Source: a virus. From it: 64,000 bases of DNA. A model generated the notes under the pieces. That model ran no database searches, was not told the origin of the DNA, and worked only from the letters and a program-made list of their open reading frames with translations. Positions 1 through 64,000 of this stretch are shown here, piece by piece. Numbering within the stretch: position 1 is the first letter of the stretch; each line of letters opens with the position of its first letter. The stretch is from IMG/VR virus record IMGVR_UViG_3300042988_001700, positions 34,489 through 98,488 of that record; one strand, given 5' to 3'. The translations under genes were made by a program, and so were the position numbers.

Positions 1-1
1 A

Positions 2-529
2 AACTTTACCAGAATAGAAATATTTCTCGTAATCAATGAGGCTTCGGTTGGGGAATTTTATGTCATTAATGTTTGTGGTGCAATGTACGACAACACCTCT
101 TTGGGGATCTTCTATCCAAGCAGCAAAGTCATTGTCTGCCAAACCACCGACGAAAACAGCATCGGCACCACGTTTAATTATATCATCATGATAAACAGTA
201 CAGTGTGGACCGCCAACAACTATGTATTCGGCCTTTATTTTGGGCATAATTGAATATAGGGCAAAAGAACGCCTAGATACAGCGCTGAATCCTACGATAT
301 CGGCCTTTTCTGCGTTTATCTTGTCGATAGTCTGCTTTATTGTCAGATTGTCGAACAGTGGATCTATGATAACAACCTCATGGCCACGAAGATTCGATGC
401 AAGAGAAAGAAGTCCAAGGGGAATATATTTAACTGCTGCCGGTTGCACTGCCTTGGGAGTAATCCAACTTTGGTATTCTCCCTCACTCGGAAGCGTTGAT
501 AGGACTATTTTAAACTTTCTTTTCATCAT
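2..529 (-). CDS. B12-binding-domain radical SAM protein, N-terminal part (runs off the window)
   Basis: Manual translation MMKRKFKIVLSTLP...YIPLGLLSLASNL...DIVGFSAVS...IVVGGPHCT matches the cobalamin-binding domain of class B radical SAM enzymes; not in the ORF track because it is truncated. Confidence 0.8.
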   Translation of the reverse strand, partial: MMKRKFKIVLSTLPSEGEYQSWITPKAVQPAAVKYIPLGLLSLASNLRGHEVVIIDPLFDNLTIKQTIDKINAEKADIVGFSAVSRRSFALYSIMPKIKAEYIVVGGPHCTVYHDDIIKRGADAVFVGGLADNDFAAWIEDPQRGVVVHCTTNINDIKFPNRSLIDYEKYFYSGKV

Positions 530-530
530 T

Positions 531-1064
531 TTAACACTCAAGATCGTATAGTCCGCGATAATCAACTATCATCGAATTACCGTTATTGTTCCCAATAGCC
601 TTTGCGTAATACTTTTCGATATCCTCACATTTCCGGCACCTTGTCACACATGTATTGTCGGTATTCTGGTCAAACAGATCGGAAAAATCCTGAAGATGTT
701 GGATGCCCGGGTCGAATGGTTTGTTGTCCCCAACGATCGCCCGGATAATAACGCATGGGTTGTATCTGCCATGGGACAACTCAAATATCTTGTCCATGTG
801 ATTTATTATTTGGTCGGATGCAAGCAGCATAAAGTCATGCCGCTCGAATATTAACACCGGTTTCATACCTGCCATCGACAAACCAGTTGCCATTCCAGCC
901 ATAAGCGCCTCAGCAACAGGCATTTCAATTATCTGTACCGTTGACACCCCTGCCATGGTCCCATAGCATCTTGACCCGTTCTTGAGATTATATCCTATGA
1001 ATACTCTCTTAGGATCGGTTGCCAGTTCAAGCATTTGCTTGTGCAGCGCTTCTTTGTACTTCAT
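531..1064 (-). CDS. TPP-dependent dehydrogenase E1 beta / transketolase pyrimidine-binding domain protein (short)
   Basis: IEMPVAEALMAGMATGLSMAGMKPV...DQIINH motif; coupled to the E1 alpha-like gene. Confidence 0.85.
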   Translation of the reverse strand: MKYKEALHKQMLELATDPKRVFIGYNLKNGSRCYGTMAGVSTVQIIEMPVAEALMAGMATGLSMAGMKPVLIFERHDFMLLASDQIINHMDKIFELSHGRYNPCVIIRAIVGDNKPFDPGIQHLQDFSDLFDQNTDNTCVTRCRKCEDIEKYYAKAIGNNNGNSMIVDYRGLYDLEC

Positions 1065-1678
1065 TACATGTGCCTTTCATTGGTTCCGTAAGCTGGTACG
1101 AATTTACCGGTTTGACAGTGCGGCCATTTGCGCTCGTAATAATATCGACTAACACACGATGGCCAATCTATCGTAAATTCATTAATTCTCTCTAACGCTG
1201 TGGTACAAACGCTCAAACCATTGTCTTCGATTATGAACGTGCATGGTAGTTTCCATGCTTCAACATATCTCACTGATTCATAGAAGACACCTTCGTCTTC
1301 GGCTCCATCTCCAACAAAAACATATACGTGCTCTGTTCCTCCGCGCATTTGGATTGCCTTTGCCACACCAACTGCGATAGGGCAACACCCGGCAACTATT
1401 GACGACGAAAAGAAATTGCATGAATTGTCCATAATGTGCATGCTATTACCGGCCAATATCCACCGCTCAAGAGTAACTGGATTTCCACTCTTTAGAAGGT
1501 AGTGGTAATGGCTCCTCCACGAAGAGAACACCCAATCCTGCTTTCCGATGCCCTTGAATATCTCAATTAGCTGTGTTTCGTTTCCTCCGGATAGATGAAT
1601 CGGGTAAGGAATCTTCCCGGCATGGAATAAATCAACGATATTCTGTTCAAACGCTATCAGATCCTCTTTTTTCATCAT
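1064..1678 (-). CDS. TPP-dependent dehydrogenase E1 alpha-like protein
   Basis: HLSGGNE, WRSHYH, SSIVAG and the TPP-binding GDGA...EDN motif. Confidence 0.88.
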   Translation of the reverse strand: MMKKEDLIAFEQNIVDLFHAGKIPYPIHLSGGNETQLIEIFKGIGKQDWVFSSWRSHYHYLLKSGNPVTLERWILAGNSMHIMDNSCNFFSSSIVAGCCPIAVGVAKAIQMRGGTEHVYVFVGDGAEDEGVFYESVRYVEAWKLPCTFIIEDNGLSVCTTALERINEFTIDWPSCVSRYYYERKWPHCQTGKFVPAYGTNERHM

Positions 1679-1938
1679 TTTTTAATCTTCTTTTGGTGAA
1701 CAAGTTTTACTTTTGCAACAAATTTAGAATTTTTCTTCTCTTGTTTTATGAACATACGTTCGCTATAATTAGGTTTTCCGTATGTAATAACAATCTGATT
1801 CTTTCCTCTCTTTGTTGCCCGTATTCTTTGCTTTGGATTTTCTATCGGGTAACAAAACACAGTAGCGCTTCGTATTCCCGGAATCATAACAGCCTCTATT
1901 GCCTCTATAAAATCTTTTCTTGAAAACGAATGAAACAT
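1675..1938 (-). CDS. hypothetical protein
   Basis: RBS AAGGGGA upstream; overlaps the next gene. Confidence 0.6.
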   Translation of the reverse strand: MFHSFSRKDFIEAIEAVMIPGIRSATVFCYPIENPKQRIRATKRGKNQIVITYGKPNYSERMFIKQEKKNSKFVAKVKLVHQKKIKK

Positions 1939-1950
1939 ACTTCCCCTTTA

Positions 1951-2721
1951 TTAGATTTTAATATTTGCGCAAGAAGCTGGAATCTGTTCTGGGCGAACTA
2001 CGACAACTCCCTGCCATATATTTTCGCAGCCCTTAATATAATGACTTATTGAACCACTCGGTAGAGTATCCCACACATTTCTTTTCCATTCATCGATATT
2101 AACCGAAGAGTATTCATCCTTGTCACCAATAATGCTATTAGCAATCTTCTCTGCTATGTCTTCAAAACTTCTCCTCACCATAGCGAAATGGAATATCGGG
2201 TTTATTATGTGCGCTCTTGGAATAACCGTATTGTAACGTATTCCCTGGTAATCCATGGATGAACGCACGAACACAACCGGAGTTACTTCCCCGGCACCTA
2301 CTATACGATAAAATTGGCTTTTTATATACGTGTCCATGTTAGCGCTGATAGAATTCAAGCACTGGCTATTAAACAGCACGTCCATAGCGTTTTCCCATAC
2401 AGATTCGGTCCACACTTCGTCAGAATCAACCAGCTGGACCCAATCACAACAAGGAATGTTCTTGCGTATATAATCCATCCCAACCGTATATTGTTCTGCC
2501 TGGCTACGTGTTGAAATGTCAATAACATGGATTTTGTTCATCCAATCATTTTTTTTCTTCCAATCAAGAACGACCGAAAGCGTATCGTTTCCCGGCTTTC
2601 CAGACCAACTTATATCCGACGAAACGAAAATCATCTTATGAACATGGTGGTAATTTGACATTATGCTTGGAATGAGAAATTCGTTTCCCCTCCATATTTT
2701 ATAAAGGGAGACGAGCTTCAC
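1951..2721 (-). CDS. glycosyltransferase, GT-A fold (family 2-like)
   Basis: DWVQLVDSDEVW (DxD motif) and C-terminal IFHF. Confidence 0.65.
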   Translation of the reverse strand: MKLVSLYKIWRGNEFLIPSIMSNYHHVHKMIFVSSDISWSGKPGNDTLSVVLDWKKKNDWMNKIHVIDISTRSQAEQYTVGMDYIRKNIPCCDWVQLVDSDEVWTESVWENAMDVLFNSQCLNSISANMDTYIKSQFYRIVGAGEVTPVVFVRSSMDYQGIRYNTVIPRAHIINPIFHFAMVRRSFEDIAEKIANSIIGDKDEYSSVNIDEWKRNVWDTLPSGSISHYIKGCENIWQGVVVVRPEQIPASCANIKI

Positions 2722-3457
2722 TTGATATTCCCTTCTTTATTCTTTCGATGCAATCTGCTTTATCTATGGCACCCCAAAGCCTCATACCTTCCATAGCTGC
2801 ATCGTAATTGCTTTCGGAATACGTTTCCTTTAGGTTTGCGTCATCCGTTACTGAGTCGCAGCCAAGCAAGTGCTTTATCTTAACCTCCGGAACGAACACT
2901 ATTCCATTTTCCAGCGATAGGCCAAGATCCTTGGTATACATATCAAGTCCACGATGGTTCAATGTTCTTGGATAAACATATCCAATAGCATCGACGAACT
3001 TCCATGACCAAATCTCTGCGCCCGGGTGCTGCCATGTGTACCAATCATCGTTCAACATATCGTCACCGCAACACCATCCCCAACCGTTCGACACTTCCAT
3101 GTATCTTTTAATGAGTATTGAATCCCAATTCTGGGTAAGATACAAATGATCGTCGCAGATTATTTGATAGTACGGGATCTCTCTATACATGGAGAACACC
3201 ACATGGTTCACGACTTCTCGTAAGCATCGATGGCGACCGATAACATAATTCAATTCGAATCCGAATCTTTCCTTATGTCCCGCGATCAACTTTTTATAGT
3301 TGTCTATCTGCGGATCGTCGTTGTGGAGATACACAAATATCTGTGTTTTGTCATCCGCCCTCTTCACATAGAACGTTTCAAGCATATCGAAGAGCATTTC
3401 TGGCCGCCGGAACGATGAACAGATCGACAAAAGTCTGGTATTGTACTTGTCTATCAT
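2699..3457 (-). CDS. glycosyltransferase, GT-A fold
   Basis: SSFRRPEML, HNDDPQ, IICDDH...WD, D-x-Y and IKHL motifs. Confidence 0.65.
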   Translation of the reverse strand: MIDKYNTRLLSICSSFRRPEMLFDMLETFYVKRADDKTQIFVYLHNDDPQIDNYKKLIAGHKERFGFELNYVIGRHRCLREVVNHVVFSMYREIPYYQIICDDHLYLTQNWDSILIKRYMEVSNGWGWCCGDDMLNDDWYTWQHPGAEIWSWKFVDAIGYVYPRTLNHRGLDMYTKDLGLSLENGIVFVPEVKIKHLLGCDSVTDDANLKETYSESNYDAAMEGMRLWGAIDKADCIERIKKGISSEARLPL

Positions 3458-3458
3458 A

Positions 3459-4547
3459 TTAAATAAAATTCAAATTTATAGGTTTATTCAGGTAGTCATA
3501 ACAGAACTTATTGGTCGAATCCAACCGGCAGGACCCGCGACACTGCTTGTGGACATCGAAATTGTCTCGCATCTTGGATATCACATCCCAATAGTGCTGG
3601 CTCTCGAATATTGTCTTCAATGAACTCTCATGCACATTCCCGAACTTGTAATCTTTGAACTCGGGCTTATCTCCGAACATGAATCCGCACGGATACCAAT
3701 CGCCATTACCGCTAATTTCAGAGATAAATGGAACACTCTTGCATCCGGTGTACGGGCGAACGCCTTTCTGGTGCATTATATTCCACTTGACTATGACATC
3801 TGTCTTATTTGTTGATAGGCGCTCACACATCATTAGTGCCTGCTGCGTTTCCGGGGAATCATATTCCTTTAAGTCGAAATTTCCGATTCCTGATTCATCG
3901 TCCGGGATAGAACACTGCTTGATAACGAAGTAATCAACGCCAAGGCCAACTGCTAATCTCGACTCCAGTACCATTTCTTCTCGCATTGTGGTTGGAACGA
4001 ATACCGACTGCATGCCAATCTCGCAATCGTATTCATATTTCATCTTGACGCGAACGATCCTCTTGATATTCTCAACTACCTTGTCAAAATAGTCTCTCCC
4101 GTGAACCTCATTGTATCCCTCCCTTGTCCCGGCGCTGATACAGAAGCGCATCCACTTGCACGAAGAAAGAATTTTGTGACACTTTTCCTCGTCGTTTATC
4201 AAAAATCCGTTTGTCGATATCGCCATATCAAGCCCGATGTTCTTGGCAAGGTCAAGAGCGTCATACAAATACGGATTGCAAGTCGGCTCCCCGTCACCAA
4301 TAAAAGCTATCGACTTTACCCCGATGTCCTTTGCATCCCATATTGTTTGAAGCAGCGGCTCTTTTTCAATGAATACCTTTTGAACATCTTGATATTTGCC
4401 ATAGCAGAAAACACATGCCACATTACAGAATTTAGCAATTCCCATATCAATGTGTATAGGCGCAACTCTCCTGCCCTTGTCAAAATGTTCAATAACTCGG
4501 TCCATGTGCCATAGCAGTTTAGTAGAATCGTGCATTCTCTTGTCCAT
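3459..4547 (-). CDS. radical SAM protein with SPASM/twitch domain
   Basis: CNVACVFC (CxxxCxxC), GDGEPT, STNG, C-terminal GDWYPC...GNV...CxxxC. Confidence 0.92.
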   Translation of the reverse strand: MDKRMHDSTKLLWHMDRVIEHFDKGRRVAPIHIDMGIAKFCNVACVFCYGKYQDVQKVFIEKEPLLQTIWDAKDIGVKSIAFIGDGEPTCNPYLYDALDLAKNIGLDMAISTNGFLINDEEKCHKILSSCKWMRFCISAGTREGYNEVHGRDYFDKVVENIKRIVRVKMKYEYDCEIGMQSVFVPTTMREEMVLESRLAVGLGVDYFVIKQCSIPDDESGIGNFDLKEYDSPETQQALMMCERLSTNKTDVIVKWNIMHQKGVRPYTGCKSVPFISEISGNGDWYPCGFMFGDKPEFKDYKFGNVHESSLKTIFESQHYWDVISKMRDNFDVHKQCRGSCRLDSTNKFCYDYLNKPINLNFI

Positions 4548-4747
4548 TAAATATGCCTTTCCGGGATATCGTTCATAGGAATAACCGTGTGATTCTCGTC
4601 CTCATAAACATCTTTTGGCGTGCAGCTCTTTTCAATATCACTCAGTATTCCCCGTGACCAAGCTGCAAAAAACACTGCTACGGCAGCGAACGCACCAACA
4701 CCAATACACAAAACAACAACTCCGTCAGATATCCGATCCATCACCAT
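4547..4747 (-). CDS. small membrane protein
   Basis: one hydrophobic helix; coupled to neighbours. Confidence 0.5.
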   Translation of the reverse strand: MVMDRISDGVVVLCIGVGAFAAVAVFFAAWSRGILSDIEKSCTPKDVYEDENHTVIPMNDIPERHI

Positions 4748-5087
4748 CCCCCAATAGTTTTTTTATATATCCACAACGCTCAGCGAAACGCTCTAAAAGT
4801 CTATTGTTGTTAAATGCTATGAATAGATTTTCCAGTTCGGTATGAATTTTATTAAACTTTTTTTCGTTAGGAAAACTTGTGCTCACCGGAACACTATCGG
4901 GAGACTTGGCTTTGTAAAAACGATGTGTTTTTTTTGCAATGAGTTTTGGATTTACGTGAGTATTGCATTTGTAAAATTCTTCTCCCGGCGCATTTATATC
5001 ACCAATAATATCATCGACACCATTGGCTATATCAGAAATAAATTTTGCGCTATTATCAAGCTGGGATAGTTTTGCTTTTTTCTTCAC
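4725..5087 (-). CDS. hypothetical protein
   Basis: ORF packed into the operon. Confidence 0.55.
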   Translation of the reverse strand: MKKKAKLSQLDNSAKFISDIANGVDDIIGDINAPGEEFYKCNTHVNPKLIAKKTHRFYKAKSPDSVPVSTSFPNEKKFNKIHTELENLFIAFNNNRLLERFAERCGYIKKLLGDGDGSDI

Positions 5088-5688
5088 TTTTCATTCCCTC
5101 AAATATTGATAGAACTTCATTGTTTAACAATGATGTATTGGCTGGATCAATGATCCATCTCCCATCAAGAAACTGTATTCCAAGCTTATCATCATAATTA
5201 CAGACAAGGCGAAATTTTTTATCCACACGGAACTCTCTGCCAGCCTCAAGTCGCGAATCAAACTTTGGAATAACAATCTGTTCTCTCATTATCTTCTCAT
5301 TCCAATCATTGACGGCATCTTCCATAGTATCTTTAGAGTCTGACCGCAGGTAACAATCTGCTCTTCCGCAAAAAACAGCGTATCTTACCTTGTCAGAGCA
5401 CTCTGATTTTTCTACCTCAATATGCGGGGAAATTCCACAATGACAAAGCATTTTTGGAGTATAATCTTTCAACGTTTTATCCTCTTCCTCTTTCTTTTTC
5501 TTTTCCAAATACAAAATATTATTATTCCACAAAGCAACTGCTGAAGCAATGGAACTTTTGCTTTCTGCAATAATTCCACAATTTTCATTAAGGCACATAA
5601 CAGTAAACAAAGAACTTTGACCAAACACCTCTTTTCTTTTACAAACGTTCGGCGTCGATCCGCAAATACATTTAGAAACATCAGCCAT
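5056..5688 (-). CDS. tandem Lar (restriction alleviation)-like zinc-ribbon protein
   Basis: two CxC...CxxxxC...AVxxWN units. Confidence 0.55.
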   Translation of the reverse strand: MADVSKCICGSTPNVCKRKEVFGQSSLFTVMCLNENCGIIAESKSSIASAVALWNNNILYLEKKKKEEEDKTLKDYTPKMLCHCGISPHIEVEKSECSDKVRYAVFCGRADCYLRSDSKDTMEDAVNDWNEKIMREQIVIPKFDSRLEAGREFRVDKKFRLVCNYDDKLGIQFLDGRWIIDPANTSLLNNEVLSIFEGMKSEEKSKTIPA

Positions 5689-5780
5689 AATATACCCCTA
5701 AATCAAAAATGTCCGGGAGAAGTCCATATTGAAGGGAAAGGAATAACCTTCAATGGAGGCATGGACCCTCCCGGTGAATT

Positions 5781-6284
5781 TTACGCTTCCCATCTGCTTT
5801 CGTCGATCATCTTGCCCCACTTGTATATCCTTCGAATAGTCACACGCGCATTGATCTCTTCATCAACGCACTTGATTCCGGCATTGACCAGAACTTTTCG
5901 TATGGCGAACACTGGCTTAATGAAAATAATCGAAATGATCAAACTAAGAATATTGAACGGCATACAGATCGCCCGGATGAACCAAGCCTTTTCTCCAAGC
6001 TTTTTCTCAACGCCCTTAACCAACCAAGCCATGGCAAGGAAGTACACTATACGATCAACCATCTTTATGTATATCATCGGCGTAAGTATCTCAGCCAAAG
6101 CCATTGTGGCCGCATTTACGTTGACGTTACGTACATCAAGGAAGTGTTTCTGCATGCTGGCTCGCTTACGAGCGCGTTTTTCTGCATCCTGCCGGGCAAG
6201 AAGATATTTCTTCTTCTCTTCCATCGTCATATCCTTGACTGCTTTCACAGTGTTGGATCTTTTCATTTTCCTTTCAAAACTCAC
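5781..6284 (-). CDS. hypothetical membrane protein
   Basis: RBS AGGAGG; hydrophobic segments. Confidence 0.6.
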   Translation of the reverse strand: MSFERKMKRSNTVKAVKDMTMEEKKKYLLARQDAEKRARKRASMQKHFLDVRNVNVNAATMALAEILTPMIYIKMVDRIVYFLAMAWLVKGVEKKLGEKAWFIRAICMPFNILSLIISIIFIKPVFAIRKVLVNAGIKCVDEEINARVTIRRIYKWGKMIDESRWEA

Positions 6285-6293
6285 AATACCCTC

Positions 6294-6921
6294 CTAATCG
6301 TGTTTGTTCTCACACATAGCGGATGGCGGGTCAATGTATGCCCACCAAGCAACATGATTAAAAAATGGAAATCCAGAACTTGCCGTAGTTAGATTGTATC
6401 TTCTATTCGGCCTTATCATTGGATCATTCGAAAGAGTTACGATCAAACGCCCATCTTCGGGTTTTTCGCTTGCAGGAAACCAATCCATTACTTTATCACA
6501 ATCCCATGTGTTTTAACCGACCGACGAGCAGCGCGTTCTGCGTCTCGCTGTTTCATTCGCTCTTTAATCTCCGGAGCATCATTCCAATCTATCCTTCCAA
6601 ACCTTTCATCCCATTCTTCGTCCGAACAATCCCGGTTGAGAGAACATTCCCCTCTTGACGCAAATTTATTCAACCGTTTCCGACCCACGATACACCCTCC
6701 TGTTATTTTGTTTTCAGCGCTTCTGGCTTAACCATATCAACCACAGTCTTCTCCACCATCTTTCGGTACGATGTATTGTACTTGATCGTGTTTCCGAACG
6801 TCCAAATTCCATAGATACCGAATCCGATGCAAAAAAGAATAAGAACTACAACAAAAGCATAAAAAACTTTCATAATTTTCCTCTCTTTACCAATCAGTTG
6901 GATAAAAAATTGGAAGAACAT
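6294..6921 (-). CDS. three small hypothetical genes (6294-6488, 6488-6688, 6703-~6873 membrane protein)
   Basis: tight packing, RBSs; MDWFPASEKP start typical of small phage proteins. Confidence 0.5.
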
Positions 6922-7089
6922 GCCTTACTATTTTGCATATCCACCAACAACAAGAGGCCAATAAAACAATAAAAACAAAAAGGGCGATATGCAACAACCT
7001 GTTACTTCGCCCTGACACTTCTTTAGATTTATTACACATAATTTCCTTTTGCATACTAATATAACAAATCTCGTTATAAGTATACAACT

Positions 7090-7449
7090 TTATTTCATTT
7101 TTTTTGTTTTCCTTAGCTCTCTGGGTATCATGGTATAATCTGAAGATTTCTCAACGCGCTCTCCAGCCTCTTTTCCTGACTTCTTTATGGACTCAGAAAC
7201 TTCACGCTTCGCCTTCTCCATGTCCATACTGCCAGCGCCTTCGTTCATACCTCCGTTTTTGTAGCTATTGACTTTTGTCGGCTTTGCATTACCAGCTTTC
7301 TGGTGTGCTGCTGCGGTTGCAATTTGCTGCGCATGCGCCATGCTGCGGGGCGTTGCGTTCCCGATTTTGCCGGTCTCTTTGTATTTGTCGATCATGTCAC
7401 CGATATTTCCGCCTATTGTCTCTATTGAACTACCTGTTTTCAATGGCAT
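7090..7449 (-). CDS. small phage protein (MPLKxGxS...NI...A-x-IA type)
   Basis: RBS AGGAGG; N-terminus resembles a small-protein family seen near phage packaging genes. Confidence 0.6.
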   Translation of the reverse strand: MPLKTGSSIETIGGNIGDMIDKYKETGKIGNATPRSMAHAQQIATAAAHQKAGNAKPTKVNSYKNGGMNEGAGSMDMEKAKREVSESIKKSGKEAGERVEKSSDYTMIPRELRKTKKMK

Positions 7450-7458
7450 AGTTACCTC

Positions 7459-7668
7459 CTACTTCTTGTTAAGTCCACCACATTTAAAACCCTGGATTGC
7501 GTTTCCCTGTTTAGCTCTCGGAACGCTACCGTTTCCCCGGGTTGTCATATAATCTCTCAACGTGAACGCTTTGGGACCTGCTTGCGCCACCTTTTGAACT
7601 GGCTGCACCGCTGGCGTGTTCGATATTGTCTCGATCGGCAGTGGTCGTCTCTGGATCTTAATCGGCAT
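7459..7668 (-). CDS. hypothetical protein
   Basis: RBS AAGGAGG before ATG 7668. Confidence 0.5.
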   Translation of the reverse strand: MPIKIQRRPLPIETISNTPAVQPVQKVAQAGPKAFTLRDYMTTRGNGSVPRAKQGNAIQGFKCGGLNKK

Positions 7669-7688
7669 GATTCCCTCCTTAGTGTGAG

Positions 7689-10600
7689 TTAAACCATCCA
7701 TCCGTCTTTTTGTGTTCTGTCACCTACTATTGACGGTGGTCTTTCTGGCGGGAGGGGAACCCCATCATTATATAATTTTCCCTCTTTTGCCCGTCTTTCT
7801 ACGTCCTGAAAATATGCTGTGCCTTGATATGAGTACGGTTTTAATTTCTTTAGTGCCGGTTCAATCTTTCCCTGCTCCCACAGGATAGATACAACATTAC
7901 AAAATGCTCTTGCAAGCAGGTGTCCACTTTCTGGCTTAGTATCATTCATGGTCCAAGAACTCATTTGCCGTGAGAAATTCTGGCAACAATCATGTATTAA
8001 CAGTTTTCCACGCTCTAAAATCCTTTGACCGTACAGTATTGCACCATTTTCATCATACCGCACGTTCTTACGAAGAGTTATTCTGTACTTTCGGTATGCG
8101 CTGCGCATGTCTCCGCTGCCTGTCTTACTGAACATTTCGTCATTAGCATACCATTCCCAGCCCTGCAAATTGCGATACAAATTTCCAGTTGTCTTCCTGA
8201 TGGATGAAATCAGTGAGGAGATAACGCGCTCTGGTGCCGGTGATCCAAATAGAAATTCATCAAAAACTATCAGTCTTCCGGTCTTTGCAGTCCAAACCAT
8301 GAACAGAACACCAGTATTCTGCGCGCTATCGGTCCACTGGCTGACTATTAACCGCGTACCATTGTCTAAATTGTCCCAACCAATAACAAAATTCGAAGTA
8401 TCGCCCCTATAATCCTTGAACACTCGATTCCCAGACGTAAGCAACTTATACGCTCCCGACACACCATCTATTTGATCCCGCTTCCCAAGAGGAAATGCGC
8501 CTGCTTCTGATAGAAACGACTGATTCCACGGGCCGCGCAATAAAAACACATGTCCATTTTCAGCCAGAGCACACCACGGACGCGCTCTTTCTGTTTTCTC
8601 CCCTGTCGGAGTATCGGCATATACAACGCGATCGGGGAGAACGTTTTTCTTGAAGTGCATTGTAACAAATTTTCCAGCGCTCCCCTTTTCTTCTTCGATT
8701 CCGACCTCAACAACTCTCCCGTCACGATCAGCGCATAGCCGTACCTTGGTCTCAGTGACAGCCGGGGTTGTCCTAAAATGTTCTACGTCTGCTATATACA
8801 AATCAGCGCCATATAAACCAACCTTTGGACCGGCAGTCCAATCCGGATTTTTCCCGGGCTTCACCTCGCTTGCAGCAAAATCCCAATATCTCAGCCACTT
8901 TATACCATCTGGGGCTTGGTCTACAATCTTAAACCATTCAGGCTTAAACATTCCGCCCTTATAGCTGATATTCCAGTTGCCATGTAACAGTCTCTCCTTG
9001 GTAACAGCATCCTGTGCGCTTAGAGTGCTTTTGTATGATGGATCAGCACTTGGGTTGTCGTCTAATGTAGCAGCGATAAACGTAAAACTCTTTGGCGGCT
9101 GCCCGTCCTCATCTCTCCAGTCCTCCGGAACCCATATCACCTTGTCGTCCTGAACTGTCATGTATCTGATTACCCCGGAGCGCTCTTGGATAGCATATCC
9201 TGTGTCTGGATCGATCCACCAATCAACTAACTCACGCACCCAACCTCCAATTGGATCGTCCTTGTCTGTCGGGTTGGTTGTTGCCCTCACATAGCACGGG
9301 CCGACATATTCGTCTGGACGCCGGGACCTTGTCACCAAATACCAGAACTGAGCCCTAGAATTCCCCGTCCAACAACACCTTCCATTTACTCGAATATAAA
9401 AATTATTGTTATCTTCTACTTCTGGACAATAAACCTTACCTGAATACTTTTCAGTATACCAATCGTTTGGCTTTGTCTGACAATGTGACCGCTCAGATAC
9501 AGATATTCTCCACACATCAAACCCAGACTTAGTTCTATGATACGACTTTGTGGCAACAAGTCCCAAGTTAAACGCCATTATCTGTAAATCGTCAATAAGA
9601 CCAGAGCTACATAGCCCAATTGTTATTCCTTTTGACTTGTTTATATATCCATCACCACCAACAAAGCAATCCCAAAAAAGGCGTTGCTGTCTTTTTGAGG
9701 ACCCCAACAACCATTTTGGCAATCTTCTTTCGTGCTGATTTCCGTATGGTTTTAACAAATCATATAGCTGTCGGCTACATATAATAAACGATCCATCTTT
9801 TCTGTATTTCCACCGATAGCCCAACTCGTCAAGAATGTCACTTATTTCTTTGACATGTTCAATTTTTGTCTGTCGTATATTGACTATCCTACTATTTGTT
9901 CTATTTTTCATGGGGAACGCGCACCCCTCAGAAAAATACCAACCAAGAAACTTTATCCAAACATCAATATTCAACTTATTAATGGAATTAGAATTTTTAC
10001 CGTGACCACGCCAATTCGGCATATCAAGTAAAACATCATCAACTTCATTCCCTATAAAATTACCAGACCTTGGAATGTAACATCCTTTTGTTACCTCTTG
10101 TGCCTTTCTGAATTTCCACTCGGTTCTTTTGTTCGAAGAAACCATCACATTATGATTAGGTGTTACCCTAAAGGATACTCCGTTACGCTGTTTTATACAC
10201 TTTAAATCGCCATCGTAATTAAATGCGTGTAGTTGTTTTATTTTTTTGTATTCGATATCCCAACTATGATTCAACGAGGCGGCCTTGTCACCATTGGATA
10301 AATCCTTAATATTTTTCCACCCCGAATCTGTTAAAACATCAGTATCTTCCGTCAAACAAAAATGTGTTAGCTCGTCAAAACCGATAAAAGGATATTGCGC
10401 ACCCTGGTGGTCGAACCTATTCTTCTCATGCTCCAAATGAGAAAAAGCTATTTTTGCTCCTGAAGGAAACCTGTGCGTCAACTTCCCCTCAATCGGTACG
10501 GCTCCCTGGGATCGATATAGATTAACAGATGTGTCCCATAGCCCACCACCAATTGTAACTTGCTTGGATGTTCGGCGAAACGTGACGCCGTTGAAGGCGG

Positions 10601-11834
10601 GGTCGGCAACATTGCGTAATGGATCAAGAAGAAGGCAAAACGAATTATGCGTTACAATGAAGTCATTGCACATATACAGGCCGTTTGGATTCGACACTGT
10701 TATGCAGCGCATCGGAACAGTATTCCCGGTTCTCTCAACCGATACCACGCGACGATACATTTTTAATTGCTGATTCAACCCCTGAAGAACAGACTTCTTT
10801 CGCTCTATACGAAACAACTTCTCCGGCTGCGGATGCTTAATGTATAGCCGATATGATGTATGGCAATACACTTTTTCGCCGTTTGCGTCACGGTAGAACG
10901 GTTCTTTAGGAGTTATTACGACCGTAGAGCCAAGAGACCTCAGAATAAACGCTACATCATCGGCTAACTGCTTGCTGGAAGATGAATATTCGATATATCC
11001 ATCCTTTTCGACGTGTCCATCAGTATCAAGCAGACCTTGAATTATAGAATATCTATCATTAATCGACGCCCACTTGAATGCGTCCGGGATAAACTTCTCA
11101 TGCGACCGCCTGTTATCCAGACCATATAAGCGCATTATAGCAAGCAAATCCTTGCGGCTGTCGCCAATAAAATTGAATTTATACCCCAACCCACCTTTAA
11201 CACTGCCGGTTAGGTTATAAACACCTAAAATTTCTTCATAATGAGGGACATCGTCACGATGAATATCAAAAGTTATCGTATTTTTTCGCAGACACCCATT
11301 CCCAAGTAACGCCCCCATAGCGTAAGGATTAATACCAAAATCAAAATCGTCAATAGCAGCAAAACATTGTTCCTTGCACACTGGAATTAGCGGCCAATTA
11401 GGTCTTTCTCCAACCGATTCTTGCTCAACAGCCCTATCGCACCACTTTTTTAACCGTAGAGTATCGATTACTTTGCCAGAAGACTCTCCAAATATTCTTT
11501 TACCATTAACCTTTATACCTTTTCCAGATCTCCAAGCTAACCACAAATGCTCTGGACCACACAAAGCACTGGTATAATCGTGAAAAGTTATTCTATACTC
11601 TTCATCATTAACAATGGGATGAACACACTCAACTATTCCAATACTTCCATCAGGATTATTTATAGAGTCACCAACGTTAATGTTAATTAGCTTCTTAACC
11701 CCGTAAGGCGTTATTATATCAGAAGTTAATGGTGCTCGTTTGCCCGGTCCCGCAGAGCCACCAAAAATTGCTATATCGGCTGTGCAAGAAAGAAATGCTG
11801 TTTGCGGTCCTGGATGTGGAGAAATCTGACCCAC
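7689..11834 (-). CDS. terL: terminase large subunit with two inteins and a C-terminal extension
   Basis: after removing inteins: Walker A GGSAGPGK|S, Walker B FIGFDELTHF|S, RATTNP, nuclease RYWDFA...DWTAG...DQIDG; adjacent to terS. Confidence 0.93.
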   Translation of the reverse strand: MGQISPHPGPQTAFLSCTADIAIFGGSAGPGKRAPLTSDIITPYGVKKLININVGDSINNPDGSIGIVECVHPIVNDEEYRITFHDYTSALCGPEHLWLAWRSGKGIKVNGKRIFGESSGKVIDTLRLKKWCDRAVEQESVGERPNWPLIPVCKEQCFAAIDDFDFGINPYAMGALLGNGCLRKNTITFDIHRDDVPHYEEILGVYNLTGSVKGGLGYKFNFIGDSRKDLLAIMRLYGLDNRRSHEKFIPDAFKWASINDRYSIIQGLLDTDGHVEKDGYIEYSSSSKQLADDVAFILRSLGSTVVITPKEPFYRDANGEKVYCHTSYRLYIKHPQPEKLFRIERKKSVLQGLNQQLKMYRRVVSVERTGNTVPMRCITVSNPNGLYMCNDFIVTHNSFCLLLDPLRNVADPAFNGVTFRRTSKQVTIGGGLWDTSVNLYRSQGAVPIEGKLTHRFPSGAKIAFSHLEHEKNRFDHQGAQYPFIGFDELTHFCLTEDTDVLTDSGWKNIKDLSNGDKAASLNHSWDIEYKKIKQLHAFNYDGDLKCIKQRNGVSFRVTPNHNVMVSSNKRTEWKFRKAQEVTKGCYIPRSGNFIGNEVDDVLLDMPNWRGHGKNSNSINKLNIDVWIKFLGWYFSEGCAFPMKNRTNSRIVNIRQTKIEHVKEISDILDELGYRWKYRKDGSFIICSRQLYDLLKPYGNQHERRLPKWLLGSSKRQQRLFWDCFVGGDGYINKSKGITIGLCSSGLIDDLQIMAFNLGLVATKSYHRTKSGFDVWRISVSERSHCQTKPNDWYTEKYSGKVYCPEVEDNNNFYIRVNGRCCWTGNSRAQFWYLVTRSRRPDEYVGPCYVRATTNPTDKDDPIGGWVRELVDWWIDPDTGYAIQERSGVIRYMTVQDDKVIWVPEDWRDEDGQPPKSFTFIAATLDDNPSADPSYKSTLSAQDAVTKERLLHGNWNISYKGGMFKPEWFKIVDQAPDGIKWLRYWDFAASEVKPGKNPDWTAGPKVGLYGADLYIADVEHFRTTPAVTETKVRLCADRDGRVVEVGIEEEKGSAGKFVTMHFKKNVLPDRVVYADTPTGEKTERARPWCALAENGHVFLLRGPWNQSFLSEAGAFPLGKRDQIDGVSGAYKLLTSGNRVFKDYRGDTSNFVIGWDNLDNGTRLIVSQWTDSAQNTGVLFMVWTAKTGRLIVFDEFLFGSPAPERVISSLISSIRKTTGNLYRNLQGWEWYANDEMFSKTGSGDMRSAYRKYRITLRKNVRYDENGAILYGQRILERGKLLIHDCCQNFSRQMSSWTMNDTKPESGHLLARAFCNVVSILWEQGKIEPALKKLKPYSYQGTAYFQDVERRAKEGKLYNDGVPLPPERPPSIVGDRTQKDGWMV
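9360..10358 (-). mobile_element. TerL intein 2 (333 aa, LAGLIDADG) just after Walker B
   Basis: THF|CLTEDTDVLTDSGW ... VTPNH ... VYCPEV ... WTGN|S; LGWYFSEG and FVGGDG motifs. Confidence 0.9.
10644..11738 (-). mobile_element. TerL intein 1 (365 aa, class-3-like, LAGLIDADG) in Walker A
   Basis: GPGK|RAPLTSDIITPYG ... EHLW ... MRCITV ... IVTHN|S; MGALLGNG and IQGLLDTDG endonuclease motifs. Confidence 0.9.
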
Positions 11835-11840
11835 GGAATC

Positions 11841-12473
11841 TTATTCCTTTTGTTTTTTCGAAGCAGCAGCTATAACCCTAGCTGACTCTTTCCCGTTAGA
11901 TGGAAGGATTATCAAATTGGTTTCCACCTTAACGGACGGACCTTCTGGCTTTTCAAGTCCAAGCATGCGAGCTAACCGGTCAAGAGACTTGTCCTTATCG
12001 TAGGTTTCAAGCTTTAGCTCTGCCAAATCAACATCGATCTTGACCTCACCATTGGTTGTCGTTCGCGTGCGACACTTGGAAGATATGCTCTTTACAAGCC
12101 TGGTATCTATTTCTGACACTGGCTTTATCTTAACGCCTCTCTCGTCATAGGTATAGAAGTCCCCGGCATTGCTAAAGGCGTGTAGCGCTGTTTCCTCGAC
12201 CACTCGGTCACGTAATGCGGCAAAGTGCGCACCAGTATCGGCTCTAAGCCTGGCTATCTCTTCCTTTATGTGTGGCATGTTAAGTAACTCGTAAGCAATA
12301 GTCGTAGCAGAATGCTCTGAATAGCCTGCCTGCTTTGCTGACCGTGCACCATTAAAGCACAGGATGTATTTCTGACAAAACAGCCGTTGTTGATCGTTTA
12401 ATCCCTTTTTACGCGGCTTTCCAACTTTTTTTTTCGAAACTTTTTTGGAAATGGTGTTTTGTACTGTCTTCAT
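11841..12473 (-). CDS. terS: terminase small subunit
   Basis: LNDQQRLFCQKY...NGARSAKQAGYS...ELL...IKEEI HTH; KLETYDKDKSL; upstream of terL. Confidence 0.88.
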   Translation of the reverse strand: MKTVQNTISKKVSKKKVGKPRKKGLNDQQRLFCQKYILCFNGARSAKQAGYSEHSATTIAYELLNMPHIKEEIARLRADTGAHFAALRDRVVEETALHAFSNAGDFYTYDERGVKIKPVSEIDTRLVKSISSKCRTRTTTNGEVKIDVDLAELKLETYDKDKSLDRLARMLGLEKPEGPSVKVETNLIILPSNGKESARVIAAASKKQKE

Positions 12474-12478
12474 AACCC

Positions 12479-12817
12479 CTATAATACATCCTTTTTGGGT
12501 GATTGTGCAACTTTTTCTTCTTTTAAATAGCTATCTGCTTTTACTATTATATCCCTTATGCGCCTATACTCTTTGTCTAAGAACGCTATTTTTTCTTTCT
12601 TCATGAAAGATTCGCTGTCGAACGATTTTTTTTTGGACTTAATAGCTGCGTCTATTTGAATCTTTCGGAATTTATTATCAGCAATCCCAAAATAAGCGTT
12701 AAGCAGCTCTTTGATTGCCGAATCAGCTTTGTCATTAAAATACTTGGTTGAATTGAGAAGGCAATCACTATGCCAACCAACTATCATTGCCCGGGAGTTA
12801 TTTCTTTTCTGTTTCAT
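12479..12817 (-). CDS. hypothetical protein
   Basis: ORF in operon. Confidence 0.5.
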   Translation of the reverse strand: MKQKRNNSRAMIVGWHSDCLLNSTKYFNDKADSAIKELLNAYFGIADNKFRKIQIDAAIKSKKKSFDSESFMKKEKIAFLDKEYRRIRDIIVKADSYLKEEKVAQSPKKDVL

Positions 12818-12986
12818 TTATTTTACCATCACCATTCTCTACATATTCAATGTCAACAGGCACGCACGCCTTACAATACTTTCGACGGTCTTGCTTGCAA
12901 TCAAGTAATTCTTCATGCGGCAATTCGTGTGGACATCCTTCACACCATATTGCGAATGTTTTTATTTTTGGACATTTCATCATCAT
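12798..12986 (-). CDS. small Cys/His-rich protein, paralog of the MTase C-terminal module
   Basis: MMMKCP...WCEGCPHELPHEE...CKACVPVD. Confidence 0.6.
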   Translation of the reverse strand: MMMKCPKIKTFAIWCEGCPHELPHEELLDCKQDRRKYCKACVPVDIEYVENGDGKINETEKK

Positions 12987-13783
12987 AATTTTCTATTCCT
13001 TTTAACATTAGCACTCCTTATGATTTTTAGTTCATATTCACGCTCTTCAACCATAGAATTCCACCTGTTGACCTTTTCTTGGTATTCAGCTACCTTTTCC
13101 TTTGCTATCTTTAAATGACGAAGACACATTTCTTCACGCGTTTCTTCGCGCTCGTCGTCAACAGGAACACACATACTGCAATATTTATTAACTGATTTTT
13201 TGCAATCGGACTTTTCTTCGTGAGGCAACTCATGATCGCACCCTGCACACCACTCCGTTTTCTTTTTTGGGCATTTCATCATCATTTTTTTTTCTTCTCC
13301 TTTTTTCATAAAGCACACCCAATGGGTTTTTTGCGCTTTACCTGATGGATGGCCAAAAAGAGGCTTCTGGTCGGTGCACCTTAGTATGTTTCTGAGAGGA
13401 ATATCACACTCATTCCATTTAAAAACCAGTATTCCGCTTGGTTTGAGCACTCTAAAGCATTCTGAGAATCCTTTTTCGATATCCTCCGTCCACGTTTGCC
13501 GATCAAGCGCTCCATAGCACTTAGCCATGTAGCTTTTTTCTCCAAGGAAAAGGTGTGGTGGATCGAAAACCACAAGCTTGAAAGTTTCGTCTGGGATATC
13601 CATATTGCGGAAGTCCATTACTCTATCAGGCTGGCAGCTTCTTACCCTCCCATGTATTCCGTTACCAACAATCTCCGGCGGCATCGTGCGCTTGTCTATA
13701 AAAAGAACATCTGGGTTGTGCTTGTCGAACCAAAACGCCCGGCCACCACAGCACGCATCTAAAATATCTGGATAGTACGTCAT
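12983..13783 (-). CDS. SAM-dependent amino-methyltransferase, apparently fused to a Cys-rich small protein
   Basis: likely start MTYYPDILDACCGG (ATG 13783, GGAGG RBS); FDPPH, LVFKW and PLFGH motifs. Confidence 0.8.
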   Translation of the reverse strand: MTYYPDILDACCGGRAFWFDKHNPDVLFIDKRTMPPEIVGNGIHGRVRSCQPDRVMDFRNMDIPDETFKLVVFDPPHLFLGEKSYMAKCYGALDRQTWTEDIEKGFSECFRVLKPSGILVFKWNECDIPLRNILRCTDQKPLFGHPSGKAQKTHWVCFMKKGEEKKMMMKCPKKKTEWCAGCDHELPHEEKSDCKKSVNKYCSMCVPVDDEREETREEMCLRHLKIAKEKVAEYQEKVNRWNSMVEEREYELKIIRSANVKRNRKL

Positions 13784-14824
13784 ACCTCCCAATACCCTTC
13801 GATTAAGCCATAAACAGTATACTCGTCGCCGTTCGAATCCTTGCATACCATCCTGCTTACATTTTGGAGCCAGACGATATACTTTCCCTCCGGCTCTTTT
13901 ACGACAACCGGATACCATGCGAACCATTGGTGCCAATCGTATTTGTTTTTCGTCCGAATCTTCAGTTTCACAATAAAACCCTTTGAATGAGTTATGAGGA
14001 ATTTCATTACCTTTTCACCTTGAATGGATTTTTACGATCAAACCCCCGATGCCCCAAAGACTCGGAGGAAACAATTATGTCTTCATACATTTTAATGTAT
14101 TGCGCCTCTTCCAATAACCAATTTCCTGCCATTGCTTGCTTTGCGCATGCGGCCAAATATCGCTTGTGCATCTTACTCAGCAGGGCTTTATGTTTAGAGA
14201 TAGATTCGATCATTTCCCCTCCCAAACTCCGTTAAAATAAGCCGGAACTGTCCCCGCGTGTATCGGAGTGTGGTTGACCATCAATTGGCCAGTAGCTCCA
14301 TAGCTCCACTCGATTTCGTCATACCTCCACACACGGCCATCTTTGTGAAACACATACACGAACCCGGCAATATTCCGAACCGTAAGCCCAACCGATTCCA
14401 TGTGTTTGCGGAATACTGGCGGCTCCTGATTGTTGTGGTCTGGAATTAAAACCGGTTCGTTGGAACCACGGCCAAGCGCGTCTTCGACGTCCAATGGTAT
14501 CTGGAGACTGGGGCGTCTATTGTTCACCGCTTTCATAAGATAATCAACGATATTATAAACACTCCCATCTTTGATAGAATCAATCCCAGAATTGTATTCA
14601 TCTATCTTATCGGGAGATTTAATAGCCACAAAAGCCTCTAAACACTCCTTACACCTCTGTGTCCAGCCCATCCCCCACTTGGTAACATCAAGCACACAAC
14701 CAAATAATCGGCACTCAACCTGCATACCCAATTTTGATATGCCAAGATATTTGCAGAATTTTCCTGGCTCAGAAGCACAATTCTTCTCTCCACACTCTAT
14801 TTCGTCAGTCCTCACGTATTTCAT
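13780..14824 (-). CDS. three hypothetical genes (13780-14007, 14007-~14213, 14210-14824)
   Basis: overlapping starts and stops. Confidence 0.5.
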
Positions 14825-14927
14825 ATTACACCTTTTGTCACATTATTTTAACATTGAAAGGCTTAAAATCTTATTCCAGACCGAAGATTTCTTCCATTTT
14901 TAGGCAAAAAATAATCCGAATTTCACA

Positions 14928-15317
14928 TTAACCCTCTAAAACACTTCTTTCTTTATCCAAATCGCGGTTCAAAACAGCGTTGTAATCAAATTTTAACGGG
15001 AAGCGAGCCTTTAGCTTGTCGATATTCATCTGCATTACCTGATCGAACGATGACCCGATAGCCCGAAGAGCGAGTGCTGCATACCAGCAGATATCTCCCA
15101 ATTCTTCTTTTAGGTTGACGATATCCAGATTGTCGTTATAAAATAGATGTCTCTTGATTGAATCAGCGAATTCACCTGTCTCAGTCGTAAGTCCAAGTGC
15201 AGCATGTAACAGATCAACCAATGTACTGCAATTATCGACGAGTTTAATGGCAACATCGGCGCACTGTTCCGGATCGGCGGTCCTGGCTGACTGCTTGAGA
15301 TATTCTTCGTTTGTCAT
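14928..15317 (-). CDS. MazG-like NTP pyrophosphohydrolase
   Basis: LGLTTETGEFADSIK...EELGDICWY...NIDKLKARF. Confidence 0.88.
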   Translation of the reverse strand: MTNEEYLKQSARTADPEQCADVAIKLVDNCSTLVDLLHAALGLTTETGEFADSIKRHLFYNDNLDIVNLKEELGDICWYAALALRAIGSSFDQVMQMNIDKLKARFPLKFDYNAVLNRDLDKERSVLEG

Positions 15318-15650
15318 AAAAACCTTATGTCCTCGTTTTTAACTGAAATTGTTTTTCCATCCACCAACTCAACGATTCCACACAGCGCTTTTTCAGCATC
15401 CTTGTAATACCCGCAGAATCTCCCGACCACATTTCCGTTGCTAAATACGCATTCTACTATTACAATGTCATATTTACCAACCCACGGAGGCATACCAAGC
15501 CATACGTGGTGAGGAATACCATCCAAGTATTTTTTAGCGTCAGAGGAACCGCTACTCAGGATTTTCATCTCAGAGTCCCCGAAATGTAGTGGTGCGCAAC
15601 AAAAGAGGAGCGATATCGTTGAAATATCGCCCCGGCAGGAATATATACGA

Positions 15651-16283
15651 TTACCGAACATTCTGAAAAGTCATTTTCTTAAAAGCTTTTTGCTGGCTCG
15701 GTGTCATGAAAGTCTTCCGACCAAGAGCATCATACCGAACCAAGCTTTTGGTGGATAGCTTAATAGCCGTCACCCCCTTACCTGCAAGTACCGGCGTACT
15801 GGCGTATTGCTTAGCTATAGGTGTAGACTTATAGGTAATTACGGAATACCTGCCGTATATCACCTGAGTCTCCATAATTTGATACTTATACCCAAACCCC
15901 GGATTTATCCCGGAACTATTTGGCGCTGCCGAATCATACTGAACATACCCGTAAACATCGCTGCCTCGCCTAAGCATCTGGGTGATTTTATTATTTTGGA
16001 ATCCCCATGATTGCATGTAAGAACTGATAACGATATTGCTCTGGGTAAAATCGGGATTATACACCTTATTGTTGTAAAAAATCCATTCCGGCTGGACCCC
16101 CAACGAGCGAACCATATTGTCATAGGTTTGCCGGTCCTTGATAACGACATTGGTTGTCGGGAAATAGCTCCCGCTTTCGGTCATCGAGAACACGGTGGTG
16201 AACGGGACAATACGCTGGGCATTGATAGCGAAAATCGATCCAACCAGCAAAATGAGAGTAAAAACACATAAAAACTTACGCAC
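15651..16283 (-). CDS. secreted protein with signal peptide and YDALGRK C-terminal motif
   Basis: N-terminal signal peptide, AGGAGG RBS, T9SS-CTD-like motif. Confidence 0.6.
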   Translation of the reverse strand: MRKFLCVFTLILLVGSIFAINAQRIVPFTTVFSMTESGSYFPTTNVVIKDRQTYDNMVRSLGVQPEWIFYNNKVYNPDFTQSNIVISSYMQSWGFQNNKITQMLRRGSDVYGYVQYDSAAPNSSGINPGFGYKYQIMETQVIYGRYSVITYKSTPIAKQYASTPVLAGKGVTAIKLSTKSLVRYDALGRKTFMTPSQQKAFKKMTFQNVR

Positions 16284-16403
16284 TTGAACCTCCTGTAAAA
16301 TTAAAGTTTATGGAAAAAATACTTAAACACGAAATGCGCCAGCACTCCCCCTAAGAATCCGGCGGAAACAATAATACCAACAAACAAACATGCAAAAAAC
16401 ATA

Positions 16404-17120
16404 TCACTTACCATTGCGACGACCTCCCAAGGATGAACGCAGGCTCTCTTCGAGCCACGCACTATATTGGTCTTTTGATTCACCACCGCGCAGCAATATT
16501 CCTCTGCTACTATTTGACATGTGAAGCGGATGGCGAACAAGCCTTTGGTGCGCCCGATCAATGACTACTACCTTCTTTTCCTTCGCCTTAATATAGGCAT
16601 AAAGAACAGCAACGTCAAAATTATCAACATCACCTTCCTGCAACCGGACAATTCCCTTACGGCCATCCTTTAATATGACGATAGTGATGGGATGTCCGGT
16701 CCGACCACTCGACCGAATAATTTTCGATATTTTGGGAAACCGACCGATGAAATACTCGCGACTCGATTCCTCTTTGGATTTTCCGAGAGTGCTTTTTAAA
16801 GCATCCTCAACCATCGTAGAAGTAGGATCAACTTTCATTCCGCGATACTCTTTGTATTCCGATTCAAGAACAAGCTCTTTCTTATCGCAAAACCACATGT
16901 TCTTAATAGATTTATCAACAACCGGAATTCTATTATTAGAATCCCCATAAACAAAACCGCCACAGCAATGCCCGCCAGTGAATCCATCAAACGCAACAGC
17001 AAAAGAGATATCTTCAGAAAGACTCGCATAAGCAGAATACCCAACAACAACACCACGCATACCACCATTAACACAAGTGTTTGGAACAACACAAACAACC
17101 CTATCACCAATCTTAAACAT
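16404..17120 (-). CDS. hypothetical protein with SH3/KOW-like N-terminus
   Basis: MFKIGDRVVCV; GGGAGG RBS. Confidence 0.6.
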   Translation of the reverse strand: MFKIGDRVVCVVPNTCVNGGMRGVVVGYSAYASLSEDISFAVAFDGFTGGHCCGGFVYGDSNNRIPVVDKSIKNMWFCDKKELVLESEYKEYRGMKVDPTSTMVEDALKSTLGKSKEESSREYFIGRFPKISKIIRSSGRTGHPITIVILKDGRKGIVRLQEGDVDNFDVAVLYAYIKAKEKKVVVIDRAHQRLVRHPLHMSNSSRGILLRGGESKDQYSAWLEESLRSSLGGRRNGK

Positions 17121-17624
17121 CTTTCCTCCCGGTTAAAATGCCTCCCCTAAAAAAACCGATAATAGAGGAGGCTAAAAATGTATTTCAAGATACCACAGAG
17201 TATTTAGGTAAACCCGCTGGTATACCCCATATTGTAAGGCAAAACAGGCAACACCGGAACACTTACAACGCCACGCCAACGAACTGGACCCCGGAAATCC
17301 AAAAAGCGACAATAGTCAAAATCCGGAATACAATACTCAAAATTAATACCATCAGAACCACAAAAGGCACCAGCAACCAAAAAAAATATCACTTACTCGC
17401 CTTGTTAACCGTAAACCGAACAGCCTCACGAACCTCCTGCGCGTTGCTGAAACCATAACGCTCCAGCAAAATTCTCGCGCTATCCGGCGTCATGTAACAC
17501 GACATAAAATTTCCCTTTTCCTCTAACGGTTCACCAGACATAAAACCCTCCAGTTTTAATTGTTAACCACAAAAACAACAGTACAAATATAACTACCGCA
17601 AATTATAATGTCAATAAAAATAAA

Positions 17625-18498
17625 TTATTTATTTTCAGATATTTTCTTCAGTCGGCCAACGTATTCAGAGAAATAAATGGGATACAATGACGGCTGACAA
17701 CACTCCATATCGCTAACAACACAATCGATTTCAGAGCCATAAACATGCTTCTGATATGCGCACCCATGAAGGAACATATTGAAAGCATCGTTTGTCTTTC
17801 CATCATTATACCAACCATACCCAGCGGGAATATGTTCGCGCTCCCGAATAGTCGGCTTTTCGAACCGCATCCCGGCAGCGACCTTTTCAAACATCGCCAT
17901 TGCTTCATCGAATTCTTTTGAATATGCTTTCACAATTAAAACTCCCCCCTATAAATGCGAGATTCAAATCGCGCTCTTATCCTTGGCGGAAGATCATGCT
18001 CACGGACGATAAAATTTCCGTTAAGCAATATTTGGGCGCGTCGATACCAAGTCAAATCCCTTAACTCTCGAATAACCAACCCTCCGCGTTTATTGATTTT
18101 GTCGTTGATTATCTCCAAATATTCTTGACGAATCTTTTCACCATTAGCAGGCCACCATCCCTTAATCGATCTGGAAAACATCAATTCAGGATTGTCCTTT
18201 GCCTTCTGAATCGCCTTGATAAAATCAGGTATCGACATACGAAACCCGTCCATTGTTAGCGCAATCGTTTTCATATTACTCCTATAGGGGATTTCTCCCC
18301 CGGTTGGTGTTAGTCTATCTCTGGATCGTATGCGCCTTCATTGGCAAGAGCAATACTCTCCTCCTGGTCGGCGACCGAATTGCTTCTACAATGGTCAGGA
18401 GTGTTGCCGATATCACACCCATGGTTTTCACAGAAAAAAGCGCACGCGCTATTGACACTACGACTGCCATTAACCGTCTTGCAATATTCGTTACCCAT
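17625..18498 (-). CDS. three hypothetical genes (17625-17933, 17936-18274, 18310-18498)
   Basis: RBSs; downstream of the promoter at 18540-18568. Confidence 0.55.
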
Positions 18499-18539
18499 AC
18501 TAACTCCTTAAAAATTGTTAAAAACTAATCGCGTCAATA

Positions 18540-18568
18540 AATATAACCATTCCTATTTATAATGTCAA
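18540..18568 (-). promoter_or_regulatory. sigma70 promoter TTGACA-17-TATATT with operator
   Basis: consensus -35 and near-consensus -10 in an AT-rich divergent intergenic region. Confidence 0.75.
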
Positions 18569-18611
18569 TAGCAAATCACAAAAAATATTTTATTTATTTT
18601 AGGAAAATGTA

Positions 18612-18640
18612 TTGACAGTATTAAAATAAGTAGTTATATT
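18612..18640 (+). promoter_or_regulatory. sigma70 promoter TTGACA-17-TATATT for the plus-strand operon
   Basis: ttgaca gtattaaaataagtagt tatatt, followed by AAGGAG RBS and ATG 18683. Confidence 0.8.
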
Positions 18641-18682
18641 ATATGACAAGTTAAGGTTATAAACAACAATCAAGGAGATAGT

Positions 18683-20394
18683 ATGACGCCACCAGTAATC
18701 AAAAGAAACAGAAAGTCTATCGATGTCAAGTTAAGGGTAATAGCGCGATATGCAAGCGGCGATTTCGCAGAAAGCGACATGGATGTTCGCGTTCCAATTG
18801 CTCTTCTTGGTGAAAATATGATTGAATCTGCGATTGCCTTGGCTAAGAAGCATACCGAAAAAAAACTTATTAACTTTGTCCGTTTCGCATAAGGAGTAAT
18901 CATGGCAACAGAATCCGTCGGTGTTAGTGGTTGTGTTAGTGAATACACGAAGGTAGAACGTATTGCGGAAATTGACCGGGTGATATATGAAGTCAGAAGA
19001 ATGATCGTTGACGAAGAATATTATCCTTCCGACCTTAGAAACTATCCTATTCTTACTAAATTAAATACTTATTTAGAAAAACTTAACGCTATGAAAAAGG
19101 AGCTTGCATGAACACCAACGAACCAATTTTAACTGAAGAGAAGATTGACTTTGTTGACCCATTCACCATCTACGGAATTGACGAAAAAAGCAACCCCAAG
19201 AAAATAAAGTATAGCGAACTGATATTAATCGAAGACGGTCTTCTCGCTCGCACGGAAAAATCGGGAAGCGAAGGATGGTATGTCGAAGTAGCCCGGTGGA
19301 ACGAAACAAATCAATCGTATCAAAGATTCTGCTTCTTGAAGCTTTTCGATCAATCCGACGCCGACGAAATAACTAATGCTATAAACTATCAGTTCCGCAG
19401 CGACCTTTGCGCCCTAATACACTCTTTACAGAATTATGGGGAATAACACCATGGCCAAGAAAAAGTCTCCTACGGTCATTCTAACGCCTTCAGACGTAAC
19501 ATTGGAAATGTGCAAGAAGTCTGCCTTTGGATGCCGTAATTGTCTCTGGAATAGCTGCGAATGTACTTTGGGATCAAATTTCGTTCCCGAAGTAGCGTTC
19601 AATGGCAAATACGCAACCTGCAAATCATACGCATACTACAATTAAAGGAGGGTGACGTGATCAAAAAGGAAAAAGCTATCCTGTGCGCTGCTTTAGCAAT
19701 GGCGGAGCCGGTTGAGGACCCGGCAACCATCCAAGCGCACAAAGCATGGTCGAATACAGTCTACAACCTATTGATACGCAAGATAATCAAAGATGAAGAC
19801 ATGGAAAAAACAAGGTTTCATTATTATGCTACTCACCGTTTCCCGGAAGGATTCTAAAATGGAAAACAGGACCGACCCTATTCAGATGTCAAACGAAGAA
19901 GAAGATCGCTATCTCGACCTCGTTGTTAAGGCAACCGTTAAAAAGCCAAAAACCATGGCTCAACTCAAAGCAGAAAACCATGGATTTATCAAAAACGATG
20001 CTGACCTGGCTGCCATCGTCGCAATCAATCGCTTTCAGCAGATCCTTGTACGGTGCGGCAATGGCCGTTTCTTATGCCCGGCGCAGGACGTTAAAATTTT
20101 CACTGATATCATAGACAAAAGCGAAGACAATTATGTGCGGGACATATCGTTCCCGGCAGTAGATTGTGGTGGAAAATAATGAGTTTTCCCGAACACTGGC
20201 TCCAGCTCATAAAGGAGTCTGGAATTCCACTGCAAACGATCAGCCTTCAAATGGGGTGGAGGAAACAAAGACTCCACCAATTGGTAAAACCCAATCGAAC
20301 GTATAGATTGCGTGAGGGTGAGTATAAAAAACTATTGCCATACATAACTCAATTGGAGGAAGAAAGTGACAAAAAAAAACCTACTCCTGATTAA
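18683..20394 (+). CDS. divergent operon of about 7 small genes (18683-18892, 18902-19111, 19108-19446, ~19451-19645, ~19657-19857, ~19859-20179, ~20179-20394; last is HTH-like)
   Basis: AAGGAG/GGAGG RBSs and coupled ORFs; only plus-strand gene block in the window. Confidence 0.7.
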
Positions 20395-20693
20395 TGTTGT
20401 CGAATGTATCGCCGAAGACATTCCCACTTGCCCTTACATCAGGACAATAGAAATTGCTCAGCGCCACATAGATGAAATGATAGAAAAAATCAAAAAGGAA
20501 ATTAAATTATAATGTGTTATGGACTTGGTTGTAAATGGGAAATCAAAGGAGTCGGGGAGCATGCCGGTGAATGCAGAAAACCAAGAAACGAAGAATGCCC
20601 AGAAAAAGAATCGGATGGCGACCGCCAACAAGAACCCGAATAGTTAGCCTGCCTAACGGGTATCTTGTGGCGATCACCACATTTTACCCTTTT

Positions 20694-21304
20694 TTATCTA
20701 TTAAAAAACAATCCGCATGTAGCCATTACCATACCAACGCCAAAACCAATCATGTGCGAAGCAGCTACGCTGTTTCTTGAAATACATCTACCAATTATTG
20801 ATATACCCATAACAGATGCCACAAAAACACCAACAATCTGAATAATTGGAACAATCATCATGCACCCTCCTTTAAAATTTGACTTCTTGCACCACGGCAC
20901 GCCATTCCGTTCCACATAGACGGCCCCTTACACAAAAACCGCAATGAGCATGTGTTACAAGTAAAAGCGCTATCAGGAGAAACGGCAGTTTTATCGTTCT
21001 GAACCGCCACCACGGCTCTATTTTCAAACGACCTGTTTATTGCATTGCTTAAGTCTTCCATGGCCTTCAATGCGGTTTCCCTTGCGCTATCTATCTCGTC
21101 GGAGGGGGTGAGGCATTCTCGTATTGCTTCGTGTTCTGAACCAGAAGAAGAATCACCATCCAAAACCTTTTGAATCATCCGCAAGGCATCGGCAACCAAA
21201 ACAAGATGGTCAGCAAAAGCAATATGCAAAGAATCGTTTGAAGATTGCCTCAACACTTCGGCAGCATCGATAACTCTGGTATGAACGTAATTTAAACCCA
21301 TCAT
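20694..21304 (-). CDS. two hypothetical genes (20694-~20861 membrane protein, 20858-21304)
   Basis: RBSs and coupling. Confidence 0.5.
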
Positions 21305-21328
21305 ACATTAACCCTCGTAATACTTTCT

Positions 21329-22129
21329 TTACGATAATAAGTATCCACCCCACTGGCGAGCCATCTCCCTGGCTATGCCACTATACGTTTTTGCTCGCAA
21401 AGCAGCCCGCTCTTTGCTTGGACCCAACTTATTCTGGCCAGATGGCGTTTGATTGCTCCAGACTGGTTTCCCCAAGAAAGTATCCTTGCAAGCGAATTCG
21501 TATCCATTCACAGTAACGATTCGTATTCCTTCTTCGTGAGGACCAACGCATTCACAATCCGAATAGTGTTCACCATGCTCAGAGCACCATGGCTCGTCAC
21601 AGCATGGACACAACGGAAGATCGGAAGCATAAACAACCGGCTTAAAATTTTTTGGAGGAATTATTACTGTATGCTCTAACTTCGGAAACCCTTTAAGCCA
21701 CAAGCATGTTTGTTTACTGGCATCGTCGCCAAAAAACCACGGCTGAACAATCTGGTCTGGCTTGCGGATCGATTTACTTAAAGCGCCAATTGGATTCTCT
21801 ATTGCAATATGACCACAATTGGCATCCCATATAGAAAAAACAAATTCCTTTGCCTGCTCAGTAAGACGCGGATCGCGCAACCCTCTCGTTGTCCAGTGCA
21901 TACCACTCGAACAAAGATAGGTGCACGGAGGAAAAGCTATTATAGCATCCCAATGATATTCATCTAATATTGGCAAAACATCATCCTGAAAATGCCATTC
22001 CGCATGCTCCCCGCTTGTAGGAAGAATATCGCACGAATACGCCGTAAAACCAAGCTTACGGAATTCACTGCATACCACCTGAGATTCTTCGCACGCGATT
22101 AAAACATTAAAATCTTTTGCGCATTTCAT
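21329..22129 (-). CDS. DNA cytosine-5 methyltransferase-like protein with Cys-rich insertion
   Basis: VLIACEESQ (motif I), AFPPCT (catalytic PC), AIENP (motif VI), KQTCLWL, RAKTY. Confidence 0.8.
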   Translation of the reverse strand: MKCAKDFNVLIACEESQVVCSEFRKLGFTAYSCDILPTSGEHAEWHFQDDVLPILDEYHWDAIIAFPPCTYLCSSGMHWTTRGLRDPRLTEQAKEFVFSIWDANCGHIAIENPIGALSKSIRKPDQIVQPWFFGDDASKQTCLWLKGFPKLEHTVIIPPKNFKPVVYASDLPLCPCCDEPWCSEHGEHYSDCECVGPHEEGIRIVTVNGYEFACKDTFLGKPVWSNQTPSGQNKLGPSKERAALRAKTYSGIAREMARQWGGYLLS

Positions 22130-22137
22130 AAAAACAC

Positions 22138-22844
22138 CTAATTACCATTTATTGTTTTAGCATGACCCAAAATACTTTTTATGTCACACTTAATACTATC
22201 AGGACTAAGCGCCCTCGTCCAACCACAAGCAATAGCAACGATGTCTTCGGGAAGCTTTTCTAATTCACCACTATTTGTCGCAGAATTAATTATCTTCGGC
22301 AAGACAATTATTGCTACAGCCTCTTTTGTTGTTGGAATCATCATTGAAGAACCAATACATAAAAAACAGAAAATAGCAGAAATAATAGACCACCGCGCAA
22401 TCGAATGTTTAATTTTAGTTTTTTCAGTATCAGGCAAATCGCATTCATTTTCGAATACCGTCATAATAAAAATCCAAGTAGCAATATTTACCATTATGAC
22501 AGTTACACCAATACCCCTTACAAGCCCAATCATAGCATCTAACTTAAGCAAAAAATAAATATCTAAAGCACTCATATTTTAACAACCCCTTGTTTTAATT
22601 AAAATATTACATATTGCCCGGTTTTTGCCATCACATATCGAACGAAAGAGCGAACATGAGCACATTCCAATTTATCTCCAGAATGCGCAACCTCCCATTC
22701 TTTATAAATCTTTTCCATATCAATACGAGAATCGCTTGTCTCTTTGACATAATCACGGATCTCTTGTAACGCCTCGCGATACGAAACCCCCACATGTTGA
22801 TCAACCAGACTTTGCAAAGCAGCTTGAGCTATCGCTATACCCAC
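22138..22844 (-). CDS. membrane protein (22138-22575) and hypothetical protein (22599-22844)
   Basis: TM helices; RBSs. Confidence 0.55.
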
Positions 22845-22875
22845 ATTAACCTCCGTATAAAAATTGAATTACTAA

Positions 22876-22988
22876 ACTTTGTTGGTGCGCCCTTTTGAAC
22901 GGCTTTTAAGCACCGTCTACTATTTATGGACCCGTTAACTCCCGGCCCACGGGCCAAGTGGCGGGATTAGAGCACACCAACGAAATTT
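22876..22988 (-). ncRNA. structured RNA motif, copy A
   Basis: 13-bp closing stem GUUGGUGUGCUCU/AGGGCGCACCAAC with G-U pairs on the minus strand; core shared with the copy at 25.6 kb. Confidence 0.55.
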
Positions 22989-23006
22989 AACACCAGCAAA
23001 ATCTAT

Positions 23007-23079
23007 AGTCCCCCACCGGAATCGAACCGGCCCGTCACGGAAGTACTACCTCCGATTCCATCACCAGAATGTGAAGGAC
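23007..23079 (-). tRNA. degenerate tRNA-like cloverleaf (anticodon position AGT, no CCA)
   Basis: acceptor GTCCTTC/GGGGGAC, D-stem ATTC/GAAT, anticodon stem CGGAG/TTCCG with 7-nt loop GTAGTAC, T-arm GCCGG-TTCGATT-CCGGT; lacks U8 and a canonical D-loop. Confidence 0.5.
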
Positions 23080-23201
23080 ACACATTGACACCTTGTGTGG
23101 TGCGGAACACGCTACAGAAGAGCCTTTGACCATCCACCACCAAAGGAATCAGAGCATCGGCAGTTGGAGTCAACCGTTTCCGCACCATACAAGGCACCAA
23201 A

Positions 23202-24848
23202 CTATTCAAAACAAACACTGTTAAATCCATTTTCACAATTAACACCTTCAAGCCAATACCGCGTGTGCCAATTGTGGATCTCAACGCGCTCAATAGTGTA
23301 TTGAGATCCAACCTCCAAAACACCACGCGGATCTGAAACGCTGCTAACCTTTGCCTGTTCGTCGCTGCAACCAGTATAAGTTACAACGCTTCCGCTATCC
23401 TTAATTCCTCCCATAATCCCTCCAGATTAAATTTACGCTGCCGGAAAAGTGTCTTGTGGTGCGCCAGTCTACTTTTCCCCCGCGCACAGGATATTTAAGC
23501 AGCAACAATACAAATATAACTTGTGCCAATTATAATTGCAACTTAGTTATGGGAGTATCTTCAAAAACATGATACACGAAATTTCCATTATCCATCTGTA
23601 TTGTTCCAACGTATTCACCTTCCATTCTTTCTCGGGATTCTCCAGTAACGTAAATCGTAAACGTGCGCTCCTGCTTAATAACTGAATCGGTGTCTGGGAC
23701 TAAAAACCATATAGCAGCTCTTTCTTTTTGGTTTTGGACACATAATATTTTTGATCCAATCGGAACAAATATAAAGTTCTTTTCGGGATGGTCTAAATAA
23801 AACTTATAAATTGATTTCATGAGCACTCTCCTTAGTGTGGTATTTTGTGGGTTGGAGGAAAATACACGATGTCCATATTAAATTCACGTTCTGACATAAC
23901 GTCTATTGTTATACTAACCCCTTTTGACAAAGCATATTCTTTTACTTCATCCGGAATTACACTTTCCTTTGGAAGCAGCAATGTACTTCCTTCTAAAGGC
24001 AAGCGTTTCGTTTCGTAAAACTCTACTAAATCATCGATGTATTGTTTGTTTATTAACATTAAGCAACCTATTTTATTTTTTGACTTTTCTATACATTGGA
24101 TAGTACGCTGTTTTATTCCAACGTTTTCCAACCGAAACAGTATTTCCAATAACTTTAAAAGAATCCTCTCTTGCAACATAATCGTCGGGAAGAATAACAT
24201 CCCCCTTGCGTAACGCAATATAGGTTGGGTCTTCGGGATATGAAATCTTCCTTTCGCGGATTCCTTCAACCACAGGCAGCACAGCATCTCCACCGCCAGC
24301 GACCAAACCAGCCATATGAAATTGGCGCAACTCTATATCACTAATAGCAAACCATTCCATTTTACTCTCCATTCTCCATTTACCTACAATTTAATACCCT
24401 TCGAACTACACAGGTCAGTAGGGTCAAGGCACAGACCAGATTCGGTTGCGCTACGATAACGGCAAATTGCATCAGGACAACCGCAAGTTCTATCTACAAC
24501 TACTTGGCTTCTCGATGAATCGCAAGTTATCTCTTTGCCGATCTGTTTAATCCACCCACGTACCTGGCGAGCATCACGGCCATTTCCGGCACGATCGCAC
24601 CCTTTTGAAAAAGCCTCCATATCTTCAAGCATTTTTTGTATTTTTGTGGCTGGTGCCGGAACAGAAATTCCTTTCGGCTTAGATTCCTTCTGACCATTGA
24701 CCCACACCTGCAATAATTCGATAATGGCATTAGCGTCGTTAGTGGACTCTATATTAACGGCGGTCCACTGATACCCGTTGTGGGTGATACGAAGACACCA
24801 ATCGCCATACCTATCACATTCCATTTCACACCTAAACTTGTTCGACAT
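23202..24848 (-). CDS. small hypothetical genes (23202-23414, 23530-23826, 23832-~24059, 24073-24372, 24384-24848)
   Basis: RBS-preceded ORFs in tandem. Confidence 0.5.
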
Positions 24849-24851
24849 ACA

Positions 24852-26244
24852 CTAAACCCCTTTATTGTTACTTAACTGTCTACTCCACCGCTCTATGTGA
24901 GCAGAGGCATGTATTGGTTCGCTATCGGCATGTTTTACAGCAAAATCGTGCATCTCGGAAGAAACCTCCAATGCGCTGTTGTGCGATAAGTTTTGAACAA
25001 CCGCCAGTTCTGCGCGAATTGCTTCCATCGCCCTGCGCAAAGCCATTGGCCTCATTTGTGGAAGCTCGACATCGACTATCTCAAGTGCTTTTTCTAAGTT
25101 CATTCCCATGAGCGCCTCCGAACATAAAAATGACAAAAACTTTCAACCAACGTTCCGCAAACCCGCAAGCCGTATTAAAGTGAAAACCTGCTGCCGCACT
25201 CTGGACAGAAATTCCACACGACGCTCACTCCACTCCCACCACAAACCTGACATGGCTTGAATTGCGTGTTAGGCGTAGTGCCCAACTCCACAGTTTTAAG
25301 AGCGCGAATTTGATCGCACAAAATAGCAAAGTTGTCATAATGATAAGCCATAGATTGACCGAGCGACTCTCGAACCTTGTTCTCCGCCACCATACCATCG
25401 CGCTCTGTTATCAAAGCCTGTAATTCTATAAAGTTGTTTTCCACGATCGCGCTCCTATAAGTTAAAGGAATTTCGCCCAACGTTTTCCGCACTCCAGAAC
25501 GTGAGGTATTTTACCAGTAGAGCTACCCCGCATTTTGGGCTGCGGTTGTTGTAAGATGTATGCGGTTCTTCCATAATTTTCAGCGCGGCTAATACTCGTT
25601 CTACACTTTCTCCGGCAGTGTTGCCATCATGGGACCCGTTAACTACGAGATGTTGGTTATCCCCTTACGGGACAAGTGGGGGCCGCGCCTACAATTTCAA
25701 AGAACCGCATATTTCTTACAACGTTCAGCCAACACTGCGCGACAGTTTGCGCGACGGATGCACTGAACACTCCGCACCCATACACGCACCGTTAAATCGC
25801 ATATACCCACAATTCTTACCATATAAAGCGCAAATTTCGACGCTTGGCTTGTTGGACGCTGCAAACTTTTTTTCCAAATAAAGCCAGGCCGCTTTCGCTG
25901 CTTGTTTCTGCGCAATAGGATAGCACAGCCAATCGTGTTTTTGCTTCCACCACTCTTCGAAACGCTCATCTTCAGCGGCCATAAGAACTCCAAAGAAAAA
26001 GTTTATTGCATTCCAACTTGACAAATGTATGCCGTGCTTACACTACTGGTTTCCATTTAGCACAAACACCTGCCTGCATGCTACATTCTTTATTGCCACA
26101 ACTGATGCAGCATGGCATACTTTGTTTGTTGGTTGACTGTTGAGCGAGTACAGCGGTTTTCAGAGTTTGCCACTCCTCGCAATCGCGAACAAGAACGTAC
26201 TGTGATAAAAACTTTTCAAACATACCAACCTCTATGTCTAACAC
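24852..26244 (-). CDS. cassette ORFs 26038-26244, 25725-25982, 25175-25444, 24852-25109 (hypothetical; three have Cys-rich tails)
   Basis: GGAG RBS before each; C-termini encoded by the attC-like hairpins. Confidence 0.6.
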
Positions 26245-26303
26245 GGTAAACTCCTACGAAAAAATTTAAGAGCGAAATCGCAACCAACTTGACAAAGTGT
26301 GCC
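24965..26303 (-). mobile_element. integron-like cassette array: attC-like hairpins at 26011-26135, 25714-25857, 25474-25556, 25143-25275; half-sites at 26281-26303 and 24965-24986
   Basis: each site is ...YAAC [imperfect inverted repeat] GTTG...; each cassette is T-rich leader, RBS and a short ORF reading into the site; R' of site n is complementary to R'' of cassette n+1. Confidence 0.7.
25582..25690 (-). ncRNA. structured RNA motif, copy B (inside a cassette)
   Basis: closing stem GCGCGGC/GCCGCGC; core CCACUUGUCCCGU...AGUUAACGGGUCC. Confidence 0.5.
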
Positions 26304-26304
26304 A

Positions 26305-27903
26305 TTAACCACATTTAATTTCAATATCATCAAAAACAACCGGAATCAACTCTTTAAACTTTTTAAGCATCGGAATCGTAAGCTCAAGCATCTGAGGATG
26401 TGGCTTTCCACTTTCCCCGGCAGCACGCAACTTAAAAAACTTGCGCCACTCCCTCAAATTTGCAGTTAAAAACATCTCGGTCTTTGTGCTCCTATTCAGG
26501 ACCGACCGCGCCATCTGGGGAGATTCACCAAGCTCTATCAATTTAAGATAGCTCTTTTCAGCGCTCTTGCACGCATCAATCCATACCGAAGCCGATTCCG
26601 GGTTCTTAAAATGCTCAATAGGATCAATGAACGTAACTGAATTATCAAATTTGTCCTTTGAATAGTTGCAGTTATGAACAACGACACCGTTAGACACAAA
26701 ATTTTTAAAATCAGACATAACAGACACATCATAAACATCTACAAACCCAACCGATTCTATTGATACAATTTTATCAAAAAATATAGTTTCCAAATTTTTC
26801 GAATGAATTCTAAAATGACACGAAGCACAAGTAGTTATTAAATTCTCTACAGCATTATTATTGCGATCACCATCTACGTGATGAACATTTAGTCCAGTTT
26901 CAGAAGAGCATATTTCGCATTTGTTTTTTTGTATTTTTCTATAAGACCCTTTTCCAAGTTTATACAATCTATCTTTTTTTTGTTTTCCAGTATAACGACC
27001 CTCATTCCAATGGTTTTCACGTAAAGAATTTATTTGTCTTTTTACCCTTTCGTCCGAACCGTCCAACCCAGCGTTCCAAGGTTTTCTGCCAATATTAAAA
27101 TAGCTTTTTGGTTTTTTTGGCAACTTATGTTTTCTAACCCAACTCTTAATAGCAGACAACCCAAAGCCAAACTCTCTACTTATATCTACTGCCGTTTTGT
27201 TCAACACATTATACTGGTTATATAGCCAATCCCTGTTCTTATAAAGAAGACAAGACCCATTTACGGCGACGCATCCACCAACAAGCAACTCCTTGACTGC
27301 CACATATCCGTAATCAGTATATATTTTATGATCAGCAGTAGCTACAATAGAATACCCCAAAAAAGTATTTATTTTAATAACAGGCTTTACTCCAGAATAA
27401 AAAATATCGTTGATTTTACAAAATTGCAACTCTCCAGTGCGCTCATTATATTGACGTATTCCAATTCTTTTCCACGAACCATTACAAGAATTTATCTTCT
27501 TTTTATACAAATCACTTAGCGTTAATCCATAATGAGGATTTTTTGTGGTTAGTTTCATGTTTCCAGCAACACAGTATCTCGTACTTTCTTGCGATACCCC
27601 CGGATTCCATTCCATATCGAATACAAAATCGTCATCAACATGGACAAGCCGATGCCTAGTCCACTCCTGGCTCACGCCAAGGTCGCAAATAACCTTGACA
27701 CTAACAGAAACATGCTCAAGCATCGATTCGTGCCCACCGTCTATCGCGTGACTTTTAACAAAAGAATACGCAGGGTTTATTCCCGGCAAACAACCATCTT
27801 TAGAAGACTTGTAACAGGTCCTTCCGGCCTCCTCAATATGATTAAGAGCAATAAATCCCGGAAATAACATTTTTACAGTGAACTCAGAAAGCATAATATT
27901 CAT
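26305..27903 (-). CDS. thyX: FAD-dependent thymidylate synthase with intein
   Basis: GHESMLEH, RHR...SQESTRY|CNY, ARSVL...NLREWRKFFKLR...HPQM; likely start MNIMLSEF at 27903. Confidence 0.93.
   Translation of the reverse strand: MNIMLSEFTVKMLFPGFIALNHIEEAGRTCYKSSKDGCLPGINPAYSFVKSHAIDGGHESMLEHVSVSVKVICDLGVSQEWTRHRLVHVDDDFVFDMEWNPGVSQESTRYCVAGNMKLTTKNPHYGLTLSDLYKKKINSCNGSWKRIGIRQYNERTGELQFCKINDIFYSGVKPVIKINTFLGYSIVATADHKIYTDYGYVAVKELLVGGCVAVNGSCLLYKNRDWLYNQYNVLNKTAVDISREFGFGLSAIKSWVRKHKLPKKPKSYFNIGRKPWNAGLDGSDERVKRQINSLRENHWNEGRYTGKQKKDRLYKLGKGSYRKIQKNKCEICSSETGLNVHHVDGDRNNNAVENLITTCASCHFRIHSKNLETIFFDKIVSIESVGFVDVYDVSVMSDFKNFVSNGVVVHNCNYSKDKFDNSVTFIDPIEHFKNPESASVWIDACKSAEKSYLKLIELGESPQMARSVLNRSTKTEMFLTANLREWRKFFKLRAAGESGKPHPQMLELTIPMLKKFKELIPVVFDDIEIKCG
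26671..27573 (-). mobile_element. ThyX intein (301 aa) with HTH and HNH endonuclease
   Basis: STRY|CVAGNMKL ... ATADH ... CEIC...VHHVDGDRNNN...NLITTCASCH ... VYDVSV...NGVVVHN|C. Confidence 0.92.
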
Positions 27904-28502
27904 CGTACACCAACCTCGTCGGACAACAAGAGTATTAACGCACTGATCTTTCCCATACAGTCCCAAGCCTTCCTGATGTGCGCCTGAATGCTTCCGCGAC
28001 TATTTTCACCAGCAGCACTTCTAACCACGGTCAACTTCTCTGATTCTATTTGATATATAAGGCACAGCCTTTCACACGCTCTAACAACACTGGTAGTGTC
28101 TTGATATTTATTAAGCAATAACCAGTGCATATAGCGTATCTGATCATCACAATCCATTTCAGCCGTCTTCTTGTATAAAACATTCGAATACAATAGCGAC
28201 CGAACAGCGGCAATATCACGATCGAATTGGTCTATAACTATACCCTCCGGGCTTTTTGGATCTATTGTCACCATCCGCATAGACACATTGGCAGAAGGAA
28301 CAGCGACCGGATCTTTTTTTGCACGATCAAGCGCAATAGAATCATCAAGACGCTTCTTTTCGACAGAAGCCTTATAAGCAGCTTCAGCATCACCAAAACC
28401 AGAAACATCGATAGCAGGAACGCGACGATTCATAACCACCGAACCATCACCAGAGAAAGACACCAACGAAAAGCACAAAACAAACAAAAAAACCTTAAAC
28501 AT
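27900..28502 (-). CDS. exported hypothetical protein
   Basis: signal-peptide-like N-terminus, GGAGG RBS. Confidence 0.6.
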   Translation of the reverse strand: MFKVFLFVLCFSLVSFSGDGSVVMNRRVPAIDVSGFGDAEAAYKASVEKKRLDDSIALDRAKKDPVAVPSANVSMRMVTIDPKSPEGIVIDQFDRDIAAVRSLLYSNVLYKKTAEMDCDDQIRYMHWLLLNKYQDTTSVVRACERLCLIYQIESEKLTVVRSAAGENSRGSIQAHIRKAWDCMGKISALILLLSDEVGVR

Positions 28503-28821
28503 AAAACCTCCAAAAAAAATAAATTAAAAAAACGTGTATGCTACGTTCAGTGTGGCGTGCTATTTAGATCCAGCATTCCCGGAACAGAACACGCACCGCA
28601 TAAGTCGTCACCTATTTTTTCACCAGCACCTATAGTCGCATACACATTAGATATTAACATGCCATTAATATAACTAATGGAGATTATATTGTCAAGTTAC
28701 TTGTTTTCTATTTTAAAATAAAAAAAGCCCTTGCTTTTCACTATCCTACGCACGCTCTCCGGCGGGTATATTTCCATAGGATTAGATACGCAAGGGCACC
28801 TACACAGGCACTACTGGCCGT

Positions 28822-29775
28822 TTATTTTGTCAACATAGTAATAACATGACGAACATTTACCGCTGCAACGCGAAGCCACATTGAATGATCATGGTCGGTA
28901 TCGGCAAACTTGTCAGCGGCAATACCAAGTTCGCAAGCGATTATGTTCAGTGTTTCGACAGCCTCTTCGTTTCCCTTGGAAGACAAAGCCTTTATCTCGT
29001 CCAACTTTTTTTTGGCAGCAATCTCTGAATTGCGCTTTTCGTCTTCGACGCGCTTTCTTTCGATAGCAGCATTCCTTTCTGCCAATTCTCTTTGCGCCTT
29101 TATTTCAGCATCAGCCTTTGCCTTCTGGTCGCGAAGAAGCTTTTCGGACGCCTCTTTTTGACGATTGATTTCTGCTTCTGCATCTTGCCTTGCCTTTTGC
29201 GCTTCCATTTTAGCCTGAGCCTCCTTGCGCATAGCCTCTCTTTCGGCAGCCTCTCTTTCATGGCGCTCTTTTGCTATAACGCGCTCTCGCTCTTCGGCCT
29301 CACGACGCAACCGATCATTTTCGAGCTGCATGGCGTACCTGGCTTCCGCCTCCGCCTTTTCTTTTGCAACGCGCTCATGCTCTAAGCGTGCTGCCTCGAC
29401 ATCAGCCAACCGCTTTTCCTCCTGCTTGGCAAGTATCTCGACGTACTTTTCCTGCTTCTCAAGGTACTCTTCTATCGGCTCTATCAATTCAGTCAATGTT
29501 TTGGCTATTCGGTCGATTGCTTTTCCAGCCTCAAGATATTCAGCCTTTAGAGCTTTCCGTTTTCTTTCAACAGCAACGCGCTTATCACGCAAAAACAGTC
29601 TTCCCTCCCGAGCCAGTTTCATTTCCTTTAATTGAATTGGATTTGTCACAACAATTGTTTTAGCTTTTGACTTCCACTCTTCTGCCATAGCGAAAAAATC
29701 ACCAAAATCATCAAGTAATTCCGCTGCTTTTGATTCGCTGAGACCATCAACCAACTGCAATGTTTTTTGTTCCAC
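28822..29775 (-). CDS. coiled-coil phage protein
   Basis: E/K/R/A-rich helical protein; likely GTG start at 29775. Confidence 0.7.
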   Translation of the reverse strand: MEQKTLQLVDGLSESKAAELLDDFGDFFAMAEEWKSKAKTIVVTNPIQLKEMKLAREGRLFLRDKRVAVERKRKALKAEYLEAGKAIDRIAKTLTELIEPIEEYLEKQEKYVEILAKQEEKRLADVEAARLEHERVAKEKAEAEARYAMQLENDRLRREAEERERVIAKERHEREAAEREAMRKEAQAKMEAQKARQDAEAEINRQKEASEKLLRDQKAKADAEIKAQRELAERNAAIERKRVEDEKRNSEIAAKKKLDEIKALSSKGNEEAVETLNIIACELGIAADKFADTDHDHSMWLRVAAVNVRHVITMLTK

Positions 29776-30388
29776 AACCAACTTCCTTTTTAACGTTTTG
29801 TTTAAGGTGAATATTCTTGCAATAACTTTTCTCAAACACACTGTCAACCCACGACTGATCGTGAGGCAAAGCACCCTTTCCCGTCATAGCTCCAACTATA
29901 ACAAGTTCAAACCTATCGCTTATTGAATATTTTACCATACCAAGAATAGGTTCGATACTCAAAAATGGACGCCTACCAACCTTGGCAAACCAATCAACAT
30001 GTTCATAGTTTGAATCATTAATATGCGTTACAGTCAATCCACACATGACGTTTTTTGGAATATTAATTCCCATATAAGCGCCCGGAGACTTAGATAAAAA
30101 CATAAACGTATGCTGAGGACACTCGAAACAAACTTTCATGACAGCAAGCTTTTCGTCAATTGTCCAATACGCGATATCTGTCATCGATCCGACAAATATA
30201 ACTGTATGAGAAGTTATTTTCTTTGGCTGATCCAACCGTTCAGGGTGAAAGACTATCTTCTCGAAAGGTATCTTGTAAAACCTATTATACATTTTTTTAG
30301 CGTAGCAATAGTGGCATTTTCTGAGACACCCGACAACAGGATTCCAAGTATAGACAAGTCCCGGCCAATCTATGTTTGTTCTATTCAT
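29747..30388 (-). CDS. phage Gp37/Gp68 (DUF5131) radical-SAM-like protein
   Basis: TWNPVVGCLRKCHYCYA, IFVGSMTD, PQHTFMFLSK, FLSIEPIL. Confidence 0.85.
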   Translation of the reverse strand: MNRTNIDWPGLVYTWNPVVGCLRKCHYCYAKKMYNRFYKIPFEKIVFHPERLDQPKKITSHTVIFVGSMTDIAYWTIDEKLAVMKVCFECPQHTFMFLSKSPGAYMGINIPKNVMCGLTVTHINDSNYEHVDWFAKVGRRPFLSIEPILGMVKYSISDRFELVIVGAMTGKGALPHDQSWVDSVFEKSYCKNIHLKQNVKKEVGCGTKNIAVG

Positions 30389-30929
30389 TTTTCTTTAACC
30401 CTGGAACCGGTCCTCCAAAGTGCATTCCACCAGCAAGCCGAAGAATGTTGTATCCAAGGGTAGCGCGGTCTATTTCGTCAATATTCCCGGCAGCACAATC
30501 GATATAGATCGCCTTATACATCTGATCACACGCCTTGCGACCAAGAGTTAGCGGCATAGGTTCATCGTATTTACCAATTATATTTAACTCATACGGAACA
30601 TTTGTATTCTTTTTTCCACCTTCCGTGCGATACAAAAGATCATGAACCAGAGCAGCCATGCGGCAAATGCCATCAGGAGACATTTTTACAATTGACCAGA
30701 ATATTGACGGAACAGATTGGCCATCACAAATAAAACCTTCAGATATGCTGATCCTAAACATAGAGGTATCATTGGGGCACCCTTTTTTTGTTTTAAAGGA
30801 TGCCAGCCAACGATACTCTACAGGAGCATACAGTTTGTATATGCGCTCGTCAATCGGGCGAATATCAGGCATATCTTTGTTTTTATTCATCGTCCAAGCA
30901 ACAGAAACAAACTCTTCAATGTGCATTAT
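30381..30929 (-). CDS. DUF1353-like protein
   Basis: GFICDGQSVP...AALVHDLLY...CD. Confidence 0.75.
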   Translation of the reverse strand: MMHIEEFVSVAWTMNKNKDMPDIRPIDERIYKLYAPVEYRWLASFKTKKGCPNDTSMFRISISEGFICDGQSVPSIFWSIVKMSPDGICRMAALVHDLLYRTEGGKKNTNVPYELNIIGKYDEPMPLTLGRKACDQMYKAIYIDCAAGNIDEIDRATLGYNILRLAGGMHFGGPVPGLKKNE

Positions 30930-32490
30930 TTCCCCGTAGATTGAAATTCCCAAGAATTATCTTGGACAACCATATTGATCGACCCATAATACATGTTGAC
31001 ACCAAGATCTCCACACTTATCCTCAATCGTCTCTCGGATTGCGTTAGTTATCTGCTCGTCAATACCAACACTCCGAAAAGAAAACGATATCGTAATGTCG
31101 CCATTGTTTTCGGAAAACGCGAATGTAGGTTCTGCGGAAATCTTTACAACAGAATCACACAGCTTCAATATCGGAACAGTGACAGATATTTCGGTAGGAT
31201 AATCGGCAAGTTCTTTCCCGCCGACTTTGCTTGTAACCATGTAAACATAATTGCCCCGATCATCCTTCTGGCGATTGACTTCTGTTACCTTCTGAAGAGA
31301 CAAACTTCTTGCCATTGCAAGAATCTGCATGCTTCTCGAATCAATATACTTTCGCAAATTGATAAACTGGCTTTCAATCTGGCTCAGGCTAAAACTATTC
31401 GAACTAAACAGGTTTTGCACCAAATGCAATTGCTCTGTTTTTTCGATTCTGCATTCGGCCACAGGTACGCAATATCGACTAACGGCGACCTCGCGCAATG
31501 AAATGTGGTTGTCGCTATAAAATAACGAGAACCCATTGTTCCCCCTGAATTTTTCACAATAATCAACGAAAGACTCAAGAGAAGACGTTTTAAAAGTCGA
31601 ACTTGTATGATCCTGAAGCACGCGATACGAAGATCCGTTCAGAATCTCAACTTTTGCCGCACCATCCTTTGCAACAACAACAACTTTATTTTCCATTGCC
31701 ATCTCCCCCTTGAACTTTGAATTCGAATTCATCTTTGAACATGTCAAGCTGCAACATTCCTTCGACAACCGAAACTGAATCGCTTATGATCGTTCCTTGC
31801 GAATCAACTTCGACGGGAACCTTTATCGATTGCCGGGGAGGAGTAGCAATTTTGACGTTAAACATTACCTGGCCAAACCGGTCCTGGTCTCGGTTGGGTG
31901 GAGAAACAGTTATTGTCGCCGTAACCTTGCACTCTTTACCGCGATCAAAAGCCTGCTTCTGAGCATCTTCGAACGCCTCTTGCATCCACTGAGCGAACCG
32001 GCCACTTCCAATCTCGTAAAAAGCCAACTTCCTTTTTACCATGTTATTCTCCAATACTATCCGGCGCAACGCCGACAGTGTAGGTTTGTAGATCACCACA
32101 CGGCAAAACACTCGGAATAGTGTTTTCAGCATCAGAAAGAATACCATTCATAACAACATGCGCACGCTTTACCAGCACCCGGCGAGAAGCAGAAAGAGCA
32201 TCACGTATCAACGAAGAAACGGCTTCGGCTGTCTCGGAATCAAGCTTGTCAGTAACAAGAACATCCTTTACCTTCACCCCGAAACGGCCAAGGCTATTTA
32301 CGCTTGTGGTGATTTTAACATCACCAATTTCGTCGGCAGCGCGCACCAAAAGCTCTGCCATTTTAAGACGGTCGAAAAGAGACTCACCCATAAAACCTCC
32401 AATAAAATTTTTAACAGAACACACCACAAATTTATTTCTTCGTAAGAAGAAGATACAATCGCCTTGTTGCAACGATGTCAGACATAGCAT
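30926..32490 (-). CDS. three phage genes: 30926-~31702 (DUF2303/YfdQ-like), 31686-~32042, 32044-~32391
   Basis: SLESFVDY motif; gene pair resembles YfdP/YfdQ-type pairs. Confidence 0.5.
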
Positions 32491-32989
32491 CGTGCGCCTT
32501 TAGTTCAATACCGAAATGCTCGCACAAAGTAGATAGCTTATAATTCGGAAGGCGCAACCCATCAACAACCTTTTTGGCGATTTCGGATTGAACATCAATG
32601 CGAACATTAAAAAACATACTTCCGTAATACTTGTCTCCGCATTTTTGCCAAAACTTTCGAAGAAAAGAATCGTCGAACGCAATGTTTTTCCCGGCAAGAA
32701 CAAGCTTGTCCACCTTGTCAAACTTGTCGCAATACTTGCACAAGAACGCAAGCAATTTCCGGTAGGCATCTATCGGAGGCATGCGCGAAGGTATAGACGC
32801 ACGATCTATACCGTTAACCGCAAGAGCCTCATCGTTTATTTCGTCATCCGGGAAAGTGGCAAGCTCAAGATTAATAGTGTCGATAACAACGTCGTCGATC
32901 TCCATCAATCCGGAAATTTGAAGTATCCCGTTCTTCTCCGGGCTTGTACCAGAATCCTCAGTATCAACCCAAAAAATCTTTTTCTTCAT
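32432..32989 (-). CDS. DEDDh 3'-5' exonuclease (DnaQ-like)
   Basis: WVDTE, NIAFD, AHDAMSD. Confidence 0.9.
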   Translation of the reverse strand: MKKKIFWVDTEDSGTSPEKNGILQISGLMEIDDVVIDTINLELATFPDDEINDEALAVNGIDRASIPSRMPPIDAYRKLLAFLCKYCDKFDKVDKLVLAGKNIAFDDSFLRKFWQKCGDKYYGSMFFNVRIDVQSEIAKKVVDGLRLPNYKLSTLCEHFGIELKAHDAMSDIVATRRLYLLLTKK

Positions 32990-33267
32990 ACACTTTCCTT
33001 TTCAGCTGCGCGTATGATCGAATCGAGTATATCAAGTTTCTTTTCAGAAAGCCTCTTGATAACACGCGAAAGCCGTTTTACTTTTGACTCGTAAGATACC
33101 CGAACCTTTAGCACTGCAAAAATTCTATCCGACATAGCCTTACTTGGTGTTTTCGTTCCACTCTCAACAAAAGAAACGTATGCCTGGCTGACACCAAGAA
33201 TCTTTGACAGGGCAACCTGGCCAAGCCCTTTTTTCTTTCTCGCTAAAATCATTTGTATGTTTTTCAT
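32986..33267 (-). CDS. XRE-family HTH transcriptional regulator
   Basis: RKKKGLGQVALSKILGVSQAYVSFVESGTKTPS. Confidence 0.88.
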   Translation of the reverse strand: MKNIQMILARKKKGLGQVALSKILGVSQAYVSFVESGTKTPSKAMSDRIFAVLKVRVSYESKVKRLSRVIKRLSEKKLDILDSIIRAAEKESV

Positions 33268-33280
33268 GTGTTTAATATAA

Positions 33281-33835
33281 CTATTGCGCGTTATAGGCGC
33301 AAGCCATTTGTTTGGACTTGGTTAAAAATTTATCAAAATCAACCTTGAATTCATCGACGCTACTCCACGTCCGTATGCTATTGCCCATTCCCCACGCCTT
33401 TTGAGCATGGTTCAACCTATCCTTGCCAACCTTAATATCTCCCTGCAAGCAGGTATTAAAGCCTTCTCCTATTGGATACCACACTATCAAGTCAATAACT
33501 CCCTTGAAAGCATCCATTAGAATTTTCTTAAGATGTAATGCTTGGTTTATTCCCAACTGGCGCTCAAAGCAGAATGAAAGCTGGTTGGGCTTGAACGGAT
33601 CGCCTATAGCACACAACTGATATAGTTCGTTAGGTATGTGCATATACTTCAATCCGTGAGCCTCAACAAGGTCAATACATGCGTTAAGAACGTCATCATG
33701 CCTTGGTTGTATTGTTATCTTACCATCCTTATCGACGACAACCTTTGCGCGACGCCACCCTCCCGGCCTGGACTTTCTTCTTGTTGGTTTTGGAATGTGC
33801 CCCTTGAATTGGGGCACACCTTTATCATACGCCAT
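33281..33835 (-). CDS. VRR-NUC-like nuclease
   Basis: HIPNE...GVIDL...DIK...LNHAQKAW pattern. Confidence 0.55.
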   Translation of the reverse strand: MAYDKGVPQFKGHIPKPTRRKSRPGGWRRAKVVVDKDGKITIQPRHDDVLNACIDLVEAHGLKYMHIPNELYQLCAIGDPFKPNQLSFCFERQLGINQALHLKKILMDAFKGVIDLIVWYPIGEGFNTCLQGDIKVGKDRLNHAQKAWGMGNSIRTWSSVDEFKVDFDKFLTKSKQMACAYNAQ

Positions 33836-34266
33836 TAGAAGTTATACTCGTCTTCTGAAGGCATTGGGGGAGAAGGATCTGGCTGGTTCCGATCTCTTTG
33901 TGGTGGAGACGAATTATTTCTTCCGCCATTCCCTCCACCATCTTTCTTGTCCTGAAGGAACTCGAATTTTTCAACAACGATATCGGTTTGATTCCTCTTG
34001 TTACCGTCCCGGTCATCCCATTGCCGGTACGAAACGCGACCCATAACGCAAATTCTGTCTCCTTTCTTAACCCATTCACTGAATGTTTCAGCAGACTTTC
34101 CCCATATCTGCAAGTTATGCCAATCAGTTTTGTCTTGGCGATTACCGTCCTTTCCCTTGAACGATTCGGTTGTCGCCAAGGAAACTCCAACAACTGATGT
34201 CCCGGATGCCGTCGTCCGAAGCTCGGGATCTTTTCCAATTCTTCCGATCAATACAACGTGATTCAC
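33835..34266 (-). CDS. ssb: single-stranded DNA-binding protein
   Basis: MNHVVLIGRIGKDPELRTT...TDWH...W...acidic tail. Confidence 0.95.
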   Translation of the reverse strand: MNHVVLIGRIGKDPELRTTASGTSVVGVSLATTESFKGKDGNRQDKTDWHNLQIWGKSAETFSEWVKKGDRICVMGRVSYRQWDDRDGNKRNQTDIVVEKFEFLQDKKDGGGNGGRNNSSPPQRDRNQPDPSPPMPSEDEYNF

Positions 34267-34772
34267 TTTTTACCAACTTTCCTTTTGGTTGATTTTTTTG
34301 GTGGAAGAGATGTCATTTTGTTTTTTAACTGTCGTTTTTTATGAAATTCGTATTTTAAAGCATCGGAAATTCTTCTGGCATTGTCTTTTGAAATACTGTA
34401 TGCTATCATCCCAGAATCAATATCCCTCAGAGAATCTTCCTTTCTCTTTTCTTCTAACCGAATTCGCTCGATTATGAGTCCCTTTAAAAGAACAAGGTAA
34501 TTAATTTCGTCGCCGAACTTCTCGTCAAGCATAGCCATTGTGGGCAATATTCCGTTATCGATATCATCAATGATATCTTCGACGGAAACGCAATGCTTCT
34601 CCTTCATTCCGGCGAGTGCTCTTTCTGGAGAAATATTCCTGCGGCGGCCAGCAACTTTGAAATTGTGAAACCTTTCGCCATTGCGAACATATTCTCCAGT
34701 TTTCTTTTGTAGAGACGACTTCATCTTTTCGATGCAATCATCAACAATTAAATTAAAGTCTTCATTGTTCAA
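34263..34772 (-). CDS. hypothetical phage protein (possible nucleotide-modification-associated family)
   Basis: KTGEY...FHNF...DEINYLVLL. Confidence 0.5.
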   Translation of the reverse strand: MNNEDFNLIVDDCIEKMKSSLQKKTGEYVRNGERFHNFKVAGRRRNISPERALAGMKEKHCVSVEDIIDDIDNGILPTMAMLDEKFGDEINYLVLLKGLIIERIRLEEKRKEDSLRDIDSGMIAYSISKDNARRISDALKYEFHKKRQLKNKMTSLPPKKSTKRKVGKK

Positions 34773-37522
34773 ACAGAAACCTCCTTTAAAATACTTACGT
34801 TTAAAATTTCAGGGCATTGCCTGCGATATTTCTTGCAAATAACAAATCCAAGGGCAGCCTGCTTAGCCGTCAAACTAACTTTATCGGCCAATTCATGGCC
34901 TATAAAAACATCGACTTTGCTGAAACCCATTCCATTACGAATGTTTGCATGGTCGAAGTCAAAACCTTTTAACTTTAACAAGCAACCATGAATAATACCA
35001 ATGTCATTCTCGTCAATCTTTTTCGATATTTCTTCTATCTGGTCCCTCCGAACTCTTTTTGTGGCCGGAACACTGCTATCATCTTTCGGGTTCGACATAC
35101 TATCAACAACGTCGAAATCATGTTGATTTATGTCTGCAATAACATCATCGACACATTTTCCACCACCATCCAAAGCAGCACTTATAATATTCAACTTATC
35201 GACAACCGTTGTTGCAAGCTTCTGGTCCAGCGACCCATCCAAAGCTATGTAATAGACATTCGTGCTGTTACCGGTTGCCCCTATTCGGTTGCACCGAGCC
35301 TCAACCTGGCTCATATTGGCCGGAACCCAATCAAATTCGACGATAGCAACGTTAGAAGCTGCGGTTAGTGTTATTCCAACCCCGGCAGCGGTAATTGATC
35401 CTACGAAGACTCTGACCGACTTGTCGCGCTGGAAAGCGTCAACCGAAGCCTGTTTCTCTTCAATGTTATTCTTTCCCGTCAAAACAACTGGATTGTATTC
35501 AGACAACCCAGACATCAGCCCATCTATAACGTCATGGTGCCAAGCGAAAACAGCTATTTTATCAACACCAGAATCAAGCATATCTGAAATCGACTCTACA
35601 GCATAAGGAATTTTAAGCACAGCCGTATCATGACGCACCTTCGCCATAGAAGTAAAGGCGATCCTGTTTCCCTCTTTTAAATTGTCTATCGCCTTTAAAT
35701 ACTCTTCCTCTCCCTCAGATTTTGCCATTTCAGCAAGAACCTGCAACCTCTCAACACTCTCAATAGATTTTTTCTCTATTTCTTTTTCAATTTCTATCTG
35801 CTTTCGACACCCATCGGCAGGAATAACCATGATCGTTCGCCTAATTAAAGGAAGATCCTTCAAAACGTCGCACTTAAGCCTTCTTACCATACACGAAGAT
35901 CTAAGCTCCATCTGAAGCCTGTCAAGATTGCTGGCACCTTTAACTTCCCACCCGTACCTTGTTTGTTTTCCCTCGCAAAAGGTTTCCACGTATGAAACCC
36001 AATTCGGAAACGCTTTTGGCGCTATTCCGTGAACTAATGGCCATAACTCAATAGGGCGATTTGGTATAGGCGTACCGGTCAATGCAACTATGAATTTAGC
36101 GCCAATTGGTGGAACATAATCTTTATGTCCTTTTTTTTGTCTACCCCAAACAGAATATCCGCGTTGAGATTTTTTAGACTTTACCATTTGGCATTCATCA
36201 ATTATAAGAGAGTCTAATTCTCCAATAGCATCAATGCTTTCTCTCCAAGCATTAAGTATATTGTAATTAATTATTATCCACTTAAAATCATCAGAAAGGA
36301 TATTATTATGAACAAAGTTTGCATTTCTGAATCTCTCGCGAAGAACATATCTCAGGACATACAGATCGGAAAGACTACACTTAGAAAGGCTGGAGATAGC
36401 ATTGGAATCCATCACTCCACCCTTAAAAATCATCTTTGCAAGCTCAACCTTCCATGGCAACCACCCGCTATCATCGTCAAAAACGGATTTTCCTTTTGGA
36501 GATCGAGAGTAGATATTCCCACCATCATTGCATCCGTCGAAAGAATCAAGCAAGGGGAGTCCTACACAACCGTTTGCGCCTCTATTGGAATACATATTTG
36601 TGAACTCAGAAGACTTAGTAAGAGGCTTGGAATTTGTGTTAACAAGCAGCGGCCCGATAGCCCGTTTACTGTCCCCCAAAGACCCATCGACCTCTCCTAT
36701 CTTGCGGGAATCATCGACGGAGAAGGATGTGTTAGTCCTCCCAGAAAAAGTCATACAACATGGTCTATTTGTGTTTATAACACCTATAAGCCCGTTATTG
36801 ATTGGTGTTGCTCTTTCGGAGGGTTCTCCTACGAAAGGAAACCCCGTGGCTTCGGAAATCTGACTCAATATGGATGGCATATTAATAGGAAAACCGATGT
36901 TATCGCATGCCTCTCCGCCATTACTCCTTATATGAAAATCAAGAGATTTAAGGCAATTCAAGCCCTCTCTTTCCTCCTTGATAAGCCCATTAGTTTTATT
37001 GAGATTAACTATCCTCCCGCGTGATACATCCCATTTTGAAATTTCTCTTGTCCAATTTACACGCAAACTGGCAGGGCACACAACAAGAACTTTTTTGAAA
37101 GAATCAATTGCGTTTATAACTCCAATAGCCTGAATAGTTTTGCCTAAACCTATTTAGCCCATCTCGTCGCCGAACAAAACGCCGGAACAAGATGGAATTA
37201 GCCCTCCTTTCGAGTAAATGTTTACAGCATAATTTATTCCAGCCACTTGATACGGAAGATACGACAAACCTTCAGGGCATGGAATTTTAGCGCTCGACTC
37301 TGACGCCATAGAATCTTCAATTGCCTTCTTTTTATCAGCTATTATTTTGTTAATAGCTCCAGTAGCCTTTTCGTCAGCGCTTCCCATTAATTTTACTGCC
37401 ACATTAACATTGTCGGTCCACCACTTTATAATGGGGTCAAAATTCATTCCGGCAGCTTTTGGAATGTTTCTGGATTCGTATCCACCACACCACACAAAAA
37501 TATTATTTGAATAAGTCAACAT
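34769..37522 (-). CDS. SNF2/SF2 helicase, interrupted by a 9-nt stop insertion (~37151-37159) and an antisense HEG (~36302-36988)
   Basis: LPYQ...DEMG*IGLGKT, VVCPASL, DECQ, LTGTP, RRLK, GVGITL, QVEARCNRIG all in one frame. Confidence 0.85.
36308..37024 (+). mobile_element. single-motif LAGLIDADG homing endonuclease with N-terminal HTH-like region, antisense inside the helicase
   Basis: DLSYLAGIIDGEGCV...ICVYNT...WHI...LSAITPYMKIK; AAAGGA RBS. Confidence 0.85.
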
Positions 37523-37561
37523 GGTCTAAATATAACTAATTGGGGTTATCGTGTCAATACC

Positions 37562-38896
37562 TTAGAAATTTTTTCCGTCAACGTCAGAAACTTCGTCAAA
37601 TCTGCCGTATTCTCCGACGAACATAAACTTTGAATTGACGGTTCCAGTTTCTCCATCACGCTGCTTTCCGACAATTATTTCGGCGACACCCTTTGGAGCG
37701 TCTTTTTTATACTTGTCTTCTCTAAACGGGAAAATAACAATATCGGCATCCTGCTCTATTTCGCCAGACCCCCTAAGATCCGCCAGTGTTGGTCTGTTAT
37801 CTCCGCGCTGTTCGACAAGCCTGGATAGTTGAGAAAGAGCTATTACTGGAACGTCAAGCTCCTTTGCAAGCGCCTTAAGCCCACGGGATATTGCGCCTAT
37901 GGCAAGGTTGTTGTTTTCGTACTTTCCTTCGTGCGGCATAAGCTGAAGGTAGTCAACAACGATCAGTTTTAGATTATTGTTTTTTTTCATTCTGCGGCAC
38001 TTTGCTTTTATCACAGAAAGAGTATTTGAGCTATCGTCGTCAAGGAAAAGAGGGTACTTGTCAAGGTTTGAACACATATCGTTTATCTTACGCCACTCTT
38101 CTGTTCCCAAGTCTCCTGTTCGCATCTTATAAATACTTATGCTTAGTGCTATAGCAATCAATCTACGCATAAGTTGTTTGTTTGACATTTCATAAGAAAA
38201 AACAGCGCAATAAGCACCTTGGACAGTCATTGCACTATAAATCATACATAGCGCAAGTGCTGTCTTTCCCATAGATGGACGACCAGCAATAATTATAAGG
38301 TTTCCACCTTCCATTCCACCGATCATCATATCAAGTCCTACATACCCCGTTGTTAGGCCAACAATTTGACCCCGCATTCGTTTGTCTAAGTCGTCAGTAG
38401 TTTCAGCCATAACTTCACGTATCGTTTTCTCTTCTCCCGAAAACCGAGATAACGATACTTCAGATATTTCCTTTTCTGCCGAATCTATTATTTCAGAGCA
38501 ATCGGCATCAGGATCAAACGATCTATTTGCTATTCCAGTAGAAACAGATATCATCTTACGAAGCATCATCTTATCTTTTAATATCTTTATATGACTATCA
38601 ATCGAATTAAAAGACTGAACATCGTATGCAATATCGCTCAGATAGCATTCTCCGCCAACGCTCTCAAGCTCTCCAATCGACCTCAATTTTTCAGATACGG
38701 TAAGAACGTCAACGGCAACACCCTTAGAAAACATTTCTACGATTGCACTAAAAATTGTTTTGTTTGCAGAAGAATAAAAATAATCTTCATTTATAAAACC
38801 AACATTGTCTGCTATTATCGAAATGTTTGTCATCATAGAAGCGATAACTGATTTTTCGATATCTATTGCACTTGGAGGAACTCTTAAGTGTTCCAT
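37562..38896 (-). CDS. dnaB: replicative DNA helicase
   Basis: PPSAIDIEKSV, AGRPSMGKT, VVDYLQL, LSQLSR, DLRGSGEIEQDAD, KQRDG. Confidence 0.96.
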   Translation of the reverse strand: MEHLRVPPSAIDIEKSVIASMMTNISIIADNVGFINEDYFYSSANKTIFSAIVEMFSKGVAVDVLTVSEKLRSIGELESVGGECYLSDIAYDVQSFNSIDSHIKILKDKMMLRKMISVSTGIANRSFDPDADCSEIIDSAEKEISEVSLSRFSGEEKTIREVMAETTDDLDKRMRGQIVGLTTGYVGLDMMIGGMEGGNLIIIAGRPSMGKTALALCMIYSAMTVQGAYCAVFSYEMSNKQLMRRLIAIALSISIYKMRTGDLGTEEWRKINDMCSNLDKYPLFLDDDSSNTLSVIKAKCRRMKKNNNLKLIVVDYLQLMPHEGKYENNNLAIGAISRGLKALAKELDVPVIALSQLSRLVEQRGDNRPTLADLRGSGEIEQDADIVIFPFREDKYKKDAPKGVAEIIVGKQRDGETGTVNSKFMFVGEYGRFDEVSDVDGKNF

Positions 38897-38897
38897 A

Positions 38898-39890
38898 TTA
38901 ATACTTTCCCCCCGTAAGTTTTCCTTTTTCGTGTATTGCTTTTCTTAACTTTGCCATATAATTATTAGCATGTTCAACCCTGGCAGCCTCTCTATCGGCG
39001 AGTTCCTGCTCGCTTAGTTGTTTAATTATTAGATGGCCATCAGAGTCAAACATATCTTCAGGTATAGGTTGTTTTACTGGAATTTCTCTCTTAGGCGCTT
39101 TCTGGTGGTAATCAGGCTCTATCATAAGCTCTTTTGACGCATACGTGATTGGTTTATAAGTATTCTTGCGCTCTTCGAAGATCCCCTGATACCCAGAAGC
39201 AACAGAATATTCTATTGCATCCAAAGCACGTTTTTCAGTGTCGCACATTCTTTTAAGCTTGTTTAATGCGCTTTGCTCTGAATCGAAGCACTTAAACTTA
39301 AACCTGTGCTGTTCTTTTTTATATTTCTTCCACCTATCCCACGCAGCTACGAATGTTTCAGTATTCCATGGCAAAGAAATAATTTTATTTTCAAGGTTTC
39401 CCCTTGCATCCCCTTCCAATACAAATGCAGAAGCAGAAGCAGAAGCAGAGGAGTTCGAACATGTTCGAACGTGTTCGGTATTGTTCGAACATGTTCGTTC
39501 TTGTTCGGAATTATCAATAGACGATTCGTTTTTTTTAGAAGAAGATTCTCGTTTTTTTCTCATTCTAATGGCATCAGGTGTATCGGAGTGTGATTTTTCC
39601 CTATATTTTTGGTAGTTAATTATTTCATACCCACCATCTATGCGCCTTATTCGTCTTCCCTCGTCGTTTAGAGACTTACTGTATTCGTCTGGCGATTCAA
39701 GCACCTTTAAAGCTTCAACAGCTTGCTCAACACTTATAAAGCAGCATCCAGCAATACCGGGAGCGGTTGTTCTTGCTATTCCATCACTCTTGCATTTTGC
39801 TAACAGGGCAATCCATACCTTAAAAGCAACTGGATTGACCCACATAATAGAGCTATCTAAAATGCCCTCGTCAAGTTTCGTAAATCCCAT
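38898..39890 (-). CDS. phage replication initiator (O-like)
   Basis: N-terminal FTKLD...SSIM...IINYQKYR domain, iteron-coding linker, position upstream of dnaB. Confidence 0.75.
   Translation of the reverse strand: MGFTKLDEGILDSSIMWVNPVAFKVWIALLAKCKSDGIARTTAPGIAGCCFISVEQAVEALKVLESPDEYSKSLNDEGRRIRRIDGGYEIINYQKYREKSHSDTPDAIRMRKKRESSSKKNESSIDNSEQERTCSNNTEHVRTCSNSSASASASAFVLEGDARGNLENKIISLPWNTETFVAAWDRWKKYKKEQHRFKFKCFDSEQSALNKLKRMCDTEKRALDAIEYSVASGYQGIFEERKNTYKPITYASKELMIEPDYHQKAPKREIPVKQPIPEDMFDSDGHLIIKQLSEQELADREAARVEHANNYMAKLRKAIHEKGKLTGGKY
39427..39511. repeat. putative replication origin iterons
   Basis: six (T)GTTCG units at exact 10-bp period (39452-39511; consensus palindrome TGTTCGAACA), about 4 GCAGAA units, adjacent T-rich tract. 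Confidence 0.7.
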
Positions 39891-40703
39891 AAGGTGTCCC
39901 CCAAAATAAAAAAAACCCTTAGATACTTAGTATGGGTGGTTAGTCCATTCAACCGGCTTGGGTCCGGTTTTACTAAGTATCTAAAGGCTTTCAAATTTTA
40001 ATGTTCCCAAGACACAAAAGATGGTTAACCAATCCATCTATATTCAAACAATATACTATCCGTTAAAATAAAAGTCAAACTTGTTGTTTTCCAACATTAT
40101 TAAAAACACCAGACACAACAACCTTTTCATAGTCTTCAAATTCACTTTTTTTTGGTGGATTTTTTAGAATATGCCACTCAATTAGTATTCTTCCCCACGC
40201 CGAAATTGTTTCAGCATCACCTTTTTTTGATACATGTTCGCACATCCTTGAAATGTCCAAGTCAATTTTTTCTGACATCTCCGGTCCTTTCTTTTATGTC
40301 TGCCTTGTTTAAGAATGAATGATATTCGAAATACATCTTTGCTGCTTTAATCCAATCCTCGGATGGCATTTCAACCTCTACGCCATCAAACTTTATTTTG
40401 ACTCTTTTGTTTTGCATTTATTTTCCATTTCTCGCTTAGCTGAGACCATAGCCAGTAGCTTTTCTCTCTCCGGGTGGTGTTCATCTACCATTGCCCACAA
40501 TTCAAGCTCCTGAAGGCTCCTACGCTCGTTGTTTTTAAGAGGATTTAATCTCCAAACTTCATCAGACATATTTTGTTGTTTATTAATTAAAAAAATGCTC
40601 TATAAACTGAGCTACCCTTGCCCTGCCGAAGCACTCTTGCAGATTCGACCGTTACCGGTAGGCAACCATTTTTTCAGCGCTGCTAGCTCAGTTTACGGAG
40701 CAC

Positions 40704-41057
40704 TCAATATTTCCTTCCACAATTAGGGCAAAAAGCAAAATTGGGATTGGGTTTCTGTTCATCACATTCAACGCACTTGTCTTTAATTTTTACTTTCCCG
40801 GCTCCATGACATGTTCCGCAAACATGTTCACCTCCAACGTCGCCTCCAAACGAAGCACCAGTACCAAGACATGGATTACAATAAGTATATTCGGATTCTA
40901 TTTTGAAAATACAATTACGAAACTCGTTTTCGTTAAGCAGTTCTACAATCTCTACAACAACGCTATTGTCATCATTGTTTCCAATGAACTCTATATTTAG
41001 ACAATGGCGGAATTTGTTGGGCATTGTTTTATGCGCAGCTAAAATTTTGTTTTTCAT
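40704..41057 (-). CDS. zinc-finger protein (DnaJ-like CxxCxGxG repeats and zinc ribbon)
   Basis: CNPCLGTG, CGTCHGAG, CVEC, CPNCG. Confidence 0.6.
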   Translation of the reverse strand: MKNKILAAHKTMPNKFRHCLNIEFIGNNDDNSVVVEIVELLNENEFRNCIFKIESEYTYCNPCLGTGASFGGDVGGEHVCGTCHGAGKVKIKDKCVECDEQKPNPNFAFCPNCGRKY

Positions 41058-41488
41058 TTATCATCACACTCATTTGGTAATGGTATATAAATATTTAACT
41101 CCATAGCCCATCGACGTATATTTTCCATGCGTTCTTCCCACTGGACCGTTGTCCAATTACCCTCAGAAGTAGACCGAATGTATTCTTTCCCATCAGGAAG
41201 AAAATCGTTCCATAGCCCGGCGCTTTGCAGTACACCGTGCGTTTCCTCGACCGTATACCCGGTATGTTCTGCTATCAAAGGAATAACTACTCCGCGATAA
41301 TATCTTTGCTGCCTGCTGCTACTTGGCTTTTTAACAGTTCTGACTACAACTTCAACTTTCTTTCCCGATTTAATCAAAAAATCGATATACTCAAGCCATT
41401 TAAAATAGTCCCACCTCACCTTTTCATCTACTGTTATTTTGTAAGATGTTACCGAACTTACAGGAAAGGCAGGAACTATTTTTTTCAT
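41054..41488 (-). CDS. NinB/Orf-like recombination protein
   Basis: SSRQQRYYRGVV...TGY...H...STS. Confidence 0.6.
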   Translation of the reverse strand: MKKIVPAFPVSSVTSYKITVDEKVRWDYFKWLEYIDFLIKSGKKVEVVVRTVKKPSSSRQQRYYRGVVIPLIAEHTGYTVEETHGVLQSAGLWNDFLPDGKEYIRSTSEGNWTTVQWEERMENIRRWAMELNIYIPLPNECDDK

Positions 41489-41492
41489 GATA

Positions 41493-42560
41493 TTACTTCT
41501 TTGCCGCCAAGTCTTTTGCTGCGGTCAAAACATCGACGTACCAAGCAGACGGAACATCGATTAGTTTTTCAACCTTTGCATTAAGGCTTTGCGAGAATCC
41601 AACAATCCAATTGTACCATTCGATTGGGTCAACTTGTGCGCCGATCAATATTCCTTCGATTTCTTCTACCTGATGCGCAGATAACAAATCATTAAAATAT
41701 TGATAGTTGGCATTAAGCTTCAGGTCGATATACCGCTTCCCCGACTCAGAAGAAGGAACGTATGCCTCTATTTCCTTGCCGCGCTTTGTTGCGAGCATGC
41801 AAACTTTAGCATAATGCTTTTCCTGTATGTCCCACCAAGAAACGCCAAGCTCAGAGCTAATGAAAGAAAGAAATTTTTGAGTATCGACTTTTGCTGTTTC
41901 GAGAATCAAAAATAATCCCTTTGCCTGATCGCTGGTAATGCAACCAATTTTTTTCTGGTTTTCGTCGTCAAGCTTTTTGTCCTTCATGCGCTCTTTTGGT
42001 GGAGAAGGAATTTTGGGCTTGTCCTTTTTCGGTGGAATTGCGGCCTGACCGTTACTTGACGGAGGAGTACTTGCTGGCTGGCGTTGCTGGTTTGACTGAT
42101 TGTTAGGCTGGTCACGATTCCCCTCGTCGCGTTCGGGATCGTCAGTCGTAGGAACATTGAATATGTTCGATATCAGATACTTCTTTCCTCCGGTAATGGC
42201 TTTATAAATTGCCTTGTCAGCACGGTCCTGTCCCTCCCCGTAACCTATATAGTCCTCGAACTCTCCACTTTCATGGAGAAGGCGACCGGTTAGAGTAACA
42301 ACAACAACGTGCTCGTCTTTGTTGTTGGATGTTTTTCTGTCTGGAAGGCGCTCAACGTTTGCGACGTTAATGGTCAGTGCAAGTCCGTTACTGGCCATTG
42401 CCGGGCGAACAACTTCACAATAATCATGAAGTGTCGCATAGTCGTACTTGTCGTAATCGTTCGTCCCACTTTTCCCGGCAGAAGTACAAGCCGCTTGCGC
42501 TTTTGATATTGCACTATACAGCTTTTGCTTTGACGATTCATCCTGAAACATTTTATCCAT
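41493..42560 (-). CDS. ERF-family ssDNA annealing protein
   Basis: KSGTN...YDYATL...LLHESGE...DKAIYKAITGGKKY...F...DDP. Confidence 0.85.
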   Translation of the reverse strand: MDKMFQDESSKQKLYSAISKAQAACTSAGKSGTNDYDKYDYATLHDYCEVVRPAMASNGLALTINVANVERLPDRKTSNNKDEHVVVVTLTGRLLHESGEFEDYIGYGEGQDRADKAIYKAITGGKKYLISNIFNVPTTDDPERDEGNRDQPNNQSNQQRQPASTPPSSNGQAAIPPKKDKPKIPSPPKERMKDKKLDDENQKKIGCITSDQAKGLFLILETAKVDTQKFLSFISSELGVSWWDIQEKHYAKVCMLATKRGKEIEAYVPSSESGKRYIDLKLNANYQYFNDLLSAHQVEEIEGILIGAQVDPIEWYNWIVGFSQSLNAKVEKLIDVPSAWYVDVLTAAKDLAAKK

Positions 42561-42625
42561 AAAATTCCTTTCTTGTTGTTGATAAAATATAACTAATGGA
42601 AATTATAAATGCAAGATATTGTTGA

Positions 42626-43618
42626 TTAATATCCCGCCTGACCAACGCACGAAACGTTTCGGTTAAAATATGAACAAAATTTATTTCCACGGCAATACTC
42701 TTCGCAGCGTTTGTCGGTCCCCCGGCGTTTCTCCCACTTCCAAATCGCCTTTGGGTATTCCATTTTGGCCTTTGCAAGATACGTTGCCATACCATCAGTG
42801 TCGCCTTCATCGAATACCTTTGTAGCTTTTACGTTGTCGTTTTTTAACAATGCTACTGTTCCGGCGCTATACCACCGATCCTCTTCTGAGCACTCGGGAA
42901 GATTAGAATCAATCTTCTTTGACGCTTCGATGAATATTTTGGTTCTTTCAAGAATGTAATCCTTGCGGTCTTTGTCTGGCCAAACAGGAAGGTTCTTTTG
43001 AGCAATTGGTGTCGCGGGGTAATCTCCGCCTTCTGCGGCCTTGCGCTTGTCAAAGTCTTTAAAGAAGAAGCATACGCGACAGACTTCTACAGGAAACCCG
43101 GCAAGAGAAAGAGCGAATGCGCCTATGTTCAACTGGCGCTCTCTCGAAGGCTTAATTCCGTGAACCCATTCCCACGGTGATGTCCTTTTATAATCCTCTA
43201 TCGCCTTTTCTTCTGGATCGTAATGGTCGAATTTTACAGAGCAATAATACTTTTCCATTGAATACCACGGCTGGTCCTCAATTTTTGTTCCCGGCATTTT
43301 TTGATAAACAGCCCATTCTCCGCGATAAACAGGAACTTCGATATAGAAACGCTCTTCGCTTAGACGGTCGCTTCCCTTTGACTTGTTGCTCATTTCAATG
43401 GCATAGTGGACGGCGCTGCCATCGAGAAGCCATACGTTATCAAGAACGTCAATCGTTATTTCGGAATCGTGACGAGTTCTTAAAAAATATGGCCTTGGAG
43501 CGTCGATAATGGTCGTACAGGAAAAGATATTCGGCGGAGGAAGAGACAAGTCATAGTCGTCGAAAGTCAATGCGTCAACAACGGATTTTGACAATCCTGC
43601 TTTATTTGTAACATTCAT
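42626..43618 (-). CDS. PD-(D/E)xK (Cas4-like) exonuclease
   Basis: GSAVH, FD...EDYK, QLN, C-terminal RCEEYC...FC. Confidence 0.75.
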   Translation of the reverse strand: MNVTNKAGLSKSVVDALTFDDYDLSLPPPNIFSCTTIIDAPRPYFLRTRHDSEITIDVLDNVWLLDGSAVHYAIEMSNKSKGSDRLSEERFYIEVPVYRGEWAVYQKMPGTKIEDQPWYSMEKYYCSVKFDHYDPEEKAIEDYKRTSPWEWVHGIKPSRERQLNIGAFALSLAGFPVEVCRVCFFFKDFDKRKAAEGGDYPATPIAQKNLPVWPDKDRKDYILERTKIFIEASKKIDSNLPECSEEDRWYSAGTVALLKNDNVKATKVFDEGDTDGMATYLAKAKMEYPKAIWKWEKRRGTDKRCEEYCRGNKFCSYFNRNVSCVGQAGY

Positions 43619-43620
43619 AC

Positions 43621-44342
43621 CTAAATCTCCATATTACAGTTGTGGTTTTGAAATAACATAGCGGAATCGCATTGCTGGCAATGTCCTTTTGCCCAGAACG
43701 AAACCAGTTCATGCACGAAACTTTCTTGAGTATGTCTTGGGGAGCCAACATCCCTGGCAATGACGTTTCTCCTATCAACTATTTGATTAATTTCCCCAAG
43801 ATCAGCCTCGGTACACCTTACTTGAGACAAAGCAACCCCCTATACCTTTGTGGTTTTTGAATCCAATTCTCGACACTTCTCAAGAATTACACGAAAACAT
43901 TCGGAGTCATACGGTATTTTTGCAACAACCCTTGTTGCAGCCGAAAAATCACCGTGATCAAACATTCGAACGCTCAACGAAACGCTAAGCTCGTTTTCAA
44001 GAAATTTAAACTCCGAATCCGTCATCCCTGTAAACGCGGAAGCGCCAAACCCGTCTTCTCCATTTCGGTAGCTGGCATCGCACCCATAAGACATTGGCAC
44101 CTCACTCACACGAACCTCCTTTCCGATATAAGTTTTTACCTTCATATTATCCCTCACTTTCTATCTTTCTTATAATTTTTAAAACCATTCTCAGCGTTTC
44201 CATTTGAACGCCAAGCATACCAAACAAAACAGAATTTGCATCCTTGCCTTTTCCGTCATCCATAAAAGACTTCATGGCATCTCTTGATTTATTCATATCA
44301 ACAAGCATTCCAATTATCTCTTTTTTGATTTTTTCAATCATA
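43621..44342 (-). CDS. three small hypothetical genes
   Basis: tandem ORFs behind a promoter-like site at ~44386-44414. Confidence 0.45.
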
Positions 44343-44514
44343 TATCCACCGATAGTTGATTTGACAAAAACACCAATATGCACTTAAAATACATAATTGC
44401 AACACTGTTGTCAACAAAAAAAATACAAACAATATTATTAAAAACAAGCTATATTACGAAAAAGGGGAAGACTGTGCTTCCCCCTACCCAACAAGAGCAA
44501 CGAATAGAATGGCG

Positions 44515-45348
44515 CTATTCGTTTGCTTTTGTAATTTTCATCTTATTTACTATCATTTTAATTGCTGCCGCAGTCATTGAGGCAAGAAGGCACCCAGCGA
44601 TTGCAGCGACTGCCTTTTCGGTATCTCCCGGCATTCCTTCCATTGCTTTTATTAAAAACTCGTAGGCTGCGTAACCAACCGCTGTCGATATTCCGCCAAG
44701 TGTAGCGCCGTCAATTCCCTTTTTCATATTGATAAGCGGATCGAATTCGGGCGGAATGTTCTTTGCTGCCATTATAAGGTCTGTTTTTGCCGCCTGATTA
44801 AGCCCTAGCCCTGGGCAAGCATTTTCAAGCACGGCATCAACTTTGGCCTCGGCAACTTCTTTTTTAGTAGGCATACCATCTCCTTGTAAGTAATCGCGGA
44901 TTGTAAGGGTTCCACGTTCACCCGTAGTAATGAATGAGATCATCTTGTCAAATTCTTCTTTATGTGAAGTTAGACACCCGCTGCTCCCGCGCCATTCAGG
45001 ATTTTTTGATCCGAATCCGCCGACGTGCCAAAAAACTTCGCTTATGATAAATTGGTTCTTATGGTTCGAATTTTTAATCCTTGATAAAATAGCTTCTCCG
45101 CCATTGATAAGTAAACACTTTTTGTATTTTGGGTGCTCAACACACGTCCAATTATACTCGCCCGGAGCAACCCAACCATACGCTTGCGCCCACGGGGTAA
45201 GGCTTTTTGGCTTAAATGGATTCGGGCAAGTTGAACAGTGCCCGGAATCGAGAATGGACCCGTCGCTTTCCGACATGACAAAATGGTCTGCGTATCCGTA
45301 TTTCGGCATAACCGGGGTGGAACAGACGGTAATTTTTATTGATTTCAT
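44515..45348 (-). CDS. L,D-transpeptidase-like peptidoglycan enzyme with C-terminal membrane region (lysis candidate)
   Basis: FWHVGG...RGSSGCL (H...SxGC); two hydrophobic helices at the C-terminus. Confidence 0.55.
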   Translation of the reverse strand: MKSIKITVCSTPVMPKYGYADHFVMSESDGSILDSGHCSTCPNPFKPKSLTPWAQAYGWVAPGEYNWTCVEHPKYKKCLLINGGEAILSRIKNSNHKNQFIISEVFWHVGGFGSKNPEWRGSSGCLTSHKEEFDKMISFITTGERGTLTIRDYLQGDGMPTKKEVAEAKVDAVLENACPGLGLNQAAKTDLIMAAKNIPPEFDPLINMKKGIDGATLGGISTAVGYAAYEFLIKAMEGMPGDTEKAVAAIAGCLLASMTAAAIKMIVNKMKITKANE

Positions 45349-45761
45349 TATGGCATCCTCGCATTGATACTTTTGATGTCACCTTCGACGGCACCAACGC
45401 GCTCTTCAACCTGCCTTACGCGATCAAACGTTTCGTCGAAGTATTTGTCGGTACGATTGGCCAATTCTGCAACGGCGGTAATACTTGATCTTTGAAGTAT
45501 TACCATCTCGGTTGTTTTCTGCATCAGATCAGCATGGCTACTACAGGGAACATTGCACGACGCCGATTCTTTTAGCAACGCACGCATTTTTTCAACGTCA
45601 ATAGACTCTTTTGAAGAATCCTTTTTGGTTCCAGCGCTAATTATAGCAGATATCTTTTGGACTGTCTCTATAGTTAGCTTTACACCGAAGACAATGCCGA
45701 CAACCATTAGGCCCGTTCCAGCGAAGTCACTAGCGAGTGGTGTTGTAAGAATTGGGTCCAT
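45348..45761 (-). CDS. holin-like single-TM protein with coiled coil
   Basis: N-terminal TM helix; upstream of the lysis candidate. Confidence 0.45.
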   Translation of the reverse strand: MDPILTTPLASDFAGTGLMVVGIVFGVKLTIETVQKISAIISAGTKKDSSKESIDVEKMRALLKESASCNVPCSSHADLMQKTTEMVILQRSSITAVAELANRTDKYFDETFDRVRQVEERVGAVEGDIKSINARMP

Positions 45762-45763
45762 CT

Positions 45764-48700
45764 TTAATTATTCCTCCCCTTGTATGTTAAATTGTACCAT
45801 GCGTTTGCTCTTCCGAGCTGTCTTAACTCGCGCGGAGCCAGGGAAGCTATAAAGTGGTTCCTGTATTTGTCCGGCAACGCGGCTAAAGGATCTGCGTTTC
45901 GAATGCTTGTGCTTATGCCATCTATCGTACCTCCTGCTTTAAGGTATTCTTTAAGCCAACGTATAGCTGACTTCTGGTCTTTATACACTATCGATTTCTT
46001 ATAATAATATAGTGCATTCGCCTTGTTTGTTGGGTCATTTTGATTGACTTCATACTTGTTGTCGTCAAGGAATTTATAAACCTTTGATTTTATCTCCTGA
46101 TAAGCCGCTTCGCCGGGATCTGTGATATAAACAACGGCAGTCGGAATACTGTTGATAAAACCCTTGCTTGGTTTTCCGGCAAGATACCTATACGGGATAT
46201 CCATAGCCATCGTTCTCGCAACATTCTCCCATGGATCTCGTATCGGGGAAGGATTAAAAACATTCGGGTAAAAAGATTTCTTTGTCAATAACTCAACGGG
46301 AGACTTGATCATTGGCGTCAAAGATGTCCCGATTCTCTGGAATGGGGCAACCGCCGCCTCTTTGATCATATCAGAAAACTTCTTGGAGCCGCTTGCAAGG
46401 TCCGAAACGTCATAGGGCAGGTCTTCTAAGCCTATCCACGAAAGCGCGTCAGAAAGCGCCCCTTGGAATCTTAAGGAGGCAATTGTCCCATCGCTTCTTC
46501 GTGACGTCAAATTTCCGTTCGCCAGCTCTTCGATATTCGGCAATAACAAGTGCGCTTGCCGTCTCCGCTGCATAAGCTCTTCTTTTTCGTCATCCGGGAA
46601 TAATTGATTCCAAAGCATGACCGCTGCATACAGAGCGCCAGCTTTAACCATAAGCATTGCCGAAGAGAATGCGGCGTTCTTCCCAAGAATTGCTGCGCTC
46701 GTAAGACCAAGTTTCGCGGTCCTGGCTGCACGGGTTTTTGAATCACGGTCCCCTTCGTGCGGAGCGTTTTGCATTAGGCGATAGTATCTTGGTGCGTTTA
46801 TTTCAAGCCAGCTATAAAACGGAATTAGGTACCTTCTAAGCCACTGGCCGCCTTTCGATATGTTGCCGTAGTCTCCAATAAGCTCACGCGCCAGCTTTGC
46901 CGCCTTGTCATCTTGGTCTGTGATTTTTTCTATCGCCAGCCTGTTGGATGCGCCGAACGTAGTATCGGGATACTTCTTGAGATGATCGACAAAAAATCTA
47001 TAAGCAGCAAGCCTCAAAATATTTTCTCTCCATTGAGTGAAATTCTTGGTTGTCTGCCAATATCTTTCGATCATACCGACTTTTTCTCCCGAGAGAATCT
47101 TAAGGAACATGTCTTTGTTCAAATCAGTTATCTCGCTAACCGAAAGCCCGGAACTTATTACGCCTTTTTTGATAAGTTTCAACATTTCTTCTGTCGGTGC
47201 TTTCCCCTTAAGATTGTAACCCCAAAGGTCTTTTGCTGCTTTTTGAGCATAGGCCATTATTTTTGGGTCATAAGCCATAGCGATATCCAAATCCCCAGAC
47301 ATATTATTGATATTGTACTTAATAACACTCGGAGGATTGAGAAGTCTCCAAATTTTCCAAGAATTTTGGATTTTTTGAAGTGCTTTCGCTATAAAATTGT
47401 CAATCGGGAAATCAACAACCTTGTCAAGCGTAGCTGCAAGTTCTGACGGCAATGCCCACGATTGGCGTTTTCTCAGGGCAAGCAATGTCTGAAGATCCTG
47501 TTCCTCTACAACCTGGCTCCCATTTTGATCTATTTGAGAAGCAATTTTGTCAGGAATAGTTGTCGCTTCGTACATTCCAAACCCTCTCTTTGGCTGCCAT
47601 TCGACATATCCTTCAGGTAAAATGTCCTGCCATTTCTTAAATTGTGCGCCGGTGGTAGATTTAATCAACTCTTTTCTTTGGCTAATTGCCTTGAATATCA
47701 TTCCGGCGTACTGTGAACCATCAAGCCCCTTGTCCATTAAATAAGAAAGAAATTCCCACCAATCCTCGTCAGATCCGGCAGTGGAATCGACATCCATTTC
47801 AACGCCACTTTTTTTAGAGAAGTATCCGCTTGACAACTTCTCTATAATCAAACTGTATTCTGGTGCATCTATTTCATCCTTTGATGCCATTTTTTCAAGC
47901 TGACTAACAGCAATGGCAATACTTTTTCGATACGGCATAAATGGATCGAACATGTCGTAGTCGGGCGATTTTTCGTCTATTCCGGCTGCCTTTGCCAATC
48001 TCTTCTTTGTAAGTTCATTATTCATTTCAGTAGCATCTTGCTTCAGTTGGCCAGATATATCTGCCACCATTTTCATCTTTTTGAGAGAATCTGCCGCTTC
48101 GAGCAATGCTATTCCTTGGGCAACAACCTCAAATTCAGATTCGGTATATTTCGTGTTGTACGGCTTATCGTATCCAACGCGACCGTTCTGCCAACCTTTT
48201 CTTTTGGTCCTGAAGTCAGAAGAAGTGGTTCCAGTTGTAAGATATTCCTTTGTTTCCATAGCTTCAATAACTTGGTGGTGGAAATATCTATCATCCTTTA
48301 ATACGTCTTCATGCAAGAATTTCTCTCTAACTAAAGATTCCCTCAAGTCCCTCATAAATCGATTTCTTAAATCAAGAGCATTAGAAATATCCGGATTAAG
48401 AGCAGCAAGCCGCATAGCCTCTTTATTATCAGCCTTGACATCGTCAATGCTTTGGTATCCAAACGGAAGCTTCTTTGGTGTTCCGTCAGGAAATGTATAT
48501 AATCCGGATTCGATGTCTTTCAGAAGATCGGGTAGTATTATGTTTCTTTCGAAAACAATCTGCTTTTTAGGACCCATCCCGGCGATAATGCCTTTTACCA
48601 CATTGTATGCACTCGCCTTTGAGAATTCTGGAACAGACTCAAAGTGCCTTAAAATATCTATCTCTCGCGCAAAAACAACCGGGTCAAGAAGAGGATAGTG

Positions 48701-51700
48701 GCGTGTCATATCGTTTTTGGCAGTCGTAATAGCCGCCATTGTTTTAGCGTAAATGGTATTCAGGTTCTTTTGGAGACCACGGGATTCATTCATTATTTTG
48801 TCAACGTTTTCGTCAACCGACTTGAACCCGCCACCTTTGATATTATATTTGGCTCTCGGTTCCCACAATTGAGGGGTATTTTTAATGTTTTTAATTGACT
48901 CACCATTATTAGTGCTCGATCCACGCGCATCTCCAAAACCCAAAACACCAATTTTTCGAGCGCTATCATAAGATCCGTCTTTATAAACATAAACAATGTC
49001 ATGTGTTATATCATATTCCGGTTCAGAAGACGACCGAGTGCTTTTAATTATTCTCGAACCAGTCATAAAAATTTTTCTATCATCGGTTGCAATAACTGCC
49101 CAAGTCCCACCAGATTCTCTTACTCTCTGATAGACTCTGCTTGGAGCTAATTGCTCTATTCCTTTTATTGGATACCAAGCTACAACCATATTTTGATTGT
49201 CTAAAACAAGAAGACTTGTATGGTTTTCTCCCTGAAAAGTATCGCGTGTTAAGTTGGCAACGTCGATAGCCTGTCTTATTTGTGGTCGATTTCTTGTCGC
49301 TTCGTTAAAGTCTTCTTTTGGTATATCAAAACTTATTGTTTGAGCAGTAGGTAATCCTCTGTGATCAATTTCTTCACCAATAAACAAGAATCTGTCATGA
49401 TCAAGAACAACATGCCCAGAAAAACCGGGAATATTATTTATAAAATATTTTGTTATAAACTTGTCGGGATCGCTTGCTTCCATTCTACCTGACGGGTGAT
49501 TATGAACAATGAAATACTTTGTTGCTCCAAGTCTTTCCATTCTATTTTTTATAATGTAATTATTTGCAGAAAGACCAGTTCTGGTTCCTACTACAGAACT
49601 ATTTGTCAAACCAGAAGACATTGCGTTATGCGCAAGAATTTTACCGTTATCATCAGTATAAATAATGTGGAAATGCTCAATTCTTGGATGGCGGAACACA
49701 GAAAACATATTGGCAAGTTCGGTCGCATTATTTATTACCCTGCCGCGAAAATCGATTCTTCTATGTTTCTTCCAATCCCCGCGAACAGTTGTTGCGCCAG
49801 CCTTACCGAGAACAGGAGAAATAGGCGATTTAGAAAATTGGTTTTCTATTTCAGTATTTGCTTTTTCAACTTCCTCTTTCGACCCAAACACTATTTCAGT
49901 ATCATTTTTCGACATCGGGGTTCCAAAATCCAACTCTGTTTGCACACCCCAATCTTTCAAGAACTCCCTTTGTTCGAACAGCGATTGCCCATTATAAACA
50001 ACGTCATTTTTAACGGCGTCATTAATGGCTATCGATTGCTGCGAAACGCCAGTGCCGATATTGATATTCTCAACCTTCAAACCCCACGGCTTTCCGTACT
50101 TTTCGTAAAACTGAGAAATCTTTTTATCATAAAGATTATAAGCCCAATCTCCACCGACACTAAGGCTTTCGCCGTCCAGCCTTGTCCAATCCCTGTATGC
50201 TTTATCTTTTACTTTTGTGCCTTCCGAATTAAATATTCTTTTTGAGATATCTTTTCCAAGAAGACGAGACACCTCTTCAATGCTTAAATCCTCTTTATAA
50301 ATGCCGTCGTTTTCGTCTATGTGTGGTGCATCGATATTATAGGTTTCATCGTCGTTCTTTTCCCAATCGATATATTTTACCTGCTTTTGCAAGTCATATC
50401 TATCTGCTGTCTGCCTTCCAGTTATCCACGAAACTTTGTCGTATCCATTTTCGGATGCGTAACGCAATGCAAATTTGAGAACAACGTCCATCCAGTTATT
50501 TGCGAATGGCATAGGAAGAACACCTGGGCCATAAGACTTTTTGAATTTTTCAATAGCCTCTTCTCGCGTATCTCCAGTTACAAAATCAATACCAGATATA
50601 CCGGCTCTCCACTTATCTCCAGACTGAAACACCCTATCGGGAACTCTATTTGTTGCTGCCACATTCCCTTCGCGCAATTCTTGGGACCATTTTGACTGTA
50701 TTTCCTCAAGGAAGAGAACTTTGTTTCCTTCGCTATCGGTTCTATCGTCCATGCGAATGTGGGCATAAACGTTTTTTCCGAGACCATGTGGTTCATCGTA
50801 TTCAGCAAACATTCCAAATGTGTCTTCTGGCAACGAAAGAGTAACTTCTTTATAATTTTGATATCCCGGCAATGTTAGATCGTCGTATTTGTTGGGGCCA
50901 TATTTCGTTTTTCTTGGTTCATATTTATCGTACCATTCTTGTGCAAATTTTTTTGCAGCATTAACATCAGATTCATTCTGTATAAATTCTTTATTATAAT
51001 AAATAGCAAAAGAATCTTCCAATTGCCCAATCTTTCTGATTTTTATACTCAAATTTGTGTTCGAGTAAATAATAGGGCCACTAAGTTTATTTGGTTCTTC
51101 CCATTCTATTTTTGGTATATCATAATCATTAACGGCTATTTTAGAATCAATCATGTTTCCGCTGATGAATTTAATTATTTCGTCTTTTGTGACCGATTCT
51201 TTTCCTGAAAACTCTTGAGACAATCCAATCCAATCAACCTCCGCTTTTTTTACTCCGGGCTGATTGAGAATCATAGCGACAAGCTGACTTCCAGTTCCCT
51301 TTTCCTGTTTTAAGTCTTGTGCTGCACGGAGTAGGGGAGAATAAAAATAAGGAACGGCAGACCGATACTCTTCGACCGAAGCGTATTTTTTAATCTTTTC
51401 AGGATATTTTGCGGGAAGCTTTTCGCGCATTTTGTTTAGTCTATCACCAACGTCACGCGGATCTCGCGTATAGAACGTTCCAGTCGTAACTGGATCGGAA
51501 AAAGACAAAGCAACAACCCGGTCAGCTATTCCAAGCTGGGGGCCATCAAAATGTATTCCGTATTTGTCGGCTGCTTGCTTTGCCTGTTCAATAAGACCCT
51601 TGTCAAGCTCGCTAAACTTTCCTTCTTCTGAAGCCATCTTTTCTGCGCGGTCTTCTTCGTAATCAACAATATCGCCATAAGGACTTCCCGGCTCGAACAT

Positions 51701-54700
51701 AACACCATTTTGATTCAAGAATCCTTTAATATCCTCTTTCGATACGGTCTCGTCGCCTTTGCTGGAAAGATAATCTGAAAGTCCAGTGAATTTCATTTCA
51801 TCCATTTTTGTTCCGCGACCGCTTGAAGGATCGAGCATCTTGAGCCACTGGCTTGCGGGAGCCTTTGGCATATCGATAGAATTGACTGCTTGCATAGCAT
51901 TGCTATACAATGATTCTCTTGCGCCATAAGAAGCGCCAGGTTCTCTGAACATGTTGGCGGTATCGGTTGAATATTCGCCACTATTATTTGTAGCCGACTT
52001 TATTTGTTTTGGATTAAAAGCAATATAGACATCTGACAACGGGGCACGCTTGGTATCTGTGTAAGTGTCTTTTGTGTTTCTGATTATTATTCCGTCATAA
52101 CCATTTTCTTTTGCAAATTCAATCTGTTCTCTTTGAGCCTTCGGACCCCCGCGCTTTCCCCACTCAACGCCGCCAGCGTCAATAACCATTGGGTTCTTAA
52201 GCGAAAGATATACTCCAAATACACTTGGCTCTGCGTTTTGATAATCAAAAGCCATTTTGTCATTAGCGTATGTTCTGGCAGTATTGTTGTGGTTTGTAAA
52301 AAAATACGCTCTTTCTTTTAATGTATTAGTCTGTCCTTCGGGAGAAAGAGTGTCAAAATATTGTTCTTTAGCGGTTTTAAACACCCCGTTTTGTTTTACG
52401 TCTCTTGCGTCAGGAGTTCCGTGATAAACAACCAGCGGCATGCCTAAATCATCAACGACTTTACTTGCTGTTTCCGAATTTGATTCCCAATCGCCAAACC
52501 ATTTTTTAAACTCTGTTGATTGAATATCTCCGCCATAAGAAGCGCCAGGCTCAAACAGGCTCAACTGTTCTGTTCCGCCAACTATTCCGGCACCACCTTC
52601 GAACATAGGAAGGCCAGTAACGTCTGGCGATCCACCGATACGCTTTTCGTTTTTCTTTCGAATCTCAGCGGCAATAGCTTTTTGAACAGGGGTTCGCTTA
52701 TCCTCAAAACCAGTTCCAGAGAATAAGTCACCGGTTTCGTACTTTGATTTTGGCTCCTCCGTAATTAGATCGTCGTTGACTAACCCTTGATACGGGCTAA
52801 TCATTTTTATCGTTGCGCCAATTTGAGGAAGGCTATCGTCAATGAACTTGTTGACATTGTCCTTTGCCTTATTTGATGATGACGACGGCGCGTCGGTAGC
52901 AGTAAGGTCCTTGACTGCCTTATGGACAAGAATCATTTCTTTGATAGAATTAATTCCAGCTTCGTCTTCGAATGGAATAAACCATTTTTTATTCCAGCTA
53001 CTAATGTATTCGCTAAACGCCCCGTATCTTTTGAGTTCGTCAAGATTAGGAGACCATAAATTTCTAAGCTCAATACGCGGCTGGTTGTGAACGTTAACCG
53101 GCGCTATTTGCCATCCGTTATCAAGCTCAACTATTCCATGGTCGTACTTCACAAGATTAAACAGCTCTACTGCCGACAATTGCGAGAAAGAATTCCCAAT
53201 ACCAAGCCTTAACTTTATACCGGCAATTTGTTTCTGTTTAAGGCTTATGCCAAGATATGTTTCGTTATCTCCAGTTGTTGCCTGAACAACGGTCTGTTTT
53301 TCGTGAGAAGCAAAAGCAGAATCGTTGTCAATTTTTTTAGGATAAATCTTATCGTAAATTGGATAAATAATCCCGGTAAGAATAGTATGCTTTTCCGTTG
53401 TGTATTCAGGAATTTCACTTAGTTCCTTTTCCCAAAGAACCTCCGCGTCTCCGCGATTAACTTCCATGAGACCATGATTAAACTCTTCGTTATCCAGACT
53501 ATGTCTTATTCCCTTTGGATTCGTTAGCTGATATACTTCTTTCTCTATTCCATTTGTAGTAATTTTTACCGTAATAACAGAGTATATTCTTTTGCTTTTA
53601 ACGTTCTGATAATATCCAACCCAATAATCAGTGAAGTCTTGAATATGAGAAACCTCGAACGACAATTTATTGCTTGGAACCTCACCGGCCAAGTATACCA
53701 AGTGCGTTTTTGCCTTCGAAATTGGATCTACATAAATCAATTCGGCAGGCTTGTCTATTCTAAGGTTCTTTGCACGTATCTTTTGAACACCAGAATCGAA
53801 ATTTCCCTTTGCTTTAGCGTTTGCAATATTCTCTTGGTATTTTTCATAAAACTTTTCAAACACTTCATTTTGGCGGCCAATTGGAAGAACGAGTATTCTA
53901 TTAAGAAATTTATCTACAGTTACGTCTTCTTTCGCCTCTCCCTTTTTGTTTAACAAACCCATTTCGGCAAGCGATTTTCTTGAAAGTCCAGTAATGACGC
54001 TTTGTAATGCGTTTTCTCCGTATTCGTCGGTAAGATCCTCTATTGAGAACATTCCACCACCAAGAGACTCTCTGTTCCCGCTGGTCATAGCGCCAAGGCT
54101 GGCAAGCCTACGAGACACTGCATTAACAAGTCTTTCTTGTCCCTTGATATCTGTTTTAACCAGCTTAATAATCGGCGGGACTTCTTGGTTTGATCTATGA
54201 ACCCTACCAAAAACCTGCATCTGAGTGTCTGCCGACCATGATAATTGCATTGCGTAAAATACGCGCTGCTGCTTATTTTCTGCCTTTTTATCGGAATGAA
54301 GCGATATCCCGGTGGATGCCGCTGCCGATATGATTGCTACACGCTTCTTTCCGCTCTGAAACTGCTTAGTTTCGTACTCGTTGACATCCTTCGACGTTCC
54401 ATTCTCGTTTATTCTTCTGACATATTTTTGGTTTTTACCAACACCTTCAAGCCTCATTTTCCTTCCGGATATTTCAGCAATATTATCGGCACCAAAAGCA
54501 TTGACAATCCTATCAAAAGGATTCGGAGGAAGGTTCAAGTTTGAAATAATCTCAAGAAGTCTTTGCTGTTCCTGAAAGTTTTCTCTGTTTATTACCGGTT
54601 CCCCTTGCGCGTCAAGCTCCATAACTGTTTCGTCTTTGCCGGTAACAATGTTCTTTTGTGTTACATATTGATATATCGGAAAACTTGTTTTTACCATGCT

Positions 54701-57700
54701 GGCAATCATGTCTTTTGAACTAAAATCCATGTCGTCAATATCTTCAATTCCACTTGCCTTTGCTGCGGCAACGCTTTTCTTGGTCAGTCCCTCGTTCGTG
54801 CTAAACATGCTGATAACAACTGAGCGCCCTGCCGCAAGCTGTTTTTTTGCGTCATTAACAACCTCGTCATACTGAAGAGAAGTCATTAACTGCAAAAAGA
54901 ATCTCTGTTGAGTAGAATAGAACGCCGTATAATGTCCAGATCCTTTTTTCTTTTTCTCACCCGAATTTTCGGCAGCATTCTCAAACGCAACCAATAACTT
55001 CGACCACAAATCCGCTGCATCATTATATACGTTTCGCTCTCCCTCGGTAACGTTGTGCTGTATTGTCTCAAATTTTACCCCGGCATAGCTAATTGATCTG
55101 CTTATATAAGATCCTATAGCCTTAAGGTCTCTTGTAAGCGCCTCCATTGCGCCAAGCCCACCGCGCGTCATAGCTGTCAGGAAATCCATGAAATCAGTAA
55201 ATGGAGCACCGGCACCCCACATTCCAAGTCTACTTAAATAAGCCATGTTTCGCGCAACCGTAGCAGACGTAGCCGACATATTGAATATGCGTGCGTTCTT
55301 ATACGCTTTTTTAAGCATAAGACCGACATTCCCGCGCTCTGAACCTGCCTTTGAACTTGCCTCTCCGCCGATACCAGCACCAACGGCGTTTTTCATAAAA
55401 TGAGATTCGTCGAAGACAATAACGCCGTCGAAGTCGTCTCCAAGCCAATCTTGTATTTGCTTCAATCTCGCCTGAGTAGAAATTCCATTTTTATCTTTTT
55501 CGCTTCCCGACATAAGTCCGTATGACGTGAAAAGTATTCCGTCTTTATCTGGTAGCTTATCCCATGTTTTTGTATCGGCCTGAGAAATTACTTCCATTGG
55601 AACGCCTACGTCTGAAACGTCTCGTTCTGCCGAAGGCTTTAAATCAAAATTAACACTAATCCAAACTGCACGTTTTCTTCCGTGCATGAAATTATCATAA
55701 ATAACACCTACAGCGGTCCTACCTTTGCCGACCCCTGTAGAATCGCCTAATAAGTACTCCGCGCGTTCGCCACTTAATAATCTTTGGTTGTGTCTTTGCC
55801 CTGCATATACGATAGCCTCCATCTGAACATCAGAAAGCCTTCCCTCTTCGATAACTTCCTTTGGGATCTTTGGGGTATAAACGACATCGGGAGCCTCTGT
55901 CGCGGCAAGCGCCGTAGATTGAACGATGTTTCCCGGGTGTTTTATTGTTCCTTCAATTGTGGCTTTTTTGACAACGTAAGGAGAGTATTGCGAATCTTCC
56001 TCTTGCTCTACGTCCTTTACTCCGCCACTTCCTGGAACGCCGCTCGTTCCGTTGCCTGGCCCCACTGGACTAAGCCCATCGCTAACTGCATCGCCCATGC
56101 GCGCATCGATGATTGGTCTGTCAGTTGATTCAGGACTTCCGCTTTCGCTTGTTCCGGAAATTGCTCCGTTAGGATCTCCAATACCGCCCCGTGTATTCTT
56201 GGATCTTCCACTACCAGATCCCACTCGTCCTGTATCTCCAGAAAGTCCGGTTGTGTCTCGTTCTCCAAGAGAAGATCCATCAGGGGGATTAACGACGTTG
56301 TCTGATTGGCTGCGAAGTTTCTTTTTGTTAGATCGAACATTGCCGCCAGCTTTTCCTTTGCTACTTGATCCAGCTTTTCCGCCAATGCGTTCATTTATGT
56401 CCTCCTCTGCGATATCTTTTAACAGGTCTATAGTTCCTTCAGGCGTTAGTCCTTCAGATCGAACAACATTCGCCATTCTTTCATTTCTATTCATTCCGGG
56501 AGTCGGACCCGTTTTATCGATAATCAATATTTGATTGTCGAATCCGGTCCCGTATTTTGCGTAAGCCTTTCCGTCTATACCGATATTCGCCCGAACGTCG
56601 TTTTTCTGCTCCATCTTATCCCACCACGCACTAAACGATGGTCTTTCATGTGCCATTCCGCGACCAACGATGGCAACTAACCTACCACCATCCCTTACCC
56701 TGAGAAGGGCGTGCGTTACATGGCTTGCGCCAACTTCGGTATTATGGGAAGCTGTTCTTCCTCCGGTAGCAGAGAATGGAGGATTCATTATAACGACATC
56801 GGCCATTATTGTCTGAGGAAGATTGTTGTTCAGCTTTTCGGCGTCAACGCTATACGTTTCGAACCCCTGCATATTCAACAATCCAAGTCTTCTTGGAGAT
56901 ATCTCATTCGCTACAACCTTCGCACCGGCAATGTGCGCCATTGTCGCAATATTCCCTGTCCCGGCGCTTGGTTCTATAACGGTCATGCCTTTTGATACCC
57001 CGGATGCCCAAACAGCTATAAACGCCTCCGCTGGTGGCGTGGAGAACTGTTGGAACTCAATCTGTTCTTCAGTACGGTCAACTTGCCTCGGGATTATATC
57101 ATTAAGATCGTTAAGTCTCTTTACCGTATCTTCTGGGTTGCTGAAATCGACGATTCCAGATTCGAGTATGTATTCATTGATAGCGACTTCAAGAGCGTCA
57201 TACATGTCCCTTGGATCGTATGCGCCATCTCCCCGGGTTCCGCCAAATGAGCTGTCTGCCATTTTTGTCAACTGAGGATTCCCAAATTTTACACCGGTAC
57301 GAAGTTGCTGCTTAATAGTCTCGATCAAAGCACCGGTTCCGGGAACAACGTTTTTATCGTCTACCCGCGAAATAGGAACGTTAATAGGAGGTTGATTTTC
57401 TTTTTTGTCTCCACCTACTTTTGCGTATGTTGGAACGAAATTTTCGTAATCGTAGAATAATGTGCTTCCTTTAAATTTTAATTTCGCCGATCTTCCCGAT
57501 CCTATAACTTCTTCAACCTCTAATACATCAAGTTTGAAAAGAGTAATAGGAATTCCAACGTTCTCTCTTGCTTTCGCCAAGTCTCCAACTTTTGGCGTCC
57601 ACTCTTTAAGCATCGCCTGTGTTCTTGCGATATCTTCTTGAACCAAATCTGGATTTATTTCAACATCGTATGTCTTTTGGAAATCAGCAATACTGACATT

Positions 57701-60700
57701 CCAGTCTTGAATAAACCAATTGTTACCAACTTTATTTTTAACAAAAACCTTTTCGCCGATTACATCTATTCCGGTTAGAATGTATTTGTTCCCGTTAGAA
57801 CGAATAAATTCATCTCCAAATCCAATAGTTTTCTTTTCTTCTTCTTTAGGAACTTCGATTATTTTGTCAACATTTATAGCATGCTCGTTATCAACGGAAT
57901 AATCGTCAATCAATCTGTCTTTTGCCATTTTGGAAAGAACCTTTTCAACATCAGGTTCATCCTTTACGTCAAAGTCCCAAGTTGAACTAACTGAATTCCA
58001 CCTTCTCGGAATACCGTATTTTAAAAGGCCGCTCTTCAACGCTTCAGTAACTTGTTTTCCGGGATATTTCCCAAAAGTTATTCCTCTTAAGTCCAACACA
58101 TTCATGTGTGGATGAATAGTTGCAGATACTCCAACCTTCTTAACTTCTGGTTTTTCTACCTTCTTCTCTTGTTTTGCGACGAAATTTGACAGCAAAACGC
58201 CATTGCGCGGATCTATTCCACCATTAACCTTGTAGTAGGCGTCGTAAGACATCTCGACAACTTTTTGAAAACTTGCTTTAGCGGCTGATTCCGGAATCAT
58301 TTCAGCTATCATTTTTGCGATAGAATCAAAATTTGTCATTCCGCCTTCGATCATATCTGCAACGGCATCGAACGCAAGGTCTTCGTCTTCCTGGGAAGCC
58401 TTTTCGTATGAAGCACCTGGCTCTTTTAATGAATATTCAGCCGGTTCCTCCTGCATCCTATCACCAAGTTTTTTGAATTTCTCCATTGCACGCTTAATAG
58501 ATTCGTTCTGTTCGGGAGAAGCCTCTTTTTCAGTTTTACCATGAGAGGGTTTGGCTACTATTATGTGTTTATCAATGAAATCTTTTTGTGATTCCTTTTC
58601 TGTTTCTTTGCTAAACGGCTTTCTGAGAGTTATCTTTCCTTCCAGAATACCATGTCGTACCCTATCTGATATGTCCTGTTTTAAAAGCCAAGAAGACATT
58701 TCTGGCCAATCTTTTCCAAGATCATCCTTGAGGCGATCAATGTCAATCGGCCTAAGCGTTTCGGGAGAATCGGCCACTAACTGAAGGCGCGACAAATAAT
58801 TCATCTTTGGAAGCGGAAGAAGCGCATCTCTGCTTTTCGTAAGATTGCTTTTGTCTTTTGACGACTGAGCTTCCTCTTCCTGCATTCTCTTTAATTCCGC
58901 ACGAGCTTTTTCTCTTGGGGTAAGTTCTTTTTTGGCTGGTTCTGGTATCTTTGTCAACGATTCGTCTAATTTTGTATTTGTTGACTTTTCAAATTCACCA
59001 ACACTTTTTGCCATGAAAACCCTTGAGACAACCATACCTTTAAGAGATAGGTCAATTGCGTTTATGTTAACAGATCCGTCTTCGCTTACAGAAACGCTCT
59101 CCAGCCTATATTGTCGTCCATTAAAATCAAATTTAGATCCTATAGATATCTCTTGTGGCTTTCTTAAGCTTTCCTCTTGGCTTTTTGTTAGTTTTTTGAG
59201 CTGTTCCGGCCTTACGGTTACGAATGGATCTTTAATGTCGTCGTGAAATTTTACATTTATTACATCGTCTTCGGTTTCATCAGTTGAACGCATAAAGCCA
59301 TAAACAGTTCCAAGTCTCCCCAAATATTGAACCTTGTCTCCTATCGAATACTCTCCAAGAGTAAATTTTTTTACGTCTGGTGCCTTTTTGGTAAAAACTT
59401 TCGACAGGGAATCTTCTTGTTTTTGCTGTTCGGCAGTCGGTTTGTTTTCTGCGGCTTTGTCTTCTTTTTTATTTGAATAAGTTTGTTCTAAATCAAGGTT
59501 TGTTAGTCTGGAAAATTTCTTTTTTGCCCAATCAATCAACTCGACATCCGTAGGATTGTGGGCATCGGTCCAAACCTTTAACATTGTTCTATACGCTGTT
59601 GCGTGTGATCTGTCGTATTCTTTCCCAATTGCATCCGTAATCAACAAATGAACTTCTAGTGAGTGTTGTTGTTTTTTTGCTGATTCTGGGATTTTAGTTA
59701 AAGATTCATCTGTTTTTTTCTTTTCAAACGGTTTGCCGGTAAACAGCGCCTTTGTTCCCTTTAGCGTTCCCGGCAATTTTACACCGGTAATCTCAGTAAA
59801 CAATTTCCTACTATTCTTGTTAGTCAGATGAAGAATATCGCCATACTCGCCAAGAGCAATAGCTTTAAGAACCTTTTTTGCTGCAATCTTTGAAGGCTTT
59901 TCGCGGATTTCTCCACCTGTTTTATCGACAAGCCATTGCGCCCACTTATCAATCTCTGCCTGGTCGGGAACATATTCTTGCTTTGCAACTTCTTCCCCCT
60001 GGGCAATACCCTCTTCTATAGCCTTTTTAGCATTATGAGAGGCATTCTTGTACATCTCTGCTATTTCGTCACGATTTGTAACAGCATCGATAACTAACTG
60101 TCTGAAAGAATCGTAATCCCCGGGAATGAGTTCTTCCGACATTCTGTTTTCTTCTGTCCAGACGCGCTTTCCTTCGTCGGTGGAAAAGTATTCGGTAAGT
60201 CCTTTGAAGTATTTCCTTTGCTCCGGAGACATTCTGCTTTCGCCAAGGTCTTTTATGGCTTGCTGATATTTCTTTCCGGTAACGTCGCCAAGATTAAAAG
60301 CGTCTCTGAACGCAAGATTTAGATCGTACTTATATGCCTCAAAGTTAAGATCGCTTAACTCTTCATCATTAAGATTGTCCGTCTTAAAAGCGGATCTTCC
60401 GGAAGACCGTATTGGTCTATTCCCGGTCGATTTAACGATGGCGGCATCGTCTGTTTTTGCTTCTTTTTGGATTTCTGGCGCAACAGTCGCTTCGCCTTCA
60501 CTTGGGAGGCGTACTCCGGCGTCACCGGCTCCGGTTCGCTGTAATTCATTTTGTACTGTTTCTGTTCCATTCCTTTTTCCTCCTGACCATGTTTGTGAAC
60601 GGCCACTTTCCTTTGCCTTATATAATTGTTCGTCTGCATTAGAAATTCCAATTCCGTGACCAGCCGAAAATGTTACTCCCGTAAGCTTCCCGTCAGCAAA

Positions 60701-63340
60701 TTCCTCCTTTTTAAATTCGTCTCGCAACGAATCAATTCTATTTAAAACTTCGCCTATTGGCTTATCGGTAGTTGGAACTATCGCAAATTCTTCCCCGCCC
60801 CATCGCCCGGCGATATATTCACCATTTGAATTGTCATTTAAAAAATTACCAAGCGACTCAAGAACCTCGTCTCCAACTCCATGACCATAAGTGTCATTTA
60901 CACTTTTGAACTTGTCTACGTCCAAGATTATGACATCTGATTTATCGACGCTTTTGCCTATTTCGTTTGCCTTTGTCTCAAGCCCTCTTCGGTTAAACAT
61001 TCCGGTAAGAGGATCAACTGAAGCTATCTTCTTTTCTTCTTGATGTGCAGCGTGCAGCTTTGCGTATTCTGCGGCAAGCTGATCGGGTGGCAACTGAGAT
61101 ATCTCTTCAGGAGAAAGTATCTTTGTTGGCTCTTTCTGTTCCTGTGCATTAGAACCGGAAGTCGGTTTTTCTATTTGATTTTGAACCGTACTTCCTTCAT
61201 CCATCCACGCCAAAAAGTCATCGTGTGTTTTTTCTGGATTGGCATCCATGTAATCAGTAAAAAGCCCAGCATACTTGTCGTTTATTGCAAGCCTTTCTTC
61301 TGGTGTCGCCGTAGCTATATTTTTTGAAGCATTGGCAACTTCATCGCGACGAGCGGTTAAAAGGTCCGGAGTAGCAGGCCCCGGCTGTGGTGTAGCAGCC
61401 TGTGGTTGTTCTGCCGATTGTCCGACGGCAGAAGGTGGGGCCTGTTCCGGAGTGGTTGGCTTTCCAATAGTAATATTATGTGGAACATCTGGTTTATTTG
61501 CTATGTGTTTTGAAATTCCTCCACCAAGTCCTATAAGTCCCAATATTCCCATTGGACCGGCAGCCCCACCGACTTCTTGGACATAATTTTTAAGCAACTG
61601 CGGAAGAAGCTCTCCAACATCCTTACTCGAAACTCCATCGGTTTGCTTCCCTATTTCAACACCTATGTCCGTTACAAGTCTTTGCATCCCCTCTTCGTTT
61701 ATTTCCTTAAGAAAATCTTTGCCTTTTTCAACAGCAAGTTTTCCGACAACTTTCGCTATACTATCTCCAATTGCTTTTTGTGTTATTTTTCCACCAAGAT
61801 TAGTCAATTGTTTTAATTGTATTTTTTCAATTGCAGCATAGATTATTCCTGTTAATGGAGCAATTTCTCTGGCAGTTTCAAAAGATACCCCGGATTGCAC
61901 CATTTGATCTGAAGCGTCGCCAGCACCCTGGATAGCCCATTGCGATAGCCCAATAGCAGGGCCAACAACAGGAATAGAAGAAATTGCAGCTGTTTGCACC
62001 ATCGGGGGAAGCATTTCAATTGTTTGCAAAATGAGATTTTTAAATGCGCCGTTCTTTTTTGTTTTATCTTCAATTTTAACAGTGTTTTCGTAATCACGCA
62101 TTAATTTTTGCATTTTCAAAAAGGAATCTTTGTCTCCAGCGTAATTATATCCACCCATAGCTTTTTGAATTACAAAAGAAATATCTCCCCTTTCAAAAGC
62201 GTTAGCATATTCATTCCCGCCACTTTCTTTTAATTGGTTTATTCGGCGTTCTATCTTGGGAATTTTTAAAATGATAGGATCAAAAGCTTTGGCACCTTCA
62301 GAGTAAATTTTTTCTTGTTCAGATGAAAATTCAGATATTTTCTTTTGGTCAATTGATTTTTGGAGCCTTGAAAGATTGAAATCAATATCATCCTTAACGC
62401 TGTTTTTGATTTCTGGTATTGAAGAAATCTTTTTCCACCCAACGTTTTCATTCGCCAATTCAGATTTCCTCGAAACAAAATTACCATCAGCATCTTTAAA
62501 ATCATCAATGGAAACGCCGTATTTTTTTAGGTCTTTCTTTAATCCACCGGTAGCGTAATATTCTTCATACCCGCTACGCAACTTACTCGTTTCTTTTTCT
62601 CCATGATAAATTGAAGCAAGTGCCGTTTGTGTTGCAGCCTCAAGCGGATCTTTCTGGCCTTTTGCCACAACCATCTGAAGGACTTCTTTTTGCTGGTCGG
62701 GTGGAACATTTTCAGAAATTAGTTTGGCGTGCTCCGACGACGGGTGTGAAAAAATTTGGTCGGCTGTCTTTTCCAAAGCGTAGGAAGGAGTATCGGTAAC
62801 AGTCTCAACAGGCTTGCTTACTTCTTTTGGCAACTTAACGCTTATATTTTGGGCAGGAGAATAAACTGTTTGTGGCTTTGTTACTTCTTGCGGTACAACT
62901 ATTCCGCGCCCTCCACCGGTTCCCGAAATAAGATCGAAATCACTTGTGTCATAGGTTGGTGGCTTTGGGCGAGAAGCCTCTTGTTGCAACGCCGTTTGTC
63001 CCTTTAGTTGAATATATGGTGAAACAGTCTCCGCTGGTGGCATTGCGCTTTTTTTTGCAATATCCTCTTGCGCACGCATAGCGGCGTCGCTCATTACTTC
63101 CGCTGAAATATTCCATGGATCAACCGGTTCTGGCTGTGGTGCCGGTGCGCTTTGTACGGGAACAGGAGATGGTTTTGAGGGAGGAGCGCTTGCTATTGAA
63201 TCAAGATATGCGAATTCATCGTCATTTATTGAGGCCGAAATTGGCTGTTGAATATTTTGTGTTGTAGGCGGAGTGGCTCCGCTTGCAATAGAATCTAATG
63301 ACGCAAACTCTTCATCGGAGATCGGTGTATTGATTGCCAT
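45764..63340 (-). CDS. giant polyvalent (DarB-like, probably virion-injected) protein, 5858 aa
   Basis: GGDEF (~60590-61020), N6-MTase (EPSAGTG, NPPF 56774-56785), strawberry-notch-type SF2 helicase (GDSTGVGKGR, FDESH, GRVHRSNQ), ART-like (VYHGT...QIKSA), EEIQS domain, JAB/RadC (HNHPSG), helical C-terminal region. Confidence 0.9.
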   Translation of the reverse strand: MAINTPISDEEFASLDSIASGATPPTTQNIQQPISASINDDEFAYLDSIASAPPSKPSPVPVQSAPAPQPEPVDPWNISAEVMSDAAMRAQEDIAKKSAMPPAETVSPYIQLKGQTALQQEASRPKPPTYDTSDFDLISGTGGGRGIVVPQEVTKPQTVYSPAQNISVKLPKEVSKPVETVTDTPSYALEKTADQIFSHPSSEHAKLISENVPPDQQKEVLQMVVAKGQKDPLEAATQTALASIYHGEKETSKLRSGYEEYYATGGLKKDLKKYGVSIDDFKDADGNFVSRKSELANENVGWKKISSIPEIKNSVKDDIDFNLSRLQKSIDQKKISEFSSEQEKIYSEGAKAFDPIILKIPKIERRINQLKESGGNEYANAFERGDISFVIQKAMGGYNYAGDKDSFLKMQKLMRDYENTVKIEDKTKKNGAFKNLILQTIEMLPPMVQTAAISSIPVVGPAIGLSQWAIQGAGDASDQMVQSGVSFETAREIAPLTGIIYAAIEKIQLKQLTNLGGKITQKAIGDSIAKVVGKLAVEKGKDFLKEINEEGMQRLVTDIGVEIGKQTDGVSSKDVGELLPQLLKNYVQEVGGAAGPMGILGLIGLGGGISKHIANKPDVPHNITIGKPTTPEQAPPSAVGQSAEQPQAATPQPGPATPDLLTARRDEVANASKNIATATPEERLAINDKYAGLFTDYMDANPEKTHDDFLAWMDEGSTVQNQIEKPTSGSNAQEQKEPTKILSPEEISQLPPDQLAAEYAKLHAAHQEEKKIASVDPLTGMFNRRGLETKANEIGKSVDKSDVIILDVDKFKSVNDTYGHGVGDEVLESLGNFLNDNSNGEYIAGRWGGEEFAIVPTTDKPIGEVLNRIDSLRDEFKKEEFADGKLTGVTFSAGHGIGISNADEQLYKAKESGRSQTWSGGKRNGTETVQNELQRTGAGDAGVRLPSEGEATVAPEIQKEAKTDDAAIVKSTGNRPIRSSGRSAFKTDNLNDEELSDLNFEAYKYDLNLAFRDAFNLGDVTGKKYQQAIKDLGESRMSPEQRKYFKGLTEYFSTDEGKRVWTEENRMSEELIPGDYDSFRQLVIDAVTNRDEIAEMYKNASHNAKKAIEEGIAQGEEVAKQEYVPDQAEIDKWAQWLVDKTGGEIREKPSKIAAKKVLKAIALGEYGDILHLTNKNSRKLFTEITGVKLPGTLKGTKALFTGKPFEKKKTDESLTKIPESAKKQQHSLEVHLLITDAIGKEYDRSHATAYRTMLKVWTDAHNPTDVELIDWAKKKFSRLTNLDLEQTYSNKKEDKAAENKPTAEQQKQEDSLSKVFTKKAPDVKKFTLGEYSIGDKVQYLGRLGTVYGFMRSTDETEDDVINVKFHDDIKDPFVTVRPEQLKKLTKSQEESLRKPQEISIGSKFDFNGRQYRLESVSVSEDGSVNINAIDLSLKGMVVSRVFMAKSVGEFEKSTNTKLDESLTKIPEPAKKELTPREKARAELKRMQEEEAQSSKDKSNLTKSRDALLPLPKMNYLSRLQLVADSPETLRPIDIDRLKDDLGKDWPEMSSWLLKQDISDRVRHGILEGKITLRKPFSKETEKESQKDFIDKHIIVAKPSHGKTEKEASPEQNESIKRAMEKFKKLGDRMQEEPAEYSLKEPGASYEKASQEDEDLAFDAVADMIEGGMTNFDSIAKMIAEMIPESAAKASFQKVVEMSYDAYYKVNGGIDPRNGVLLSNFVAKQEKKVEKPEVKKVGVSATIHPHMNVLDLRGITFGKYPGKQVTEALKSGLLKYGIPRRWNSVSSTWDFDVKDEPDVEKVLSKMAKDRLIDDYSVDNEHAINVDKIIEVPKEEEKKTIGFGDEFIRSNGNKYILTGIDVIGEKVFVKNKVGNNWFIQDWNVSIADFQKTYDVEINPDLVQEDIARTQAMLKEWTPKVGDLAKARENVGIPITLFKLDVLEVEEVIGSGRSAKLKFKGSTLFYDYENFVPTYAKVGGDKKENQPPINVPISRVDDKNVVPGTGALIETIKQQLRTGVKFGNPQLTKMADSSFGGTRGDGAYDPRDMYDALEVAINEYILESGIVDFSNPEDTVKRLNDLNDIIPRQVDRTEEQIEFQQFSTPPAEAFIAVWASGVSKGMTVIEPSAGTGNIATMAHIAGAKVVANEISPRRLGLLNMQGFETYSVDAEKLNNNLPQTIMADVVIMNPPFSATGGRTASHNTEVGASHVTHALLRVRDGGRLVAIVGRGMAHERPSFSAWWDKMEQKNDVRANIGIDGKAYAKYGTGFDNQILIIDKTGPTPGMNRNERMANVVRSEGLTPEGTIDLLKDIAEEDINERIGGKAGSSSKGKAGGNVRSNKKKLRSQSDNVVNPPDGSSLGERDTTGLSGDTGRVGSGSGRSKNTRGGIGDPNGAISGTSESGSPESTDRPIIDARMGDAVSDGLSPVGPGNGTSGVPGSGGVKDVEQEEDSQYSPYVVKKATIEGTIKHPGNIVQSTALAATEAPDVVYTPKIPKEVIEEGRLSDVQMEAIVYAGQRHNQRLLSGERAEYLLGDSTGVGKGRTAVGVIYDNFMHGRKRAVWISVNFDLKPSAERDVSDVGVPMEVISQADTKTWDKLPDKDGILFTSYGLMSGSEKDKNGISTQARLKQIQDWLGDDFDGVIVFDESHFMKNAVGAGIGGEASSKAGSERGNVGLMLKKAYKNARIFNMSATSATVARNMAYLSRLGMWGAGAPFTDFMDFLTAMTRGGLGAMEALTRDLKAIGSYISRSISYAGVKFETIQHNVTEGERNVYNDAADLWSKLLVAFENAAENSGEKKKKGSGHYTAFYSTQQRFFLQLMTSLQYDEVVNDAKKQLAAGRSVVISMFSTNEGLTKKSVAAAKASGIEDIDDMDFSSKDMIASMVKTSFPIYQYVTQKNIVTGKDETVMELDAQGEPVINRENFQEQQRLLEIISNLNLPPNPFDRIVNAFGADNIAEISGRKMRLEGVGKNQKYVRRINENGTSKDVNEYETKQFQSGKKRVAIISAAASTGISLHSDKKAENKQQRVFYAMQLSWSADTQMQVFGRVHRSNQEVPPIIKLVKTDIKGQERLVNAVSRRLASLGAMTSGNRESLGGGMFSIEDLTDEYGENALQSVITGLSRKSLAEMGLLNKKGEAKEDVTVDKFLNRILVLPIGRQNEVFEKFYEKYQENIANAKAKGNFDSGVQKIRAKNLRIDKPAELIYVDPISKAKTHLVYLAGEVPSNKLSFEVSHIQDFTDYWVGYYQNVKSKRIYSVITVKITTNGIEKEVYQLTNPKGIRHSLDNEEFNHGLMEVNRGDAEVLWEKELSEIPEYTTEKHTILTGIIYPIYDKIYPKKIDNDSAFASHEKQTVVQATTGDNETYLGISLKQKQIAGIKLRLGIGNSFSQLSAVELFNLVKYDHGIVELDNGWQIAPVNVHNQPRIELRNLWSPNLDELKRYGAFSEYISSWNKKWFIPFEDEAGINSIKEMILVHKAVKDLTATDAPSSSSNKAKDNVNKFIDDSLPQIGATIKMISPYQGLVNDDLITEEPKSKYETGDLFSGTGFEDKRTPVQKAIAAEIRKKNEKRIGGSPDVTGLPMFEGGAGIVGGTEQLSLFEPGASYGGDIQSTEFKKWFGDWESNSETASKVVDDLGMPLVVYHGTPDARDVKQNGVFKTAKEQYFDTLSPEGQTNTLKERAYFFTNHNNTARTYANDKMAFDYQNAEPSVFGVYLSLKNPMVIDAGGVEWGKRGGPKAQREQIEFAKENGYDGIIIRNTKDTYTDTKRAPLSDVYIAFNPKQIKSATNNSGEYSTDTANMFREPGASYGARESLYSNAMQAVNSIDMPKAPASQWLKMLDPSSGRGTKMDEMKFTGLSDYLSSKGDETVSKEDIKGFLNQNGVMFEPGSPYGDIVDYEEDRAEKMASEEGKFSELDKGLIEQAKQAADKYGIHFDGPQLGIADRVVALSFSDPVTTGTFYTRDPRDVGDRLNKMREKLPAKYPEKIKKYASVEEYRSAVPYFYSPLLRAAQDLKQEKGTGSQLVAMILNQPGVKKAEVDWIGLSQEFSGKESVTKDEIIKFISGNMIDSKIAVNDYDIPKIEWEEPNKLSGPIIYSNTNLSIKIRKIGQLEDSFAIYYNKEFIQNESDVNAAKKFAQEWYDKYEPRKTKYGPNKYDDLTLPGYQNYKEVTLSLPEDTFGMFAEYDEPHGLGKNVYAHIRMDDRTDSEGNKVLFLEEIQSKWSQELREGNVAATNRVPDRVFQSGDKWRAGISGIDFVTGDTREEAIEKFKKSYGPGVLPMPFANNWMDVVLKFALRYASENGYDKVSWITGRQTADRYDLQKQVKYIDWEKNDDETYNIDAPHIDENDGIYKEDLSIEEVSRLLGKDISKRIFNSEGTKVKDKAYRDWTRLDGESLSVGGDWAYNLYDKKISQFYEKYGKPWGLKVENINIGTGVSQQSIAINDAVKNDVVYNGQSLFEQREFLKDWGVQTELDFGTPMSKNDTEIVFGSKEEVEKANTEIENQFSKSPISPVLGKAGATTVRGDWKKHRRIDFRGRVINNATELANMFSVFRHPRIEHFHIIYTDDNGKILAHNAMSSGLTNSSVVGTRTGLSANNYIIKNRMERLGATKYFIVHNHPSGRMEASDPDKFITKYFINNIPGFSGHVVLDHDRFLFIGEEIDHRGLPTAQTISFDIPKEDFNEATRNRPQIRQAIDVANLTRDTFQGENHTSLLVLDNQNMVVAWYPIKGIEQLAPSRVYQRVRESGGTWAVIATDDRKIFMTGSRIIKSTRSSSEPEYDITHDIVYVYKDGSYDSARKIGVLGFGDARGSSTNNGESIKNIKNTPQLWEPRAKYNIKGGGFKSVDENVDKIMNESRGLQKNLNTIYAKTMAAITTAKNDMTRHYPLLDPVVFAREIDILRHFESVPEFSKASAYNVVKGIIAGMGPKKQIVFERNIILPDLLKDIESGLYTFPDGTPKKLPFGYQSIDDVKADNKEAMRLAALNPDISNALDLRNRFMRDLRESLVREKFLHEDVLKDDRYFHHQVIEAMETKEYLTTGTTSSDFRTKRKGWQNGRVGYDKPYNTKYTESEFEVVAQGIALLEAADSLKKMKMVADISGQLKQDATEMNNELTKKRLAKAAGIDEKSPDYDMFDPFMPYRKSIAIAVSQLEKMASKDEIDAPEYSLIIEKLSSGYFSKKSGVEMDVDSTAGSDEDWWEFLSYLMDKGLDGSQYAGMIFKAISQRKELIKSTTGAQFKKWQDILPEGYVEWQPKRGFGMYEATTIPDKIASQIDQNGSQVVEEQDLQTLLALRKRQSWALPSELAATLDKVVDFPIDNFIAKALQKIQNSWKIWRLLNPPSVIKYNINNMSGDLDIAMAYDPKIMAYAQKAAKDLWGYNLKGKAPTEEMLKLIKKGVISSGLSVSEITDLNKDMFLKILSGEKVGMIERYWQTTKNFTQWRENILRLAAYRFFVDHLKKYPDTTFGASNRLAIEKITDQDDKAAKLARELIGDYGNISKGGQWLRRYLIPFYSWLEINAPRYYRLMQNAPHEGDRDSKTRAARTAKLGLTSAAILGKNAAFSSAMLMVKAGALYAAVMLWNQLFPDDEKEELMQRRRQAHLLLPNIEELANGNLTSRRSDGTIASLRFQGALSDALSWIGLEDLPYDVSDLASGSKKFSDMIKEAAVAPFQRIGTSLTPMIKSPVELLTKKSFYPNVFNPSPIRDPWENVARTMAMDIPYRYLAGKPSKGFINSIPTAVVYITDPGEAAYQEIKSKVYKFLDDNKYEVNQNDPTNKANALYYYKKSIVYKDQKSAIRWLKEYLKAGGTIDGISTSIRNADPLAALPDKYRNHFIASLAPRELRQLGRANAWYNLTYKGRNN

Positions 63341-63367
63341 TCATGTTTCTCCTGTCGGGTATTCATA

Positions 63368-64000
63368 CTAATTACCAAATTTCCTTGCGATATACGCATC
63401 AATCTTATCTTGAGGAGTTCCCCTTGCTCTTAAATTAGCTATTGCCGCTTCTTTAGCGATATTATTTTGTTGAATTGGTGCCGGTTTATTTTGTTGCGCT
63501 TGGATAGTTGCCATTTTTTCTGAGGCGGTTTTAAATGCTCCGGATATTTTTTGGCCCAAAGTTGGCTTTGCGGGTGGAGGAGGAGGAATCGGTTTTACCA
63601 TGTTGACATCGCCGCCAAGTGACTTAATCGCAGTGGATATAGCTTCATCATCATACCCTTGAAGCCATGGATATGAAGGGCTTTTTGTTAAAAGCCCATT
63701 AACGCCATCGTAACTTGAGATATCAACACCATCATTTCTGATTTTTTCAGCTATTTCTGATGCCTGCTTTGATATGTTTTGATCAACAATTTTCGGTGCC
63801 ATTCTAAATGTTTCAGAATATGGAATATTGGTGTTTTCTGCGGCAATTCTTTCTGCGGCGGCACTCTCTTTTGCTCTTCTTAAAGCATTAACGTATTCGT
63901 CGTTCGTTTGTCCCTTTATGGCTGTTAGGTTCTCTAACGTTATATCTGCATCAGTAAGTCCTTCTGCAATCAACTGCCCTTTAAGAATGTCTCCTATGGC
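63368..64000 (-). CDS. C-terminal part of a hypothetical (internal virion?) protein
   Basis: frame is open to the window edge; directly upstream of the giant gene. Confidence 0.6.
   Translation of the reverse strand, partial: AIGDILKGQLIAEGLTDADITLENLTAIKGQTNDEYVNALRRAKESAAAERIAAENTNIPYSETFRMAPKIVDQNISKQASEIAEKIRNDGVDISSYDGVNGLLTKSPSYPWLQGYDDEAISTAIKSLGGDVNMVKPIPPPPPAKPTLGQKISGAFKTASEKMATIQAQQNKPAPIQQNNIAKEAAIANLRARGTPQDKIDAYIARKFGN

Follow-up and report, generated by a model that had tools for sequence, protein, structure and literature searches.

The locus described here raises the question of what a phage would do with a diguanylate cyclase embedded in a giant protein, and whether such a domain is still built to work. 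We analysed a window of 64,000 nucleotides (positions 34,489 to 98,488 of the IMG/VR record IMGVR_UViG_3300042988_001700); the source record is the complete 98-kb genome, with terminal repeats, of an uncultured phage. The gene in question is 17.6 kb long and encodes a 650-kDa protein with the following layout:

45764..63340, minus strand: ORF of the polyvalent protein (P0001), 5,858 aa
60596..61024, minus strand: GGDEF diguanylate-cyclase domain, aa 773-915 (Pfam PF00990)
56654..56980, minus strand: adenine-methylase-like domain with an NPPF motif, aa ~2121-2229 (Pfam MTS, below the cut-off at 16.1 bits)
53783..55942, minus strand: SF2 helicase, AAA_34 (aa 2467-2773) plus Helicase_C_4 (aa 2940-3186) (Pfam)
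51974..52453, minus strand: ART-PolyVal ADP-ribosyltransferase domain, aa 3630-3789 (Pfam PF18760, 69 bits)
49439..49729, minus strand: RadC-like JAB domain, aa 4538-4634 (Pfam PF04002, 42.2 bits)

The 5,670-aa protein P0002 is the same ORF under an alternative start call. Pfam thus finds several unrelated enzymatic domains in a single polypeptide (GGDEF, methyltransferase-like, AAA_34/Helicase_C_4, ART-PolyVal and RadC); the two parts of the helicase match with E-values of 8.2e-102 (AAA_34) and 1.1e-67 (Helicase_C_4), and VVIMNPPF is readable in the methylase-like domain. With its methylase-helicase dyad, ART-PolyVal and RadC/JAB domains the ORF is a phage-type polyvalent protein, the setting in which a first, sequence-only reading had placed the cyclase. 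The GGDEF module lies in the N-terminal third of this protein and is flanked by low-complexity linkers on both sides. The unannotated parts of the protein gave nothing significant in PHROGs or Pfam, even at E<=5, and an ArdA match (E 0.089) was discarded as not significant. According to an Atlas look-alike search the C-terminal 1,229 aa are LPD38-like (score 0.91, 149 shared features), which we treat as a lead only.

The identity of the cyclase domain is clear. The search with the Pfam GGDEF profile, which had been proposed as a check, matched aa 773-915 over positions 1-160 of the 161 in the profile, with 93.8 bits (E 1.2e-26) against a cut-off of 23.8 bits, and a six-frame search of the genome gave 100.4 bits, so that the match is far above chance level. 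A sequence search of the PDB with the domain returned IsPadC, DgcR, PleD and WspR. The motifs of the domain are the following:

60986-61015, minus strand: DPLTGMFNRR, aa 776-785
60869-60925, minus strand: LDVDKFKSVNDTYGHGVGD, aa 806-824
60815..60826, minus strand: NGEY at the position of the RxxD primary I-site, aa 839-842
60785-60808, minus strand: GRWGGEEF, aa 845-852
60785..60799, minus strand: the A-site motif GGEEF, aa 848-852
aa 890-894, minus strand: TFSAG
60599-60637, minus strand: ADEQLYKAKESGR, aa 902-914

All five motifs quoted in the sequence-only reading are found in one minus-strand frame inside the 5,858-aa ORF, and the limits that it gave for the domain (60590-61020) fall within a few bases of ours. 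Its description of the cyclase as intact agrees with the full-length Pfam match and with the retained catalytic and guanine-binding positions: the domain keeps 26 of the 26 invariant columns in an alignment of 41 GGDEF sequences, and R846 (before GGEEF) as well as D807, D809 and K812 are present and invariant in alignments of GGDEF relatives. The replacement of the inhibitory RxxD was likewise read correctly, since NGEY precedes GGEEF by exactly five residues, which is the expected place of RxxD; the I-site of product-inhibited diguanylate cyclases is therefore absent.

We lean, by a modest degree, towards the explanation that this canonical diguanylate cyclase domain, predicted to be catalytically competent and devoid of the RxxD product-inhibition site, belongs to a protein that is made late, packaged, injected and raises c-di-GMP. 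According to this explanation, the giant polyvalent protein would be produced late and loaded into the capsid, and would enter the cell along with the phage DNA. At least two copies would then pair their GGDEF domains via the preceding helix and/or a conserved N-terminal helical cassette. The paired domains would raise c-di-GMP in the newly infected cell by the predicted reaction 2 GTP -> c-di-GMP + 2 PPi, with no feedback limit and with host c-di-GMP receptors as the target. The usual argument for pre-packaging is that a 17.6-kb gene would be too slow as an early counter-measure. The effects on pili and biofilm, the interference with defence and the draining of GTP that had been suggested earlier are speculation.

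The part of this explanation that concerns delivery depends on the neighbourhood of the gene, which contains the following features:

63368..64000, minus strand: 3' part of the upstream ORF, which crosses the terminal-repeat junction (about 476 aa in total)
44466..44523, minus strand: two hairpins past a 277-aa gene, the second of them terminator-like
44386..44414, minus strand: promoter-like site TTGACA-17-TATTTT, which precedes an exonuclease/Erf/DnaB module

The phage encodes TerL (window 7689-11834) as well as a portal and a major capsid protein (PHROGs), and the polyvalent gene follows the block of portal, MCP and large-protein genes on the same strand with gaps of at most 87 nt; between the end of the upstream ORF and the polyvalent start codon there are 27 nt. 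The immediate upstream genes showed no significant structural annotation, a sub-threshold Tailspike_C match being the sole hint, and the Atlas look-alike search returned nothing for the 1,040-aa upstream protein, so it is the position of the gene that suggests a late operon. The second hairpin (GGGGGAAG-cacagt-CTTCCCC, then TTTTT) resembles an intrinsic terminator and looks like the end of the transcription unit containing the polyvalent gene. Promoters and terminators are no more numerous in this region than expected from shuffled sequence, and only the placement of both elements in the single intergenic gap is suggestive. Neither megablast of 24 kb nor tblastn of the portal against phages gave a match and the DnaB matches are generic only, thus we are dealing with a phage without close cultured relatives. 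The idea that the phage itself uses c-di-GMP was rejected, as neither an Rfam c-di-GMP riboswitch nor a PilZ, EAL or HD-GYP domain is present in it.

One would argue that the cyclase is active and is not delivered by the virion at all, the polyvalent protein being expressed in the infected cell, either as a first unit that precedes the replication genes or during the entire infection; c-di-GMP would then rise during the latent period and could, for instance, block superinfection or keep the cell sessile. Indeed, neither MuF nor a portal fusion nor any other head-targeting domain was found in the polyvalent protein by Pfam and PHROGs, the exonuclease/Erf/DnaB module comes straight after the gene and has the same orientation, stand-alone and presumably non-packaged phage GGDEF proteins exist (SP-15, phage G gp350, Bordetella phage CN1), and a lytic Pseudomonas phage elevates host c-di-GMP from within via YIP (PMC8085984). 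However, a terminator-like hairpin followed by a promoter-like site lies between the polyvalent gene and the replication genes, the SLT and LPD38 domains found in relatives are typical of delivered phage proteins, and the methylase-helicase dyad and ART-PolyVal families are argued to act at entry (Iyer et al., 2017, PMC5512222). Expression inside the cell without delivery by the virion is, in our opinion, rather unlikely. Virion packaging and injection, on the other side, are suggested by two things, the gene position and the broader reasoning in Iyer et al. (2017, PMC5512222).

The product of the domain can be predicted from its residues. In PleD numbering, D807, K812, N815 and D824 equal D327, K332, N335 and D344, while R846, E850/E851, K910 and R914 equal R366, E370/E371, K442 and R446; for N815, D824, K910 and R914 the motif spacing served as a check. 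In PleD, N335 and D344 recognise guanine, while K442 and R446 are the C-terminal Lys and Arg. The Asp at the D344 position (D824) favours guanine specificity. The Hypr GGDEF enzymes that produce cGAMP have Ser in place of this Asp. These residues bear on the view that the nucleotide which the domain makes or competes with is not housekeeping c-di-GMP, and that the domain is aimed at host immunity, by saturating or decoying the receptors for cyclic dinucleotides in CBASS, STING or Panoptes-like systems, or by depleting GTP. Some defence systems do use GGDEF-related cyclases and decoy dinucleotides (PMC12657218), and the co-resident domains of the polyvalent protein are of counter-defence types. 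However, the base-recognition pair N815 and D824 is canonical for guanine with no Hypr-type Ser, the domain scores as an ordinary GGDEF and not as an mCpol or Cas10 palm, and neither a CBASS-type partner nor a cyclic-nucleotide nuclease was seen in the phage; such an immune target is improbable.

The predicted structure agrees with the motifs. The AlphaFold2 model of the GGDEF module (pLDDT 86.7, core above 95) folds like solved diguanylate cyclases, with a helix followed by the GGDEF domain and its palm-like beta-alpha-alpha-beta-beta-alpha-beta core. Foldseek returned 107 PDB matches at E<=0.001, of which the best ~40 are all GGDEF-domain proteins; the top matches are active stalk-helix diguanylate cyclases, namely DgcR (6zxb), IsPadC (6et7/5llw), GCN4-WspR (3i5c) and DgcB (6ttr), and the alignments of 180-189 columns take in their stalk helices. 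The helical segment that had been noticed ahead of the domain is seen in the model as well:

61019..61087, minus strand: stalk-like helix, aa ~752-774, which runs straight into the DxLT motif (AlphaFold2)

GGDEF catalysis requires a homodimer of two GTP-loaded domains. The structure prediction was of a single chain, and the heptad count of the helix gave a weak pattern. Additionally, the stretch that links the GGEEF strand to the last helix is ~12 residues shorter in this domain than in PleD. Our preferred explanation, delivery of a working cyclase, is disfavoured by this shortening, by the weak heptads, by the missing head-targeting domain and by the absence of a pyrophosphatase that half of the relatives have.

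The relatives of the domain speak for its function. It belongs to a polyvalent-only type of GGDEF with eleven representatives from giant or long proteins, and four of the eleven form a single clade in a tree of 124 GGDEF domains (SH-aLRT 98). The signature specific to this group is F-[AD]-[DN]-G-K-L-T-G-x-x-F-S-x-G combined with the lack of RxxD. The catalytic residues are kept in all eleven at 20-50% identity, which indicates purifying selection on catalysis. RxxD is missing in 11 of 11, as compared with its presence in 82 of the 122 closest GGDEF hits (four of them being polyvalent), and the C-terminal trim of roughly 12 residues is also common to all eleven; GGEEI replaces GGEEF in three clade members. 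An inorganic pyrophosphatase domain of the phage-polyvalent type stands 82-330 residues from the GGDEF in 5 of 10 relatives, P0019 and P0143 among them, the pair occurring in two different orders, which would fit a role in clearing the PPi that the cyclase releases. With an HMM made from four of the relatives, no divergent pyrophosphatase was found in our polyvalent protein or elsewhere in the phage genome. No related loci were found in viral contigs searched with the single module, and the 80 loci (80/80) that the relatives' alignment retrieved from genome contigs were ordinary cellular GGDEF genes with no prophage relatives among them, the search pattern having amounted to a generic GGDEF motif. 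The 'Bacteriophage sp.' faecal contigs and the fragmentary 'Listeria/Salmonella phage' records with GGDEF hits, as unverified and unannotated entries, were left out of the evidence on phage GGDEF proteins. That the domain is catalytically silent, a monomer within the 650-kDa protein serving as a GTP-binding, sensing or structural module, agrees with the need for two GGDEF domains and no evident dimeriser, the trimmed C-terminal part and the GGEEI variants, but is hardly probable given that no catalytic residue varies within the polyvalent clade, that a pyrophosphatase domain lies nearby in half of the relatives and that degenerate GGDEF domains normally lose the GGDEF or the metal-binding residues.

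The N-terminal part of the protein contains two elements that are shared with other polyvalent proteins:

60572..61261, minus strand: mobile module of linker, helix and GGDEF, aa 694-923, shared as a single block with P0003
61361..62314, minus strand: conserved all-helical N-terminal cassette, aa ~343-660 (BLASTP, hydropathy and a low-confidence all-alpha model)

The module is 43% identical to that of P0003, a polyvalent protein of 3,390 aa. The cassette is common to other GGDEF-bearing polyvalent proteins (P0019, P0180, P0147, P0143, P0155 and P0004, by BLASTP) and contains, at aa 447-465 and aa 591-609, two segments that are rich in Gly and moderately hydrophobic; its AlphaFold2 model is all helical at low confidence (pLDDT 55). 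A protein homologue search with the cassette returned only our polyvalent protein, the word filter being too coarse at ~30% identity. It could be that a dedicated polyvalent lineage has fixed a feedback-free cyclase in its N-terminal cassette, often with a pyrophosphatase nearby, and that the ejected protein self-associates, perhaps at the membrane, and gives a burst of c-di-GMP at time zero. We put this more elaborate version forward tentatively, as a possibility.

If delivery of a working cyclase is true, an injected second-messenger synthase would reset the surface and behaviour of the host, or its immunity, ahead of phage gene expression. Its demonstration would represent a viral takeover of bacterial second-messenger signalling at entry, with a bearing on superinfection exclusion, on how infected cells behave in biofilms and on immunity through cyclic nucleotides.

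In its fold and in its catalytic and guanine-binding residues the phage domain is like PleD (1w25/2v0n), WspR (3bre/3i5c), DgcR (6zxb) and IsPadC (5llw), and, as in the cellular stalk-helix diguanylate cyclases, a helix leads into DxLT; unlike them, it lacks sensory and receiver domains as well as RxxD. The second comparison is with DarB of phage P1, a virion-packaged antirestriction methylase-helicase and thus an experimental precedent for the packaging of a very large protein. The analogy with DarB, drawn in the sequence-only reading, holds for the architecture only, with the methylase followed by the helicase in both proteins. Pairwise BLASTP is collinear and marginal (methylase E 0.006, C-terminal part of the helicase E 0.002), and P1 was not among the tblastn matches in phages at 1e-5. 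DarB, in contrast to our protein, has no GGDEF domain.

Other phages encode GGDEF folds too, namely gp150 of Bacillus phage SP-15, gp350 of phage G and a protein of Bordetella phage CN1, but each of these is a small protein with a single domain, encoded in a metabolic or glycosylation cluster, and none is part of a polyvalent protein; the SP-15 protein has 183 aa and is encoded among glycosyltransferases. The YIP peptides of PB1-like Pseudomonas phages, by which a lytic phage raises host c-di-GMP, are experimental evidence for phage action on this pathway (PMC8085984). YIP, however, works as a small peptide bound to YfiN, a cyclase of the host, and that phage brings no cyclase of its own (PMC8085984).

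The closest comparison is with the GGDEF domains of phage and prophage polyvalent proteins, which were described as a computational prediction by Iyer, Burroughs, Anand, de Souza and Aravind (2017, J Bacteriol, PMC5512222), with WP_004096050.1 of Acetonema longum as an example and with delivery at invasion predicted; we found no experimental test of this design in the literature. As in those proteins, GGDEF, DNA adenine methylase, SF2 helicase and ART domains are joined in one polypeptide, and the encoding element has a portal-terminase system. [quoted passage not shown] The protein in the present window is therefore another example of the design catalogued in 2017 (PMC5512222), and what is new here, the lack of the I-site throughout the clade and the pyrophosphatase that is often nearby, sharpens the enzymatic prediction made at that time.

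Our sequence and structure comparisons establish that the giant polyvalent protein of this phage, P0001, contains a genuine GGDEF domain. The five motifs quoted for it in the sequence-only reading all lie in one frame, in canonical order, within the 5,858-codon ORF:

Window 45764-63340, minus strand: polyvalent ORF, a single open frame of 5,858 codons
aa 776-785, minus strand, same frame: motif DPLTGMFNRR
aa 806-824, minus strand, same frame: motif LDVDKFKSVNDTYGHGVGD
aa 845-852, minus strand, same frame: motif GRWGGEEF
aa 890-894, minus strand, same frame: motif TFSAG
aa 902-914, minus strand, same frame: motif ADEQLYKAKESGR

The Pfam search proposed in that reading matched aa 773-915 to positions 1-160 of the 161-position GGDEF profile with 93.8 bits (curated cut-off 23.8); the domain is real and a chance match is excluded. 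By phmmer, 37 diguanylate cyclases in the PDB match the module at E<=1e-10, headed by the phytochrome-linked cyclase IsPadC (5llw, E 3e-22) and including PleD, WspR, DgcZ and DosC, and when aligned with small cellular GGDEF proteins (41-sequence alignment) the phage domain retains 26 of the 26 invariant columns. The AlphaFold2 model, with the 41-sequence alignment as input (pLDDT 86.7, core >95), bears out the proposed preceding helical segment as a 23-residue helix (aa ~752-774) leading into DxLT; this helix is short and weakly amphipathic in heptad register. Foldseek returned 107 PDB matches at E<=0.001, the best ~40 of those listed being all GGDEF-domain proteins, with the stalk-helix cyclases DgcR, IsPadC, GCN4-WspR and DgcB at the top. 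Motif spacing is the same as in PleD through the GGEEF strand (constant offset 480) and then 12 residues shorter. Structurally the domain is unusual in one respect only, namely that ~12 residues are missing from the stretch joining the TFSAG strand to the last helix.

We take D807, K812, N815, H820 and D824 to be the equivalents of PleD D327, K332, N335, H340 and D344, and R846, E850/E851, K910 and R914 to be those of R366, E370/E371, K442 and R446. The cGAMP-making Hypr GGDEFs have Ser at the PleD 344 position; Asp at this position (D824 here) marks the guanine-specific state. The primary product-inhibition site (I-site) is absent, as had been claimed, because NGEY fills all four RxxD positions five residues ahead of GGEEF.

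A search of the module against proteins of 3,221-10,252 aa only gave three other giants with GGDEF, and an exhaustive phmmer search over 1.84 billion representatives gave further relatives. The same GGDEF type is common to 11 representatives of 1,661-5,858 aa (P0001, P0126, P0003, P0129, P0143, P0147, P0155, P0178, P0004, P0180 and P0019), in which it is located within residues ~440-1,190; contig ends may have truncated the shorter members. Pfam confirms the 10 relatives as polyvalent (ART-PolyVal, LPD1, LPD5, LPD38, PBECR5, SNF2, SLT), and in a tree of 124 GGDEF domains the four of the 11 that were included form one clade (SH-aLRT 98). In each of the 11 the catalytic residues are retained, the C-terminal part is short and the signature F-[ADG]-[DNG]-G-(K)-L-[TK]-G-x-x-[FL]-S-x-G is present. 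RxxD is absent from every one of them, its place being taken by NGEY, SGSA, FRGE, DGLA, GADA, DGVA, GNEA, GADA, GNDA, EGKA and AGAA, versus its presence in 82 of the 122 nearest GGDEF hits with a GG[DE]EF motif, four of the 82 being polyvalent. The clade does not include a fifth giant, P0005 (CHAP + amidase), whose site reads RDSD. The I-site loss is thus lineage-wide, an ancestral and conserved trait of these polyvalent-protein GGDEFs and not a peculiarity of this phage.

A polyvalent-type inorganic pyrophosphatase domain (InPase, PF18823) lies near GGDEF in five of the 10 relatives, 82-330 residues away and in two different orders: it follows GGDEF by 82-127 residues in P0019 and P0180, and precedes it by ~290-330 residues in P0143, P0147 and, by homology, P0155. 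Two PPi are released per c-di-GMP made, which together with adjacency in both orders argues for functional coupling and for real catalysis, and suggests that in these relatives PPi removal may be coupled to c-di-GMP synthesis. An HMM built from four relatives found no InPase domain in P0001. Upstream of GGDEF, the region aa ~343-660 (window 61361-62314, minus strand) is common to six relatives, is all-helical in a low-confidence AlphaFold2 model and contains two Gly-rich, moderately hydrophobic segments, MVQTAAISSIPVVGPAIGL and GGAAGPMGILGLIGLGGGI. Since this region is also shared, GGDEF is part of a conserved N-terminal cassette, with variable effector domains after it.

The rest of the protein carries the following Pfam domains:

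aa ~2121-2229, minus strand: methylase-like, weak match, NPPF motif visible
aa 2467-2773, minus strand: AAA_34 (E 8e-102)
aa 2940-3186, minus strand: Helicase_C_4 (E 1e-67)
aa 3630-3789, minus strand: ART-PolyVal
aa 4538-4634 (window 49439-49729), minus strand: RadC/JAB domain

The other ~3,500 residues have no significant match in Pfam or PHROGs, and low-complexity linkers flank the GGDEF module on both sides (aa ~606-761 and ~900-975). An EPGASY-like motif, found by regular expression, recurs at domain borders (aa 1632, 1640, 3597, 3800, 3883 and 4827; window ~48845-58447, minus strand) as EPAEY, three EPGASY, EPGSPY and EPRAKY, two copies bracketing the ART domain. Such a motif could mark a processing site or be characteristic of linkers; were the protein cut at 1640, GGDEF would sit in an N-terminal fragment of ~1,640 aa.

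The IMG/VR virus record (98,488 bp, 42% G+C), whose last 64 kb make up the window, has 127-bp terminal repeats and a CheckV completeness of 100%. Its PHROG-identified genes, with few exceptions on the minus strand, include:

Window 7689-11834, minus strand: large terminase, 1,381 aa, apparently intein-bearing
Upstream of the window: portal and major head protein
Window 37562-43618: exonuclease, Erf-type annealing protein, replication initiator and DnaB

Following transcription around the circular map, one meets the genes for the terminase, portal, capsid and glycosyltransferases, then those for proteins of 2,562, 1,040, 357 and ~476 aa, the polyvalent protein and proteins of 137 and 277 aa, and, after a gap, those for exonuclease, Erf and DnaB. 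The ~476-aa gene (window 63368-64000, minus strand, plus genome 128-925, with its start at genome 925; 798 nt + 633 nt, in frame) unites the 201/210-aa ORF at the window end with the 308-aa ORF at the genome start; linearisation at the 127-bp terminal repeat had cut it in two, and its stop lies 27 nt before the polyvalent start. For the large proteins encoded upstream of the polyvalent gene, no structural annotation reaches significance, the only hint being a sub-threshold Tailspike_C match. Gaps are 87 nt at most throughout the stretch bounded by the 2,562-aa and 277-aa genes. The only real intergenic gap (window 44383-44515) contains two hairpins, of which the second reads GGGGGAAG-cacagt-CTTCCCC with TTTTT after it, and then an AT-rich stretch with TTGACA-17-TATTTT. 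In our interpretation, a long late transcription unit ends in this gap and the recombination/replication unit begins there. The sparse structural annotation just noted limits this reading, as do the total counts of promoter- and terminator-like sites in the region, which are no higher than in shuffles.

Elsewhere in the window, TerL profiles match the terminase in separated pieces and a 553-aa ORF (window 26305-27966, minus strand) combines thymidylate-synthase and HNH-endonuclease matches; both genes look as if they carry intein or homing-endonuclease insertions. A tRNA-Thr (AGT) called by ARAGORN at window 23007-23079 (minus strand) is doubtful: neither the gathering threshold nor E<=1 gave an Rfam tRNA at that position.

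The best-supported reading is that of an active, product-insensitive diguanylate cyclase, which would act on host c-di-GMP receptors; of the phage's own, no riboswitch (Rfam) and no PilZ, EAL or HD-GYP domain was found. Delivery with the virion is plausible, given the gene position, SLT and LPD38 in relatives, the gene length and the fact that proteins of polyvalent type are packaged in other cases (for a review, see PMC5512222). Our guess is that two GGDEF domains might associate through the N-terminal cassette. In Pseudomonas aeruginosa, PlzR is induced by c-di-GMP and prevents the assembly of type IV pili, and hence adsorption of pilus-dependent phages (PMC11461919), so by analogy superinfection exclusion would be a reasonable consequence here.

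In the full-text literature we found no experimental study of a phage-encoded diguanylate cyclase; the only phrase match was the YIP peptide of PB1-like phages, which was shown experimentally to bind the host cyclase YfiN and raise c-di-GMP (PMC8085984), so that phage action on this pathway has a precedent. The similarity to P1 DarB, which had been named as an analogue, is collinear but marginal, and tblastn against phages did not recover P1; therefore P0001 is DarB-like in architecture only. Its domain set does fit the definition of a polyvalent protein by Iyer, Burroughs, Anand, de Souza and Aravind (2017; PMC5512222), who listed GGDEF among the domains of such proteins, showed one from an Acetonema longum prophage that combines GGDEF, SNF2, adenine methylase, MPTase and ART, and proposed interference with host nucleotide signalling. 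[quoted passage not shown] The GGDEF of P0001 is thus a real, ordinary example of a design already described computationally, to which our analysis makes modest additions: an I-site lost throughout the clade, InPase close to GGDEF in relatives, an N-terminal cassette that is conserved, a boundary for the operon and the RadC domain.
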